The notes under the pieces were generated by a model. That model saw only the letters and a program-made list of their open reading frames with translations. It ran no database searches and had not been told where the DNA came from. From contig NIVC01000027.1 in the NCBI GenBank assembly GCA_002269645.1, positions 620,001 through 684,000 on the forward strand: a DNA stretch of 64,000 nt, read 5' to 3'. A program made the translations under genes and the position numbers. Positions 1 to 64,000 of this stretch are shown in pieces. The DNA comes from Macrostomum lignano. Lineage: Eukaryota. Numbering within the stretch: the first letter of the stretch is position 1; every line of letters begins with the position of its first letter.

Positions 1-26
1 CACCCTTCCCCCTGTCATCCATTCCC

Positions 27-260
27 TCTGTCACTCTGTCACTCTGTCACTCTGTCACTTTGTCACTCTATCACTCTGTCACTCTATCACTCTGTCACTC
101 TGTCAATCTGTCACTCTGTCACTCTGTCACTCTGTCACTCTGTCACTCTGTCACCCTGTCAATCTGTCACTCTGTCACTCTATCGCTCTGTCACTCTGTC
201 ACTTTTTCACTCCGTCACTTTGTCACTCTGTCACTATGTCACCCTGTCACTCTGTCACCG
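27..260. repeat. (TCACTCTG)n 8-bp tandem repeat, degenerate
   Basis: Repeated tcactctg/tcactatg units are visible; ORFs 60-272 and 220-432 are by-products. Confidence 0.95.
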
Positions 261-924
261 ATGTCACGCTGACACCACGTCACCCCGTCAACGTTACCCA
301 GCCCTCCACACTGATTCTACTCTCGACACAAAACGCATAACAACAGAAATAAGGCAGCTCGCATACAGCGTTCCTCAAAAACCCATGAATCGCCCTTATA
401 GCAGCTCTGCGAAGCAACACCGAATGAGTTGAATTTTATTGATAAGGGAAATAAAAAAACGTGTCCAAAAATCCGTGCTCCAGATAGCAGCAGCAGAACT
501 CGATAGACAAACACAGCTGATAAAAATTAAGCCTTAGATTTTACGAGTGATGGACTCAATGTCGTAATTTTTTGACAACTCGCTTCCATCGAGAAAAGTT
601 CAATTCTCTTTTGACAACAAATTATTGTACTTTAGGCAAGAATGCGCACTGGCCTCAGCTCACTGTAGCCTTTCATCCAAAAATATGAATGGCGCAAATA
701 CTTTGTGTGCCTGGGAGGGTCACTTCACGCCTGCATGAACCGGTTGAGCACAGGTTGCTCAAGCTGGGGATCCAGTCACCCCTCTGCAAAAGTCGTAGCT
801 ATTGAAGAATTGGGTAGGGTAAGAGAGTGATGGAAACTGATCAAAGGAGTCTCATCTCATTTTCATATCTTATTGGTCTGCTGAGCGAAAGTACGACTGC
901 ATAATATGGTTGGGCAGTAATATG

Positions 925-1453
925 GTCAGTCAGTCAGTCAGTCAGTCAGTCAGTCAGTCAGTCAGTCAGTCAGTCAGTCAGTCAGTCAGTCAGTCAGTCA
1001 GTCAGTCAGTCAGTCAGTCAGTCAGTCAGTCAGTCAGTCAGTCAGTCAGTCAGTCACCCACTCACTCAAGTCAGTCAGTCAGTCAGTCAGTCAGTCAGTC
1101 AGTCAGTCAGTCAGTCAGTCAGTCAGTCAGTCAGTCAGTCAGTCAGTCAGTCAGTCAGTCAGTCAGTCAGTCAGTCAGTCACCCACTCACTCAAGTCAGT
1201 CAGTCAGTCAGTCAGTCAGTCAGTCAGTCAGTCAGTCAGTCAGTCAGTCAGTCACCCACTCACTCAAGTCAGTCAGTCAGTCAGTCAGTCAGTCAGTCAG
1301 TCAGTCAGTCAGTCAGTCAGTCAGTCAGTCAGTCAGTCAGTCAGTCAGTCAGTCACCCACTCACTCAAGTCAGTCAGTCAGTCAGTCAGTCAGTCAGTCA
1401 GTCAGTCAGTCAGTCAGTCAGTCAGTCAGTCAGTCAGTCAGTCAGCCAGTCAG
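925..1453. repeat. (CAGT)n microsatellite with recurring CACCCACTCACTCAAGT interruptions
   Basis: Direct reading; the same interruption occurs at about 1055, 1179, 1252 and 1353. Confidence 0.97.
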
Positions 1454-2415
1454 TTGAAAGTACACAGCCAATAATTCATGAACTCGCCTGTCCAAAAAAG
1501 GTTAGCTCAATCCCTCTATCGGATCATCAATAACTTTTCTGAGCACAGCAAACATTGGCTAGAAAAGCTTATCCAGAAAGTTCTGGTTTCCTGTATCTAG
1601 CAGACATTTCCAACTGAGGAAGTCGGTCCCAGTCGGTTCCAAAATCTGGTCCTCCGAGAGTGTTTGCTTATTTAAGCCCGCTAAGCTCAAGCCTAACGCT
1701 TGATACTCACTGGAGAGATATAACTCTGTTGAAAGATACATTGTGCATGCTATGCTTCCACATCGAAAAGTACTTGTACATGTATATACCTATACACCTG
1801 TATCTCAATCCACATTCGTGGATAGAGTGCAGAGTGTAGGCTGCTAGCCTTCAAGTGTAAAGTATAATTATTTCAGAAATTCTCTTCTCCAAAGAAAACT
1901 GTTGCTGTATCGATATTGGTCTTCTCTTAACGGATCGCCCGACTCACTTGCATGACCGCATTGCAACCCCACACTGCTGGGTCTCAAGGTCTTGCTTGAT
2001 TTGACTCCTATGGCAGTATTTTTACAACCTCGAATTGAGATCTTTCAGCTAAGCAAAAGCCTCTCAGCACAAGCCTTGGTATTGACTGAGCAAACCTGGA
2101 AAGCTAAAAAGTATACTCAAGTTTTATCGCTAGCGTGTGTTCGACCTCGACAGAATTAGTTAGTCGTCTATAGCTGTAGCAAATATGAACTAGAAATGCT
2201 GCAATTCTTAATTTGTCAAATTTTAGGTTCGACAGAAGCCATCTGCTACCAAGTGCGTTGCCGATTATTCTTTAGTAGGAAGCTACTTCCGTCTTACAAT
2301 GAGAAAATAACTACGAGCGTAAATACACTCATAAAAAGTTTTGTAAATTGAACCTACACAGCTCAAGTTAGTTATAGATTTACAGCAGAAGAACTCAACA
2401 AATAAACTAATTTAG

Positions 2416-4465
2416 ACGCACTTACTGAACCCACAACCTAAACACACCAGGACAAATTCTAGGCACTTACTGTACCTACAACCTAAACACACCAGGACAA
2501 ATTCTAGGCACTTACTGTACCTACAACCTAAACACACCAGGACAAATTCTAGGCACTTACTGTACCTACAACCTAAACACACCAGGACAAATTCTAGGCA
2601 CTTACTGAACCCACAACTAAACACACCAGGACAAATTCTAGGCACTTACTGAACCCACAACCTAAACACACCAGGACAAATTCTAGGCACTTACTGAACC
2701 CACAACCTAAACACACCAGGACAAATTCTAGGCACTTACTGAACCCACAACCTAAACACACCAGGACAAATTCTAGGCACTTACTGTACCTACAACCTAA
2801 ACACACCAGGACAAATTCTAGGCACTTACTGAACCCACAACTAAACACACCAGGACAAATTCTAGGCACTTACTGAACCCACAACCTAAACACACCAGGA
2901 CAAATTCTAGGCACTTACTGTACCTACAACCTAAACACACCAGGACAAATTCTAGGCACTTACTGTACCTACAACCTAAACACACCAGGACAAATTCTAG
3001 GCACTTACTGAACCCACAACCTAAACACACCAGGACAAATTCTAGGCACTTACTGTACCTACAACCTAAACACACCAGGACAAATTCTAGGCACTTACTG
3101 AACCCACAACTAAACACACCAGGACAAATTCTAGGCACTTACTGAACCCACAACCTAAACACACCAGGACAAATTCTAGGCACTTACTGTACCTACAACC
3201 TAAACACACCAGGACAAATTCTAGGCACTTACTGTACCTACAACCTAAACACACCAGGACAAATTCTAGGCACTTACTGAACCCACAACTAAACACACCA
3301 GGACAAATTCTAGGCACTTACTGAACCCACAACCTAAACACACCAGGACAAATTCTAGGCACTTACTGAACCCACAACCTAAACACACCAGGACAAATTC
3401 TAGGCACTTACTGAACCCACAACCTAAACACACCAGGACAAATTCTAGGCACTTACTGTACCTACAACCTAAACACACCAGGACAAATTCTAGGCACTTA
3501 CTGTACCTACAACCTAAACACACCAGGACAAATTCTAGGCACTTACTGTACCTACAACCTAAACACACCAGGACAAATTCTAGGCACTTACTGAACCCAC
3601 AACCTAAACACACCAGGACAAATTCTAGGCACTTACTGAACCCACAACCTAAACACACCAGGACAAATTCTAGGCACTTACTGTACCTACAACCTAAACA
3701 CACCAGGACAAATTCTAGGCACTTACTGTACCTACAACCTAAACACACCAGGACAAATTCTAGGCACTTACTGTACCTACAACCTAAACACACCAGGACA
3801 AATTCTAGGCACTTACTGTACCTACAACCTAAACACACCAGGACAAATTCTAGGCACTTACTGTACCTACAACCTAAACACTCCAGGACAAATTCTAGGC
3901 ACTTACTGAACCCACAACCTAAACACACCAGGACAAATTCTAGGCACTTGCTGTACCCACAACCTAAACACACCAGGACAAATTCTAGGCACTTACTGTA
4001 CCCACAACCTAAACACACCAGGACAAATTCTAGGCACTTACTGTACCTACAACCTAAACACACCAGGACAAATTCTAGGCACTTGCTGTACCCACAACCT
4101 AAACACACCAGGACAAATTCTAGGCACTTACTGTACCTACAACCTAAACACACCAGGACAAATTCTAGGCACTTACTGTACCTACAACCTAAACACACCA
4201 GGACAAATTCTAGGCACTTACTGTACCTACAACCTAAACACACCAGGACAAATTCTAGGCACTTACTGTACCCACAACCTAAACACACCAGGACAAATTC
4301 TAGGCACTTACTGTACCCATAACCTAAACACACCAGGATAAATTCTAGGCACTTACTGTACCTACAACCTAAACACACCAGGACAAATTCTAGGCACTTA
4401 CTGTACCCACAACCTAAACACACCAGGACAAATTCTAGGCAATTACTGTATCCACAAGCTAAACA
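2416..4465. repeat. 45-bp minisatellite, about 45 copies
   Basis: Unit AGGCACTTACTG(TACCT/AACCC)ACAACCTAAACACACCAGGACAAATTCT; the 15-aa periodicity of the overlapping ORFs matches 45 bp. Confidence 0.97.
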
Positions 4466-4709
4466 TAGCAGGAAAAACCTTTAGTGCTCATTCTTTAGTG
4501 TATCTAGAAAGCCTAAAGTCGCTAGGAAAAACTTGCTGATACTTATTAATCGACTCTAAACGTCTAGACCTACAACTTGAAACCCCACAGCTTACTCATC
4601 ATGACGCCAAAATATGATAGGTACTTAAAGTACCTCTCAACTATTTAAAATTCTGAAATGCCCAGATGCTCAAGAACTTTCCAGACAGCGTCACTCCATC
4701 AGCCGAAGC

Positions 4710-7700
4710 ATGGCGCACTTTTTACACACACCAACGAACTCCGAGCCCGATCGTCCGATCAGTCGAGGCGCCAGTAGTGAGGAGCGTCTCTCCCTGTCGG
4801 CTGGCAAGAAGTTCCACCGACCGTTGTTAATTTCGCGGAAATCTTCTCCGCAAGCCTCCGCAGCGGCGGCTACAAAGAAGCTGCTGCAGCAACAGTATCA
4901 ACAGCAGCAGCAGCAGCTTCAGCAACAAGAGTCCTCTTCGTCGCAGGCATCACCACAGCCGCAGGTTGCTACCAATCCCGGCATTGTGATCGAAGACGAC
5001 TTTTGCAGCAGTTCAACAGCTGGAGGAGGCGGTGCCGGCGGCGGCGGTGGCACTGGGGAAACTCGAAGCTCCCTAGAGGTGCCCGCCAGCGATGGCAGCG
5101 GCGGCGGCGGAGGTGGTGGCGGAGGCAGCATCGGATTTAACCTGGCACCTCGGCCAAGCATCGGCAACATCTTCCGGGCGCGCAAGAAAAGCGTCAGCGT
5201 CCTGTTTGACGGCGACGGAGCGGGCAACGCTTCGGCTAGGAGCAGCGTGGCTGGGGAGAGCAGCGCTTCTGGTAGAGGTAAAATGTCGTTCAGTATATTT
5301 TTACTACTACTGTTGAGTAGTCAGTTTATGATTTTTGTGGCAGATAAATATCTAAAATGCTCGAACAGATCTTTTCGTGCTATCCTTCGCTGGACCATCC
5401 GTTTATCTTTGTTGTACATGAACTTCAACCCAGGCAGTATAAATAAAAGTACTTTCAGAACTTCAGGCATCAATCAGCTTTTGGACCATGCCTGACCAAT
5501 TAATTAGCGATTCGTGGATTCTTTTCGAGCCTTTTCAGTCATGCCAAGTTGCTGGAAGGATCAAACTGATGATTGCCTGGCAAAAGCTTTCAAGAAATCT
5601 GTCCCTCAAATTTGGCCTATAAATACCCCAGCTTGCCCGATATTGGCCTTGAATCCCAACTTTTAAATGCCTTCTTTCTTCCCGAAAAATCTACGTTTAC
5701 CACGCCCCCCCCCCAGTCAGCATCCATGGCCTCTCCATCCCTCCCCATCACCCACCCTCTCTCGTGTTGCGCTGAGGCCACAAAAATCGATCCGCATCAG
5801 CTTGAAGATATTATTAGAAATGAGGGGAAACAGAAATGAATTGGGATAGGACGAGATCTTGTCCCCGGCCTAAGACGCATTGGGATTCAATTTAGCTCGA
5901 TTGGGATTTATTTATTGCCTACGTGGCTTCTGTCGCCTCCCGGAGAAAAAGATTTGGCCCTTGGAGTCGACTGTTCGATTATTCAATGCAATCCTGACCG
6001 GCGTAAATCTTTTTTTAACAAAAAAACAGCCTGTAGCTGTCAATAAAAGCTTTTTTCAATTGCGCCAAAATGTACTGCCAGAGCGGCGGCATCTCGGGAA
6101 TGAGCATCGGTAACAGAGATCACGGACACGGTAAGATTGTTAGACTGCCACATGCTTGAACAATCGTCATGAACTTTCCTCTGCAGTTGAAGTCGGAAGC
6201 GTCTTAAAAGAGAAGTCAATCGGGCTGTATGTTCAGACTTCTCAAATAGACTGACGTCGTTCCTGTTCTGCTCGATCCGTGAACTGTTAAGAGAACATTG
6301 GTCCTTGCTTCAAACAGTGCACTTTTGTCGCCTGAACTGTTACCAACTTTTCCAATTTCACGATCGTTCATGGTTAACAAGAAATTTCTATATTTCTAAA
6401 TGGTATGCAGAAGAGCTGTCAAGATGTCACGACAGGTATTTTATTTCCACCAAATCTGGAGTTTTTTGTCGCATTCCAACAGTTAATCGGAGCGTCAGTT
6501 CAGTAAAAAAAATAAGTTTGAACCAGAAATCTACGCCAAGCTAAATGGTTCTAAAAAGAAAAATAAAGAGCCACTTCCGGTTTATCTATCAGTCATGTCA
6601 TCGCAGATGCAACAGTCAAAAAAGTTAGCACCAGTGGCGGTAAAAGCTGTTCAAAGCAGCCAGTGAGGAGTTCATACGGACCCCGTGGGACATGGATCCG
6701 CTGCCTATGCCTGCCAGTCACTCCTTCATTCACTTTCGGGTGGTCGCGCGGCAGCTGTGACAGAAACGTCAACAGCTTCTTTCCTGTTGCGGCGGGTGGC
6801 GAAAAAGAACTCTCTGCAACAGATCAGAAAGTGAACACCTTGAATACCCTGAGAGAGGGAGACCAGTCGAACCTTGGATTCTGGGATTCACGGGGAGTAC
6901 AAAAAACTGGCTAATGGTATTTTTCGAAGGCGATTCGGTGCTACCAGGTCCCGCAAGTTCCAGCGCTCCGTATTTGCATCGTTACAGTCCGTTTCACTGG
7001 GTTAGACAAGATATTTTGCATGCCATCAGCCGTCATCCCCCAACCAAGCTCTTCAAAAACCGAAATGTAGCCCTCTTTCATGGGCAGAAAGGTGGAACTA
7101 TTGCCACAGCAAAAACAACCAATACTTGCCTACAGTATCATTTCTGCTTCATCAGTTTGCGATCAATTTTGGTTGCAGCCGGCAGGCGAAGCAGCCGCGC
7201 TAGGATGCCTTCGCTGAGCGACCTGCAGCGTCAGCAGCTGATCGAGCTCTCCAAGACGGACTTCGAGAATCTGCACTTCATCGACGAGAACTCTTTGGAG
7301 TGCGCCGAGTCGCTAGACTTGGACAATCTGGACGTACTGGGTCTGATCCGACTGAACATCAGCGGTACGCGTTTCGAAGTGCTGCGGGCAACTCTGCTGA
7401 ACCAGAGGTACATCTACGACAAACTTTTGCACGATGGAATCTACAGGGCCGCTCAGCAAGAGTACTACTTCGATAGGGACCCGGCCATATTCAAGATTGT
7501 GCTGTGGTACTGCCGATACGGTGAGTTCCCACCTAAGGACTCAATCCTGAAGATTCTCTAGTAAAACTCTCGAGTCATAAACTCGTACAACTTAGGGACT
7601 GAGGAATGAGAAAAGTCAACCCAACTCACCCGCAAACCTAGGCGAGCTTCATGTGCCTCATCACTACTGCGGTCCCCTGCTCGAACGCGAACTGGCTCTG

Positions 7701-10700
7701 TGGGGCATTCAGTCAGTCATCGAAATACAGAACTGCTGCGTCTCGCACCTCATGGACACTAAAAGTCGTCTGGTCAGTCTGAAAAAGTTTGAAAATTTCT
7801 TCAAAGAGGAGATGGAGAGCGAGCCGCTTCTGCTGCCGAACAGTGTAGAGCTTGAGGAGCACCTGTCGAAGGATTTGTCAAAGGCACACGGTAGGGGGAT
7901 GTCTTTCTGGTGTAACTTACAAATTCATGCATGTTCAATAGCTCCAAGTGAAACACGTGGGATCATAAAAAATGGGACAGATGGGTGGAACTTTGCCACA
8001 GCCAATCAGCGCAGAGAGAGGGAAGAGATAAGAAAATCGAAACAAGGGGGATTCAGAAGTTTAGCCACAGCCAATCAGCGCAGCGAGAGGGGAGAGATAA
8101 GAAAACGGGACAGAGGGGTAAAAGTGCAGTCGCAGCCGATTGTCGAGAGATATTGAAATTTGACGGATGCCAGAATATTAATGCAGCCGGAAGAAAAAAT
8201 AGAATGGAATAATAAAAAATACAAAAAATATCAATTTTATACACTCAAAATATCCCATTAAGGCTGGCGCAAGCGAATCAAAGAAGCCTTGATCGCTCTG
8301 CGCAAACGCTGCTGGAAGATTCTCGATCATCCCTCGTCGAGTTTCCCAGCCGCCGTGTACGCCGTCATCCTGAGCGTCACGGTGCTGTACACGGTGTTCA
8401 GCTTCGTGGCCAGCACCTCGGAACGATTCCAGCGACCCATGACGCCCGGAGAGGTGGCCTTCTACTCGGCCAAGCACCCCGCCTGGTACGGCAATCGAAC
8501 GGACGCCAGCGCCAAGATCAAAGTGGACTGGCTGACCTTTCCAGACTGGATCGCGTTCGGCACCCTCACGTTCGATTTTTGCGTCCGGTTCATCTGCTGC
8601 AAGAACAAGCTGGCCTATTTCAAGAATAACTACACCATAATTGACTTTCTGTCAATTTTGCCCTTCTACATTAACGAGCTGCTGAAGTTCTTCTGCGGCA
8701 TTGTGGAATTCTCCGACAGCAGCTATTTTGGACCGGCTGAGTACATCGCCTTCCTGAAGATCACCCTGTTCATGAGGCTGCTGAGGATCGGCAGGCACTA
8801 CCGGGGTCTTCAGGTGCTCATCTACACTCTGCGCACCTCCTTCCGCGACCTCATGCTTATGGGGGTGTTCGTCGCTCTGGGGACTCTGCTTTTCAGCACT
8901 CTGATCTTCTTCTGCGAGAAATCCGACAGTCAGACAGCCGCAGGGGGCGGAGCGGCGGGCGGAGCCAGCGGCGCCACCGACTGCTCCAAGTGCAATCGGC
9001 AGGGCACCGACTCGAGGTTCACCTCCATGTTTGACGGGTTCTGGTGGTCATTAGTTACCATGACAACGGTTGGATACGGAGATCTGGTGCCGCAGACGTG
9101 GCCAGGTGAGACACAACTTCTAATGCAAAAATTACACCCACATAATATACTAATACCTAACTAAGCACACTTAGTTAGCTCGTACACCATACACCCAGAT
9201 ACCTGACCAGGTACACCCAGATACCTAACCAGGTACACCCAGATTACCTAACCAGGTACACCCAGATACCTCACCAGGTACCCAGTTTCATCGGCACACA
9301 GATAAATCATATATCCAATTTCCACTGCATTTCAACATTACCAAATTAACAAAAATTACCAAAATCGGAAGAAAAACATCGCCAAAGAAATGCACTTTAA
9401 GGCTACCCTCTCTTACTTTTTCGATCAATTCGGCCAAGCATCACAAAGCACTAGCGGACAGACAGGCGCCATCTCGTATATACCACCAGCAAATGTGATA
9501 AACAGAAGACCATTGAAATTTTGCACCAACCGGGGCCTGTAGACAGGAGGAAAAACGTAGAGAGAGAAAATGCCCTATGATTGTTGAAGGCTGCCAGCTT
9601 ATGGGTCAAGTGCGCCACTGCTTCTAGTGGCAGATAGCAGACCTGATTGAGGCAGCATCGACCAAGTAAAACATTGAGGTTGGAAATCTTTCACCTTTCA
9701 TTCCGAATGCTGACTCTCCGAAGGAGAACCAGAAACCTGAGCCTGCAGTAGTCAAGGCTTATTGGGGGAGTCGCTGAAATTCTGTGACTCATTGGAGGAT
9801 CGCTCAGATGCTTTGAGCCAAAGCTCATAGTGGATCTGATATCTTAGGCTCGATAGCCAGCGAGTCTTTTTGTTTTGAACATCATCGACTTGGCTCTGCT
9901 CTCGTGCAATTAACGGCTTTGAGGGCCAACCCCAAAGCATAGTGAGGTGCACATGCTTAACGATAAATAAAGTTAGTGTCATTGTACACTCCTGTATAAG
10001 TGTGTTCCTGTGCGTGTGCCTGCGTACGTATCCACGCGCGCTTGCGTGCCTGCTCAGCAGGGGAGTCGGAGGAATGGGCAGTAATGCCTCTCGCCGATTG
10101 TGTGACAATGTCGCTTAAAGTGCGCCAGGGTGCACACAGGCAGTGACTCTGACAAAAATCTATCATTACCTGCCAGTAACTGCCGGCAGGTCTTGTGCTA
10201 CGCTATCACACTGCCACAAGCCAAAAGGAATCTCCAGTTATTGTTGAGCCATCGTTCCTAAAATGCAAAGAATGCGGAGTTGCTTAATCCAGGTTATTCG
10301 TTCTAACCTAGTTCTCCATGACACTTATACAAGCTTTTCACCATCATAAAAATTCAATTTTCGAAAGCCTTCGAACTAGAGGCAGCAGCGGCAAGCTCCC
10401 CTGCACCCCTTCGCCCGCGTTTACGATCGTGCACTTACGGCTGCAGTCAGTAATGGAAGGCTTAATCGCTAACATCGCAGTAGAGCTGAAAAATTCTCGG
10501 CGGCTGGTTAGCTCTTACTGCAACAGTTCTGCAACAATGTCCACGGATAAAATAGGAAGTCTAGACTTTAAAAATCTATGATTAGCTAAAAACTTTATCC
10601 CGAAAAATGTCGAACGTGTTAATGTGTCATCATCAGTCATAATTTTTATTGTTTGGTCGCAGCTGAATTCACAAAATAGTAACGCACGACTGTTCATTTA

Positions 10701-11945
10701 GTGCAGTAGCACTTGTGCTGACTGAGAATTTCGTCTATACGTATTATTACCGAGTTGATCTGTAAGCCTTTAAGGATCTCTTGAATAATCACCTCAAGGT
10801 GAAATGTCTAAGGTAAAAATCGGTGCACCTGGTTGATGATAAATTTGCTGCTTTGTATCGAACTCAATGTCTTCCCGAGCTCTCCACAAGATGCATGCTG
10901 GATGTGTGGCATTTGTGAGCACCAAAGCGTGCCCCTGACCCCTGACCTCCAATGAAGAACGTTGGAATTTCCCGACCCACTTATTTTTTTATTAGAGCCA
11001 GTGGCCATGCGCACCCTGGCGCACTTTCAGCGACATTGTCACACAACCGGCGAGAGGCATTACTGCCCATTCCGCCGACTTCCCCTGAGCAGGCACACAA
11101 GCGCCGAACAGTGTAGGCATGTACACTTCACTGTGCCTTGGGGGTTGGCCCTTAAGGGCGTTATTTGCACGAGCAGAGCAAAGCCGAGATTCCAATTCAG
11201 CCCCAAATTAATGCGACTTCACTTGGATCGAGCCTGGGCCGCAAGAGGAATATAAGAGCGCTACGCTAGACCACTGAGCTACGGCCCTCTCCTGACCCAC
11301 TTTGGCACCACCTTTGACTCATTTTGATTCTCGATAACCTTTTTTTCTTAGCTTTGTGTCTCTGACATATACTGGACCCACCTGACCTACTTTGTGTACC
11401 ATCTGACCATCGGTGTTGGCACCACCTCAACAATTACAGGTCGAATCGTTGGCTCAGCCTGCGCACTCAGCGGCCTCCTACTGATCGCCTTCACGGTGCC
11501 CATCCTGGTGAACCACTTCATGCTGTACTACTCCCACTCGCAGATTGTGCACGTGTCCAAGAGTAGTGTGCAGGAGTACGCCACCAAGGCCCTGCTAGCC
11601 AAGGTGAACAGCTTCGCAGGCGGCAAGGTCAAACGGATGCGCAAACTGGTTGCCGAGGGCGCCACTCACGCTCATCATTCCGAGAAGCTGGGCAAGGCTT
11701 ATTGGAAGAAGCGGCTCAAACTGAGCTCGAAGCAACGGCACGATAGCGCAGAAAGCAGCAGCGGTGGAGGCGTCGGGGAAGGCGGTGGCGGCGCTGTCGG
11801 AGGAGGAGGAGGAGGCCGACGCTGCTCAAAGCACTCCGAGCCGCTGCTGGGCGGCCAGAACTCGTTCAGCGGTATGCCGACAACATCGTCCGGCGATCCC
11901 GTGACGTCACCGCAGACCTCCGGCCTAATCGCCACCGACCTGTGA
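4710..11945 (+). CDS. Voltage-gated K+ channel alpha subunit, Shaw/Kv3-like (5 exons)
   Basis: Exons 4710-5271 (or 5277), 7179-7520, 7642-7890, 8263-9105, 11440-11945; all four introns are GT-AG and phase 1. T1 domain IRLNISGTRF...EYYFDRDP...YGELHVPHHYCGPLLERELALWGI...NCC (Zn-site H/C/CC typical of non-Shaker T1; CGP..EL..WGI is Shaw-like). S1-S5 present, pore FWWSLVTMTTVGYGDLVP, S6 GRIVGSACALSGLLLIAFTVPILVNHF. The low-complexity exon 1 is the least certain part. Confidence 0.9.
9190..9285. repeat. Short ~20-bp tandem repeat (ACCCAGATACCTAACCAGGT), about 4 copies
   Basis: Visible at the start of Kv intron 4. Confidence 0.8.
9845..10140 (+). mobile_element. SINE-like dispersed repeat, copy A
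   Basis: Shares GCTCTGCTCTCGTGCAA..GGGCCAACCCC..AGTGA.GTG.ACATGC and GGAATGGGCAGTAATGCCTCTCGCCG.TTGTGTGACAATGTCGCT..AAGTGCGCCAGGGTGC with the reverse complement of 11008-11200; degenerate B-box GGCTCGATAGCC at 9847. Confidence 0.7.
11008..11287 (-). mobile_element. tRNA-headed SINE-like element, copy B
   Basis: The minus strand starts GGGCCGTAGCTCAGTGGTCTAGCG (A-box) ... GGCTCGATCC (B-box) at 11287-11221, followed by the body shared with copies A, C, D and E. Confidence 0.7.
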
Positions 11946-12720
11946 GCTGACTCAGCTGGTTCATCAACAAAAATCCGATGGTTTGCTGTTGGAAATTGTT
12001 TCTAGGTTTAAAGAAAGTCGAAAAAAAATATTTATGGCAAAAAACAAACAAAACGTTTTGAAAACATTTCCAAGAACTACCGTAAAAACTTCAGCTGCCC
12101 TTTATTGTGTGTACGTTTTCGACGACTAATTTTCTGAATGACCTGACGGCAAGAGCATGGCAATTTATTTTCGAGTCTGCTTGGTTTTTCATTAAAATAA
12201 ACTTTTTTCATTTGCTTTGTTATATTTTTGTGCCGCAGTAGGTTTCTCTTAGAAAAATTAATATCCATTTCAAAGTCATTTTAATCTCGAGCTGCACTGA
12301 CTGTTGATACATGAAAATGCCCATTATACTACTTTTTGTCCATCATATTAGTAAGCAGTGTTAATCTAAGTTTTGTTCTTAACAAAGCATTGAATGTTCT
12401 TTAAATCTCTTTTTAAAACCTCATCACCCAATTGTTGTGTCTCAGTACTAGTTCTTTACACAAATAAATATGTACAATTATTTATTATTCAAGGCAATTT
12501 ATATCTATTTTAAACTATTTAAAAAATTTTACATGCTCTGATGCAGACTTCGTAACAGTCTTCTCTCCAAGAATGTGGTGCTGACTCTCAATTGCGGTCC
12601 GTATTTTTCTGGCGCAAACTCTCGAAACACATGCGGTATGGTGTTATTTGAGTATTGAAACCTGTTGACTTGAGTACTTTGATTCGAGGATAGTAGCCAA
12701 GGCATGAAAAATCCCAGACT

Positions 12721-12776
12721 AAATCAACAACAACAACAATAACAACAACAAAAAACAACAAAAACAACAACAACAA

Positions 12777-12826
<50 letters not shown>

Positions 12827-13036
12827 TCAACGACAATCAACGACAATAACAACGACAACAACAACAACAATAACAGCAATAACAACAGTAACAACAACAA
12901 CGACAACGACAAAAACAACAACAACAACAACAATAACAATAACAACAATAACAACAGCAAGAACAACAACAACGACGACGATAACAACAACAGCAACAAC
13001 AACAACAAAAACTACAACAACAGCAAAAACAACAAA
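12721..13036. repeat. (CAA)n degenerate trinucleotide microsatellite
   Basis: Direct reading; the poly-L/V/C ORFs are artefacts. Confidence 0.97.
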
Positions 13037-14304
13037 ATAATTCTCCTCCGGCCACGAGTCAGCCACGGAAGGAGAGGTTTCGAAATGCACGCCTTTGGCC
13101 CGCACTTCTTAAGGTTTATTTTCAGTGCCAAGCGGAGGCTATCGCATCCCTCAGAAGCAGCTAACTGGGGGTATCGCGTCGCTCGCCCTTAAGCCTCATC
13201 TCCGCCAGATCTCTCCCACCAGATCATTAGCTTGTCTAACATCGGATCCGCTCCATGTTTACGAGGGATTTCAGGCAAACATTTTCTGTGGTTAGATACT
13301 TAGTCTTACTTATATTCTGCAGCTGGATATTTGCCACATTCTTGTGCCCGTGTATTAAAGCCATGTGTTGAGCGGTAGTTCCACTCTTATCACCTTGCCA
13401 ACTCTGACGTCCTTGGCTGCAGTCTTAAACTCTGACAAGTTCATCGTTGATCAAAGAAAAACTTAAGCCTATGGAGCCTTGATCTTTCAGAAGAGCTTTT
13501 CAATATTGCCCAGACATGGCCATCTGTCTTTTTGCAACATTCGCCTCAACAAGCGCGCGCTTGCTAACTGATATGAAAATGCTTGTTAGATATTTTGAAC
13601 GCAAAAAACATGTTCCATTAAATACGTTATATTGTTGTCCTATAAATTTATTTGTACCTGAAGTGTGCAAACTTTAATCCCATGAGTGAAATACTCTCGT
13701 ACCTAAAAAATAGCAAGTGCTTTATCGAATAAACAAATTTTCGAGAGACAAAAGCTATAATAGCAACTGCAGAGCCTGATTTACAGTATGTACATAGCAT
13801 TACAGTACACGGTATTATAGCATCTAGATAGAAGCATGCTCTCACTGGGACAAAAGTAGCGACTTATACAAGGTTGCTTTGTGCTAAAATTAAACGCAGA
13901 TAATGCAGAAAAATAGTAGACATAAGCCACGCAAACAAGACAGCCAATCGAAATTGTCTTTTACGCGATGTAAAAACAAAGCAAAAATAATGTGCATCTG
14001 TCTACTGACGACTAATGCGCGTCAGTAGAGTGTCTCGCGGGGGCCGTAAGGGAATACTGCTCTATTGAATCTGCACTAGACGAATAGGTAAACAACGGAA
14101 AAGTACAGTTTCTTTCCAACGAAACTCCTTACCCAGTTAAACAAAAATGACGAAACGCTATTGAAACCAAATCGAAGAAACAGACAAACAGACACAGAAA
14201 GACTAATGACGACATAATATTGAACTTCTCGGGAATAAAATCTACATGTGTAAATAGAGTTCGGAACTTAATAGTGGGGGAATAGTGCAGCCTGTGGGTG
14301 CACT

Positions 14305-15672
14305 TTAACCAGTCGCATTCGTGCTTGCAGTGGTCGACTGCACAGTTGTCGATGCTGCAGTCGTCATCCATGTTGTCGCTGTGGTTGATCCAGACGAAGA
14401 GGATTTCGCTGTACTGGCCAACACGATTAGCCCGATTATCAGGCCCAGAATGATGATCACCACCACTATAGTGGTTACCCTGGCAACCAGGTTGTTCTCA
14501 AGCATCTGTGCTCGCTCTCGCTCCTCTATGGTTTTGAAGCAGCCCATCAGCCGCATGTGCCGCCTTGGCCAGCACCCGTTGGTCATCTCGGCGTGGGTCT
14601 CGCAGTTCGGCTCGCCGCAGACGCTGCACGGGCCACCGGTGGTTGAGCCGGTCGCCTCCGAGCCGAGGTCAGTCACCGAGCCGGCTCCGCCGGAGTCGCC
14701 ACTACGTCTTCGACCACCAAGCGCTGTTGGCAGGCGGCCGAAGATGCGAGCGGCGAGGCTCTGTCGGCGAGATCGGGACTGAGGTGCCGCCGAGTGCATT
14801 CGGTGCTGCTGTTGCAGCTGGCGAAGGTCGACGTTCGAGTCCGGATCGATGGATGCGGCTGAGCCAGAGGCGTCGGCAGCTACGACCGAGGCCGAGGCGT
14901 CTACGCTTCGTCGGGGCTGCAGGCCGAAAAGACGTTTGAGGCGGTCGCGGAACTCCGCCTCGGCAGCGTTGTCTCCCTCTTCATCTGCGCCGTCTTCCAC
15001 AGCAGCATCAACTTCGCTGACTGCGTCCGAGGCCGGGTTCTCGTTGGAGAAGTGCACACACCGGCCTCCCGGTCGCGCATTGGACGGGTGCTCGCAGTTG
15101 CAATTCTGAGCATTCTGGCATTGCTGCTGCTGCTGCTGCTGCTGCTGCTCCTGGTCCTGCGCAGAGGAGTCCTCCGTGGACTTCACGGCGCGAACTTCTC
15201 CCAGCTCAATGCAGCCGAGCGAGGCCGTACCTTCGCTGCCAGCCGCGCCGCCAGTCTCCGCGTCCAGCGGTGTCAGGCGATCCAGGGCCGACTTCGGCGA
15301 CACTCCCGAGGTGACGGTGGTCACAGTCGACGTCGAGGATGCGGATTCGTCTGCCCCGACAGTCGCTGGCTGCGGTCCGCTGGCGGCCGGGCTGCTGTTG
15401 CCGCTCTGGTAGGCGCTCTCGTCCGAGTCAAAGCTCGCCAGCAGCTTTCTGGTGCCCTTGGCCGCTTCAGTGGACAGCGGACCGAGGCTGCCGGCTTTGC
15501 CGTTGCTGCCGCTGGGACCTGATTGAGACTCGGAGTCCGGATACACCTTGGTGACCTTGGGCTGGCGGAAAAGCAGCCGCTGGAGTGTTGGATGAGAATG
15601 AAGCTTAGTAAAATTATGCACATGCAAGGTGCGAATGGTGGCCAGGTGCGATGAACTGTTAAAGATCACCAT
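14305..15672 (-). CDS. Orphan low-complexity protein or terminal exon with one C-terminal TM helix and a short Ser/Thr-rich tail
   Basis: 455-codon GC-rich ORF with poly-Q and acidic tracts, hydrophobic VTTIVVVIIILGLIIGLIVLA, then STAKSSSSGSTTATT. A candidate acceptor (ttttccgccAG, plus 15562-15563) suggests the exon may start at 15561. No family recognised. Confidence 0.6.
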   Translation of the reverse strand: MVIFNSSSHLATIRTLHVHNFTKLHSHPTLQRLLFRQPKVTKVYPDSESQSGPSGSNGKAGSLGPLSTEAAKGTRKLLASFDSDESAYQSGNSSPAASGPQPATVGADESASSTSTVTTVTSGVSPKSALDRLTPLDAETGGAAGSEGTASLGCIELGEVRAVKSTEDSSAQDQEQQQQQQQQQCQNAQNCNCEHPSNARPGGRCVHFSNENPASDAVSEVDAAVEDGADEEGDNAAEAEFRDRLKRLFGLQPRRSVDASASVVAADASGSAASIDPDSNVDLRQLQQQHRMHSAAPQSRSRRQSLAARIFGRLPTALGGRRRSGDSGGAGSVTDLGSEATGSTTGGPCSVCGEPNCETHAEMTNGCWPRRHMRLMGCFKTIEERERAQMLENNLVARVTTIVVVIIILGLIIGLIVLASTAKSSSSGSTTATTWMTTAASTTVQSTTASTNATG

Positions 15673-15721
15673 CTGTCAGGGATTTTCATTTCGAGACTAG
15701 TCTTTTAGCTACTGTTAGCTA

Positions 15722-15905
15722 CTATTAGTGCCAGTTCGGCGTCTGTTAGTGCCATTTTGCTGTCTATTAGTGCCATTTTGCTGTCTATTAGTGCCTTTTT
15801 GCTGTCTATTAGTGCCATTTTTCTGTCTATTAGTGCCATTTTGATGTCTATTAGTGCCTTTTTGCTGTCTATTAGTGCCATTTTGCTGTCTATTAGTGCC
15901 ATTTC
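15722..15905. repeat. 21-bp tandem repeat (TATTAGTGCCATTTTGCTGTC), about 8 copies
   Basis: Direct reading; 7-aa ORF periodicity. Confidence 0.95.
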
Positions 15906-16765
15906 AGCGACTTTCAGTGCCATTTCGGCGTCCTTAGTTTCATTTGTCACCTAGCGCTACTGAAGTTTTACAACTTACTGCCATTTACACATCTTTTTTT
16001 CAGTAATTTTGATGTTGACAAGTGCATAAAAAATTGTCAATCAAAGAAGATAAAAAGCTATTTTTGCAAAAGCCTTGAGCGCGTTTTAAATTCTGTATCC
16101 ATCCACTGCTTCTTTCCTGCTGTACTGCCTGCCCTCCTAGGCGCTTAACCTTCCCCCATAACTCCCCTCTTTCTCTCCGATGACGATAAATAAATTGGTA
16201 ACAATTCCATTCGCCGTCAGACTCTCTGCAGCAAAACAATGCTTGGCTGCTGCGGCTAAAAGCAAAAAAACAGCCTTCAATTCTGCAGATCTATTGTTGA
16301 ACCCCTGGCCCAGAGAATAAAAGCAATTTAAAATAATTCCTAATAACAGATTAGAGTGCCTTCATCGGCCCAGCAGCCTCGAAATGCCGTTGAAATTGGG
16401 GCTTGGTTTCCAATTAAATTGCGAGCTGCAAAAATTAAAATTTCAGCCGACTAGTCTAGAGCAGTTTTATTTATAATTAACGGCGAAGCTAATAAAAAAA
16501 TCTTCTAATAATCTTGTGCTCAAGAATAACGATTCAAAATTCAAAGATTTCAGCAACGAACGACCCATGGGAGCGCCAGGTTGATTGAAAATCTGAATAT
16601 TATTCAGACAAACGTGCCTGGATGCTGGTGCCTTGCAAGATCTGACAGAAAGAAAGCCTTGAAAACTAAGTTTTGTTAGCTAAGAACTCTGGTATTCAGC
16701 TGTGAGGCTCAAACGAAGTTCCTGATGATAAATTCATAGATTAGAATCATTCCAACAAGTGCAAA

Positions 16766-16928
16766 TGCACAGTGAAGTGCACTTGTCTAATGATTAATGA
16801 AGTTAGGGCCGCTGTACACTCCTGTGTGAGTGTGTGCCCTGTGCGTGTGACTGCCGGCGGAATGGGCAGCAATGCCTCTCGCCGGCTGTGTGACAATGTC
16901 GCTAGAAGTGCATCAGGGTGCGCACAGG
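16766..16928 (+). mobile_element. SINE-like repeat, copy C (5'-truncated)
   Basis: GCACAGTGAAGTGCAC...GGAATGGGCAGCAATGCCTCTCGCCGGCTGTGTGACAATGTCGCT matches copies A and B. Confidence 0.7.
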
Positions 16929-18183
16929 ACGTCAATTCGGTGACAAACCCTTCAAACTGGGTCCCAGCGGTGGAGCAGCTTCTATGCTTTTTGGAGATTT
17001 GTCAGTGCAAACTTTTTTTTCAAGTTTTTTTAATGCATCATCATTTTATATGGTTTTTCCAGTGGGTGAGTGGGTAAGCGCTTTGGATTGTCTGCACTTT
17101 TAGGCAGAAACAACCACTAAACTCATCAAAGTTGCTGCCAGTACTTCCGACACAAAATAATTCATGCTGCAAAGTCTGGGCCAATGCAGTCACAAGCTAG
17201 CGGATTTGTATTCAGGTATAAACCATTGATCAGCCAACTTTATAAATAAATTGATAGATTTACTTTCTAAAAAACCGATTGTGAAATTTATTGAAAATTT
17301 TGGATACCTTCTTGAGAGCTTTCACCTGACATGCACTATTAATATTCCTGCTTCTCTGCGTCCGGACCAGCAGTTTCACCCTCAATTAATCAATATTTTA
17401 ATTTCGCGGATCCCCATACAGAGGCCACCCAACTGGAGCAGCAGCCATCCCAGCTAAATACTCAGGTGCTCCTTCTCAACTCTTCAAACCTCACTTTCAT
17501 CCACCAATCCGCTGGTAATGACGCCACGCTGCTGCAGGGCTGGGGGAGCCTGTCACGTCACAGGCACGCTGCAGTCATCGATAGCCGATAGGGTGGGAAA
17601 AAAGTAAAGTTTTCTATGCCATTACACGTTGGCCTGAAAACAATTGATTTCAGACAGTCTTCAGGCTGGCAGCCAGGTAAATAAAGTAGAACGTGTAAGG
17701 CCTTCAATAGCTACTTAGGCCCAGCTACATGCATTCAGCTTCCCTCCGCCTATTGTTCCCCAGCCAGCAGAGCTGCTAAAAGTCCACTCTTTGCTCCGCT
17801 TCCCAGTTTTACCTCCAACTAATTTCTCTGCCCGTTGCAGTCTTCCCCGTCTCTCTCAGCCTGAGCAGACGGGCTGGAGCTCAGGTGAGGCGAGGCAGCC
17901 GGGACCCGCCGTGCGTTATTTAAGGCGGCGGATATTAAAACCCGTCAACCGGTTTCAAGAGTGCCGTTTGAATTTCTGCTTACTGCACTCGGCTTCAACT
18001 CTACGAGCTTTCTAGGTGCAAACCCGTTGTCTCAATTTTCTATTTATGGCTTCCAAATGCTAAGTTTACAGCACATTTTGAGTGCTTGATACGTACCAGT
18101 GCACACTATTAAGCACAAGGGATAACATAGAAATGCCGTGAGTTTCAACACGAAAAAACGTTATTTCTATAAACCTACTTGCG

Positions 18184-18575
18184 TCACAGCTCTCCCGGCA
18201 GCCATCACAGCTCTCCCGGCAGCCATCAAGCTCTCCCGGCAGCCATCAAGCTCTCCCGGCAGCCATCAAGCTCTCCCGGCAGCCATCAAGCTCTCCCGGC
18301 AGCCATCAAGCTCTCCCGGCAGCCATCAAGCTCTCCCGGCAGCCATCACAGCTCTCCCGGCAGCCATCAAGCTCTCCCGGCAGCCATCAAGCTCTCCCGG
18401 CAGCCATCACAGCTCTCCCGGCAGCCATCAAGCTCTCCCGGCAGCCATCAAGCTCTCCCGGCAGCCATCACAGCTCTCCCGGCAGCCATCACAGCTCTCC
18501 CGGCAGCCATCACAGCTCTCCCGGCAGCCATCAAGCTCTCCCGGCAGCCATCAAGCTCTCCCGGCAGCCATCACC
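18184..18575. repeat. ~20-bp tandem repeat (AGCTCTCCCGGCAGCCATCA)
   Basis: Direct reading. Confidence 0.96.
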
Positions 18576-19429
18576 TCTGAACTAACCTGGCTTAATTCCC
18601 ATTTTTATATGAAAACGTACCTAATGAACTTATAATCTCCATGCGTATTAAATAGCACAGGCGCTAGCATTCCGTACAATAGTGCAGAGTGCTGATGCAG
18701 CCTAGGACGCTTATCCTGATGCGAGCCTGAGCAACTGCTCACACCGGCTGCGGGATGACGCTGAGCAATGCGGGTGGGTCTGAGAGAAGCCGCGGCGCCA
18801 AGACACGACGGCCAAATCCCTTAGATGGATGGCCTCGCCGTGTGGAAAAAGTGCGGCCTTTACATGCGCCATCCGCCCAACGCACACACAGCTGAGGCCT
18901 TGGCAACAGAGAGCGAGTGAATGCGAGTCAGAGTGCCTCCCCCCCCCACAATGCGATGCTGCACCAGCTCTGGCTTTTTTTTCAAGGGAAGGCGGTCGGG
19001 TCTTTCTCAATTGTTAATCTGAGCGCATTGACGAATGCAGATTTCCTTCTTTGGTTGGGCATGGATAGAGGGGGCAGCGTTGAAAAACGAGAGGAGCTTT
19101 GAGAATCTGAGAGCAGAGATGGAGCTGGATTCTCTCCCAAACCGACTCTGCTGGGCTCAGCTGCTTCCTGCGAGTGACAATGAGATGAAAAAGGAAAGGG
19201 AGTAAAATTTTAAGCAGAGAAAAAATACTTTTTTTGTCAGACAACACCTGGTTGTGGGTGCAGTTGCTGGTGCGAGAAAGCAGATGAGGATTTGAGAATT
19301 TCCGAAATATGCAGGTGGGATTTCTTGTTCTTTAATTCATCCAAATCTGGTGTCCACCGTCTTGTAGGCTCCGAGCGTGGCTTATTTCTTGGAAGAGTCT
19401 AAGAGAGCTCTCATTGGTAGAAGGTGCGA

Positions 19430-20390
19430 AATCATTGATGGAACTGAACTCTCAACCCTGAAGTCATTGATGGAACTGAACTCTCACCCCTGAAATCATT
19501 GATGGAACTGAACTCTCACCCCTGAAATCATTGATGGAACTGAACTCTCACCCCTTAAATCATTGGTGGAACTGAACTCTCACCCCTGAAGTCATTGATG
19601 GAACTGAACTCTCACCCCTGAAGTCATTGATGGAACTGAACTCTCACCCCTGAAGTCATTGATGGAACTGAACTCTCACCCCTGAAATCATTGATGGAAC
19701 TGAACTCTCACCCCTGAAGTCTCATCCCTGAAATAATTAATGGAACTGAACTCTCACCCCTGAAGTCTCATCCCTGAAATCATTGATGGAACTGAACTCT
19801 CACCCCTGAACTCTCACCCCTGAAATCATTGATGGAACTGAACTCTCACCCCTGAAATCATTGATGGAACTGAACTCTCACCCCTGAAGTCTCTTCCCTG
19901 AAATCATTGATGGAACTGAACTCTCACCCCTGAAGTCATTGATGGAACTGAACTCTCACCCCTGAAGTCTCTTCCCTGAAATCATTGATGGAACTGAACT
20001 CTCAACCCTGAAATCATTGATGGAACTGAACTCTCACCCCTGAAGTCATTGATGGAACTGAACTCTCATCCCTGAAATCATTGATGGAACTGAACTCTCA
20101 CCCCTGAAGTCATTGATGGAACTGAACTCTCACCCCTGAAGTCTCTTCCCTGAAATCATTGATGGAACTGAACTCTCACCCCTGAAGTCTCTTCCCTGAA
20201 ATCATTGATGGAACTGAACTTTCACCCCTAAAATCATTGATAGAACTGAACTCTCACCCCTGAAATCATTGATGGAACTGAACTCTCACCCCTGAAGTCT
20301 CACCCCTGAAATCATTGATGGAACTGAACTCTTACCCCTGAAGTCTCACCCCTGAAATCACTGATAGAACTGAACTCACACCCCATAAAA
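19430..20390. repeat. 32-bp minisatellite (GAAATCATTGATGGAACTGAACTCTCACCCCT) with 14-bp sub-duplications
   Basis: Direct reading. Confidence 0.95.
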
Positions 20391-20761
20391 CTACTGATAG
20401 AGTAAAAACTTCACCCAATGAATCTCATCCTAGGAGATAAATGTCATCCCAGGTGTGTTCTGTTTCAAGCTACCTTGTTTACCTACTCAAGCAGCTTTTC
20501 TTTCCGGAAGGACAGAAGAACCGTTCACGCACTCTGCCCTAGTTGAATCCCACAGGACTCGCTGTTTCCGACTTCCCATGCCCTGTCAACTCAATCAATC
20601 AATCAGTCAATCAATCAGTTTTTCTGAGGTCTGATAGCTAAGCATGGATTAGTCATTGGACAATTGAAAAGTAGAAAGTAATGTAGCAAGAGAACTGGTA
20701 TTATACTGCGATCAACACATGCTGCTGGAAGTGAAGGACGAAAATCTCAACAAAAAACTCA

Positions 20762-20870
20762 TGGGGCCAACCCCTTAGGCACAGAAGTGTACATCTCTGA
20801 CGATTAGAAAGTCAGGGCCGCTGTGCTCGTCAGAGGAATGGGCAGAATATTGCCTCTCAGCTCTGGTCCC
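20762..20870 (+). mobile_element. SINE-like repeat, copy D (diverged fragment)
   Basis: GGGGCCAACCCCTTAGGCACAGAAGTGTACAT...GGAATGGGCAGAAT. Confidence 0.55.
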
Positions 20871-21432
20871 ACTGCGTTCCAGGCGAGCTTTGCAACCAGC
20901 TTTGCCGGACAGGCAACAGTCGAAAACACTCAAGTAAAGAGATGGCAGATGTCAATCCAACTATCAATTAAATTTTAATGCAATATCCGGTAGCAGCTGC
21001 ATTTTAGCGACATCAAGTAGACTTGAATTAATCACAGAAAGGCTTCATCACTTACTGGCCATTTGTCCCCAGATCAATTGCTGGAACTGTTTAGACGGAA
21101 CATGCAGAGAAGAAACAGCAAATTGATTGGACACAGGTGCGAGCAAAACACTTTAGAAATGGTGAATATTTCAGCAGCAGGTTCTCTTGATAAAAGAATT
21201 GTCCAGTTTCTTAATTAGACCAGTCAGTTAGCTAAGAGCATCTATGAAACCTTGTGACGACTCAGAAACAAGAAAATGTTATTATTCTTCTCCCGATACA
21301 CTTCTAGTATGACGATCAAATCAAGTGTAGTAGAAGGTGCGCCACTATCCAAGTGGGAAAATAAAAGTTTGTGGCCATTAGGCAAACATTCAGTTACCTG
21401 TAAGCCAGATTACATGTATGTTCTGAGGATAT

Positions 21433-22215
21433 CAGAACAGGTATCAGAGAACCAGAACAGGTATCAAGGTGCCAGAACAGGTATCATGGTAACCAGAACA
21501 GGTATCAGGGTACCAGAACAGGTATCAAGGTGCCAGAACAGGTATCAAGGTGCCAAAACAGGTATCAAGGTGCCAGAACAGGTATCAGGGAAACCAGAAC
21601 AGGTGTCAGGGTACCAGAACAGGTATCAAGGTGCCAGAACAGGTATCAAGGTGCCAGAACAGGTATCAAGGTGCCAGACACAGGTATCAAGGTGCCAGAA
21701 CAGGTATCAAGGTGCCAGAACAGGCATCAAGGTGCCAGAACACGTATCAAGGTGCCAGAACAGGTATCAGGGAAACCAGAACAGGTATCATGGTAACCAG
21801 AACAGGTATCAGGGAACCAGAACAGGTATCAGGGTACCAGAACAGGTGTCAGGGTACCAGAACAGGTATCAAGGTGCCAGAACAGGTATCAAGGTGCCAG
21901 AACACGTATCAAGGTGCCAGAACAGGTATCATGGTAACCAGAACAGGCATCATGGTAACCAGAACAGGTACGAGTATAAGGGAACCAGGACAGTTATCAG
22001 GGAACCAGAACAGGTATCAGGGAACCAGGACAGTTATCAGGGAACCAGAACAGGTATCATGGTAACCAGAACAGGTATCATGGTAACCAGAACAGGTATC
22101 ATGGTAACCAGAACAGGTATCAAGGTGTTAGAACAGGTATCAAGGTGCCAGAAAAGGTATCATGGTAACCAAAACAGGTATCATGGTAACCAGAACAGGT
22201 ATCAGGGTTACCAAA
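21433..22215. repeat. 20/21-bp minisatellite (CCAGAACAGGTATCAAGGTG and variants)
   Basis: Direct reading. Confidence 0.95.
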
Positions 22216-22974
22216 ACATTATTGAAACGACATTATTACAAGTTGATTAAAAAAAACTTCAGCACATTCAGTAGGACTGCCACACCAAGCCGCTAGCACA
22301 GCACAACTAGGACAATAAAACTCCAGTTCTGTCTTGATTAGGAAAGCAAAACTCAGAACGCAGAACGCGTCCAATTTCTATTGACAATTGGCCGTTATCA
22401 TCAAAATAAGTTTTTACTGCCAGACACACAGAGAGCGTCAGTCAGTCAATGCCAGATGCGTTGACAAATATTTTATTAGGGCCACAGCAGGAAATGACAC
22501 TGAATCCGTTGAAAAGTCCGTCCGTCTCCCCCAGCAACTATCGGTAATTCTACTCTTAATTCAGGCCTCTCAAAATCTAAATTTACCTTAGCCCGCCGAG
22601 ACCTACCCATGAGTACAGCAGGAGAACAAATATACGAGTTGCTGTGGGATCAGGGGTTTTTTTAGCAGGAAGCGAGGAAGAGAGAAGAGCTGCTCCGAGA
22701 TCCGGTCTCCAATTGAATAAATTATTCAGAGTCTCACTCAGAGTCGGGACGCACTTTGAAGACTCAGCTACCAGCTCAAAACTCTCATAAGAAGGAAAAG
22801 TGGATGACATGCAGGTCCTGCAGCTCACAGGGAAAGTAAAAAAGCACATGCAGCATTCGCACACAGGACCTCGCAATCGCAAAATCGTCATCAAAATTTC
22901 TAATCCACGAGTTAACGACAGAGAAGTGCTCAGCGATGGTATTACATACCATCAGCCGGCAGCTCGGTAACTCA

Positions 22975-23135
22975 ATCACTCACTCAGCCACTCAATACCT
23001 AACTCAGATACTCACTTAGTCTCTTACTCACTCACTCAGTCATTCACTCTGTCAATCAGTCCCTCACTCAGCAACACAGTAGCTGAGTTACTCAGTCACT
23101 CAATCAGACACTCACTAGCTACTCACTCAAAACAC
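22975..23135. repeat. Degenerate (CACT)n low-complexity tract
   Basis: ACTCA/CACT-rich run. Confidence 0.7.
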
Positions 23136-23754
23136 TTCTACAACTGCCAGTAACATCCCCTTTTTGACCCACTCATTGACATGGGTTAATAACGCTCATC
23201 GAACGTTGATATTACGAGCACGTCAATCATATTCAGAACGCAGTTAGTACTCGTATAAATTTATAAGCAATTGACAGACTAATCGCTAGACTAGCACCAT
23301 CCACTGCATTCCTCTAGTCTCAGAGGAAAGACAGAGGCGGCAGTGAGACCGCGTGTTCAAACACTTCTGTCAACCCTATTGGCACCTGCAGAGACACTGC
23401 AGTTCAGCCTTCGAAAGTGAAAGCAATTGATGGATATTTAAACTTCATTTCTATATTAATGTAGTTTTTTTATTCTTTGATTGCGAAAATATTTATATTG
23501 AAAATGAAAATCCAAAGACAGAGACCGATTGATGTGAGTTTTCATTTCTCTTTTTTCGAGAAATGATTGACAGATAGAATAAAGCATAGCTTGGGGGGGA
23601 ACCAAGACAAAGAGTGCATCGAAGAGGACAGTGAGAGGACTCAGAAAGATGGAGCATCGGCAAATGGAATGCTTGGCACAGCAGCAGTTGAACTTTTACT
23701 TAAGATAAATTGGATCTGATGGCTTTTATTCAGTTTACGTTTCTTTCAGTCAAT

Positions 23755-25004
<1,250 letters not shown>

Positions 25005-26989
25005 GATCTGTCTTTCCGCCTTTCTGCCGAAATTTCAATTACACAAACCGGTAATGCACAGACTTCCACTCACCTTTGCCACCATAGACCTGGTGGTGGA
25101 GTTCTGTCCTCCTGTATTGGACATCACGGACGGATCGCTTCAAGGCGAACACTGATTGCAGGCGGCTCTCTTGCAGTTAACAGCGGCAGTCCAGGCGTGC
25201 AGCGCTGGCCACGGGCATCGGGAGAAACCGGAGAGGCGTGACGTCAGATTCACAGCGCGTCTCTTGTCAGCCTGCTCCAGACAATTCAACGGCTAAGATG
25301 GGCGGCCAGGCAAAATTGAAGAAGAGAAGGCGATGGAGGAGAGGAGGTCGCCTAGCTCAGCTTCTCATGAAGTGGCGGACCATCTCAGCGAAACCGGCTG
25401 GGTTGCCAGGCGATGGCAACTTTCCCATTTCTATCGCCCTCTCGCCGCTTGTCCGCCTGTCTCTGTCCGTCTGTCTGGCCTCGGCGAATGGGAGCTTGCG
25501 GCGAACCTCCCCTCCCCTCCCCTTTCCCCTCTATGTGATGCAGCATTATTTTAAGAGCCAAAATTCAGAACCGATAATTCTGGTTGGCTAACAGCCCATT
25601 CTTCTCCATCCTACTCAATCCTATAGCTCACCTATAGCTCACTCCCTCACGTACTTCCAGGTTCAAGCTTTAAACAGCCACTCAGATATCATTGTGTCAG
25701 CATCGAGACGTATAGACTGTCCTCGGAGTGGCAGAGACAGGAATGAGATACCGGCCTTCTCAGGGCTCTCTCTACATCTCAGTTCTAAACTCAAACATTT
25801 CATATATTCTAGTGAAGAAAATTTAGATTGTAAAAATATTGCGTATTTATCTAATCGATAAAATCGTTTTTTCGTTATTTCTCCACAAATATCTCGCAGG
25901 TTTGTAGCTTCTAAAATAAAAACATTGGTTTAGGGAACACGTGATATTCTAGGACATGACACAACATCAAAATCTGAGGCACTGAGAGTTGATGCGACCT
26001 ACCAGCTGGAGTTGCCGATGCATTGATGACTCGCTTGTCACAGATCTTAAAGGCGGAATGCTCTTGCTTGATACATACGGGACGCAATCTTCAATGACAA
26101 ACATGAGACCTTTAATAACTCTAAAAAAAACGAAATACAACACAAGCAAGCCCAAATCCTCGTGGAATTCAGAAACCAGACCGCTGAGGTAATTAAAAAT
26201 TCTGACATGATGTGCTTAAAAAAACTGTCGTATAAATATTGTAATAAAAGGAAACAGATTTTATTTATCGATGAAATTATTCATCAACTTAAAATGAGAC
26301 ACTTAAAATTAAAAAATATATTCGATTTAAGCCGAGAACAACAGTCTATTTACCTCTAATCCTACCTTAGAGACACCTGAAAAGTTCTATGGAACCTACG
26401 AGTTTTAGAGCTCAAGAGCGAACTCCGCCCCTTTTGGCAACTTTGAAAATAAAAATGCCAAGCTGTACTTCGTCTGCCACTGCCCGGCCTTCAACCGAGA
26501 CCGGCTCAACTACCTCGGGAGCAACCGTCCATGGACGATGCCTGCCCCAACCCTCCCTCGAGTTCCTCGGGGGTCGCCAGACGAGTCTTCACCACCGGCA
26601 GGGAGGTTCGGCAGAACGGCAAAACAGGGTTTGCAAACGTTTTACCTGAAGTGCCGGATGCAGAATCTAGCGCATGACTGCGGGCGATAAGAGGTGAGAG
26701 AGGAGTGGAATAGGAGAGAGAAGAGGAGACAGCAGATAGGGGAGAGGAGAGGAGATGAGAGAAGGAATAAGAGAGAAGGGAGAGGAAAGGAGATAAGAGA
26801 AGGGAGAGATAGGAAAGGAGATGAGAGAGAAGAGAGCAGAGAGGAGACAAACTTTGAGAGAGCCGGATTGCTATTGCGAAGTTTAGAATGGCGTAGCGCC
26901 TTCCACAACATGGTCTCCTTCAGCGACATGGTCTCCTTCAGCGACATGGTCTCCTTCAGCGACATGGTCTCGCAACCAGCTCTGGGGCA

Positions 26990-27142
26990 AAATTCTGCCA
27001 TTCCGCTGACTCCCGAGCGCTAACAGACGCGCCAATACTGCACGCAGGCAGGCACTCACACACGCTCAGAATGGGTGTACAGCGGTGGCCCTGACTGTCT
27101 AACCATCAGGCATGTACACTGTGTGCCTTGGGGGTTGGCCCC
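26990..27142 (-). mobile_element. SINE-like repeat, copy E
   Basis: The reverse complement gives GGGGCCAACCCCCAAGGCACACAGTGTACATGCC...GGGAGTCAGCGGAATGGCAGAATT. Confidence 0.65.
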
Positions 27143-28299
27143 GTGGATCATACAAAAAATGAGGCAGAAGAAATGCCATTTCAGCATGCAGCAAGCAAAC
27201 ATTTGCTGCAAGTAAAGTCTTCTTCTTCTTTTGCATGAAAGAAGACTAGACAAAAAGGCCAATGAGTCTGAGAGCAGAGACAGTCTGAACTGCAATACCT
27301 GCCATTGTTGGCGAGAATAAACAGTACAAGCATAAAGCTTCAGTCCTGAGAAGCGCACCTGTACTCACTCTTGAATTCCGCTCAGTGGCAGAGACTTGAG
27401 ACAGAAGTGCACACAGAGGCCATCAGCTGTTTGAGGTAAAGCGATAAATGAGTTGCTCTTAAGACTGAGTGCAGACATGACCTTCTAGCGACCTGGACTT
27501 GAGCATTTTCAAGTCTCTCTACATGCATTGCAGGAACAAAATTCAATTCAATTCGTCATCAACAACAACACCTTCAGATGCTGGCAAGTCGTGAGCAAAA
27601 AAACTTTTCCTATTAACCCTAATCTCACGGAAATCCCATCCGCAGATTAGGCAGAAAATGCATTGAGTCGCTGACCAAAAAAACTGCTCTCAACACTGCA
27701 CGCTGCATCAGAGGCCTCTTGAAGCTGCCGATTGAGTTGCAGCTTCTCCATCCATTTGGCATCCGCGGAGACAGCCGATTGATGGAGCAGCGAGTGAGCT
27801 TTAGTCCTGGCCATGAGCATGAGCACACACTCAGAGACGGCTAAGAACAAAACACGTACAAAAGGCGTCTTTCTTGTATCCATGACAACAAAGCATTTTA
27901 AGCCTCTACAAAAAACGATTTTTCCAAGTCTTCCACATTTTTATTCAGTTTAAATAGTGAAAACATCTGAGAGAAAATTCATTCCAAAAAATCAATCAGA
28001 TATCTGTGCATTAAAAGTTATTTAAAGGACTCTGATTTTTAAATTGAGTGTCCAGATCAATATAAACATATTGCACCCGGCTGGACTAAATTTCTCATAA
28101 CGCAATGCAGGTTCACTGTTCTCTGAAAGAATATCTGCAGTTTTACAAAAGAAGTTAGCCAATGTAAAATAGTGTGCATTGTAACAAGGTATGGATATAC
28201 TACTTACTATAGTAACGTAATTGAATTCTTATCTCTTCGTATCAGCAACATTTCAGTGGCTTATTGCTGAAATTGTAGGAAAAAGGAGATACGGTAGAG

Positions 28300-28920
28300 A
28301 GAGGGAAAGCATAGAAGGAGAGGGGAGATAGGGATTGGAGGAGAGTGTAGATGGGGAAGGGAGGAGAGGGGAGATAGGGATTGGAGGAGAGTGTAGATGG
28401 GGAAGGGAGGAGAGGGGAGATAGGGAAGGGAGGAGAGTGTAGATGGGGAAGGGAGGAGAGGGGAGATGGGGAAGGGAGGAGAGTGTAGATGGGGAAGGGA
28501 GGAGAGGGGAGATAGGGATTGGAGGAGAGTGTAGATGGGGAAGGGAGGAGAGGGGAGATAGGGATTGGAGGAGAGGGGAGATGGGGAAGGGAGGAGAGGG
28601 GAGATAGGGATTGGAGGAGAGTGTAGATGGGGAAGGGAGGAGAGGGGAGATAGGGAAGGGAGGAGAGTGTAGATGGGGAAGGGAGGAGAGGGGAGATGGG
28701 GAAGGGAGGAGAGGGGAGATGGGGAAGGGAGGAGAGTGTAGATGGGGAAGGGAGGAGAGGGGAGATGGGGAAGGGAGGAGAGGGGAGATAGGGAAGGGAG
28801 GAGAGGGGAGATAGGGAAGGGAGGAGAGGGGAGATGGGGAAGGGAGGAGAGGGGAGATGGGGAAGGGAGGAGAGGGGAGATGGGGAAGGGAAGAGAGAGG
28901 GATAGGAAAGGGAGGAGGGC
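28300..28920. repeat. Polypurine tandem repeat (GGGAAGGGAGGAGAGGGGAGAT and variants)
   Basis: Direct reading. Confidence 0.95.
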
Positions 28921-29526
28921 AGATTTAGAGATTGCATTAGAGTATTCCCTGCGACTTCAGATATTTTTGCATTGGTATTCTGATTAAAACCAAACTTGAG
29001 ACAAACTTTAAACGTTTCTGCTTCAGTTTTGCGATTGCAGGGGCATCGAAGGCACCCATCAGCTGGCCAGTGGTTAAAAAGTGAATTTCTAAACTACTTA
29101 TTTCGCAATTCGCCTCCTGGTTTCTGGCTCTGCCAAATTCCCAAATCATCATGTCACAGTGCCCTCATCTCCGTTCTCATTTCGTAGAACTCGTGGAGTT
29201 TCCAGCTGTGGGCTTGTGAAAGCACTCACTGACTACTGTTGAGTAGCAGTTCGAGTTTTGTAGTTGAGTCTGAGCAGAACACTAAATTAACAATACGATA
29301 ATGTAATGTGCCCCAGCTGTTTATGTTTGCACTAATCTGATTCACCACAACAAAGAAGTTTCTAATTCGAAATTCGCAATCAATAAATGGAGTTGGCTTG
29401 CAAAAAAATATTATTCTTTTTTGGAATTTTGTTTGCATCCGTTTTGAAAGAGGATCCGCAGTCGCACACTGACTGCTTTAAGTAGCCACGCACTGACATT
29501 GCGGCGAATCTGCTGTTCTCTCAGAG

Positions 29527-29639
29527 CCAATGGGAGAGGCAGAAAGCTGGGCAGAGGCGGCCGCACAAGCCAGCAAAAGCAGCCGCAATCTGAGCAGGCA
29601 GGGTAAGAAGGAACTCGCTGCAGCTGCTCCAGGGCCAAT
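29527..29639 (+). promoter_or_regulatory. Paired CCAAT motifs upstream of the ANK-kinase ATG
   Basis: CCAAT at 29527 and 29635, both conserved in the paralog (42168, 42276); function inferred. Confidence 0.3.
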
Positions 29640-29683
29640 AAAATCTGCTGCAGAGGCGGCCGCTGCCCTGCCGGACTCTCGGG

Positions 29684-29790
29684 CTGAGCTGAGACACCTG
29701 CGGCTGAGCTGAGACACCTGCGACTGAGCTGAGACACCTGCGACTGAGCTGAGACACCTGCGACTGAGCTGAGACACCTGCGGCTGACGG
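29684..29790. repeat. 20-bp repeat (CTGAGCTGAGACACCTGCGA) x5 just upstream of the ATG
   Basis: Five copies here; one partial copy in the paralog at about 42325. Confidence 0.9.
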
Positions 29791-29805
29791 ACTGAGCTTG
29801 CTGCC

Positions 29806-32498
29806 ATGGCAGAGCGAGGGAAGCCACCATTTCCTGACAAAAAAGTAAGTAAAGTTCAAGTAAAAAAACTAAAAGTATAATCATATTTGTAGTCTTGACT
29901 GCAGTTGCAGGAACTCACTCACATGTTTGAATGTGCAGCTTGGGTGCCTCAATTGCAGTTGCAGGAACTCACTCACATGTTTTAATGTGCAGCTTGGGTG
30001 CCTCAATTGCAGTTGCAGGAACTCACTCACATGTTTTAATGTGCAGCTTGGGTGCCTCAATTGCAGTTGCAGGAACTCACTCACATGTTTTAATGTGCAG
30101 CTTGGGTGACTCAATTGCAGTTGCAGGAACTCACTCACATGTCTGAATGTGCAGCTTGGGTGCCTCAATTGCAGTTACAGGAACTCACTCAGCCGGACCC
30201 CACCAACCGGGCAAGCGTTGGATCCTCACCAGCCGATCTCCAAACTCTCGCTAACGCCGTCATCCGAGGTGACTTCGGCCAGGTGCGGCGGCTGGCAACG
30301 CGCCAGCTGGTCACCAGCGCTGACGCAGCTCGTCGGACCGTCCTCATGCTGGTGGCCGACGCTCCTGAGACTCCCGTACAGACTGAAAAGTGCATCTTGT
30401 ACTTATTTGAGCTGGGCGCGAACCCCAAGGCGGCTGACGCGAACGGCGACACGGCTGCGCACCTGGCAGCCCGGCGGGACCACCTGCGGCTGCTGACGCT
30501 GCTGTCGTTCGATGCGAAGTGGCTGCGGAACGACAACGGCGCCACTCCGCTGATGGAGGCGGCGCGGACTGGAAGCTGGAAATGCGCCAAGCACCTGCTG
30601 CACCTGCTCAGGCAGAGGAGGTCCAACGAGTGCAAGGAGCACGAAAACTCGAAGAGATCGCGGCTGCTCGGACTGCAGGATCGCGAGGGTCGGACGGCGT
30701 CGGACCTGGCGAGGCTCAGCGGCCACTCAGAGCTGGCCAGCTACATCGAGCGGTGAGTGAGCAGTTCGCTGCTGTGTCCATCAAGTTCTGCAGGATTCGG
30801 CTGGCTATGGTGGCCAGAGCTGCAGTCTCAGGCCAGCCAATCAGAGCCAGTCAGCTGAGCTTGTCTCTGTCTGACTGCTTGATGGGCGAGAGCTGTGATT
30901 AGCTGGCTGCCTCCCAGCCAATGGGGTGCCGGTTGATCTCAGTCGAGAATGGAAGCTGTAGGGCCTCGGTGTGCAGTGAGAGTGTGTGGGTTGAGTTGCA
31001 GATGGAGAACTGAGAGGCTGTGCGTGAGTGCTTTGTGAGACATGGTGAGATGGAAGGAAACTCATGCTGCAGAAATGGAAAATGAGCTGCATGTGAGAAG
31101 TCGGATGCGCTCTCGCCAATGCTGGTTGTTGCAGAGCTGCTTTAGTCTTCTTGGAAACTCCATCTGCGAGCTGCTCAGATAATCAGAAAATTCAGTTATC
31201 TAAATTTATTACCAAAATTCTATTGTAGAACTATAAACTTTTTAATGGCTGTCAAAGTTGTAAAATTTTAGAAAATTTGCTGCTCATTTTGGCTGTTGCA
31301 GGGAACAGCACATACAGCTACAGCACACAGCTACAGCACACAGCTACAGCACACAGCTACAGCACACACAGCTACAGCACACAGCTACAGCACACACAGC
31401 TACAGCACACAGCTACAGCACACAGCTACAGCACACACAGCTACAGCACACAGCTACAGCACACAGCTACAGCACACACAGCTACAGCATGCAAATTATC
31501 CCTCATTGCCTCAATTCGCATCCCCTCAGCCCCCCGTTCCTGGAGCGCTGGGACAAAGTTCGCCTCATCGGTCGCGGAGGCTCTGGCAAAGTCCACGAAG
31601 TTCGAACTGACACGGGCGTAACGTGCGCTGCCAAGACTCTCAAACTGCCTGTGCAGCTCGGTGATGACCAAACCCCTGTGAGCAAGGAGATCCACAGAGC
31701 TGTCGAGAGCGAGAGAAACCTGTGCCGACTGCGGCATCCCAACATCGTCAGGTTCTTGCACATCGCTCAGCCGAAGCCCGCCAAAGTCGTTGTGTTCATG
31801 GAGCTGCTGGACGGCCGAAGCTTGGAGAGGTTTATCGGCAACAAGCCGCTGGACGAGCCAAAGATTCGAGACTTCAGCGAGCAGGTGAGCATTGTGCATC
31901 CTTGATGCTCCTGTTCCATGTTTTCATGAATGATGACTGCTCACTGACCGACCGCTCGCAGATCTGCAGCGCGCTGCTCTACCTGCACAGCCAGCAGCCG
32001 CCCGTGATCCACAGAGACATCAACTGCTCCAACATAATGGTTCGTGCTGACAACACGCGAATCAAGCTGATCGACTTCGGCCTGTCAATCAAGCTGGAGC
32101 AGTCAGTCAGCCACATCTCAGGCTCCACTCCGTTTCCCAAAGGCACTCTGAACTTCATGGCGCCAGAGCTGCTCGGAGCGGGAGAGTCGGACAGCGTGCA
32201 GTACAGCAGAGAGTCGGACATCTGGGCGTTCGGCTGCTCGGTCTTCCAGATGACGTCTGGTGCGAGGCCGTTTTCAAAGTGCAGCAACCCATGGGCGGTG
32301 CCCGAGCTGCTCAAGAAGAGCGGCGCCCCTGCCCTGCCGGATGGCCGGTCCGCAGAGCTTCAGGATTTCTACAGCCGCTGCACCGCCAAGGATCGCAGGA
32401 GGAGAAAATCCGCACAGGAGCTGCTGGAGCACGAGTTCCTGACTGGCGGGAGGCTGCAGCCGGGATTATTCAGCTCGCTTTTCAGCGCAAGGAAATGA
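29806..32498 (+). CDS. Ankyrin-repeat + Ser/Thr kinase (MAP3K/STE11-like) fusion protein, about 500 aa
   Basis: Exons 29806-29844 (GCCATGG, MAERGKPPFPDKK|gtaagt), 30181-30752 (ANK repeats GDTAAHLAA, GATPLMEAA, GRTASDLA; cg|gtgagt), 31530-31884 (IGRGGSG, AAK, E of helix C, LRHPNIV, VFME), 31962-32498 (HRDINCSN, DFG, GTLNFMAPE, SDIWAFG). Intron phases 0/2/0 match; total 1503 nt = 501 codons. Confidence 0.85.
29901..30192. repeat. 54-bp intronic tandem repeat whose last unit supplies the exon-2 acceptor
   Basis: GCAGTTGCAG|GAACTCACTCACATG... starts at 29911, 29965, 30019, 30073, 30127 and 30181. Confidence 0.92.
31305..31488. repeat. ACAGCTACAGCAC(AC) 13/15-bp satellite, short copy
   Basis: Same repeat as 44727-45922. 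Confidence 0.95.
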
Positions 32499-32519
32499 CA
32501 GACACCGGTCAATAACCAA

Positions 32520-32700
32520 AAGTAGACAGAGAGTAGACAAAGAGTAGACAAAGAGTAGACAAAGAGTAGACAAAGAGTAGACAAAGAGTAGACAAAGAGT
32601 AGACAAAGAGTAGACAAAGAGTAGACAAAGAGTAGACAAAGAGTAGACAGAGAGTAGACAAAGAGTAGACAAAGAGTAGAGACAGAGTAGAAAAAGGGTA
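32520..32700. repeat. 10-bp repeat (GAGTAGACAA)n
   Basis: Direct reading, just 3' of the kinase stop codon. Confidence 0.95.
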
Positions 32701-33460
32701 GAGAGCTCTGCAGAGCTGAGTCACTTATACTACAGTTTCAAATCGTACTGGTAAACCGAAAAGCATGTGCTACATGTGCATGTAGAAATTTCCAACCCAG
32801 AATTAAAGTACACTCTGTCACAGTTCAGATTAGAAAACCATAAACTGGCCTGCGAAACGATGAGGACTGCGAGACCAAAGATGCCTTAGAAAAATGGGAC
32901 CTGCCCAAAGTGCCGTGTGGGGGTGGAAAGCGAAGTTCAGCTCCTGTTTAAGTGCACTTTAACTGTTATAGTGCTCCCAGTGATAAACTTTAACAGAAAA
33001 TCCTCAATAAAATGTTGAATTTTAACAATGCTAATTTCCTAATAAGTCTGGAAGATGAAGACACCGAAAATTCATCAGACAGAATGCAGCATCCCTGGGC
33101 CTTTATATCAGTACCAATAAAAACTGGCTCAAATACTCTGCGTATCAGATTTTGATTTCTTTTCCGTAATGTAGAAGTTTTCATTCACTAACTGGAACAA
33201 CTTGTGCTTATTTTTCAAAAATAATAGTATTGCCACCAATAATAACAGTTTTCATGTGCAGATTGCACAGCCAGTTTGATTACTGAAGTTTCAATTGAGA
33301 ATCCTCTGCTCAGCTCAATAGCTTTTTTCTGCTTGCCAAATTTTCTTTCCCCGCTGTCATGGAAACTACAGGCCGGTTGTTTGCTTTGATGATTTTGTTC
33401 TTTTGAGTTCTTGTTGGTTTGAATTTCCAGCTTTCTTCTCTGAGCTGAATTTGTAACACG

Positions 33461-35416
33461 CAATGCATGTGTTGGGCTGTTTATTTACTCAGATACTCCA
33501 GTTCCTGCTGATGCCATCTCACTGAGCTCACTGAGCAGCAATGCATGTGTTGGGCTGTTTATTTACTCAGATACTCCAGTTCCTGCTGATGCCATCTCAC
33601 TGAGCTCACTGAGCAGCAATGCATGTGTTGGACTGTTTATTTACTCAGATACTCCAGTTCCTGCTGATGCCATCTCACTGAGCTCACTGAGCAGCAATGC
33701 ATGTGTTGGACTGTTTATTTATTCAGATACTCCAGTTCCTGCTGATGCCATCTCACTGAGCTCACTGAGCAGCAATGCATGTGTTGGACTGTTTATTTAT
33801 TCAGATACTCCAGTTCCTGCTGATGCCATCTCACTGAGCTCACTGAGCAGCAATGCATGTGTTGGACTGTTTATTTACTCAGATACTCCAGTTCCTGCTG
33901 ATGCCATCTCACTGAGCTCACTGAGCAGCAATGCATGTGTTGGACTGTTTATTTATTCAGATACTCCAGTTCCTGCTGATGCCATCTCACTGAGCTCACT
34001 GAGCAGCAATGCATGTGTTGGACTGTTTATTTATTCAGATACTCCAGTTCCTGCTGATGCCATCTCACTGAGCTCACTGAGCAGCAATGCATGTGTTGGA
34101 CTGTTTATTTATTCAGATACTCCAGTTCCTGCTGATGCCATCTCACTGAGCTCACTGAGCAGCAATGCATGTGTTGGACTGTTTATTTATTCAGATACTC
34201 CAGTTCCTGCTGATGCCATCTCACTGAGCTCACTGAGCAGCAATGCATGTGTTGGACTGTTTATTTACTCAGATACTCCAGTTCCTGCTGATGCCATCTC
34301 ACTGAGCTCACTGAGCAGCAATGCATGTGTTGGACTGTTTATTTATTCAGATACTCCAGTTCCTGCTGATGCCATCTCACTGAGCTCACTGAGCAGCAAT
34401 GCATGTGTTGGACTGTTTATTTATTCAGATACTCCAGTTCCTGCTGATGCCATCTCACTGAGCTCACTGAGCAGCAATGCATGTGTTGGACTGTTTATTT
34501 ATTCAGATACTCCAGTTCCTGCTGATGCCATCTCACTGAGCTCACTGAGCAGCAATGCATGTGTTGGACTGTTTATTTACTCAGATACTCCAGTTCCTGC
34601 TGATGCCATCTCACTGAGCTCACTGAGCAGCAATGCATGTGTTGGACTGTTTATTTATTCAGATACTCCAGTTCCTGCTGATGCCATCTCACTGAGCTCA
34701 CTGAGCAGCAATGCATGTGTTGGACTGTTTATTTACTCAGATACTCCAGTTCCTGCTGATGCCATCTCACTGAGCTCACTGAGCAGCAATGCATGTGTTG
34801 GACTGTTTATTTATTCAGATACTCCAGTTCCTGCTGATGCCATCTCACTGAGCTCACTGAGCAGCAATGCATGTGTTGGACTGTTTATTTACTCAGATAC
34901 TCCAGTTCCTGCTGATGCCATCTCACTGAGCTCACTGAGCAGCAATGCATGTGTTGGACTGTTTATTTACTCAGATACTCCAGTTCCTGCTGATGCCATC
35001 TCACTGAGCTCACTGAGCAGCAATGCATGTGTTGGACTGTTTATTTACTCAGAGGCTCCAGTTCCTGCTGATGCCATCTCACTGAGCTCACTGAGCAGCA
35101 ATGCATGTGTTGGACTGTTTATTTACTCAGATACTCCAGTTCCTGCTGATGCCATATCACTGAGCTCACTGAGCAGCAATGCATGTGTTGGACTGTTTAT
35201 TTACTCAGATACTCCAGTTCCTGCTGATGCCATCTCACTGAGCTCACTGAGCAGCAATGCATGTGTTGGACTGTTTATTTACTCAGATACTCCAGTTCCT
35301 GCTGATGCCATCTCACTGAGCTCACTGAGCAGCAATGCATGTGTTGGACTGTTTATTTACTCAGATACTCCAGTTCCTGCTGATGCCATCTCACTGAGCT
35401 CACTGAGCAGCAATGC
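33461..35416. repeat. 78-bp satellite, about 25 copies
   Basis: Unit CAATGCATGTGTTGGACTGTTTATTTA(T/C)TCAGATACTCCAGTTCCTGCTGATGCCATCTCACTGAGCTCACTGAGCAG; period 33461 to 33539. Confidence 0.97.
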
Positions 35417-35654
35417 AAAACTGCAATTCAGATATTCGGAAACAAAGCACTCATTATTTTCAACACTTAGCTGGGGTTTGCTCTCAGTCACGCAGCTACA
35501 GGACTCAAAAGCTGCGGACTGATGCAGGAGAGACGCTGGGAATTACAGAAACCTCCCAAGAAATCCCGTATAGAATTCGAATTTCGGTGGGCGAGACTGC
35601 AAGATGGAGAGCAGAGGCTGGTCTTCAATGCAGCTCCACCCCCTGTCCCAGTCC

Positions 35655-35945
35655 CTGCTGCATCCATTCGGTCTGAACTCTCAGCTCAAAGCTGCAGGCA
35701 TAAAGTTAATCAGCTGCATCCATTCGGTCTGAACCCTCAGCTCAAAGCTGCAGGCATAAAGTTAATCAGCTGCATCCATTCGGTCTGAACTCTCAGCTCA
35801 AAGCTGCAGGCATAAAGTTAATCAGCTGCATCCATTCGGTCTGAACTCTCAGCTCAAAGCTGCAGGCATAAAGTTAATCAGCTGCATCCATTCGGTCTGA
35901 ACTCTCAGCTCAAAGCTGCAGGCATAAAGTTAATCAGCTGCAGCC
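35655..35945. repeat. 56-bp tandem repeat, about 5 copies
   Basis: GCTGCATCCATTCGGTCTGAACTCTCAGCTCAAAGCTGCAGGCATAAAGTTAATCA. Confidence 0.95.
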
Positions 35946-36427
35946 ACGACTGAATTGCAGCACAGTGCAGGCTGGACAACTCTTGTGCCAGTAAGAGATG
36001 CAGTCAGATAAGCCATGGCAACTGTTTACAGTATTTTAATGCTGCAGCAATGGCTAAGCTGAACTGTGATTACATAGCTGGCTCTAGGCGAACCATAAAC
36101 ACCATCAACTCTGCTTCTGCATCCTGTGCAGCCTCTCGGGTGCTTCACGCAGCTGCACCGCCACTCGCTCTTCCGGCGGGCCGCTGCGGTCTGCCTTGTA
36201 GCGTTGCTGCCTCATCAGCCTCTGCAGATCGGGTCTGATCGGAATCTCAGTGCGCACCTGATGAAGCTCTGTGCGAGTCTGGGTGGCGAGATGCATGCTG
36301 TGCAGCATGGCTCAGATGGCTGCGGGGTTAATTCGACATGATGTAGTTTCTGGTGCACAGACCTTTGCCAGAATTCAATTAACCTGTTTGCACAATGGTC
36401 AGAAAATCACGGCCATTATAATAATCT

Positions 36428-36540
36428 GCTGACGCATCACAGCTCACGATTTGCATGGGGACGCTGAGTAGTCACTGCTGCTGACACATCACAGCTCACG
36501 ATTTGCATGGGGACGCTGAGTAGTCACTGCTGCTGACACA
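36428..36540. repeat. 52-bp tandem duplication
   Basis: GCTGAC.CATCACAGCTCACGATTTGCATGGGGACGCTGAGTAGTCACTGCT occurs twice. Confidence 0.85.
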
Positions 36541-36579
36541 CGAGTGCGCTAATTCTCACTGCATTGGCTGGCATATGGG

Positions 36580-37280
36580 CTGGATTGGTGAATGGGCTGG
36601 CTTGGTGAATGGGTTAGATTAGTGAATGGGCTGGGTTGGTGAATTGGCTGGCTTGGTGAATTGGCTGACTTGGTGAATTGGCTGGCTTGGTGAATACGCT
36701 GGCTTGGTGAATTGGCTGGCTTGGTGAATAGGCTGGCTTGGTGAATTGGCTGACTTGGTGAATTGGCTGGCTTGGTTAATTGGCTGGCTTGGTGAATTGG
36801 CTGGCTTGGTGAATTGGCTGGCTTGGTGAATGGACTGGATTGGTGAATTGGCTGGCTTGGTGAATGGACTGGATTGGTGAATGGGCTAGATTAGTGAATG
36901 GGCTGGCTTGGTGAATGGGCTGGATTGGTGAATTGGCCGGCTTGGTGAATGGGCTGGATTGGTGAATTGGCTGGCTTGGTGAATAGGCTGGCTTGGTGAA
37001 TAGGCTGGCTTGGTGAATTGGCTGGCTTGGTTAATTGGCTGGCTTGGTGAATTGGCTGGCTTGGTGAATTGGCTGGCTTGGTGAATGGACTGGATTGGTG
37101 AATGGGCTAGATTAGTGAATGGGCTGGCTTTGTGAATGGGCTGGATTGGTGAATTGGCCGGCTTGGTGAATGGGCTGGCTTGGTGAATGGGCTGGATTGG
37201 TGAATGGGCTGGATTGGTGAATGGGCTGGATTGGTGAATGGGCTGGATTGGTGAATGGGCAGGATTGGTGAATTGGCTGG
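36580..37280. repeat. 17-bp minisatellite (GGCTGGCTTGGTGAATT)
   Basis: Direct reading. Confidence 0.95.
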
Positions 37281-38119
37281 CTCCCCTGTCACCGCAGTGG
37301 CTGAGTTCGCTAAGAACCATGCAGGACCCGAGAGAAGCGGAAGAGTCGAGAGGAGGCGGCATTTCTGAGTCGCTGCAGAAGCCGAGCAGTCGTGAGCAGC
37401 GCAGCGATGCTCAGCCAGCCGGCAACTCCAGCTGCTCAAAGCACAGAATGCTGAATCGATCAAAACATGCAACAAAATAAATTCATCACATGCTACTCCT
37501 GGGGTGAAGCGATTCGTGAGTAGTGCTCAAGTGCATTGCCATAAACATGTCAAAATGGCAGCAAAAGCTGCTGCAGCTTCTGAGCTGCTCAGCCGTGAGC
37601 ACACAGAAGAGCGGCTATAATCTCTCTCGACTCTGCACTCTCGCACGAGGCCTCACCACAGGTGCGGAGCTCAACCAGCAGTAATGCGAGCGACACCAAG
37701 AAGTGCAGAGTTTCCAACAGAAGACCTGCTTCTGCAGATCAACGGAAGGTGCGACGTCTCCCCCCCCCCAAAATGTAGGATGTCTAATGATGAGGCTGAT
37801 GAGCATTTTGTAACCTGTTGCTGCCCAATTTGCTCAACTGTAATTGCTTATTGAGCTGCTTGTGACGCTAACTGCTTTTTGTCTGCTTAATATCAAAATC
37901 TAATGTAATTGTTTAATGTTTACTGTTCGATGTTCAATTTAGTCTTAGCTTACCTCCAGTCACATTAATCTCGCTGTAAATAAGTGTATCCACAAATACT
38001 TTTATATTATTGTGTAGTCCTGTGCAAATTTCAAATGCTATTAAAACTACTACTTTTTTATTCTTCACCTCAGGAGTAATATCTATAGCGTTTTATTTCG
38101 ACTTTCAACTTCAAGTCTC

Positions 38120-39812
38120 TATTCACTGAGATTATCCAGTCTCTGTTCACTGAGATTATCCAGTCTCTGTTCACTGAGATTATCCAGTCTCTGTTCACTG
38201 AGATTATCCAGTCTCTGTTCACTGAGATTATCCAGTCTCTGTTCACTGAGATTATCCAGTCTCTGTTCACTGAGATTATCCAGTCTCTGTTCACTGAGAT
38301 TATCCAGTCTCTATTCACTGAGATTATCCAGTCTCTATTCACTGAAGTTACCCAGTCTCTGTTCACTGAGATTATCCAGTCTCTGTTTACTGAGATTATC
38401 CAGTCTCTGTTTACTGAGATTATCCAGTCTCTATTCACTGAGATTATCCAGTATCTATTCACTAAGATTATCCAGTATCTATTCATTGAGATTATCCAGT
38501 CTCTATTCACTGAGATTATTCAGTCTCTGTTCACTGATATTATCCAGTCTCTGTTTACTGAGATTATCCAGTCTCTATTCACTGAGATTATCCAGTCTCT
38601 ATTCACTGAGATTATCCAGTCTCTATTCACTGAGATTATCCAGTCTCTGTTCACTGAGATTATCCAGTCTCTATTCACTGAGATTATCCAGTCTCTGTTC
38701 ACTGAAGTTATCCAGTCTCTGTTCACTGAGATTATTCAGTCTCTGTTCACTGAGATTATCCAGTCTCTGTTCACTGAGATTATTCAGTCTCTGTTCACTG
38801 AGATTATTCAGTCTCTGTTCACTGAGATTATCCAGTCTCTATTCACTGAGATTATCCAGTCTCTATTCAGTGAGATTATCCAGTCTCTGTTTACTGAGAT
38901 TATCCAGTCTCTATTCACTGAGATTATCCAGTCTCTATTCACTGAGATTATCCAGTCTCTGTTCACTGAGATTATTCAGTCTCTGTTCACTGAGATTATC
39001 CAGTCTCTGTTCACTGATATTATTCAGTCTCTGTTCACTGAGATTATCCAGTCTCTGTTCACTGAGATTATCCAGTCTCTATTCACTGAGATTATCCAGT
39101 CTCTATTCAGTGAGATTATCCAGTCTCTGTTCACTGAGATTATCCAGTCTCTATTCACTGAGATTATCCAGTCTCTATTCACTGAGATTATCCAGTCTCT
39201 ATTCAGTGAGATTATCCAGTCTCTATTCACTGAGATTATCCAGTCTCTGTTCACTGAGATTATTCAGTCTCTGTTCACTGAGATTATCCAGTCTCTGTTC
39301 ACTGAGATTATCCAGTCTCTATTCACTGAGATTATCCAGTCTCTATTCACTGATATTATCCAGTCTCTGTTCACTGAGATTATCCAGTCTCTATTCACTG
39401 AGATTATCCAGTCTCTATTCACTGATATTATCCAGTCTCTGTTCACTGAGATTATCCAGTCTCTATTCACTGAGATTATCCAGTCTCTATTCACTGATAT
39501 TATCCAGTCTCTGTTCACTGAGATTATCCAGTCTCTGTTCACTGAGATTATCCAGTCTCTATTCACTGAGATTATCCAGTCTCTATTCACTGATATTATC
39601 CAGTCTCTGTTCACTGAGATTATCCAGTCTCTATTCACTGAGATTATCCAGTCTCTATTCACTGATATTATCCAGTCTCTGTTCACTGAGATTATCCAGT
39701 CTCTATTCACTGAGATTATCCAGTCTCTGTTCACTGAGATTATCCAGTCTCTATTCACTGAGATTATCCAGTCTCTATTCACTGAGATTATCCAGTCTCT
39801 GTTCACTGAGAT
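38120..39812. repeat. 24-bp minisatellite (TTCACTGAGATTATCCAGTCTCT(G/A)), about 70 copies
   Basis: 8-aa ORF periodicity (VNRDWIIS). Confidence 0.97.
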
Positions 39813-41176
39813 TGCTTTAGAACACCTGAGAAGATTTTAAGAGACTGCAGAGCACCTTAAAGCTGACAGTGGGATTCTGAGCCATTCGTGGAGATTCTGT
39901 GAGACTTCAGAAGAGCCTTAACGCACAGAGATGTATGCCAGCAAATGATTACATAAATATAGAATATATACGAGCTCCTACTGCAAATTAAGCATGTTGA
40001 GGAAAATTCTTCACCTGCTACCTGTAGTAGTATTTGTTAAGCAGTTGCGGAGGGAACTGAAACTGCGCACTCTGGAATCAAAATACACCAAAATTGCTCA
40101 TTCTTATGACATTTCATTTTATTATTACGCTAATATTTTTATTTGTAATATGGATTTAGGTATGTTTTACAAATTTCGAAATAGCAGGGCCATAACTTTG
40201 ATGGAGTCGGGGGCTCAGCCCAAGCTTTAGGACAATATTAGGGATTTTGTCAGGACCAGGAGCTCCTCAGAATCTTAGCTTTCTAATTTCCATTAATACG
40301 AATGTATCTGTGTCAAGAATATCCGGTTTATCTGATTCAGTGTCTTCTCTGTCGGGGTCATCAGGGTCAGCCCTGTCCCGGTGATATGAGAGAGGCTCTG
40401 ATAATGTAATCATGAGGGAAAATAGTTTTTTGGACTCAATGCAGGTCCTCAATTTCTATACAGTTTGGAATCCCTGCTGAGTTGAGGCTGCATCTGAGCT
40501 TCATGCAAATCTTGAAACAAGTATGCAGTCTCCTCTTCAGCCTCAGCTGAGGTTTCCTTGTAACTAAGGCTGGGGAAGGAGACGGGTTTGATTGACTCAG
40601 CCGTCATCTTTTTTATATCGACCCATAATTTGCGAAGTTCCATTCTATAACTGGTTTTAGCGACTTTTTACCGAAGTCTTTACATTTTCACAACGCTGCA
40701 TCCTGATAGAGCGCCTATTTTGTTTAGTCAGAACTCAAAAATTATAAATCCTGGTCTTTTTATAAACTTTGCTAAGTTTTTGTGTTTGATTCTACAGATA
40801 ATATCCGGAGACAGCGGCTCCGTGGATTCACGATCTGGGACAACTTCGTAGTAGATCCATCTGCAATTCGGCGCTCGGCGCTCTGCAATTCGGCGCTTCG
40901 GCTTTCGTCGCTCAGCCGCAGCCTCAACTGCTCTCCTACAGAAACTGAGGAACCCACACTGAGGATTCCAGAATATTCCATAAAAGTACATTGTTGAATT
41001 CTTCCCTCGCTTTCCAGAAACATCAATTGAAATTCTAAGTTGCTATCGGATATTCTAAATAATTGCATAGAACTTTATATGCACCTTAATATTTATATTT
41101 TTTACGTTTCTGGTTCTGTGTGCATGTATGTTAATGTTTAAAGACTTCAGTTTCTAATCTTCCCAGACATCTTCCC

Positions 41177-41805
41177 AGAGCAGCCCTGACAATCTTTATG
41201 TCAGCAACTCTGCCCCATAGCAGCCCTGACACTCTGTATGTCAGCAACTCTGCCCCGCAGCCGCCCTGACACTCTGTATGTCAGCAACTCTGCCCCGCAG
41301 CCGCCCTGACACTCTGTATGTCAGCAACTCTGCCCCACAGCAGCCCTGACAATCTTTATGTCAGCAACTCTGCCCCACAGCAGCCCTGACAATCTTTATG
41401 TCAGCAACTCTGCCCCACAGCAGCCCTGACACTCTGTATGTCAGCAACTCTGCCCCACAGCAGCCCTGACACTCTGTATGTCAGCAACTCTGCCCCGCAG
41501 CCGCCCTGACACTCTGTATGTCAGCAACTCTGCCCCGCAGCCGCCCTGACACTCTGTATGTCAGCAACTCTGCCCCGCAGCCGCCCTGACACTCTGTATG
41601 TCAGCAACTCTGCCCCGCAGCCGCCCTGACACTCTGTATGTCAGCAACTCTGCCCCACAGCAGCCCTGACAATCTTTATGTCAGCAACTCTGCCCCACAG
41701 CAGCCCTGACAATCTTTATGTCAGCAACTCTGCCCCACAGCAGCCCTGACACTCTGTATGTCAGCAAATCTGCCCCATAGCAGTCCTGACAATCTTTATG
41801 TCAGA
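41177..41805. repeat. 40-bp minisatellite (CAGCAGCCCTGACACTCTGTATGTCAGCAACTCTGCCCCA) with an internal CTGACA/TGTCAG inverted repeat
   Basis: Direct reading. Confidence 0.95.
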
Positions 41806-41858
41806 AAAACTGTGAGACTTCAGAAGAGCCGAAGCGTGAAAATTTAAGCTGAAGTAAC

Positions 41859-43640
41859 AGCTGTGAGATTGTGAAAGCACTCACTGACTACTGTTGAGTA
41901 GCAGTGCAAGTCTTGTAGTTGAGTCTGGGCAGAACACTTAATGAACAATAATGTGCTCAAGCTGCTTATGTTTGCGCTGATCTGCTTCACCGCAACAAAG
42001 TATTTTCAAATTCGAAATGCAATATCGATAATGGACTTGGCCTAAAATGATAATTATTTATATTGGATTTTGATTGCACCAATTTTGCAAGAAAATCCGC
42101 AGTCGCACACTGACTGCTTTAAGTAGCCACGCACTGACATTGCAGCAGTTCTGCTGTTCCCTCAGAGCCAATGGGAGAGGCAGAAAGCTGGGCAGAGGCG
42201 GCCGCACAAGCCAGCAAAAGCAGCCGCAATCTGAGCAGGCAGGGTGAGAAGGAATTCGCTGCAGCTGCTCCAGGGCCAATAAAATCTGCTGCAGAGGCGG
42301 CCGCTGCCCTGCCGGACTCTCGGGCTGAGCTGAGACCTTGGACGCCATGGAAGAGCGATTTAGAAAGATTTTTGAAGAAAGAGTAAGTAAAGTTAAAAGG
42401 AGCAAATTAAAGCATAATTTTTGTGGGTTCAATTGCAGTTGCAGGAACTCGCATGTTTGAATGTGCAGCTTGGGTGCCTCAATTGCAGTTGCAGGAACTC
42501 ACATGTTTGAATGTGCAGCTTGGGTGCCTCACTTGCAGTTGCAGGAACTCACTCACATGTTTGAATGTGCAGCTTGGGTGCCTCAATTGCAGTTGCAGGA
42601 ACTCACTCACATGTTTGAAAGTGCAGCTTAGGTGCCTCAATTACAGTTGCAGGAACTCACTCGCATGTTTGAAAGTGCAGCTTAGGTGCCTCAATTACAG
42701 TTTCAGGAACTCACTGAGCCGGACCCCAAAAACCGGGCAAGCGTCGGAGACTCACCAGCCGATCTCCAGACTCTCGCCTACGACGTCATCCGAGGTGACT
42801 TCGGCCAGGTGCGGCGGCTGGCAACGCGCCAGCTGGTCACCAGCGCTGATGCAGCTCGTCCGACCGTCCTCATGCTGGTGGCCGACGCTCCTGAGACTCC
42901 CGTGCACACTGAAAAGTGCATCTTGTACTCATTTGAGCTGGGCGTGAACCCCAAGGCGGCTGACGCAAACGGCGACACGGCTGCGCACCTGGCAGCCCGG
43001 CAGGACCACCTGCGGCTGCTGACGCTGCTGTCGTTCGATGCGAAGTGGCTGCGAAACGACAACGGCGCCACTCCGCTGATGGAGGCGGCGCGGACTGGAA
43101 GCTGGAAATGCGCCAAGCACCTGCTGCACCTGTTCAGATCGGAGATGTTGAATGGATCATGTTGTGGAGGTTGTTTAAGTACGTTCGTGCTGTTCGGACT
43201 GAAGGATCGCGAGGGTCGGACGGCGTCGGACCTGGCGAGGCTCAGCGGCCACTCAGAGCTGGCCAGCTACATCGAGCGGTGAGTGAGCAGTTGAGCAGTG
43301 AGGTGTGCAGTGAGAGTGTGTGGGTTGAGCTGCAGATGGAGAACTGGGAGGCTGTGCGTGAGTGCTTTGTGAGACATTGTGAGGTGGAAGGAAACTCATG
43401 CTGCAGAAATGGAAAATGAGCTGCGTGTGAGAAGTCGGATGCGCTCTCGCCAATGCTGATTGTTGCAGAGCTGCTGCAGTCCTCTTGGAAACTCCATCTG
43501 CGAGCAGCACAGATAATTGGAAATTTCTGTTTACTAAATTTATCATGAAAATTAAATTGTACAACTTAAAATTTTTTGTGACAGTAGTTGTCGTATTTGA
43601 GAAAACTGCAAATTCGCTGCTCCTTTTTACTGTTTCAGGG
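41859..43640 (+). repeat. Segmental duplication copy 2
   Basis: Colinear with 29203-31303; lacks about 170 bp present in intron 2 of copy 1 (about 30775-30965). Confidence 0.92.
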
Positions 43641-46600
43641 AGATGGGGCTGGGTATAGATGATGATGGCTCTATCTCCGGCCTGGGAGACCAGGTGAGCG
43701 GCATCTGCGGTGCCGATGCGGCTGCAGCTGAGCAGCTGTGCTCAAATTTCCCGTTCCCCTTTGCAGGAGGCAGATCGACAGGAACTGCAGCGGCTGGCCG
43801 AGGCGGGCGACTCGGCGGGGCTGCGGCGAGCGGCGACCCGCGGCAGCTGCGACCTGCCTGACAGATCGGGTCTCACCCCGTTGATGTGGGCAGCTCGGAA
43901 CAGCTCGTGCGGTGATGAGGCTCTGTGGGAGCAGCTGGTGCAGCTGGGTGACCCCACCTGTGCGGATAGATGGGCTCGCAGTTGCCTGCACCATGCAGCC
44001 AGGGCTGGCAATTCTGCCGCAGCCTCCGCTCTGCTGGCTGCCGGAGCCTCCGCCAATGCCAGGGATGACTCTGACCCCACGCCCCTCATGTGGGCAGCCA
44101 AATTTGCGCCCCCCGCCACCGCCGCCGCAGTCGGTCGGGTTCTGCTGGACTCAGGGGCGGATTGGAGCCTGAACAGAAACGGCAGGACTGCGCTCGATTT
44201 GGCCGCACAGAATGGAAAGAGCAAACTGGCTGAGCTGCTGCGTGGGTGAGTTTCCATGGCGACTGAGAATGTCTCTCTGACTTTGATTTATCATTGATAA
44301 ACATTATGCTGTAATTTATGATTGAATATTGAGCAGCTGACTGCAGTTGCTCTGAGTGGGCATTTTTACATTTTTGTAGTTTACATTTTTGTAGTTTGTA
44401 GTTTAAATGGGCAGCAGAAACTGACTGAGCTGCATTGAGGGAGTTTGCAGTGCATTTTGACTGCAGATTGCCAGTTGAATAATAATGCTCAGCTGCCTGC
44501 GAGCTGTGAGACACCAAGCAAGCGATTTTCTGTAGCATTAGAGTTCAATTTTAACATGTGAATTTTTTGTGTATTTTTTTCAATTTTTTGTAATTATTTA
44601 ACAGAAAAAACACTGGCACAAAGCATGTGCTCCCATGTGAATTTCTGTGACTTCAGACTCCGCACTGCCCATTTAGGTACGACGGCAAGAATTACTTTAA
44701 CGAACCTCTGGAACTGCCGTGAGTTCCTTCAGCACACAGCTAAAGCACACAGCTACAGCACACACAGCTACAGCACACACAGCTACAGCACACACAGCTA
44801 CAGCACACAGCTACAGCACACACAGCTACAGCACACAGCTACAGCATACAGCTACAGCACACAGCTAAAGCACGCAGCTACAGCACACAGCTACAGCACA
44901 CACAGCTACAACACACAGCTACAGCATACAGCTACAGCACACACAGCTACAGCACACAGCTAAAGCACGCAGCTACAGCACACAGCTACAGCACACACAG
45001 CTACAGCCACACAGCTACAGCACACAGCTACAGCACACACAGCTACAGCACACAGCTAAAGCACGCAGCTACAGCACACAGCTACAGCACACACAGCTAC
45101 AACACACAGCTACAGCACACACAGCTACAGCACACAGCTAAAGCACACAGCTACAGCATACAGCTACAGCACACAGCTACAACACACAGCTACAGCACAC
45201 ACAGCTACAGCACACACAGCTACAACACAGCCACAGTACACACAGCTACAGCACACACAGCTACAGCACACAGCTAAAGCACGCAGCTACAGCACACAGC
45301 TACAGCACACACAGCTACAACACACAGCTACAGCACACACAGCTACAGCACACAGCTAAAGCACACAGCTACAGCATACAGCTACAGCACACAGCTACAA
45401 CACACAGCTACAGCACACACAGCTACAGCACACACAGCTACAACACAGCCACAGTACACACAGCTACAGCACACACAGCTACAACACACAGCTACAGCAC
45501 ACACAGCTACAGCACACACAGCTACAGCACACAGCTACAGCACACACAGCTACAGCACACAGCTACAGCATACAGCTACAGCACACAGCTAAAGCACGCA
45601 GCTACAGCACACAGCTACAGCACACACAGCTACAACACACAGCTACAGCACACACAGCTACAGCACACAGCTACAACACACAGCTACAGCACACACAGCT
45701 ACAGCACACACAGCTACAACACACAGCCACAGTACACACAGCTACAGCACACACAGCTACAATACACAGCTACAGCACACACAGCTACAGCACACACAGC
45801 TACAGCACACACAGCTACAGCATACAGCTACAGCACACACAGCTACAGCACACACAGCTACAACACACAGCTACAGCACACACAGCTACAGCACACACAG
45901 CTACAACACAGTTACAGCACACCGAGGTGAGAAAACTGCATAGCGTTTTGGCTTATTACAGGCGAAGAGTTGTCACGGACCATGCTCATGACGAGGAACC
46001 GAGTGATGATGAAAGTTCTTCGTGAGTGATTTTTCTAATTATGTGGTATTTAAAAACTATTTACTCATTGAATTGTGCAATTGAATTTATTCCTGTGTCA
46101 ATTTTTAAAAATTCAGAAACCCTAAAGGAGCCACGAGCGTTAAAGCAGTTCGACATCAACCGTCAAGGTGGTTAATACATAATTATTCGTGTGCATTTAA
46201 AGTGTAAAACCACATTGAGTATCTGCTGTATTCCATGCAGGTACGAAGAAGATTTCTATCCAGTGACGAACCCGCAAGGCTACTGCTTGATCATCAACAT
46301 CAGCGAGTACGACTCCGGAAGTGACATCACATTAAATTTTGAAGAGCGTCAAGGTTCAGATCGTGATGTTGACCGAGTGAAGCAGATATTCGAGAGGCTG
46401 CGCTTCATCGTCAAGATAAAAAAGGACCTCACTGCTGAGCAGTTGGATGATTTCCTCCATGAGATTAAAAAGTCACCGGACCTTGCCAAGCACGGCAGTT
46501 TTGTCTGCTTCTTGATGGCGCACGGCAGCCACGACTGCATCTACGGTAAGAACGGCGTGCCCTGCGAAATTCGAAACCTGACGGAAAAGTTCAAGGTAAG

Positions 46601-47242
46601 CCACTATAGCTAATAATATCATGTTTGTTATTTTATGAGCGTATATGAGCAATAACAGGGATATGAAAATCCCTAAGAATTCTTAAGAGTAGAAACCAAT
46701 GATATTGAAACGAGAGTAATGTTTAGCCTGTTTTTCGTCGCTGCAAAAGGCTAGGCTAAACTGTACTCTTAGTTTATAAGGCCGAAGACTCCACTGCCAA
46801 TACCATCGCATCACAGAGCTCTGTCTGCCGCAGCCTTGAAGGAAAGCCGAAGGTGTTCTTCATCCAGGCCTGTCGCGGCAGCCGTCGCGACCGAGCTGTT
46901 GCTCGGAGCTCTCGTGAGCAAACGGACGAGGCAGGCGCTCCGGTGTACAACTCCGCAATCCGCCCTGCAGAGGGCGACTTTCTGCTCTGCTACGCCACCA
47001 CTCCAGGCTCAGCCGCCTTTAGAAACATCGACTCGGGCTCGCGGTACGTGCAGACTGTTTGCGAGTTCATCGAGAAGTACTTCCGTGAGCTCGACCTAAT
47101 TACCATTATGACCAAGGTGAGCGGCTACTTGCACAAAAACCCGGTTCAGGTGAAAGGCGGCCTGTATCACGTTGTTCCGCAGAAAGTCGACCAGCTTTCA
47201 AGCCTGGTTAGCTTCGATCCAGAAAGAGCTCGGAAAGTTTAG
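42347..47242 (+). CDS. Ankyrin-repeat caspase (two ANK modules + caspase p20/p10), about 677 aa
   Basis: Exons 42347-42382, 42707-43278 (ANK module 1), 43639-43693 (linker), 43767-44245 (ANK module 2: GLTPLMWAA, SCLHHAA, PTPLMWAA, GRTALDLAA), 45962-46021, 46117-46167, 46241-46595 (GYCLIIN, RQGSDRD, FLMAHG), 46817-47242 (GKPKVFFIQACRG, DFLLCYATTPG, AFR..GS.YV). All introns are GT-AG with matching phases 0/2/0/2/2/2/0; total 2034 nt = 678 codons. Confidence 0.85.
42433..42718. repeat. 50/54-bp intronic tandem repeat containing the exon-2 acceptor (paralog of 29901-30192)
   Basis: GCAGTTGCAGGAACTC units; the last unit reads TTTCAG|GAACTC at 42706/42707. Confidence 0.9.
44727..45922. repeat. ACAGCTACAGCAC(AC) satellite, long copy (about 1.2 kb)
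   Basis: Direct reading; lies in the intron between ANK module 2 and the caspase linker exon. Confidence 0.97.
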
Positions 47243-48764
47243 AGGCTACTTAATGAAACTGTTTGGTGGTCTCTGAGACACCCAAGCAACATGAGTTTCC
47301 ACACCGAAAGCAGTTCATGGGGACTGAGAACTGAAAGTGGCAGCTTCAATCCAACTCTAGCCATGACTCTCCACTCTCTCCTCACCTGCGGCCTTGTGAC
47401 AAAAATCGCATCACCCTCAGTTGAGATGAATTTCGTTATTTGGGGCTGAGATCTGAGAAAATTTGGCCACTGGTTTCGGGGTGGAAACTTTTACATGTTG
47501 CTGAGTGAGTAATATTTGAACTATACATATCTAAGTTTCGCTCTGCTCCCTGTAGCCTAGATAATCTAGATGTTATTGGTTTTGATATATACTATCTTTC
47601 TTGCTGTTTAACAAGCTTAACAATTCTCAATTACGTTAATTTTTGGCCCTTCTGCTCAAGCGCACTTTATCCTAATTGTTAATCGCCTCCCATGTCTACT
47701 TAGGTTGATCTGTTTAACCTTTTTAACCTAAGTAGTTTTTTATAATCGTTTTTTTCTTTCAGTTCAAGTTTTTAACCCTGTGATGAATTGATTCTGAACT
47801 ACAAAAGTTTAATCAAAATCTTTCTGAAAAATAAACCTGTTTTTATTTTAGTTTTATCCCGCGGTAAAAAACTTTTCATCGCAAACCAAATAAAATTGAT
47901 TGTTGCTTGGTGACTCCTTGATGAGCAGTTGGCAACTGCAGGCACAGGTGCGCCATCGGATGCTTAGGAATGTGCCTGAGATATAAACTGCAGACAGATA
48001 AGAATAAAAAATAATAGAAAGATTGGTGGAACATCTGGCCAGTGGGTCAAAGCGAGGGTGGATTGATAAACTCTGTTCAATTGTATGCGTGCACATGCAG
48101 CTGGCTAAGAGAGCCCTGTGAGCAGGACTGCTCAAGCTCGCAGCTGAACAAAACACGAGCTGAGCGAGCATTTGCTACAAAATGCAACAAATGCTTGACA
48201 AGCCAGTGTTTTATGAGCCAAAGGCAGGAAAATGAAACTGATGGAGAGGCGGACTCGAATGTGCAATAGAATTGAATTTTTACAGATGCGCAACAAAACA
48301 CAAGCTGAGCAGAGAGAGAGGGAGAGAGAGAGAGATGCAGAGCGAAGTGCATCGAAGAGACGCTAAAAAAACTGAGCGCCCACCCCACCCCCGAGAGCCC
48401 AAGGCACGACTCAAGGCAGTGCAAGAGGTCTGTGACTCACTTTTGAGTAAAATAAATGTACGTAGTATAGCGAATCTTCAGGTGCAAACAAATTTCCTGA
48501 AAAATTCAATCCAGCCCATCTCTTTCACGGCAAATAATTCTTATGAGTTATGAGTTCTTACATTCTTATGAGTACTATAAGTAGATTATTGTAAGCAATA
48601 TTGCTTGGGGAGATTTAAAAGTATTTTTGGACTGCTAGAATATACATCCACAGGGACAAAGAAGCGATGCATAGAGATTGATGGCAGCTGCTGTACCGTG
48701 TTTTTTTCACGCTTTTGGAGGAAAGGTGGGTGTCCCTTCAGTATCGATATTAACCCCTCCAGCC

Positions 48765-50853
48765 CTGCACCCACCCTACATCCCAGCCTGTCTCTCCCTG
48801 CCCCCACCCTGCATCCCAGCCTGCCTCTCTCCCTGCCCCTCACACTACATCCCAGCCTGTCTCTCCCTGCCCCTCACCCTGCATCCCAGCCTGTCTCTCC
48901 CTGCCCCCACCCTACATCCCAGCCTGTCTCTCCCTGCCCCTCACCCTACATCCCAGCCTGTCTCTCCCTGCCACACCCTACATCCCAGCCTGTCTCTCTC
49001 CCTGCTCGTCACCCTACATCCCAGCCTGTCTCTCCCTGCCCCCACCCTACATCCCAGCCTGTCTCTCCCTGCACCCACCCTACATCCCAGCCTGTCTCTC
49101 CCTGCCCCCACCCTGCATCCCAGCCTGCCTCTCTCCCTGCCCCTCACACTACATCCCAGCCTGTCTCTCCCTGCCCCTCACCCTGCATCCCAGCCTGTCT
49201 CTCCCTGCCCCCACCCTACATCCCAGCCTGTCTCTCCCTGCCCCTCACCCTACATCCCAGCCTGTCTCTCCCTGCCACACCCTACATCCCAGCCTGTCTC
49301 TCTCCCTGCTCGTCACCCTACATCCCAGCCTGTCTCTCCCTGCCCCCACCCTACATCCCAGCCTGTCTCTCCCTGCACCCACCCTACATCCCAGCCTGTC
49401 TCTCCCTGCCCCCACCCTGCATCCCAGCCTGCCTCTCTCCCTGCCCCTCACACTACATCCCAGCCTGTCTCTCCCTGCCCCTCACCCTGCATCCCAGCCT
49501 GTCTCTCCCTGCCCCCACCCTACATCCCAGCCTGTCTCTCCCTGCCCCTCACCCTACATCCCAGCCTGTCTCTCCCTGCCACACCCTACATCCCAGCCTG
49601 TCTCTCTCCCTGCTCGTCACCCTACATCCCAGCCTGTCTCTCCCTGCCCCCACCCTACATCCCAGCCTGTCTCTCCCTGCCCCACCCTACATCCCAGCCT
49701 GTCTCTCCCTGCCCCTCACCCTGCATACCAGCCTCTTTCCCTGCCCCCACCCTACATCCCAGCCTGTCTCTCCCTGCCCCCACCTACATCCCAGCCTGTC
49801 TCTCCCTGCCCCCACCCTACATCCCAGCCTGTCTCTCCCTGCCCCCACCTACATCCCAGCCTGTCTCTCCCTGCCCCCACCCTACATCCCAGCCTGTCTC
49901 TCTCCCTGCTCGTCACCCTACATCCCAGCCTGTCTCTCCCTGCTCCTCGCCCTACATACCAGCCTGTCTCTCCCTGCCCCCACCCTACATCCCAGCCTGT
50001 CTCTCTCCCTGCTCGTCACCCTACATCCCAGCCTGTCTCTCCCTGCTCCTCGCCCTACATACCAGCCTGTCTCTCCCTGCCCCCACCCTACATCCCAGCC
50101 TGTCTCTCTCCCTGCTCGTCGCCCTACATCCCAGCCTGTCTCTCCCTGATCCTCGCCCTACATCCCAGCCTGTCTCTCCCTGCCCCTCGCCCTACATCCC
50201 AGCCTGTCTCTCCCTGCCCCTCGCCCTACATCCCAGCCTGTCTCTCCCTGCCCCTCGCCCTACATCCCAGCCTGTCTCTCTCCCTGCTCGTCGCCCTACA
50301 TCCCAGCCTGTCTCTCCCTGATCCTCGCCCTACATCCCAGCCTGTCTCTCCCTGCCCCTCGCCCTACATCCCAGCCTGTCTCTCTCCCTGATCCTCGCCC
50401 TACATCCCAGCCTGTCTCTCTCCCTGATCCTCGCCCTACATCCCAGCCTGTCTCTCTCCCTGATCCTCGCCCTACATCCCAGCCTGTCTCTCTCCCTGAT
50501 CCTCGCCCTACATCCCAGCCTGTCTCTCTCCCTGATCCTCGCCCTACATCCCAGCCTGTCTCTCTCCCTGATCCTCGCCCTACATCCCAGCCTGTCTCTC
50601 TCCCTGATCCTCGCCCTACATCCCAGCCTGTCTCTCTCCCTGATCCTCGCCCTACATCCAAGCCTGTCTCTCTCCCTGATCCTCGCCCTACATCCCAGCC
50701 TGTCTCTCTCCCTGATCCTCGCCCTACATCCCAGCCTGTCTCTCTCCCTGCCCCTCGCCCTACATCCCAGCCTGTCTCTCCCTGCCCCTCGCCCTACATC
50801 CCAGCCTGTCTCTCCCTGCCCCTCGCCCTACATCCCAGCCTGTCTCTCTCCCT
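48765..50853. repeat. ~33-36-bp pyrimidine-rich minisatellite (CCCTACATCCCAGCCTGTCTCTCCCTGCCCC) with a ~304-bp higher-order block
   Basis: Identical ORFs at 48941 and 49245 are offset by 304 bp. Confidence 0.96.
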
Positions 50854-51158
50854 AATTCTAAACGCCCAATTATGAGTGCAAGGCTCGCATCTGAAAACCC
50901 GCAGTGCCGAATATCCAAGGCAGCGAATTTTAGTCACCGAGAACGCACAGGCGCAGTGCAAAGCAGTGAATGGTTTGAGACGGTAGGGTTAGCGCTCAAG
51001 CAGTTTGTCTGTGCCGCTATTAGGCAGCCATCAACCCCCCAGAAAAGCATTTGCTGCAAGTCTTCTTTTGTCACGCAAGAGAGAGGCTGCGAATTTGCTG
51101 ATGCAGCTGCTGAGAGACTGTTGCTAATTAAGGAAACAGGTGGGGCGAACGGAGCGCA

Positions 51159-51702
51159 GAGATATGGGTCATGGCACATGAGCAATGGCTGTGTGCATGA
51201 GATATGGGTCATGGCACATGAGCAATGGCTGTGTGCATGAGATATGGGTCATGGCACATGAGCAATGGCTGTGTGCATGAGATATGGGTCATGGCACATG
51301 AGCAATGGCTGTGTGCATGAGATATGGGTCATGGCACATGAGCAATGGCTGTGTGCATGAGATATGGGTCATGGCACATGAGCAATGGCTGTGTGCATGA
51401 GATATGGGTCATGGCACATGAGCAATGGCTGTGTGCATGAGATATGGGTCATGGCACATGAGCAATGGCTGTGTGCATGAGATATGGGTCATGGCACATG
51501 AGCAATGGCTGTGTGCATGAGATATGGGTCATGGCACATGAGCAATGGCTGTGTGCATGAGATATGGGTCATGGCACATGAGCAATGGCTGTGTGCATGA
51601 GATATGGGTCATGGCACATGAGCAATGGCTGTGTGCATGAGATATGGGTCATGGCACATGAGCAATGGCTGTGTGCATGATATGGGTCATGGCACATGAG
51701 CA
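51159..51702. repeat. 40-bp tandem repeat (GAGATATGGGTCATGGCACATGAGCAATGGCTGTGTGCAT), about 13 copies
   Basis: Direct reading. Confidence 0.97.
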
Positions 51703-52549
51703 CAAATCCAACTCCCAAATGACAAAGTCAGACACACAGGCTGAGAACTTTCAGCAGTTTTATGAGTTGAGCTGTTTGAGATCTTGAAAAGTAGAAATTC
51801 AGATAAATTATTAATAATGTGAGAAATCTCATTGCACTGATAATTTAGGAATTGAGCACAAAAGAAAACACTGGGTGTGAGGCTGAGCTGTCAACTCAAT
51901 TCAGCTCTGATGGCAGCAGAGGCAAATGCAGATTAGCAGACAAAAATATGTCCCAATTAATAAATAGTAAACTGCACATACTTTACATTGCTGCACTGCA
52001 GTGCCATCCAATATTGATGTGGCAGAGAAACTGAAACAGCAATGATTTGATCTGAGCAATGCAGGTGAATATAAATGATTAATGCAGAACTGCTGTGTCA
52101 GTCTGTTGCACCCAATAAATCAATCCAAAGATTATCAAAGGTGGATTACAAAATGCACACCTGAACTGTGTATAAAGATTAGCAAAATAAGCTGTGAGTA
52201 CAAAATGCAAAATTATTAATAAATTTATAAATAAACAACATTTGAGCACAAAGCGCCATTGATGAGGTGCCACAGCAGGGTGAAGTGAAGGCAGCAAAGT
52301 CAGACACAAATTCATGCAGAATGCAGTCAAGCGAGCCATATTCAGTACTTGCAGTAGCACAGCTGGGTACCGGGCACCTAATTGGTCAGTGAAATACGCG
52401 ATGCCCAGGCGGTGCCCTCAGCGGATCATTTGCAATTTTCCTGACATCTGCAGGATTATAAATGTTGTTCAATCAGTTCAGGTGTGTCCAATCGATGTCT
52501 GCAATGGATGGTCTGCCCATTGAAGCCTCTGAATTGATCTGAACTACAA

Positions 52550-52920
52550 ATGACCTTATATGACCCCCACAGACCTAATAATGACCCTAAATGACTCCAA
52601 AGAACTGAATCATGACCTTAAAGGACCTACGGGACCTAATCATATCCTTTGATGACCTCAAAGATCTAATCATGACCTTAGATGACCTCACAGATCTAAT
52701 CATGACCTTGAATGATCCACCATACCTAATCATAAACTCTGATGACCCCACAGACCTAGGAATGACTTTAGATGGCCCTGAAGACCCAAAAGTGACCTTA
52801 AATGACCCCCACACTAAAACAAAAGGTTCTAGAGATTTTGAAAGTATGCCTATGATGAACCAATAATTAAAACGTGACCTAAATTGACCCGGCTCCCGAA
52901 ACACTCTCAAACCATGACCT
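52550..52920. repeat. Degenerate ~21-bp ATGACC-rich repeat
   Basis: Recurring atgacc/atcatgacctt; 7-aa periodicity in ORF 52612. Confidence 0.7.
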
Positions 52921-53014
52921 AAATAAAATTATAAAACCTGGAAACCCGTATCTTGACTCGAGATGACCCAGGCATCAAGAGCGTGACCTCATTTGACCCC
53001 GTCGACCTCCGCCC

Positions 53015-54433
53015 TCACCCGCTCGCCGCCGCCTCCGCAGGCGCTTCGACTTCGCCGCCGCCGCAGGCCGCCACGTCGCCGCCCTCCCGAGCCGCCCGAA
53101 GTCCCTGCTGGAAGTCGCCGACGCGCCTCAGCCTCAGCAGCTGCTCGCCTCTCAAAGCGTCATCAGCAAGCTGAGCATCGGCCAGTCTGGCCTCCAGAGC
53201 CGCCAGCTGCAGCCGGGCTTCATCCCGCTCGGCTGTCAGGGCGGCGATGACGGCGTCCTGCTGGTCCAGCCTCGCCGTCGCCTCGCCCAGCCTCTCGTTC
53301 AGGCGGGCGACTCTCGCCTCGCCGCGTCGTCGGCACAGGTCGAGCTGGCGACTGGCGAGCTTGTTGGCTGTGCTCAGGTACTCAGTGAGGCGCTCTTCGT
53401 GCTGGTCCTGAGGGCAATATTGGGACTGGGGTCTGCTGGGGTCTGGGTGTGCTCAGGTGGGATCTGGGTGTGCTCATGTGGGATCTGGGTGTGCTCAGGA
53501 GGGAACTGGGTGTGCTCAGGTGGGATCTGGGTGTGCTCATGTGGGATCTGGGTGTGCTCAGGTGGGATCTGGGTGTGCTCAGGTGGGATCTGGGTGTGCT
53601 CAGGTGGGATCTGGGTGTGCTCAGGTGGGATCTGGGTGTGCTCAGGTGGGATCTGGGTGTGCTCAGGTGGGATCTGGGTGTGCTCAGGTGGGATCTGGGT
53701 GTGCTCAGGTGGGATCTGGGTGTGCTCATGTGGGATCTGGGTGTGCTCAGGTGGGATCTGGGTGTGCTCAGGTGGGATCTGGGTGTGCTCAGGTGGGATC
53801 TGGGTGTGCTCAGGTGGGATCTGGGTGTGCTCAGGTGGGATCTGGGTGTGCTCAGTTGGGATCTGGGTGTGCTCAGGTGGGATCTGGATGTGCTCAGGTG
53901 GGATCTGGGTGTGCTCAGGTGGGATCTGCTAGGGTCAGACATGCAGGATCTGCTAGGGTCAGACGGGATCTGCTGGGAACAGACGGGATCTGCTGGGAAC
54001 AGACGGGATCTGCTGGGATCAGACGGGATCTGCTGGGAACAGACGGGATCTGCTGGGAACAGACGGGATCTGCTGGGGTCAGACGGGATCTGCTGGGAAC
54101 AGACGGGATCTGCTGGGGTCAGACGGGATCTGCTGGGAACAGACGGGATCTGCTGGGGTCAGACCGGATCTGCTGCCCCACTCACCAGCTGCTTGTCCTT
54201 CTGCTGCTGCAGCTGGGCCTCAAACCGTTCCTCCATGGTCTCCATCAGGCGGTCCCGCTCGGCGATCAGCTCCCGGCGGATCTGCAGCTCGCGGGCCTCC
54301 ACCGCCTCGTCCAGCTGGCGGCGGGACTGCCGCAACGAGGCGATGACCGCCAGCAGCTCCTGGGGTGGAGTGGGGGGACTGTGGCTTATGAGGGTTACAG
54401 CTGACAGATAGGCAGACAGACAGACACTAAGAC

Positions 54434-54474
<41 letters not shown>

Positions 54475-57400
54475 CAGCAGACACACAACAGATGTCATAA
54501 GTAATAGACACCCCTATTTATGGTAAGTGAATCCCAGTTTCCCTTCTAGAATTTTCTATAATACACTTCTTAGTTATATGTCTATGGTCTCCGACTCCGA
54601 ACCTGTACAACTAAGTTTTGTTTGAGCTGCGCCAGAGCTAAATTCAGTGTTAACCTTCTCTTGCTATCTTTCTTAAGACTCTCAATAAACGCCGAGTTAT
54701 TACAATCAAATAAGACATATGCCTAGTTCCTGTCTGGTAGTTCAAGATGAAGAACGTCCTGATGGAGCGAGAACTTTGGGAAGTTGTTGATGGTACTGAG
54801 ACACTTGCTGAGGACGCGACCAACGAGGTCAAAGTGCAGTTCAAGCGGCGTGCGAACAAAGCCCTAGCGACTATCGTATTGGCTGTTGCGGATAGTCAAA
54901 TTCATCTAATTGAGGATGCAGAAACTCTGAAGGAAGCGTGGGATAAGCTTCAAGCATATTTCGAGCAGAGTTCGCTGGCAAATAAATTGTATCTTAATCG
55001 GAAACTACAAGCGTTCAAGATGGTGGAAGGTGCATCCATGCAGGAGCATGTTAATCAGTTCAAGGATATCGTCAAACGACTGTCGGCTATCGGGGCAGGT
55101 GTTCCCGAGGACTATCAAGTCACGATTTTGCTAAACAGTTTGCCGAAGTCATATGACGGGTTGATCACTGCTCTGGAATCGCGGGCGGACGACTTGACGA
55201 TGAATTTCGTACAATTAACAATCATCGTACTAAGACAATTCAACAATCAACAGCACCAGAGTGTCAGACCAAAATGTATCAAAGCAAGATTGGTAGCCAA
55301 AGGCATCAAGGTTGTATTGCTCCAGCTAGAATCCTGTCTTCCACAGTCGTTCTAAGCACATTGATATCCGTCACCATTTAGTGCGTGGGAAGTTGGTCGA
55401 TGGAACTTTAAAGTTACTTTACTGTCCGCCAGAGGAAATGGTCGCTGACATTCTCACCAAAAGCACTGTCTAATGCCAAGTTTCAAGTACTCAAGGAACT
55501 GATTCATGTTCGCTAATATAACTGCTAACTTCTTTATCTAACTTTGATATTCAAGACACAATATGATTACAATATAAGACTTTCTTAATAGAGACACACA
55601 ACAGACTCACAACAGATACACAAAAGACGCACAACAGACACACAGCAGACACAGAGCAGACACAGCAGACGCACAAGCAGACCTACCTCCTTATCCATCT
55701 GGGCCAAGTCCGCCATCTCAGCCTCCTCTTCATCAGCGTAAGTCACATCCAAAGCCTCGAGCTCATCGTCCTCATCGGCCAGTCTCTGCTCCCCATCTTG
55801 TCTTCTCCCAGTCCTGACGCCGCCGCCGGCCCTCCCAGACGCCGCAGACTTGGACGCCACTCCGTACCCAGGAGACGCGGTGGCAGCAGCCGCCAGCCGC
55901 AGGCGCTTGGGCGTTGGCTCGCTCACGATGACGCTGCGCGCCAAGCTGCTGAACTTCAGCGCGTTGAAGGTCTCGTCGAACAGCGCCGGGCACTGGGAGA
56001 TGTTGACAATCATCGCCGCCTGCCCGCTGCCGCTGAAGTAGGGCTGCAGCAGGCGGGTGAGCTTCGAGTCCCGGAACGGCACCAGCATGGAGGCTCGGGG
56101 ATTTCGCTGATTTCTCTGCAGAGTCTCAAGGCAGCGGCGCAGGGTCAGCAGGCTGGAGTTGATGCTGCCGGCCTCTCGGGTGCGCTCGCCTGCCGTGCCG
56201 GCGTGGCGCTGCCGCTCCGAGCCGGCGAGGTCGCAGAAGGTCAGGCTGGACACCTGCGGGACGGCGGGGCACTGGGATCTGGAATGGGGGATATGGGTGA
56301 TGGGAGATGGGATCTGGGAGATGGGATTTGGGAGAAGGGATCCGAGAGACGGAAGAGAGGATATGGGATTGGGGACCTGCGATTAAGGATTTGAGATTGA
56401 TGATCTGGGATTGGGGATCTGGAAGATGGGATGTGGGATAAGGACGATTAGGATTTTGGAGATAAGATTTGGGAGATGGGATCTAGTATACAAGAGATTG
56501 GTTATGGGAGATGGATCTGGGGTTGGGGATCTAGGGTTGGGGATCCGGGATTGGGGATCAGAGATTGGGGATCTGGGATGTGTGAGACGGAAGAAATGAG
56601 ATGGTATAGTGTACTATTATGTTGGGCTTCTCCTTTGCTCTCGCTTTAGCCTTCCCCCACGTGCCTCGGCATCGTTTCTACGCCCAAGCACTGTTACGCA
56701 ACAGTGGCACGCTGTGCTCACTAGGCTCGCATGTACTCAAACTACTATATATATGCTTAAATATAAGGCCAAGAAAGCTCAATTCCGGCACCCACACAAG
56801 CGCACTACAGATGGGATGTGGGAGATGGGTGATGTGAGATGGCATTTTGGATCTGGGATTAAGGATTTTGGATTGGAGATCTGGGATTGGGAATCTGGGA
56901 TTGGGGATCTGGGATTGGGGATCTGGGATTGGGGATCTGGGATTGGGGATCTGGGATTGGGGATCTGGGATTGGAGATCTGGGATTAGGAATCTGGGATT
57001 GGGGATCTGGGATTGGGGATCTGGAGTCTGGTGCCAAAGGCAGTGAGTGAGCAAAGGACTCGGCCCCGCAAACCTTCTCACCTGACTGAAGCGAGGCGAA
57101 GGTCGGTCAGCGCAGCGCACCAGCCTGATGGAGAACAGCGCGTGACTCCTGGAAGACTGCTGGTTCAGCTTGGTGGCAGCCAGGTGCTGATTGTGTTTGC
57201 CTAGCAGCGCCAACCTGAAGGCCTCATCAGCGCTTGACACCGGCAGGCAGCGAAGGCCTTTGACGTACACGGAGCCCGTGCGGTCCGCCCGCAGCTCCAA
57301 GGCCGTCCTGCTGGGCGCCCGACGGCTCAGCGGCTCCAGCAGGTCGTAGACGATTTCGTTGTAGATCTCGGCGCAGGACACCCACACTGAGCAGCGGCTG

Positions 57401-60389
57401 CCGACTTTGCCAGCGGCTGCGGTGTCTGCGGCATCAGCTGGGAGCTGCGGACTCGGGCTGGGGAGCTGCAGAGCCGCTCGCCTGCGAATGTTTCAGCGTT
57501 TGAGCAGAGATGGCTGCTGGGATGAAGCTGGGATGGCTGCGGCTTCAGGGTGAGGGCCAAGGACTCAAGGGGAACTGCTCAGACTGTGCAGGGACTGCTC
57601 AAAGGGGAACTGCTCAGACTGTGCAGGGACTGCTCAAAGGGGAACTGCTCAGACTGTGCAGGGACTGCTCAAAGGGGAACTGCTCAGACTGTGCAGGGAA
57701 TGCTCAAAGGGGAACTGCTCAGACTGTGCAGGGACTGCTCAAAGGGGAACTGCTCAGACTGTGCAGGGAATGCTCAAAGGGGAACTGCTCAGACTGTGCA
57801 GGGACTGCTCAAAGGGGAACTGCTCAGACTGTGCAGGGACTGCTCAAAGAGGAACTGCTCAGACTGTGCAGGGACTGCTCAAATGGGAACTGCTCAGACT
57901 GTGCAGGGACTGCTCAGGCTGTGCAGGGACTGCTCAAAGGGGAACTGCTCAGGCTGTGCAGGGAATGCTCAAAGGGGAACTGCTCAGAAACAATCGTGAT
58001 TGATGATGTTTGCCACCCCAGCCTCACCAGTCCCCAAGCTGGGCATCGCAGGCCTCAAACCGACTCAGCACTGCTCGAGTCTCCGCCAGCGCCGCCCTGG
58101 CCTCATCCGGCGCCAGCGGGGCAGCCTCGCTGAAGCTGACCGGCCGGAACGGCAGCAGCTGCTCGGCGCCGCTCAGCTGACCGTCAAGGCGCCGGAAAAG
58201 GTCGGCGAGGGCGCGCGGCAGCAGGCCGGGAGACTGAGGGGTGCCCTGGGAAAATAACGGAGGCGCTAATTAAGGCCAAGTTTAACAAAGTTTCAAGCCG
58301 CCAGCTCAATTGCTCTGCGCACTGACTAATTGCAACCGCTTTTGCTGAACTTTGCCTGAATTATAGTTAAACATACGCTAACACGGGGGTTGGCAAAGTT
58401 TTATATTGCAAAAATGCCAGATGAAAAATCTAGCACATGACTGCGGGTCGGGCCCGAGGATTGAGGAGGAGAGAAGGGAGAGGATCAATAAGGGGAAGGA
58501 GAGAAGGGAAGGGAGGAGAGGATAGGAGAGAGGAGAGGAGAGAAGGGAGAGGAGAGGAGAGAAGGGAGGAGAAGAGAAAAGGGGGAGGGGAGGAGAGAGG
58601 AGAGAAGGGAGAGGAGAGGAGAGGGGAGGAGAGAAGAGAAGGGAGAAGAGAGGAGAGGAGAGGAGAGGCCGAGAGGAGAGGAGAGGAGAGGGGAGGAGAG
58701 GAGAGGAGAGGAGAGGAGAGGAGAGGAGAGGGGAGGAGAGAAGGGAGGAGAAGAGAGGAGAGGAGAGGAGAGGAGAGGAGAGGAGAGGAGAGGAGAGGAG
58801 AGGAGAGGAAAGGAGAGGGGAGGAGAGAAGAGAAGGGAGGAGAAGAGAGGAGAGGAGAGGGGACGAGAGGAGAGGAGAGGAGAGGAGAGGAGAGGAGAGG
58901 AGAGGAGAGGAGAGAAGAGAGGAGAGGAGAGGAGAGAAGAGGAGGAGAAGAGAGGAGAGGAGAGGAGAGAAGAGAAGGGAGGAGAAGAGAGGAGAGAAGG
59001 GAGAGAAGAGAGGAGAGAAGGGAGAGAAGAGGAGAGAGGAGAGAAAGGAGAGGAGAGGAGAGAAGGGAGAGGAAATTGAACAGATTTGAGATGAGACACA
59101 GACCCTGAACGGAAGTTTCGAAGGCCGGGTAGAAACTTGGCGGGCCGCGTATGGCCCGCGGGACGGAGTTTGCCGACCCCTACTCTAAATTAATTGATAA
59201 TTGAATACACCTGGCCTAATAGGCAGATGTGCAACCGACAGCTCAGCCGCAGCTATTGCGCGGCGCTTCTAAAGGCTGCGTACGGCTGTTCAGTCCAAGG
59301 ACTGGGGGGTCGCCACACACACCCTCAATTACCCCAGCTAATGCTGGCATCCATTTTACAGCTGGCTCAAGCATACAAATTGTTCCGAGTGGGTCGAGAA
59401 TCGAACCCCCGACCTTCAAGTCGTGAGTCAGACGCTCTGATCACTGGGCTACAACCCCAGTTTTGATTTTTCAACTTAAAAGTGGCCAACACTGCATAGA
59501 AGACTCACCTGCACTGTAAAAGTCTTTCCCGAGCTCGTCACCCCATAGTTAAACAGCAATCCACTGCTCAGGTATCCCTCAGCCAGCTGGCGCACCGTCT
59601 CAGCCACCGTGCCCGCGTACAGGCCCTGCTGATCTGCCGTCTCATCGAACACGCCACTAAATGTGAACCTGTTGCTCACCCGCTCGCCTCCACCGCCTCC
59701 TCCCCCGTTTGCTGAGGCAGAATTCGATAATTTCGACTCGTCCAATCCAGCATTCGCCTGCTGACTCTGCAGCGTTGAGGGGCTTCTGGCCACCAGCCAG
59801 CCGTTAGCGGAGTCTGCGGTGAAGCAGCGGCCGGTGGGGCTGCTGAGGTCCAGGGCGGCGCAGGCGGTACAGCTGAGCTGCTCGTTGGGCGTCACTGGGC
59901 GAACTCGCAGGTACACCTGGGGGAGAGGATGGAAAGGGGTTGAAATACCTGCTGAACTACTTCAGGGTGTCTTTGAGTCGTTACTTCTGAGACACCCTGG
60001 ATGCGTTACACAGTTAGAGAACTACAGTTTTACAATCAAAACTCAGAGTAGCCTATATTGAACTCTAAATTGCACTCTAACTAGCCTACTGATTTAGTAG
60101 AAAGTTAGGCACCAAACACAACTACTCTTCAATGACTTTTTTGCGATTCTTGTTACAGTATCAACGGGATAGATGTACTTGGTGACGGTTTGTAGAGTTA
60201 GATTTTGAGATTCCAGCTATGATAACTTATAATAATAAATAATAAAGTTCTGACCTTCATACGATTGCTAGGAGCAGTTGCTGACAGTTTCATTAAAGCC
60301 GGAGATTGCGGCACCATAAAACTGTCAGATAGGATTGAAGCAGATGCCAGTGTGGCTGCATCAGTTGCATCATCGATGCTGGTGTCCAT
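53015..60389 (-). CDS. KIF20: Kinesin-6 family motor, KIF20A/B (MKLP2)-like
   Basis: Exons 60389-60255, 59916-59509 (VYLRVRP, FTFSGVF, P-loop YGVTSSGKTFT), 58245-58028 (GTPQSPGLLPRAL plus the long loop-6 insert typical of kinesin-6), 57481-57082 (EIYNEIVYDLL, switch I NQQSSRSH), 56253-55687 (DLAGSER, VPFRDSKLTRLLQ), 54359-54186 (EARELQIRRE coiled coil), 53407-~53015 (coiled coil). All introns are GT-AG with consistent phase. The 3' end is uncertain: TGA at 53017-53015 overlaps a possible donor. Confidence 0.9.
53440..54175. repeat. Two adjacent intronic minisatellites: 21-bp GGGATCTGGGTGTGCTCAGGT, then 20-bp GACGGGATCTGCTGGGAACA
   Basis: Direct reading; both share a GGGATCTG core. Confidence 0.95.
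54720..55500 (+). mobile_element. Ty1/copia LTR-retrotransposon remnant (gag + RT and RNase H traces), internally deleted
   Basis: W*FKMKNVLMERELWEVV...KALATI...AWDKL...LLNSLPKSY is copia gag (UBN2-type). KARLVAKG (about 55280) is a copia RT motif. SKHIDIRHHLVR (about 55350-55390) and YCPPEEMVADILTK (about 55420-55460) are copia RNase H motifs. Lies antisense in kinesin intron 5. Confidence 0.85.
56270..57025. repeat. GGGATCTGGGATTG-type 7/14-bp repeats in kinesin intron 4 (blocks ~56270-56580 and ~56810-57025)
   Basis: Direct reading. Confidence 0.9.
57570..57990. repeat. 35-bp minisatellite (GGGAACTGCTCAGACTGTGCAGGGACTGCTCAAAG)
   Basis: Period 57570 to 57605. Confidence 0.95.
58384..59182. 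mobile_element. hAT-like MITE with an internal (GAGAG)n expansion
   Basis: Left end CGGGGGTTGGCAAAGTT and right end AGTTTGCCGACCCCTA are inverted copies of the CAGGGGT.GGCAAAC hAT terminus. Subterminal GCGGGCCGCGTATGGCCCGCGG. The 8-bp flanks CGCTAACA and CTCTAAAT match at 5 of 8 positions. Confidence 0.55.
58460..59075. repeat. (GAGAG/GAGGA)n polypurine tract
   Basis: Direct reading. Confidence 0.96.
59387..59458 (-). pseudogene. Degenerate tRNA-like sequence (Val-CAC-like pseudogene or SINE head)
   Basis: The minus strand reads GGGGTTGTAGCCCAGTGATCAGAGCGTCTGACTCACGACTTGAAGGTCGGGGGTTCGATTCTCGACCCACTC, with an A-box-like motif and B-box GGTTCGATTC. The anticodon and acceptor stems pair poorly. 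Confidence 0.5.
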
Positions 60390-61115
60390 TGCTTTTTGTT
60401 TGATTTTATTTAATAAACTGATGACTTGAATGACGAAACGAGTGTATATAGAAATTCAAATGCTGAAGTTTTTAAGATACATCAACACCAAATTAAAAAC
60501 AGTATATGTGGCATGACAAATAGTTTGTAAGTCACATTAACACATTAACACACATTAACAGAAGGCCAAATTTGAGAAAAAAAACTGCAATATCTCTGGC
60601 TGAAGAAACAGTCCCACAGGTCCAGTCAACATGCCATTACTAATATCTTCAAACATAGACTCGGCCCAAAGGAACAGCATGCTCTTCAATTTGGTCCCCA
60701 ACATCCTACCAAAACAGCTCAACAAAAACTCTAAATTGCTGCAGAAATTGAAGCCACTTGTAGGTAAGCGCCACTCTAAGAAGGTTGAGGGGATTGTGAA
60801 CCACACCAACTTCCAGAAATATTTAGACACAAGGTGATAAACCAAATTTGAATAGTTTATGACCAAAACCATTATCTGTCCAGCACGAACAAAAACAAAA
60901 TTTTCCATCACATTGTGATGGTGGACTAATCTTTGAGCACATGCTATAAGTAGACCAGTTGCACACCAGAGGGCAATATCTTTTCTTTGTTGTGGCTCAG
61001 TTAGGAGCCTTTGGAATTGGCAAGAATGCAACATGGTGGCAGTGGTGCAGGCTCAAAGCACCCATACAACCTGCATTCTCTGGGGCACTAGAAGGCTTTG
61101 AAGACACTTGAAAAA

Positions 61116-63560
61116 GCCAGCAGAATCCAGGATTCCAACCTATAGTGTACAAAGTCTAGACAGAAAGCACATCAGTTCAAACTTCAAATAGAATAAAAAT
61201 AGGGAAACTGCCAGCAGAATCCAGGATTCCAACCTATAGTGTACAAAGTCTAGACAGAAAGCACATCAGTTCAAACTTCAAATAGAATAAAAATAGGGAA
61301 ACTGCCAGCAGAATCCAGGATTCCAACCTATAGTGTACAAAGTCTAGACAGAAAGCACATCAGTTCAAACTTCAAATAGAATAAAAATAGGGAAACTGCC
61401 AGCAGAATCCAGGATTCCAACCTATAGTGTACAAAGTCTAGACAGAAAGCACATCAGTTCAAACTTCAAATAGAATAAAAATAGGGAAACTGCCAGCAGA
61501 ATCCAGGATTCCAACCTATAGTGTACAAAGTCTAGACAGAAAGCACATCAGTTCAAACTTCAAATAGAATAAAAATAGGGAAACTGCCAGCAGAATCCAG
61601 GATTCCAACCTATAGTGTACAAAGTCTAGACAGAAAGCACATCAGTTCAAACTTCAAATAGAATAAAAATAGGGAAACTGCCAGCAGAATCCAGGATTCC
61701 AACCTATAGTGTACAAAGTCTAGACAGAAAGCACATCAGTTCAAACTTCAAATAGAATAAAAATAGGGAAACTGCCAGCAGAATCCAGGATTCCAACCTA
61801 TAGTGTACAAAGTCTAGACAGAAAGCACATCAGTTCAAACTTCAAATAGAATAAAAATAGGGAAACTGCCAGCAGAATCCAGGATTCCAACCTATAGTGT
61901 ACAAAGTCTAGACAGAAAGCACATCAGTTCAAACTTCAAATAGAATAAAAATAGGGAAACTGCCAGCAGAATCCAGGATTCCAACCTATAGTGTACAAAG
62001 TCTAGACAGAAAGCACATCAGTTCAAACTTCAAATAGAATAAAAATAGGGAAACTGCCAGCAGAATCCAGGATTCCAACCTATAGTGTACAAAGTCTAGA
62101 CAGAAAGCACATCAGTTCAAACTTCAAATAGAATAAAAATAGGGAAACTGCCAGCAGAATCCAGGATTCCAACCTATAGTGTACAAAGTCTAGACAGAAA
62201 GCACATCAGTTCAAACTTCAAATAGAATAAAAATAGGGAAACTGCCAGCAGAATCCAGGATTCCAACCTATAGTGTACAAAGTCTAGACAGAAAGCACAT
62301 CAGTTCAAACTTCAAATAGAATAAAAATAGGGAAACTGCCAGCAGAATCCAGGATTCCAACCTATAGTGTACAAAGTCTAGACAGAAAGCACATCAGTTC
62401 AAACTTCAAATAGAATAAAAATAGGGAAACTGCCAGCAGAATCCAGGATTCCAACCTATAGTGTACAAAGTCTAGACAGAAAGCACATCAGTTCAAACTT
62501 CAAATAGAATAAAAATAGGGAAACTGCCAGCAGAATCCAGGATTCCAACCTATAGTGTACAAAGTCTAGACAGAAAGCACATCAGTTCAAACTTCAAATA
62601 GAATAAAAATAGGGAAACTGCCAGCAGAATCCAGGATTCCAACCTATAGTGTACAAAGTCTAGACAGAAAGCACATCAGTTCAAACTTCAAATAGAATAA
62701 AAATAGGGAAACTGCCAGCAGAATCCAGGATTCCAACCTATAGTGTACAAAGTCTAGACAGAAAGCACATCAGTTCAAACTTCAAATAGAATAAAAATAG
62801 GGAAACTGCCAGCAGAATCCAGGATTCCAACCTATAGTGTACAAAGTCTAGACAGAAAGCACATCAGTTCAAACTTCAAATAGAATAAAAATAGGGAAAC
62901 TGCCAGCAGAATCCAGGATTCCAACCTATAGTGTACAAAGTCTAGACAGAAAGCACATCAGTTCAAACTTCAAATAGAATAAAAATAGGGAAACTGCCAG
63001 CAGAATCCAGGATTCCAACCTATAGTGTACAAAGTCTAGACAGAAAGCACATCAGTTCAAACTTCAAATAGAATAAAAATAGGGAAACTGCCAGCAGAAT
63101 CCAGGATTCCAACCTATAGTGTACAAAGTCTAGACAGAAAGCACATCAGTTCAAACTTCAAATAGAATAAAAATAGGGAAACTGCCAGCAGAATCCAGGA
63201 TTCCAACCTATAGTGTACAAAGTCTAGACAGAAAGCACATCAGTTCAAACTTCAAATAGAATAAAAATAGGGAAACTGCCAGCAGAATCCAGGATTCCAA
63301 CCTATAGTGTACAAAGTCTAGACAGAAAGCACATCAGTTCAAACTTCAAATAGAATAAAAATAGGGAAACTGCCAGCAGAATCCAGGATTCCAACCTATA
63401 GTGTACAAAGTCTAGACAGAAAGCACATCAGTTCAAACTTCAAATAGAATAAAAATAGGGAAACTGCCAGCAGAATCCAGGATTCCAACCTATAGTGTAC
63501 AAAGTCTAGACAGAAAGCACATCAGTTCAAACTTCAAATAGAATAAAAATAGGGAAACTG
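61116..63560. repeat. 94-bp satellite, 26 apparently identical copies
   Basis: Period 61116 to 61210; (63560-61116)/94 = 26; no variable spacers. Confidence 0.98.
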
Positions 63561-63965
63561 CTGGCAAAAGAAAGTGGGATGGTAGAGAGAAGAGCCTGGC
63601 CAACAACAGGGGTACAAATGTACATTGATAAGGGCTGACTATATAGTGGAATTGGACTTTCTAAGAATGCATCAAATTATAATAAACTTGATTTTTAATT
63701 CTATTTCCTCAGTATCAAATATTCTGGCCTGTCAGTGGTGCAACTAGAAATTTGTTGAGGGGCAGATTTTGCAGGGTAGACACCAAGGGGGGGGGCAGAG
63801 AGGGCAACTCTGTACATTATAGCAAAACTTGGTCCCCCCCCCCTTTGATTTCCTTCAGGTCTCTGCCTAAGAGGGGGGGGGGGCAACCACCCCCTGCCCC
63901 TGGGGTTTGCCCCTGTGGCCTGTGATTTTGGACTAAAAACCTCATCTGGCCCTGAAGTGGAAAAA

Positions 63966-63980
63966 GGTTGCCAACCCCTG
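63966..63980 (-). mobile_element. Isolated hAT-like terminal inverted repeat
   Basis: GGTTGCCAACCCCTG is the reverse complement of CAGGGGTTGGCAACC, followed by TTGTAGAT; no convincing partner end found. Confidence 0.3.
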
Positions 63981-64000
63981 TTGTAGATGTTTATGACTTG

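Follow-up and report, generated by a model that had tools for sequence, protein, structure and literature searches.

Two tandem ankyrin genes of Macrostomum lignano, carrying a kinase and a caspase, as members of a multigene family

Two tandem genes on the same strand of the Macrostomum lignano genome, here called gene A and gene B, share an ankyrin module (ANK1), and they probably represent a modular family in which a variable ankyrin recognition module is combined with kinase or death effectors. They are the only two family members in the window, i.e., the whole 64,000-nt stretch analyzed (assembly GCA_002269645.1, contig NIVC01000027.1, positions 620,001-684,000, forward), and all coordinates below are positions in this window, with every feature on the plus strand. 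The predicted product of gene A consists of ANK1 and a STE/MAP3K-like kinase (~500 aa), and that of gene B (642-693 aa) of ANK1, a second ankyrin module (ANK2) and a caspase whose His/QACRG site is intact. In dozens of M. lignano paralogues, ANK1-ANK2 is followed by a kinase or a caspase, by the two in series, or by other C-termini. The original prediction of paralogous genes with one ankyrin module joined to either effector has therefore been extended, since more effector types were found in the paralogues.

The duplicated block of ~2 kb that had been proposed for the two genes was recovered by self-BLAST: 29203-31304 and 41858-43641 are 86-90% identical, in three collinear blocks (29203-29695 vs 41858-42336, 88%; 29840-30766 vs 42378-43292, 89.7%; 30968-31304 vs 43302-43641, 86%). 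The upstream part, a putative promoter/5'UTR, occupies 29203-29805 in gene A (88% identity to 41858-42336) and 41858-42346 in gene B (self-BLAST), and contains in gene A a 20-nt array of 5.2 copies (29684-29787, TRF). Because the copies have diverged by 10-14% and for each of them a closer relative exists at another place in the genome, an artefact of assembly duplication is unlikely; in the ANK1 tree, the ANK1 copies of genes A and B are not mutually closest relatives.

Exon 1 of gene A (29806-29844) begins with ATG, encodes MAERGKPPFPDKK and ends in phase 0 at the donor AAAAAA|gtaagt; this N-terminus matches that of the transcript-based model P0009, MAQRGKSPFPDER. A 54-nt tandem array (5.4 copies, 29900-30191, TRF) extends across the acceptor of the next exon, and such an array is also found at the equivalent position in gene B (5.5 copies, 42429-42715, TRF) and in the paralogue locus L002. 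Exon 2, which encodes ANK1 (Pfam Ank_2/Ank), ends in phase 2 and spans 578 nt in both genes (30175-30752 and 42701-43278). It had been drawn with 572 nt (30181-30752 and 42707-43278); the equality in length holds, but the acceptor had been placed 6 nt too far downstream, the upstream one (30175, 42701) being backed by four transcript-based paralogues with LQELTQPDP (P0003, P0009, P0012) or LQQLTQPDP (P0010). The description of the two exons as near-identical was slightly generous: they are 96% identical outside a block of ~55 nt in gene B (loop at ~43135-43194) that is completely replaced relative to gene A, and ~90% identical overall. The kinase of gene A is encoded by exon 3 (31530-31884; N-lobe with GRGGSG and AAK, starting in phase 2) and exon 4 (31962-32498; C-lobe with HRDINCSN, DFG and GTLNFMAPE, and the stop codon). 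Pfam detects Ank and Pkinase (1.5e-49; 169 bits) in the product.

Gene B starts with exon 1 (42347-42382; ATG, MEERFRKIFEER), and ANK1 is followed by a link exon of 55 nt (exon 3, 43639-43693, phase 2 to 0), to which a segment 'EMRLVV..G.ISGLT.Q' is homologous in all paralogues. The WormBase-derived model P0197 has the same replaced patch and joins the ANK1 exon of gene B to this link exon. Exon 4 (43767-44245, ending in phase 2) encodes the four repeats of ANK2 (Pfam), and exon 5 (44677-44718; 42 nt, phase 2 to 2), found by tblastn and splice sites, is the YDGK cassette 'YDGKNYFNEPLEL', a motif kept in kinase- and caspase-type paralogues. The intron between the common and the effector-specific exons contains an ACAGC-type microsatellite of 1.2 kb (44733-45922, TRF), with counterparts at the same position in L001 and L002. 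Downstream lie an acidic cassette 'RRVVTDHAHDEEPSDDESS' (exon 6, 45962-46021; 60 nt, phase 2 to 2) and an optional basic cassette 'NPKGATSVKAVRHQPS' with canonical splice sites (exon 7, 46117-46167; 51 nt, phase 2 to 2), a homologous segment of which is present in P0001 and P0002. The caspase is encoded by exon 8 (46241-46595), which starts in phase 2 and contains the N-terminal part of p20 with the catalytic His in MAHGS, and exon 9 (46817-47242), with the QACRG site, the intersubunit linker (EQTD|E), p10 and the stop codon. Pfam finds two Ank blocks and Peptidase_C14 (1e-44). In the gene B model proposed earlier, the intron 44246-46240 hides the three cassette exons, which are conserved in the family and all eight combinations of which are in frame. 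P0121, a caspase-only, 5'-partial public model 100% identical to the gene B caspase, splices exon 6 to 46241, and P0122 (97% identical) splices ANK2 directly to the caspase. By its predicted structure, gene B is a canonical ANK1-ANK2-caspase gene, i.e., an 'ANK caspase'.

The in-phase splicing of the ankyrin module to either effector agrees with all of these data: every junction in both models is GT-AG and in phase, the ORFs are unbroken, and the expected Pfam domains are found. It is highly improbable that the ankyrin, kinase and caspase exons are instead separate genes, with coincidental in-phase junctions and fused paralogue models that are assembly artefacts. Such an arrangement could be argued from the immediate TGA that intron retention gives at every phase-2 donor (xx|GTGAGT), from ANK-only public models (e.g., P0003, ending '...AMP*'), from kinase-only P0166, whose start corresponds to an in-frame ATG at 31489 of gene A that could begin a kinase-only protein, from caspase-only P0121, and from polycistronic precursors, which make up ~7% of the transcript assemblies in M. 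lignano. However, the stand-alone models have no start Met or begin within translated microsatellite, and are thus truncations; co-transcription is insufficient, since one ORF through the modules requires actual splicing. Moreover, all junctions are in phase, including those of the three extra cassettes with 8/8 open combinations, and the conserved linker exons are continuous with both ankyrin and effector parts in transcript-based ORFs from many loci. The BOX15_Mlig models were built from RNA-seq transcript assemblies (PMC5730564), and the fusions in paralogues are therefore RNA-backed: ANK-ANK-caspase in P0001, ANK-ANK-kinase in P0009, P0010 and P0012, and ANK-ANK-kinase-caspase in P0039, which is found at three loci and repeated by three independent WormBase-derived models.

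Gene A departs from the canonical kinase type. Its homology to gene B, which stops at 43641, ends 3 nt into the link exon of gene B, leaving a remnant (31296-31304; the acceptor TTGCAG and the first three nucleotides GGA), and directly after this lies an ACAGC-type microsatellite (31305-31489, TRF; 13/28-nt period), 41 nt 5' of the kinase exon. This microsatellite is 84-95% identical to the gene B array, and the same type of array precedes the kinase exon of L002. The remnant is the predicted left breakpoint of a deletion that took out the link, ANK2 and YDGK exons; on this evidence gene A is a canonical kinase-type gene minus these exons, and because of the internal deletion ANK1 is joined straight to the kinase. 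The protein encoded by exon 3 is 100% identical to P0005, which uses the same acceptor but after ANK2, while exon 4 is 92% identical to P0170 and only 83% to P0005; gene A is therefore a mosaic at the exon level. Without the variable module, it may be a decaying or regulatory derivative.

One could go further and regard gene B as a genuine ANK caspase, gene A as a non-functional deletion derivative or assembly error, and the pair as incidental. The missing exons would be explained, the right breakpoint lies inside a microsatellite, which is hard to assemble, and no public protein model reproduces the direct ANK1-to-kinase junction. We consider this unlikely, because the ORF is intact with complete kinase motifs, and ANK1 is in frame with the kinase through either of two acceptors, 31530 and 31302. 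In addition, the sequence at the left breakpoint, 3 nt inside the link exon, is unique, a position untypical of repeat collapse, and P0156, which joins ANK1 to the caspase without ANK2, is a precedent for loss or skipping of this module.

The modular reading is favoured by the organization of the whole family. The order of modules is a short exon 1, the 54-nt array, ANK1, link, ANK2, the YDGK mini-exon, the intron with the ACAGC microsatellite, and the effector exons; this exon and repeat architecture is kept in L001 (caspase type) and L002 (kinase type), and tandem-repeat arrays at module boundaries are common to the family. Since the boundaries between ankyrin and effector parts are in phase 2 throughout, a module can be lost or swapped with the frame left intact. 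A catalogue of what follows other copies of the ankyrin exon, proposed earlier as a check, was compiled from the M. lignano proteome and comprises kinase, caspase, kinase plus caspase and other C-termini, as well as a second, unrelated ankyrin pro-domain that is joined to kinases and caspases of the same lineages, with a kinase 83-84% identical to that of gene A. In the ANK1 tree, kinase- and caspase-type genes are interleaved. All 76 matches at E<=1e-30 are from M. lignano and none from outside, and among the best 150 caspase matches only the M. lignano representatives have ankyrin repeats; the searches recovered no ANK caspase from Neodermata.

The two gene types could also have arisen without any effector swap, through recurrent fission of, or differential loss from, an ANK-ANK-kinase-caspase ancestor of the P0039 type, and this is quite possible, though short of probable. 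P0039 is the deepest-branching family member in the ANK1, kinase and caspase trees, but the root of these neighbour-joining trees was deliberately set on P0039, and its place at the base is therefore no independent result. Its kinase intron position is the same as that of gene A, and the caspase tree largely agrees with the ANK1 tree in branching order. Against fission alone, the close ('crown') paralogues yielded no kinase-plus-caspase form, a crown kinase is also fused to another ankyrin type, which indicates that genuine module exchange occurs as well, and the microsatellite intron that the genes have in common, lying at the breakpoint, fits recombination.

The idea that the ankyrin part is a sensor is supported by ANK2, which is hypervariable at binding positions; the exon shared by genes A and B encodes the invariant ANK1, and gene A has no ANK2. 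Among close paralogues, ANK2 varies almost exclusively at its canonical binding positions, where entropy is 2.30 bits, compared with 0.49 bits for the rest (permutation p=5e-5). At the binding codons dN is 0.93, with dS of 0.19 locally and 0.08 over the remainder of the exon (Fisher p=1e-9), giving dN/dS of 5-11 there and ~1 outside. These values describe variation between paralogues (17 proteins, 3 DNA copies), and both the pairwise Nei-Gojobori estimates and the neighbour-joining trees were obtained without recombination control. ANK1 as a whole is nearly invariant among close paralogues with low synonymous divergence, and this suggests concerted evolution; its omega is 0.6-1 in four copies with DNA, a depth at which protein-level constraint is not evident. 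The pattern of variation, lying on the predicted binding surface, resembles that of a receptor repertoire.

It is possible, but somewhat doubtful, that there is no sensor repertoire and that the ankyrin part is a recruitment domain replacing DED/CARD in a lineage-specific apoptotic or developmental pathway, with ANK2 variation reflecting relaxed constraint at exposed sites and patchy conversion between numerous duplicates of recent polyploid origin. In published work, ANK caspases are read as the initiators of an apoptotic route specific to flatworms (PMC11463336), M. lignano has undergone recent large-scale duplication, conversion is frequent, as the replaced patches and the exon mosaics show, and the dN/dS of ~1 outside the binding codons fits this reading. 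However, neutrality predicts dN/dS near 1 also at the binding codons, conversion from diverged copies would lift dS as much as dN, and ANK1 shows no variation at the structurally equivalent positions, which means that they are not freely variable by default.

Both effectors are predicted enzymes in which all catalytic motifs are present. For the gene A kinase (GRGGSG, AAK, HRDINCSN, DFG, MAPE), the best PDB matches are MAP3K5 (ASK1), MAP2K5 and MAP3K2 (1e-25 to 3e-27), and PAK, WNK, TNIK and PLK score almost as well (~1e-24). The gene B caspase domain (PF00656) scores 153 bits against a curated cut-off of 21.4 and matches caspase-3/7 structures at 2e-39 with His and QACRG aligned; its ERQGS and FRN align with SRSGT and WRN of caspase-3, which we take to be the sites of the two S1 Arg residues.

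In the mechanism we propose, ANK2 would serve as a diversified recognition surface and ANK1 as a common docking or regulatory module, and target binding would cluster the proteins. Once clustered, the caspase could become active through induced proximity and cut itself at conserved Asp sites (YEED|F ahead of p20 and EQTD|E between the subunits), and the kinase could be switched on by trans-autophosphorylation, so that a single recognition scaffold would lead to a death or a signalling output. The induced-proximity step is weakened by the fact that the gene B caspase is nearest by sequence to the executioner caspases-3/7, which are activated by cleavage. New module combinations may arise by recombination in the repeat-bearing introns. 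As suggested originally, the gene products might have a role in innate immunity and might heterodimerise; our literature search found no expression or functional literature on the family.

The pairing had not been recognized as a described system, but it is not entirely new. Platyhelminth 'ANK caspases', first noted in Schistosoma (Lee et al., 2014) and surveyed recently (Genome Biol Evol 2024, PMC11463336), are flatworm-specific and have an N-terminal ankyrin pro-domain in place of CARD/DED, which is exactly the architecture of gene B. The class is described as confined to parasitic flatworms (PMC11463336), whereas M. lignano is free-living, and its family differs in a two-module pro-domain (invariant ANK1, hypervariable ANK2), in dozens of paralogues and in the use of the pro-domain also in kinase genes; the likeness to the neodermatan clade is one of architecture. 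The published tree places a caspase of M. lignano that carries a kinase pro-domain as sister to the ANK caspases (PMC11463336); this protein very probably corresponds to P0039 and its copies. It was presented as an isolated oddity, without its ankyrin repeats, its kinase-only and caspase-only relatives, or the shared exon architecture, and the ANK1-ANK2 kinase/caspase multigene family thus appears to be undescribed.

Fungal NLR/STAND proteins with ANK, TPR or WD repeats (Dyrka et al., 2014, PMC4986451) similarly combine repeat 'sensor' domains with varied effectors including protein kinases, show positive selection at concave-surface and beta-hairpin positions of ANK, comparable to the variation at binding positions in the present family, and undergo concerted evolution and recombination among paralogues. 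The M. lignano family differs in its animal host, in effectors that are C-terminal and not N-terminal, and in variation between paralogues at a fixed repeat number instead of repeat-number polymorphism. It also differs in having no NACHT or NB-ARC domain: none was found by Pfam in the gene A and B products, and at 500-693 aa without a long enough unassigned stretch these leave no room for one.

RNase L, the analogy drawn originally, has an N-terminal ankyrin ligand sensor for a C-terminal kinase-fold enzyme activated by dimerisation. The N-terminal ankyrin part and C-terminal kinase fold are shared, but no KEN/RNase domain was found by Pfam in either product, the kinase motifs are complete and not those of a pseudokinase, and a small-molecule ligand is unsupported. 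RIPK1/RIPK3-caspase-8 platforms bring a kinase and a caspase into one complex that decides between signalling and death; the partners are encoded by separate conserved genes and meet through shared death, DED and RHIM domains. In the M. lignano genes an ankyrin array is the part in common, and it might likewise recruit both products to one complex. TNNI3K, ILK, RIPK4/ANKK1 and DAPK1 contain ankyrin repeats and a Ser/Thr kinase in one polypeptide and are single-copy conserved genes, unlike the hypervariable, expanded M. lignano family, whose ankyrin module is common to caspases and whose kinase appears nearest the STE/MAP3K group, not TKL or CAMK. DAPK1 also joins ankyrin repeats, kinase, Roc and a death-fold domain, and is resembled in this respect by two further types of M. 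lignano model, a Ras/Roc-caspase and the Ras-ANK-kinase P0040.

Gene A (a first ankyrin module, ANK1, followed by a MAP3K-like kinase) and gene B (ANK1, a second ankyrin module, ANK2, and a caspase) had been predicted to be same-strand paralogous genes sharing a duplicated block, and this was borne out with refinements, since self-comparison of the window divided the duplication into three collinear blocks: 29203-29695 versus 41858-42336 (88% identical), 29840-30766 versus 42378-43292 (89.7%), and 30968-31304 versus 43302-43641 (86%). An ACAGC-type microsatellite is common to both genes (31305-31489 in gene A and ~44730-45920 in gene B). Because the copies are 10-14% diverged and a closer relative of each is found elsewhere in the genome, the duplication is genuine paralogy and not an assembly duplicate. 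No third family member was found in the window by tblastn with both proteins.

The exons of gene A (29806-29844, 30181-30752, 31530-31884 and 31962-32498) have GT-AG boundaries throughout and give a 500-aa ORF with Ank and Pkinase (1.5e-49) domains of Pfam. The exons originally predicted for gene B (42347-42382, 42707-43278, 43639-43693, 43767-44245, 46241-46595 and 46817-47242), again all GT-AG, give a 640-aa ORF with two Ank blocks and Peptidase_C14 (1e-44). At the level of gene models, the ankyrin exon is thus spliced in phase to a kinase in gene A and, via the second ankyrin module, to a caspase in gene B, as had been proposed. Two details had to be corrected. The ANK1 acceptor lies 6 nt upstream of the predicted one according to transcript-based paralogues, which lengthens the protein by “LQ” (gene A) or “FQ” (gene B), and the supposed single large intron of gene B contains three cassette exons, found via the public protein P0121 (UniProt A0A1I8GRA2), which is 100% identical to the caspase moiety of gene B. 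These cassettes, at 44677-44718 (encoding YDGKNYFNEPLEL), 45962-46021 (RRVVTDHAHDEEPSDDESS) and 46117-46167 (NPKGATSVKAVRHQPS), have canonical splice sites, run from phase 2 to phase 2, and match the segments connecting ANK2 to the caspase in the public caspase-type proteins P0001 and P0002. The frame is kept in all eight combinations of their inclusion and skipping, with proteins of 642-693 aa.

The same layout was found at paralogue loci of the caspase type (L001, NIVC01003438.1, gene at 10001-15978) and the kinase type (L002, NIVC01000414.1), in the order of ANK1, link, ANK2 and YDGK exons, ACAGC microsatellite and effector exons; the difference between kinase and caspase therefore starts inside the microsatellite intron. 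A 54-nt array straddles the ANK1 acceptor in L002 and in both window genes; in L001, no such array scored above the threshold used. The end of the ANK1 exon is in phase 2, link and ANK2 together make one 534-nt unit from phase 2 to phase 2, the small linker exons are each phase 2 to 2, and kinase and caspase effectors both begin in phase 2; these phases, as predicted from the gene models, fit a modular design. Gene A retains the link-exon acceptor and the first three bases of that exon (TTGCAG|GGA), followed by the microsatellite, after which its sequence matches the pre-kinase intron of L002. In the assembly, gene A is therefore a kinase-type gene from which the link, ANK2 and YDGK exons have been deleted internally, and the position of the left breakpoint in unique sequence argues against a simple repeat collapse. 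ANK1 is in frame with the kinase from either of two acceptors, 31530 or the remnant at 31302, which reads through the microsatellite. The kinase intron of L003, a locus with kinase and caspase in series, has the same position as that of gene A. L001 was considered as the orthologous locus of the window and rejected, the flanking genes being different. In L002 (1-2934 and 11882-15165), another family member lies directly upstream of the gene for the kinase-type protein P0009, so that tandem clustering occurs there too, and the link exon of the P0009 gene is duplicated, with a 1.3-kb ACAGC microsatellite between the copies.

The BOX15_Mlig proteins in GenBank were obtained by calling ORFs with TransDecoder in a transcript assembly based on RNA-seq (PMC5730564). 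Such transcript-based models include fusions of ANK-ANK-caspase (P0001), ANK-ANK-kinase (P0009, P0010 and P0012) and ANK-ANK-kinase-caspase (P0039), the last of which recurs at three loci and was also modelled three times independently in WormBase-derived proteins. Public models also back single splices: ANK2 “...AELLRG” is spliced directly to “HEEDFYPV” in P0122, which is 97% identical to the caspase of gene B, the ANK1 exon of gene B is joined to its link exon in P0197, which carries a sequence patch unique to this gene, and P0156 connects ANK1 to the caspase linker without ANK2. The direct ANK1-to-kinase junction of gene A was not found in any public model. Kinase-only and caspase-only public models also exist, and since they begin without Met or within a translated microsatellite, they are truncations. 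The phase-2 donors at 30753, 43279, 44246, 44719 and 46022 each read xx|GTGAGT (five of five), and at each of these module boundaries a retained intron would therefore give an immediate in-frame TGA, which may explain the many “ANK-only” public models and could produce truncated isoforms.

Strong protein matches came exclusively from the free-living flatworm Macrostomum lignano, as did the hits to gene A at E<=1e-30, 76 in all; the 100% identity of P0121 to the gene B caspase assigns the window to this same species. What lies downstream of other copies of the ankyrin exon, which the original prediction proposed to catalogue, could be listed from the proteome of this species, where many relatives have the same ANK1 and ANK2 modules and different C-termini: a kinase (for example P0005, P0009, P0010, P0012 and, with two kinase domains, P0011), a caspase (P0001, P0004, P0019, P0020, P0025 and P0030), first a kinase and then a caspase within a single 1060-aa ORF (P0039), long C-terminal regions without known domains (P0035 and P0036), further ANK repeats (P0041), or nothing after the ANK modules. 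In P0035 and P0036, what follows the shared ANK1-ANK2 module and a “YDGT.YFE” linker is a C-terminal region of ~570 aa, for which neither Pfam nor PDB gave a sequence match and which is a possible third type of effector. An ANK pro-domain of a second, unrelated type is fused to the same kinase lineage in P0168, P0169 and P0200 and to the same caspase lineage in P0125. When the gene B caspase was searched exhaustively with HMMER against 1.84 billion representative proteins, 144 of the 150 best matches were newly retrieved, and just two of these had ANK repeats, both from M. lignano; the nearest other caspase relatives inspected include DED-caspases. Two or three tandem kinase domains occur within one model in P0011 and P0162-P0165. 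Among the other M. lignano proteins (P0209/P0350, P0040 and P0265) are Ras/Roc-caspase fusions, a Ras-ANK-kinase model and a distinct 599-aa ANK-“caspase-8” in three copies, and the caspase pro-domain diversity of this species is wider than published.

In a neighbour-joining tree of ANK1, kinase-type, caspase-type, kinase-plus-caspase and other forms were interleaved, with gene A next to kinase-type P0005 and gene B next to caspase-type P0001 and P0002. This placement led us to reject conversion within the tandem pair as the process keeping its two ANK1 copies alike. The family caspases and the family kinases were each monophyletic among the sequences sampled. In the caspase tree, with a vertebrate caspase-9 as root, P0039 branched at the base of the family; for the ANK1 and kinase trees, P0039 itself had been chosen as the root, and they therefore give no test of its position. 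Kinase-only and caspase-only genes may have originated either by effector swapping, as first suggested, or by differential loss from a kinase-plus-caspase ancestor. A clear recent exchange of pro-domains is provided by P0168 and P0169, whose kinases, 83-84% identical to that of gene A, carry the second, unrelated type of ANK pro-domain. The N-lobe exon of gene A is 100% identical to P0005 at the protein level, and for its C-lobe exon the identity is 83% with P0005 and 92% with P0170; by these identities, gene A is an exon mosaic.

When 17 close paralogues, kinase-type as well as caspase-type, were aligned, the two ankyrin modules differed greatly in variability. ANK1 has a mean entropy of 0.34 bits and is almost invariant except for one loop, and its core motifs are kept even in the most diverged members. 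In ANK2, the positions of the target-binding surface (beta-turn 2, 3 and 5 and helix 13 and 14) vary in all four repeats, with a mean entropy of 2.30 bits versus 0.49 elsewhere (permutation p=5e-5), whereas the equivalent positions in ANK1 are invariant (0.37 versus 0.34 bits). These positions are the ones randomised by protein engineers in designed ankyrin binders. Between gene B and L002, the 20 binding codons of ANK2 gave dN 0.93 and dS 0.19, and the remaining codons 0.084 and 0.083; nonsynonymous differences affected 26 of the 49 sites of the binding codons, versus 11 differences in 126 synonymous sites (Fisher p=1e-9). Synonymous divergence of ANK1 is 0.04-0.10, with omega of 0.6-1; it is roughly half that of ANK2 and below that of the non-coding flanks, which differ by 10-14% between genes A and B. 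On these values, the uniformity of ANK1 among close paralogues seems to reflect concerted evolution and not any demonstrable purifying selection. In the ANK1 exon of gene B, an equal-length block of ~55 nt (43135-43194) is wholly replaced in comparison with gene A and all paralogues, turning the loop “RQRRSNECKEHENSKRSRLL” into “RSEMLNGSCCGGCLSTFVLF”; this is the one variable loop of ANK1. The patch is present only in P0197, a model of the same gene, and no donor was found elsewhere in the window, nor any similar sequence in other paralogues.

All catalytic motifs are present in the gene A kinase, which is closest to MAP3K5, MAP2K5 and MAP3K2 and then to PAK and WNK, and is predicted to be STE-group-like. 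The gene B caspase aligns best with caspases-3 and -7, with the His, QACRG motif and S1 arginines all in place. An Asp before “FYPVT” is conserved (YEED|F in gene B), and an xxxD site in the intersubunit linker is kept by most paralogues (EQTD|E in gene B); both are plausible autoprocessing sites. P0001, the protein of L001, has QAGRG for QACRG and lacks the linker Asp, and is therefore probably a catalytically dead pseudo-caspase within the family.

The pairing was first thought to be undescribed, and this is true only in part. Combination of ankyrin repeats with kinases is common in animals (TNNI3K, ILK, RIPK4 and DAPK1). ANK caspases are a published platyhelminth-specific class, stated to be restricted to parasitic flatworms (PMC11463336); the ANK-caspase architecture as such is therefore already known, and the at least nine distinct ANK-caspase protein clusters in the M. 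lignano proteome conflict with the restriction to parasites. In the literature, we came across no account of how abundant ANK caspases are in this free-living species, of kinase genes sharing their pro-domain, of the phase-matched and repeat-bounded exon architecture, or of the hypervariable ANK2 surface, and no expression or functional data on the family locus tags or on Macrostomum caspases. The published picture is thereby altered to one of many ANK caspases in a free-living, early-branching flatworm, in which the lone “kinase pro-domain caspase” is the tip of a large family. With phase-matched modules, shared tandem repeats at their bounds, and kinase, caspase, kinase-plus-caspase and other combinations, the family is also a clean natural example of exon shuffling.

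Of the proposed modular sensor-effector family, the architecture is well supported, and the function is made plausible by the hypervariability of ANK2, which suggests that a recognition repertoire is coupled directly to enzymes of cell death and signalling. Having no NOD domain, the family is not an NLR, and with no RNase domain and a kinase predicted to be catalytically complete, it is not RNase L-like. The pattern of ANK2 and ANK1 is the same as that documented in fungal NLRs, where the concave ANK surface undergoes diversifying change (positive selection), evolution is concerted and effectors are combinatorial (PMC4986451). Tentatively, and as a possibility that we rate as rather unlikely, the family might constitute a NOD-less intracellular receptor repertoire, in which the DARPin-like ANK2 would recognise diverse targets such as pathogen or non-self proteins, the invariant ANK1 would pass recognition directly to an effector, a caspase for cell death or a MAP3K-like kinase for signalling, and recombination in the microsatellite-bearing introns would yield new receptor-effector combinations. 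If this is true, the NLR diversification of fungi and plants would have a counterpart in an animal, made from different parts. A role in immunity, heterodimerisation and activation by proximity are inferences. Since transgenesis is established in M. lignano (PMC5730564), the receptor hypothesis is open to experimental test; this genetically tractable animal may have an ankyrin repertoire of receptor type that is linked directly to caspases and kinases.

A large 24-nt minisatellite of more than 70 copies (37970-39820), 91-96% identical across the array core, lies between genes A and B, and a 20-nt repeat (CTGAGCTGAGACACCTGCGA) is present in 5.2 copies directly upstream of the gene A ATG (29684-29787) and in a single copy at this place in gene B. 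The neighbouring genes are unrelated to genes A and B: Kv-type potassium channel exons with a T1 domain and TTVGYGD pore motif upstream (6900-12000, plus strand), and a copia-like gag ORF (54747-55355, plus strand) and kinesin-like motor exons (55585-59916, minus strand) downstream.

What the first reader, a model, noticed from the sequence alone, without database searches (positions are those of the whole stretch)
42347..47242. Caspase with an ankyrin-repeat prodomain instead of CARD/DED
Seen: eight phase-consistent exons give a 677-aa ORF with two ANK modules followed by an apparently intact caspase: catalytic His (FLMAHG), catalytic Cys (QACRG), and the Asp-specificity Arg residues in RQGSDRD and AFR. 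Established: animal initiator caspases normally carry CARD or DED prodomains. Inference: a non-canonical initiator caspase whose recruitment is set by ankyrin-ligand binding.
Basis: partly seen in the sequence, partly recalled or inferred. Interest (0 to 1): 0.85.

Follow-up and report, generated by a model that had tools for sequence, protein, structure and literature searches.

The report
Flatworm caspase with ankyrin-repeat prodomain
This is a real, intact gene of the free-living flatworm Macrostomum lignano that joins two blocks of ankyrin repeats to a caspase protease, but the gene is already in GenBank and this "ANK caspase" design has been described in flatworms, so it is a genuine oddity that is not new and whose function is untested.

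Summary
Window 42347-47242 (+) encodes an ankyrin-repeat + caspase protein with every catalytic and Asp-pocket residue intact.

The window is base-for-base Macrostomum lignano scaffold NIVC01000027.1. My model is 100% identical to GenBank PAA93481.1 (BOX15_Mlig000156g3, "hypothetical protein"), an RNA-seq-derived model. ANK and caspase therefore lie on one mRNA.

The architecture is not new. "ANK caspases" of flatworms were described in Genome Biol Evol 2024 (PMC11463336), which credits Lee et al. 2014 for Schistosoma and offers the same "possible initiator" idea.

Two things go beyond that paper:
- It calls ANK caspases restricted to parasitic flatworms, yet free-living M. lignano carries several deposited full-length ones (seven read here, further cluster members listed).
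- The same ~380-aa ANK module, with its exons and introns, is also fused to MAP3K-like kinases. One such kinase gene lies 10 kb upstream in this window.

The catalytic domain forms a Macrostomum-specific clade outside caspase-3/7 and caspase-8. Its function and its relation to the parasite clade remain untested.

Verdict: real, ordinary for this lineage, a new member of a known kind. Interest is about 0.3.

The parts
42150..42336 (+). Conserved 5' region (putative promoter / 5'UTR) shared with the upstream paralogue
   Evidence: 98.4% identical over 187 bp to window 29509-29695, more than the exons at 90%. An in-frame stop lies 5 codons before ATG 42347.
42347..42382 (+). Exon 1, MEERFRKIFEER (start codon)
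   Evidence: GT donor. Identical to the N-terminus of PAA93481.1.
42429..42715 (+). 54-bp tandem repeat (5.5 copies) in intron 1 that repeats the exon-2 acceptor TTGCAG|GAACTCAC
   Evidence: TRF. The same repeat lies at 29900-30191 in the paralogue.
42701..43278 (+). Exon 2: ankyrin block 1 (aa ~30-208)
   Evidence: Acceptor 42701 gives the deposited protein; 42707 is an in-frame alternative. Pfam Ank. AF2 helix pairs with pLDDT mostly >85.
43130..43207 (+). Hypervariable patch inside ankyrin block 1 (aa 156-181)
   Evidence: 40 of 78 nt and 19 of 26 aa differ from the paralogue at 30181-30752, against 19 of 494 nt elsewhere. Part of it has low pLDDT (aa 161-169 of the 691-aa model).
43639..43693 (+). 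Exon 3: linker between the two ankyrin blocks
   Evidence: aligned to EMRLVV..ISGLT..QE of paralogues.
43767..44245 (+). Exon 4: ankyrin block 2 (aa ~221-382)
   Evidence: Pfam Ank_2 best stretch. tblastn to paralogues. AF2.
44677..44718 (+).
   Evidence: Conserved in P0001, P0002, P0004, P0026 and in ANK-kinase P0005. Read-through gives ...EPLELP-stop, a 397-aa ANK-only product.
44733..45922 (+). 1.2-kb CACAGCTACAGCA microsatellite filling intron 5, the boundary between the shared ANK exons and the effector exons
   Evidence: TRF. The same repeat precedes the kinase exons at 31305-31489 and the caspase exons of paralogue locus L001.
45962..46021 (+). Exon 6: acidic linker with the conserved VVTD|H motif (D403)
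   Evidence: Predicted disordered.
46117..46167 (+). Exon 7: 17-aa linker exon, phase-symmetric, possibly a cassette
   Evidence: Present in PAA93481.1. Absent from models P0121, P0123 and P0012. Skipping it keeps the frame.
46241..46595 (+). Exon 8: N-terminal part of the large subunit, with R470 and H528
   Evidence: Pfam and PDB alignment to caspase-3.
46817..47242 (+). Exon 9: QACRG (C571), intersubunit linker with EQTD|E (D589), small subunit with R621, stop TAG
   Evidence: The linker is disordered in AF2 (aa 571-598 of the 691-aa model).
29806..32498 (+). Upstream paralogue: ankyrin block 1 fused in frame to a MAP3K-like kinase (hand model, 502 aa; exons 29806-29844, 30175-30752, 31530-31884, 31962-32498); ANK block 2 is deleted
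   Evidence: tblastn, sequence, translation. The kinase's best PDB hit is MAP3K5/ASK1, E=3e-27. This exact product is not in the protein collection.

Best explanation
This is the expressed M. lignano gene BOX15_Mlig000156g3 (PAA93481.1). It encodes a long-prodomain caspase of the flatworm 'ANK caspase' type.

Shown:
- One mRNA encodes two ankyrin blocks (about 8-9 repeats), a roughly 40-50-aa disordered acidic linker and a complete caspase domain.
- The His/Cys dyad and the Arg-Gln-Arg Asp-binding pocket are intact.
- The ANK module with its exons and introns is shared with MAP3K-like kinase genes, one of them 10 kb upstream.

Inferred:
- The protein is a zymogen.
- The ANK module binds an unknown partner that concentrates the protease.
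- Proximity-driven dimerisation then leads to autocleavage at EQTD589|E in the intersubunit linker and at VVTD403|H, which releases the ANK module.
- The protease then cleaves after Asp in a cell-death or stress/immune pathway.
- ANK-kinase paralogues may feed on the same partner.
For: - Gene model: it is identical to a deposited protein on the identical scaffold. That annotation derives from RNA-seq assemblies cut at trans-splice and poly(A) sites (PMC5730564).
- Domains: Pfam C14 at 1.2e-44 and Ank_2 at 5e-33. The closest solved structure is caspase-3, E=1.6e-38, with R, H, Q, C and R aligned. These residues are invariant across 10 divergent M. lignano relatives.
- Structure: AF2 gives confident ANK and caspase domains. 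The prodomain linker and the intersubunit linker are disordered.
- Cleavage motifs: Asp motifs are conserved among paralogues. These are V/I-x-T-D|H in the linker and EQTD/ETID/VSTD/VTFD between the subunits.
- No caspase-only ORF is possible.
- A long prodomain together with placement outside the effector clade (bootstrap 97 for caspase-3/7 without it) fits an apical rather than an executioner role.
- The literature proposes the same role for ANK caspases.
Against: - There are no functional data of any kind.
- The best sequence matches are effector caspases-3/7, and the tree does not join the protein to caspase-8, -2 or -9.
- ANK repeats are not known oligomerisation platforms in the way CARD and DED are.
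- The closest separate paralogue, P0001, has QAGRG (Cys to Gly), so part of the family is catalytically dead.
- dN/dS of 0.88 for ANK block 1 between the two window copies is compatible with relaxed constraint.
- The cleavage sites are read from motifs only.
Confidence: 0.5

Rival explanations
1. The ANK module is not an activation or recruitment domain. Instead it is a substrate-targeting or cis-inhibitory module on an otherwise executioner-like caspase. It would bring the protease (and, in paralogues, a kinase) to the same target protein, or mask the active site until the linker is cut by another caspase. The ANK-only read-through isoform would act as a decoy.
For: The catalytic domain's best matches are caspase-3/7. 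The same ANK module sits on kinases, which suggests a shared target rather than a caspase-specific platform. ANK domains bind active caspases in trans, as in Caiap-Caspa (PMC5662874) and the designed ankyrin inhibitors cited in PMC11463336. Read-through at the exon-5 donor gives an ANK-only product, and deposited P0003 ends at exactly this point.
Against: The domain lies outside the caspase-3/7 clade. The conserved xxTD motifs in both linkers resemble self-processing sites of apical caspases. AF2 gives no confident ANK-caspase packing (pTM 0.58, linker pLDDT below 50).
Confidence: 0.25
2. The locus is a young, drifting duplicate in a large lineage-specific expansion within a partly duplicated genome. 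It would be transcribed but of little or no function, and the fusion would carry no special mechanism.
For: At least 40 clusters of M. lignano proteins carry this ANK module. Mlig_3_7 has 180 Mb of duplicated blocks. dN/dS is 0.88 for ANK block 1 between the window copies. P0001 and P0020 lost the catalytic Cys. The upstream copy lost ANK block 2. Exon 2 carries an aberrant patch unlike all paralogues.
Against: All nine exons are open with canonical splice sites. Every catalytic and pocket residue is retained. The caspase part is 97% identical to paralogue P0440, and outside the patch ANK block 1 differs from the neighbouring copy at only 10 of 164 residues. A transcript exists.
Confidence: 0.15
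3. The fused ORF is an annotation artefact. The real products would be an ANK-only protein ending at the exon-5 donor and separate downstream transcripts, with the StringTie/TACO assembly joining them across the repetitive intron 5.
For: Intron 5 is a 1.2-kb microsatellite. The annotation pipeline merged transcripts across repetitive gaps of up to 10 kb in some cases. The older MAKER-type model broke exactly there. ANK-only models exist (P0003).
Against: A caspase-only ORF cannot start. There is no in-frame Met, and the spliced-leader ATG is out of frame at exons 5-8. Exon phases match across the junction. The same exon chain is annotated independently in many paralogues and in a second annotation (P0122, P0124 and P0155 join ANK directly to caspase).
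Confidence: 0.07

Closest known systems
Platyhelminth 'ANK caspases' (Genome Biol Evol 2024, PMC11463336; first noted in Schistosoma by Lee et al. 2014 as cited there)
   Same: Both have an N-terminal ankyrin-repeat prodomain in place of CARD/DED on a caspase with p20 and p10. Both are flatworm lineages. Both are proposed as possible initiators. That paper places a M. lignano relative (the 'kinase pro-domain' caspase) as sister to the clade.
   Different: The paper states the clade is restricted to parasitic flatworms and that free-living ones lack it, whereas this gene and its paralogues are from free-living M. lignano. I could not retrieve any parasite sequence, so common origin versus convergence is untested.
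M. lignano ANK-kinase-caspase PAA47029.1 (P0036, BOX15_Mlig018903g3), probably the 'protein kinase-like pro-domain caspase' of PMC11463336
   Same: Same ANK module type at the N-terminus and same caspase family: 37% identity, joined with bootstrap 57 in the NJ tree.
   Different: It has a kinase domain inserted between ANK and caspase and is 1060 aa. The window gene has no kinase domain; in this window the kinase is on the neighbouring paralogue.
Human caspase-3 / caspase-7 (closest solved structures, e.g. 2J32, 1I4O)
   Same: Same fold by sequence (E=1.6e-38). The catalytic His/Cys, QACRG, the S1 Arg/Gln/Arg and an Asp-containing intersubunit linker are all shared.
   Different: The window protein has a prodomain of about 440 aa against about 28 aa. 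It lies outside the caspase-3/7 clade. The caspase-3 pocket residues W206 and W214 (my knowledge of caspase-3 numbering) are F and R here, so specificity beyond P1 may differ.
Caspase-8 / DED caspases and fish CARD-caspase-8 ('caspase-22')
   Same: Long prodomain. Profile scores are similar to those for caspase-3/7. ANK caspases are reported as sister to DED caspases.
   Different: The window protein has no death-fold domain and is not inside the caspase-8 clade in my NJ tree.
Caiap (CARD + 16 ANK inflammasome adaptor of fish to marsupials, PMC5662874)
   Same: Its ankyrin repeats are functionally coupled to a caspase: the ANK domain binds active Caspa.
   Different: In Caiap the coupling is in trans, whereas here ANK and caspase are in one chain. 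Caiap has a CARD for self-oligomerisation. No homology beyond generic ANK repeats was shown.
ANK + caspase models elsewhere (Homarus americanus XP_042223340.1; jellyfish Sanderia malayensis; the annelid Alitta virens per PMC11463336)
   Same: Same domain pair in predicted proteins.
   Different: These are scattered single cases with different repeat numbers. The one case included in my tree, the lobster (Homarus) model, lies outside the Macrostomum clade. The literature judges the annelid case convergent, and the jellyfish model was not placed.

Membership tests
Caspases (peptidase family C14A) | Sequence match to the caspase domain above the curated threshold | tested here: met
   PF00656 scores 153 bits against a cut-off of 21.4, E=1.2e-44. 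Caspase-3 matches at E=1.6e-38.
Caspases (peptidase family C14A) | Catalytic His-Cys dyad (xxHG ... QACxG) | tested here: met
   H528 lies in FLMAHG and C571 in QACRG, aligned to caspase-3 SHG and QACRG. Both are invariant in 10 relatives.
Caspases (peptidase family C14A) | Asp-binding S1 pocket (Arg, Gln, Arg) | tested here: met
   R470, Q569 and R621 align to caspase-3 R64, Q161 and R207 (numbering from my knowledge). They are invariant in the family alignment.
Caspases (peptidase family C14A) | Large and small subunit separated by a linker with an Asp processing site | tested here: inconclusive
   There is a disordered linker (aa 571-598 of the 691-aa model) containing EQTD589. An Asp motif is conserved in paralogues. 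Cleavage itself is not testable here.
Caspases (peptidase family C14A) | Asp-directed proteolytic activity | not testable with these tools
   Needs recombinant enzyme.
Flatworm ANK caspases (PMC11463336) | Ankyrin-repeat prodomain and caspase domain in one polypeptide | tested here: met
   The nine-exon ORF is identical to transcript-derived PAA93481.1. Pfam finds Ank and C14.
Flatworm ANK caspases (PMC11463336) | Membership of the monophyletic ANK-caspase clade with the parasitic-flatworm sequences | not testable with these tools
   No neodermatan sequence could be retrieved. There is only an indirect hint: the paper places a M. lignano relative as sister to that clade.
Flatworm ANK caspases (PMC11463336) | Restricted to parasitic species (as stated by the authors) | tested here: not met
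   The host is free-living M. lignano. This argues against the stated restriction rather than against the resemblance.
Initiator (apical) caspases | Long prodomain | tested here: met
   About 440 aa lie before the catalytic domain.
Initiator (apical) caspases | Death-fold recruitment domain (CARD or DED) | tested here: not met
   Pfam finds only Ank families and C14.
Initiator (apical) caspases | Catalytic domain groups with caspase-8/-10, -9 or -2 | tested here: inconclusive
   The NJ tree puts it in a Macrostomum-only clade outside caspase-8. Deep nodes are unsupported, and caspase-9 and vertebrate caspase-2 were not sampled.
Initiator (apical) caspases | Activation by induced proximity / dimerisation | not testable with these tools
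   Needs biochemistry.
Effector caspases-3/-7 | Short prodomain | tested here: not met
   About 440 aa of ANK and linker precede the catalytic domain.
Effector caspases-3/-7 | Inside the caspase-3/7 clade | tested here: not met
   The caspase-3/7 clade, including Dugesia caspase-7, has bootstrap 97 and excludes the window protein.

The most novel reading that the evidence does not exclude
In Macrostomum, one fast-evolving ankyrin module serves as a common recognition or recruitment cassette. It carries a hypervariable surface patch. Exon shuffling at a microsatellite-filled intron has coupled it combinatorially to caspases, to MAP3K-like kinases, to both at once, or to nothing (ANK-only decoys). 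If so, this is a lineage-specific death or immune signalling system that does with ankyrin repeats what other animals do with death-fold domains. It would also show that ANK caspases predate parasitism in flatworms.
Probability: 0.2. Interest if true: 0.6.

Novelty: new member of a known kind. Interest (0 to 1): 0.3.

Why it matters
The finding matters modestly, for three reasons.

- ANK caspases have been presented as an innovation of parasitic flatworms linked to loss of the DED caspase. Finding many transcript-supported ANK caspases in a free-living, early-branching flatworm weakens that link. It suggests either an older origin or repeated invention.
- M. lignano has transgenesis and RNAi. 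It could therefore be the practical system in which to find out what an ankyrin prodomain does for a caspase, which nobody has tested.
- The shared ANK module on caspases and MAP3K-like kinases, with a common exon-intron scaffold, is a clean natural example of effector-domain swapping.

None of this changes the general picture of caspase biology.

Tried and rejected
- First homology search. The best full-length hit was only 68% identical, so for a while I took the locus to be unannotated or from another Macrostomum species. That was wrong. The 90% cluster is represented by a 300-aa fragment (P0121), and the full-length deposited protein only surfaced through the listing of cluster members.
- Swamped profile search. 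In the exhaustive profile search the ANK columns entered the profile, so giant ankyrin proteins swamped the list. It still revealed further ANK-caspase families and non-flatworm cases.
- Caspase-domain-only searches. Searches returned no parasitic-flatworm ANK caspase, so orthology with the published clade could not be tested. The paper's supplement is not held.
- Independent caspase start. I rejected this because there is no in-frame Met. Retention of intron 6 from its ATG is out of frame (read by hand from the sequence). The spliced-leader ATG is out of frame at exons 5-8.
- Upstream ATG as a first exon. I considered ATG 42171 (MGEAES, myristoylation-like) as an alternative first exon. Its donor is in phase 1 and does not fit exon 2, and the only nearby acceptor gives a stop (read by hand from the sequences).
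- Inversion or frameshift in the patch. I tested whether the hypervariable patch is a small inversion or a compensated frameshift. It is neither.
- Exact look-ups. The 502-aa ANK-kinase model, the exon-7-skipped form and the ANK-only form are not in the protein collection.
- Large ORFs elsewhere. Most large bacterial-style ORFs elsewhere in the window are translated tandem repeats with no Pfam hit.

Full report
**Observation.** Reading window 41800-47800 and assembling GT-AG exons by hand gives one open frame from ATG 42347 to TAG 47242. My first model had nine exons and 691 aa.
- Pfam finds Peptidase_C14 (E=1.2e-44) and four Ank_2 stretches (E=5e-33).
- The quoted motifs RQGSDRD, FLMAHG, QACRG and AFR(N) are all there.
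- They align to R64, H121, Q161/C163 and R207 of human caspase-3, the best solved match at E=1.6e-38 (caspase-3 numbering from my own knowledge).

**Whose gene it is.**
- The caspase part is 100% identical to UniProt A0A1I8GRA2 of Macrostomum lignano, a 300-aa Met-less model. Its first 20 residues are a read-through of window intron 5, so it is a truncated model and not evidence for an independent start.
- The 90% cluster that this fragment represents also holds PAA93481.1 / A0A267H5A3, "hypothetical protein BOX15_Mlig000156g3", 693 aa.
- Using the acceptor six bases upstream (42701, adding FQ), my nine-exon model is identical to it residue for residue.
- The gene lies at NIVC01000027.1:662347-667242 in assembly Mlig_3_7. 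The fetched 24.9 kb are base-for-base identical to window 32347-57242.
- The GenBank annotation of that assembly comes from RNA-seq transcript assemblies cut at trans-splice and poly(A) sites, with ORFs called on the transcripts (PMC5730564). The ANK and caspase exons are therefore on one assembled mRNA.
- Independent arguments agree:
  - No in-frame Met exists between ANK block 2 (last Met at aa 329 of the 691-aa model) and FLMAHG.
  - The ATG that the M. lignano spliced leader carries at its 3' end (PMC8629364) would be in frame only at exons 2, 4 and 9, not at 5-8.
  - Exon phases fit.
  - Paralogues annotated in two different gene sets show the same exon chain.

**Anatomy** (693-aa numbering; the AF2 model used the 691-aa version).
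- ANK block 1 spans about aa 30-208.
- A short helical connector follows.
- ANK block 2 spans about aa 221-382.
- A disordered, acidic linker spans about aa 396-436.
- The caspase domain starts at about aa 447 and runs to the C-terminus.
- The intersubunit linker is disordered.
- Conserved Asp motifs among paralogues are V/I-x-T-D|H in the prodomain linker (VVTD403 here) and EQTD589 (ETID, VSTD or VTFD in others) between the subunits. They look like self-processing sites, but this is inference.
- Caspase-3 W206 and W214 are F and R here, so extended specificity may differ.

**Family context.**
- All close relatives are M. lignano proteins.
- The same ANK module, 75-82% identical over aa 1-390, occurs in four arrangements:
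  - with a caspase: seven full-length deposited proteins were read here (PAA93481.1, PAA68165.1, PAA93441.1, PAA51405.1, PAA46841.1, PAA56209.1 and PAA47029.1, the last with a kinase domain between ANK and caspase), and cluster members of similar length were listed but not read (PAA63914.1, PAA75565.1, PAA82384.1, PAA90489.1, PAA71516.1);
  - with a protein kinase, in at least 17 clusters;
  - with kinase plus caspase (PAA47029.1);
  - alone.
- More distant ANK-caspase families also exist in this species (PAA73468.1, PAA92194.1, PAA94436.1), as does a Rho-GTPase-caspase (PAA63380.1).

**The neighbouring paralogue.** A paralogue lies 10 kb upstream in the window, on the same strand (29806-32498).
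- It shares a 98%-identical 5' region, the 54-bp tandem repeat in intron 1, the ANK-1 exon (90%) and intron 2 (91%).
- It then jumps through the same CACAGCTACAGCA microsatellite into two kinase exons, in frame.
- ANK block 2 is lost.
- The kinase is STE-like. Its best solved match is MAP3K5/ASK1, E=3e-27.
- Full-length ANK-kinases such as P0005 even keep the YDGK exon. Caspase and kinase genes therefore share exons 1-5, and the microsatellite intron marks where the effector exons were exchanged.
- Exons 5, 6 and 7 are all phase 2-2, as is the pair 3+4. This explains in-frame variants such as P0155, which lacks ANK block 2, and models without exon 7.

**Placement.** A neighbour-joining tree of catalytic domains (237 columns, 100 bootstraps) puts the window protein in a Macrostomum-only clade.
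- Support is 90 for the core clade and 57 when PAA47029.1 is included.
- The clade lies outside the caspase-3/7 clade, which includes planarian caspase-7 (bootstrap 97), and outside caspase-8.
- Deep nodes are unresolved. I had no caspase-9, no vertebrate caspase-2 and no parasite ANK caspases.

**Literature.** [quoted passage not shown] (PMC11463336) makes these points:
- It describes "ANK caspases" as a maximally supported flatworm clade, sister to DED caspases.
- It credits Lee et al. 2014 with first noting them in Schistosoma.
- It proposes that they may be initiators.
- It mentions one annelid ANK caspase as convergent.

What my data add is that M. lignano, a free-living species, has many ANK caspases in public databases. 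The "kinase pro-domain" protein also carries the ANK module, assuming it is PAA47029.1, which I did not confirm.

**Mechanism.**
- My best reading (about 0.5) is an apical-type zymogen. Its ANK module binds an unknown partner, and induced proximity then leads to self-cleavage at the two xxTD sites.
- The main rival (about 0.25) is that ANK is a targeting or cis-inhibitory module on an executioner-like protease. The module's presence on kinases and the ANK-caspase binding known for Caiap (PMC5662874) support this.
- Lesser rivals are a drifting duplicate and an assembly artefact across the repetitive intron. For the former, dN/dS is 0.88 for ANK-1 and P0001 has QAGRG.

**Verdict.** The feature is real and correctly read in outline. 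However, the gene is deposited and the architecture is a described flatworm type. It is a new member of a known kind, with interest about 0.3. The most novel reading still open is a combinatorial ankyrin-cassette signalling system predating parasitism, at probability about 0.2.

Noticed in passing
window 29806-32498 (+): This is a tandem paralogue in which ankyrin block 1 is spliced in frame to a MAP3K-like (STE group) kinase. ANK block 2 and the YDGK exon are deleted, and the deletion ends in the same microsatellite that fills intron 5 of the caspase gene. My 502-aa hand model is not in the protein collection.
   Followed up: yes
window 43130-43207 (aa 156-181): A 78-nt patch of ankyrin block 1 is 51% different from the neighbouring paralogue, while the rest of the exon is 96% identical. 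It has the same length, no frameshift and no inversion. The window version (LFRSEMLNGSCCGGCLSTFVLFGLKD) is unlike that of every other paralogue seen.
   Followed up: partly
window 42150-42336 and 29509-29695: These 187 bp upstream of both genes are 98.4% identical, more than the coding exons. They contain a conserved upstream ATG (MGEAES...) with a GT donor whose phase does not fit exon 2.
   Followed up: partly
window 42429-42715 and 29900-30191: A 54-bp tandem repeat in intron 1 of both genes repeats the exon-2 acceptor (TTGCAG|GAACTCAC) about five times. The acceptor fits the published spliced-leader acceptor motif, and the leader's terminal ATG would be in frame. Model P0008 starts exactly at this acceptor without a Met.
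   Followed up: partly
window 44716-44724 (exon 5 donor): The donor GTGAG overlaps a TGA, so an unspliced intron 5 ends the protein as ...EPLELP. That gives a 397-aa ANK-only product. Deposited ANK-only protein PAA77278.1 (P0003) ends at the homologous point.
   Followed up: partly
L001 (NIVC01003438.1) 10001-15978; proteins P0001, P0020: This distinct paralogue (68% identical overall; closer paralogues P0440 and P0442 surfaced later) has QAGRG instead of QACRG, making it a likely catalytically dead pseudo-caspase. Its locus has the same microsatellite before the caspase exons.
   Followed up: partly
proteins P0189 (PAA63380.1) and P0036 (PAA47029.1): The same M. lignano caspase family also occurs behind a Rho-type GTPase-like N-terminal region (read by eye from the sequence; not scanned against Pfam) and behind ANK + kinase in one chain. 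The caspase domain has therefore been coupled to several different N-terminal modules in this species.
   Followed up: no
UniProt A0A1I8GRA2 (P0121) versus window 45900-46021: The public 'Caspase-3' entry for this locus is a 5'-truncated model. It starts inside the intron-5 microsatellite and skips exon 7. Because it is the cluster representative, it hides the full-length protein in clustered searches.
   Followed up: yes
window 6914-9164 (+): ORFs with a BTB_2 (potassium-channel tetramerisation) domain and an Ion_trans domain suggest a voltage-gated K+ channel gene upstream.
   Followed up: no
window 52426-57242 (-) and 54747-55355 (+): A kinesin gene is annotated on the minus strand downstream. 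A copia-type gag ORF (E=1e-45) lies inside its span on the other strand.
   Followed up: no
whole window: The scan with score >= 300 returned 37 rows (overlapping rows can describe one array), including arrays of 2 kb and more (e.g. 2418-4477, 33460-35417, 48763-50853, 61116-63561). Most long bacterial-style ORFs in the window are translations of these repeats.
   Followed up: partly
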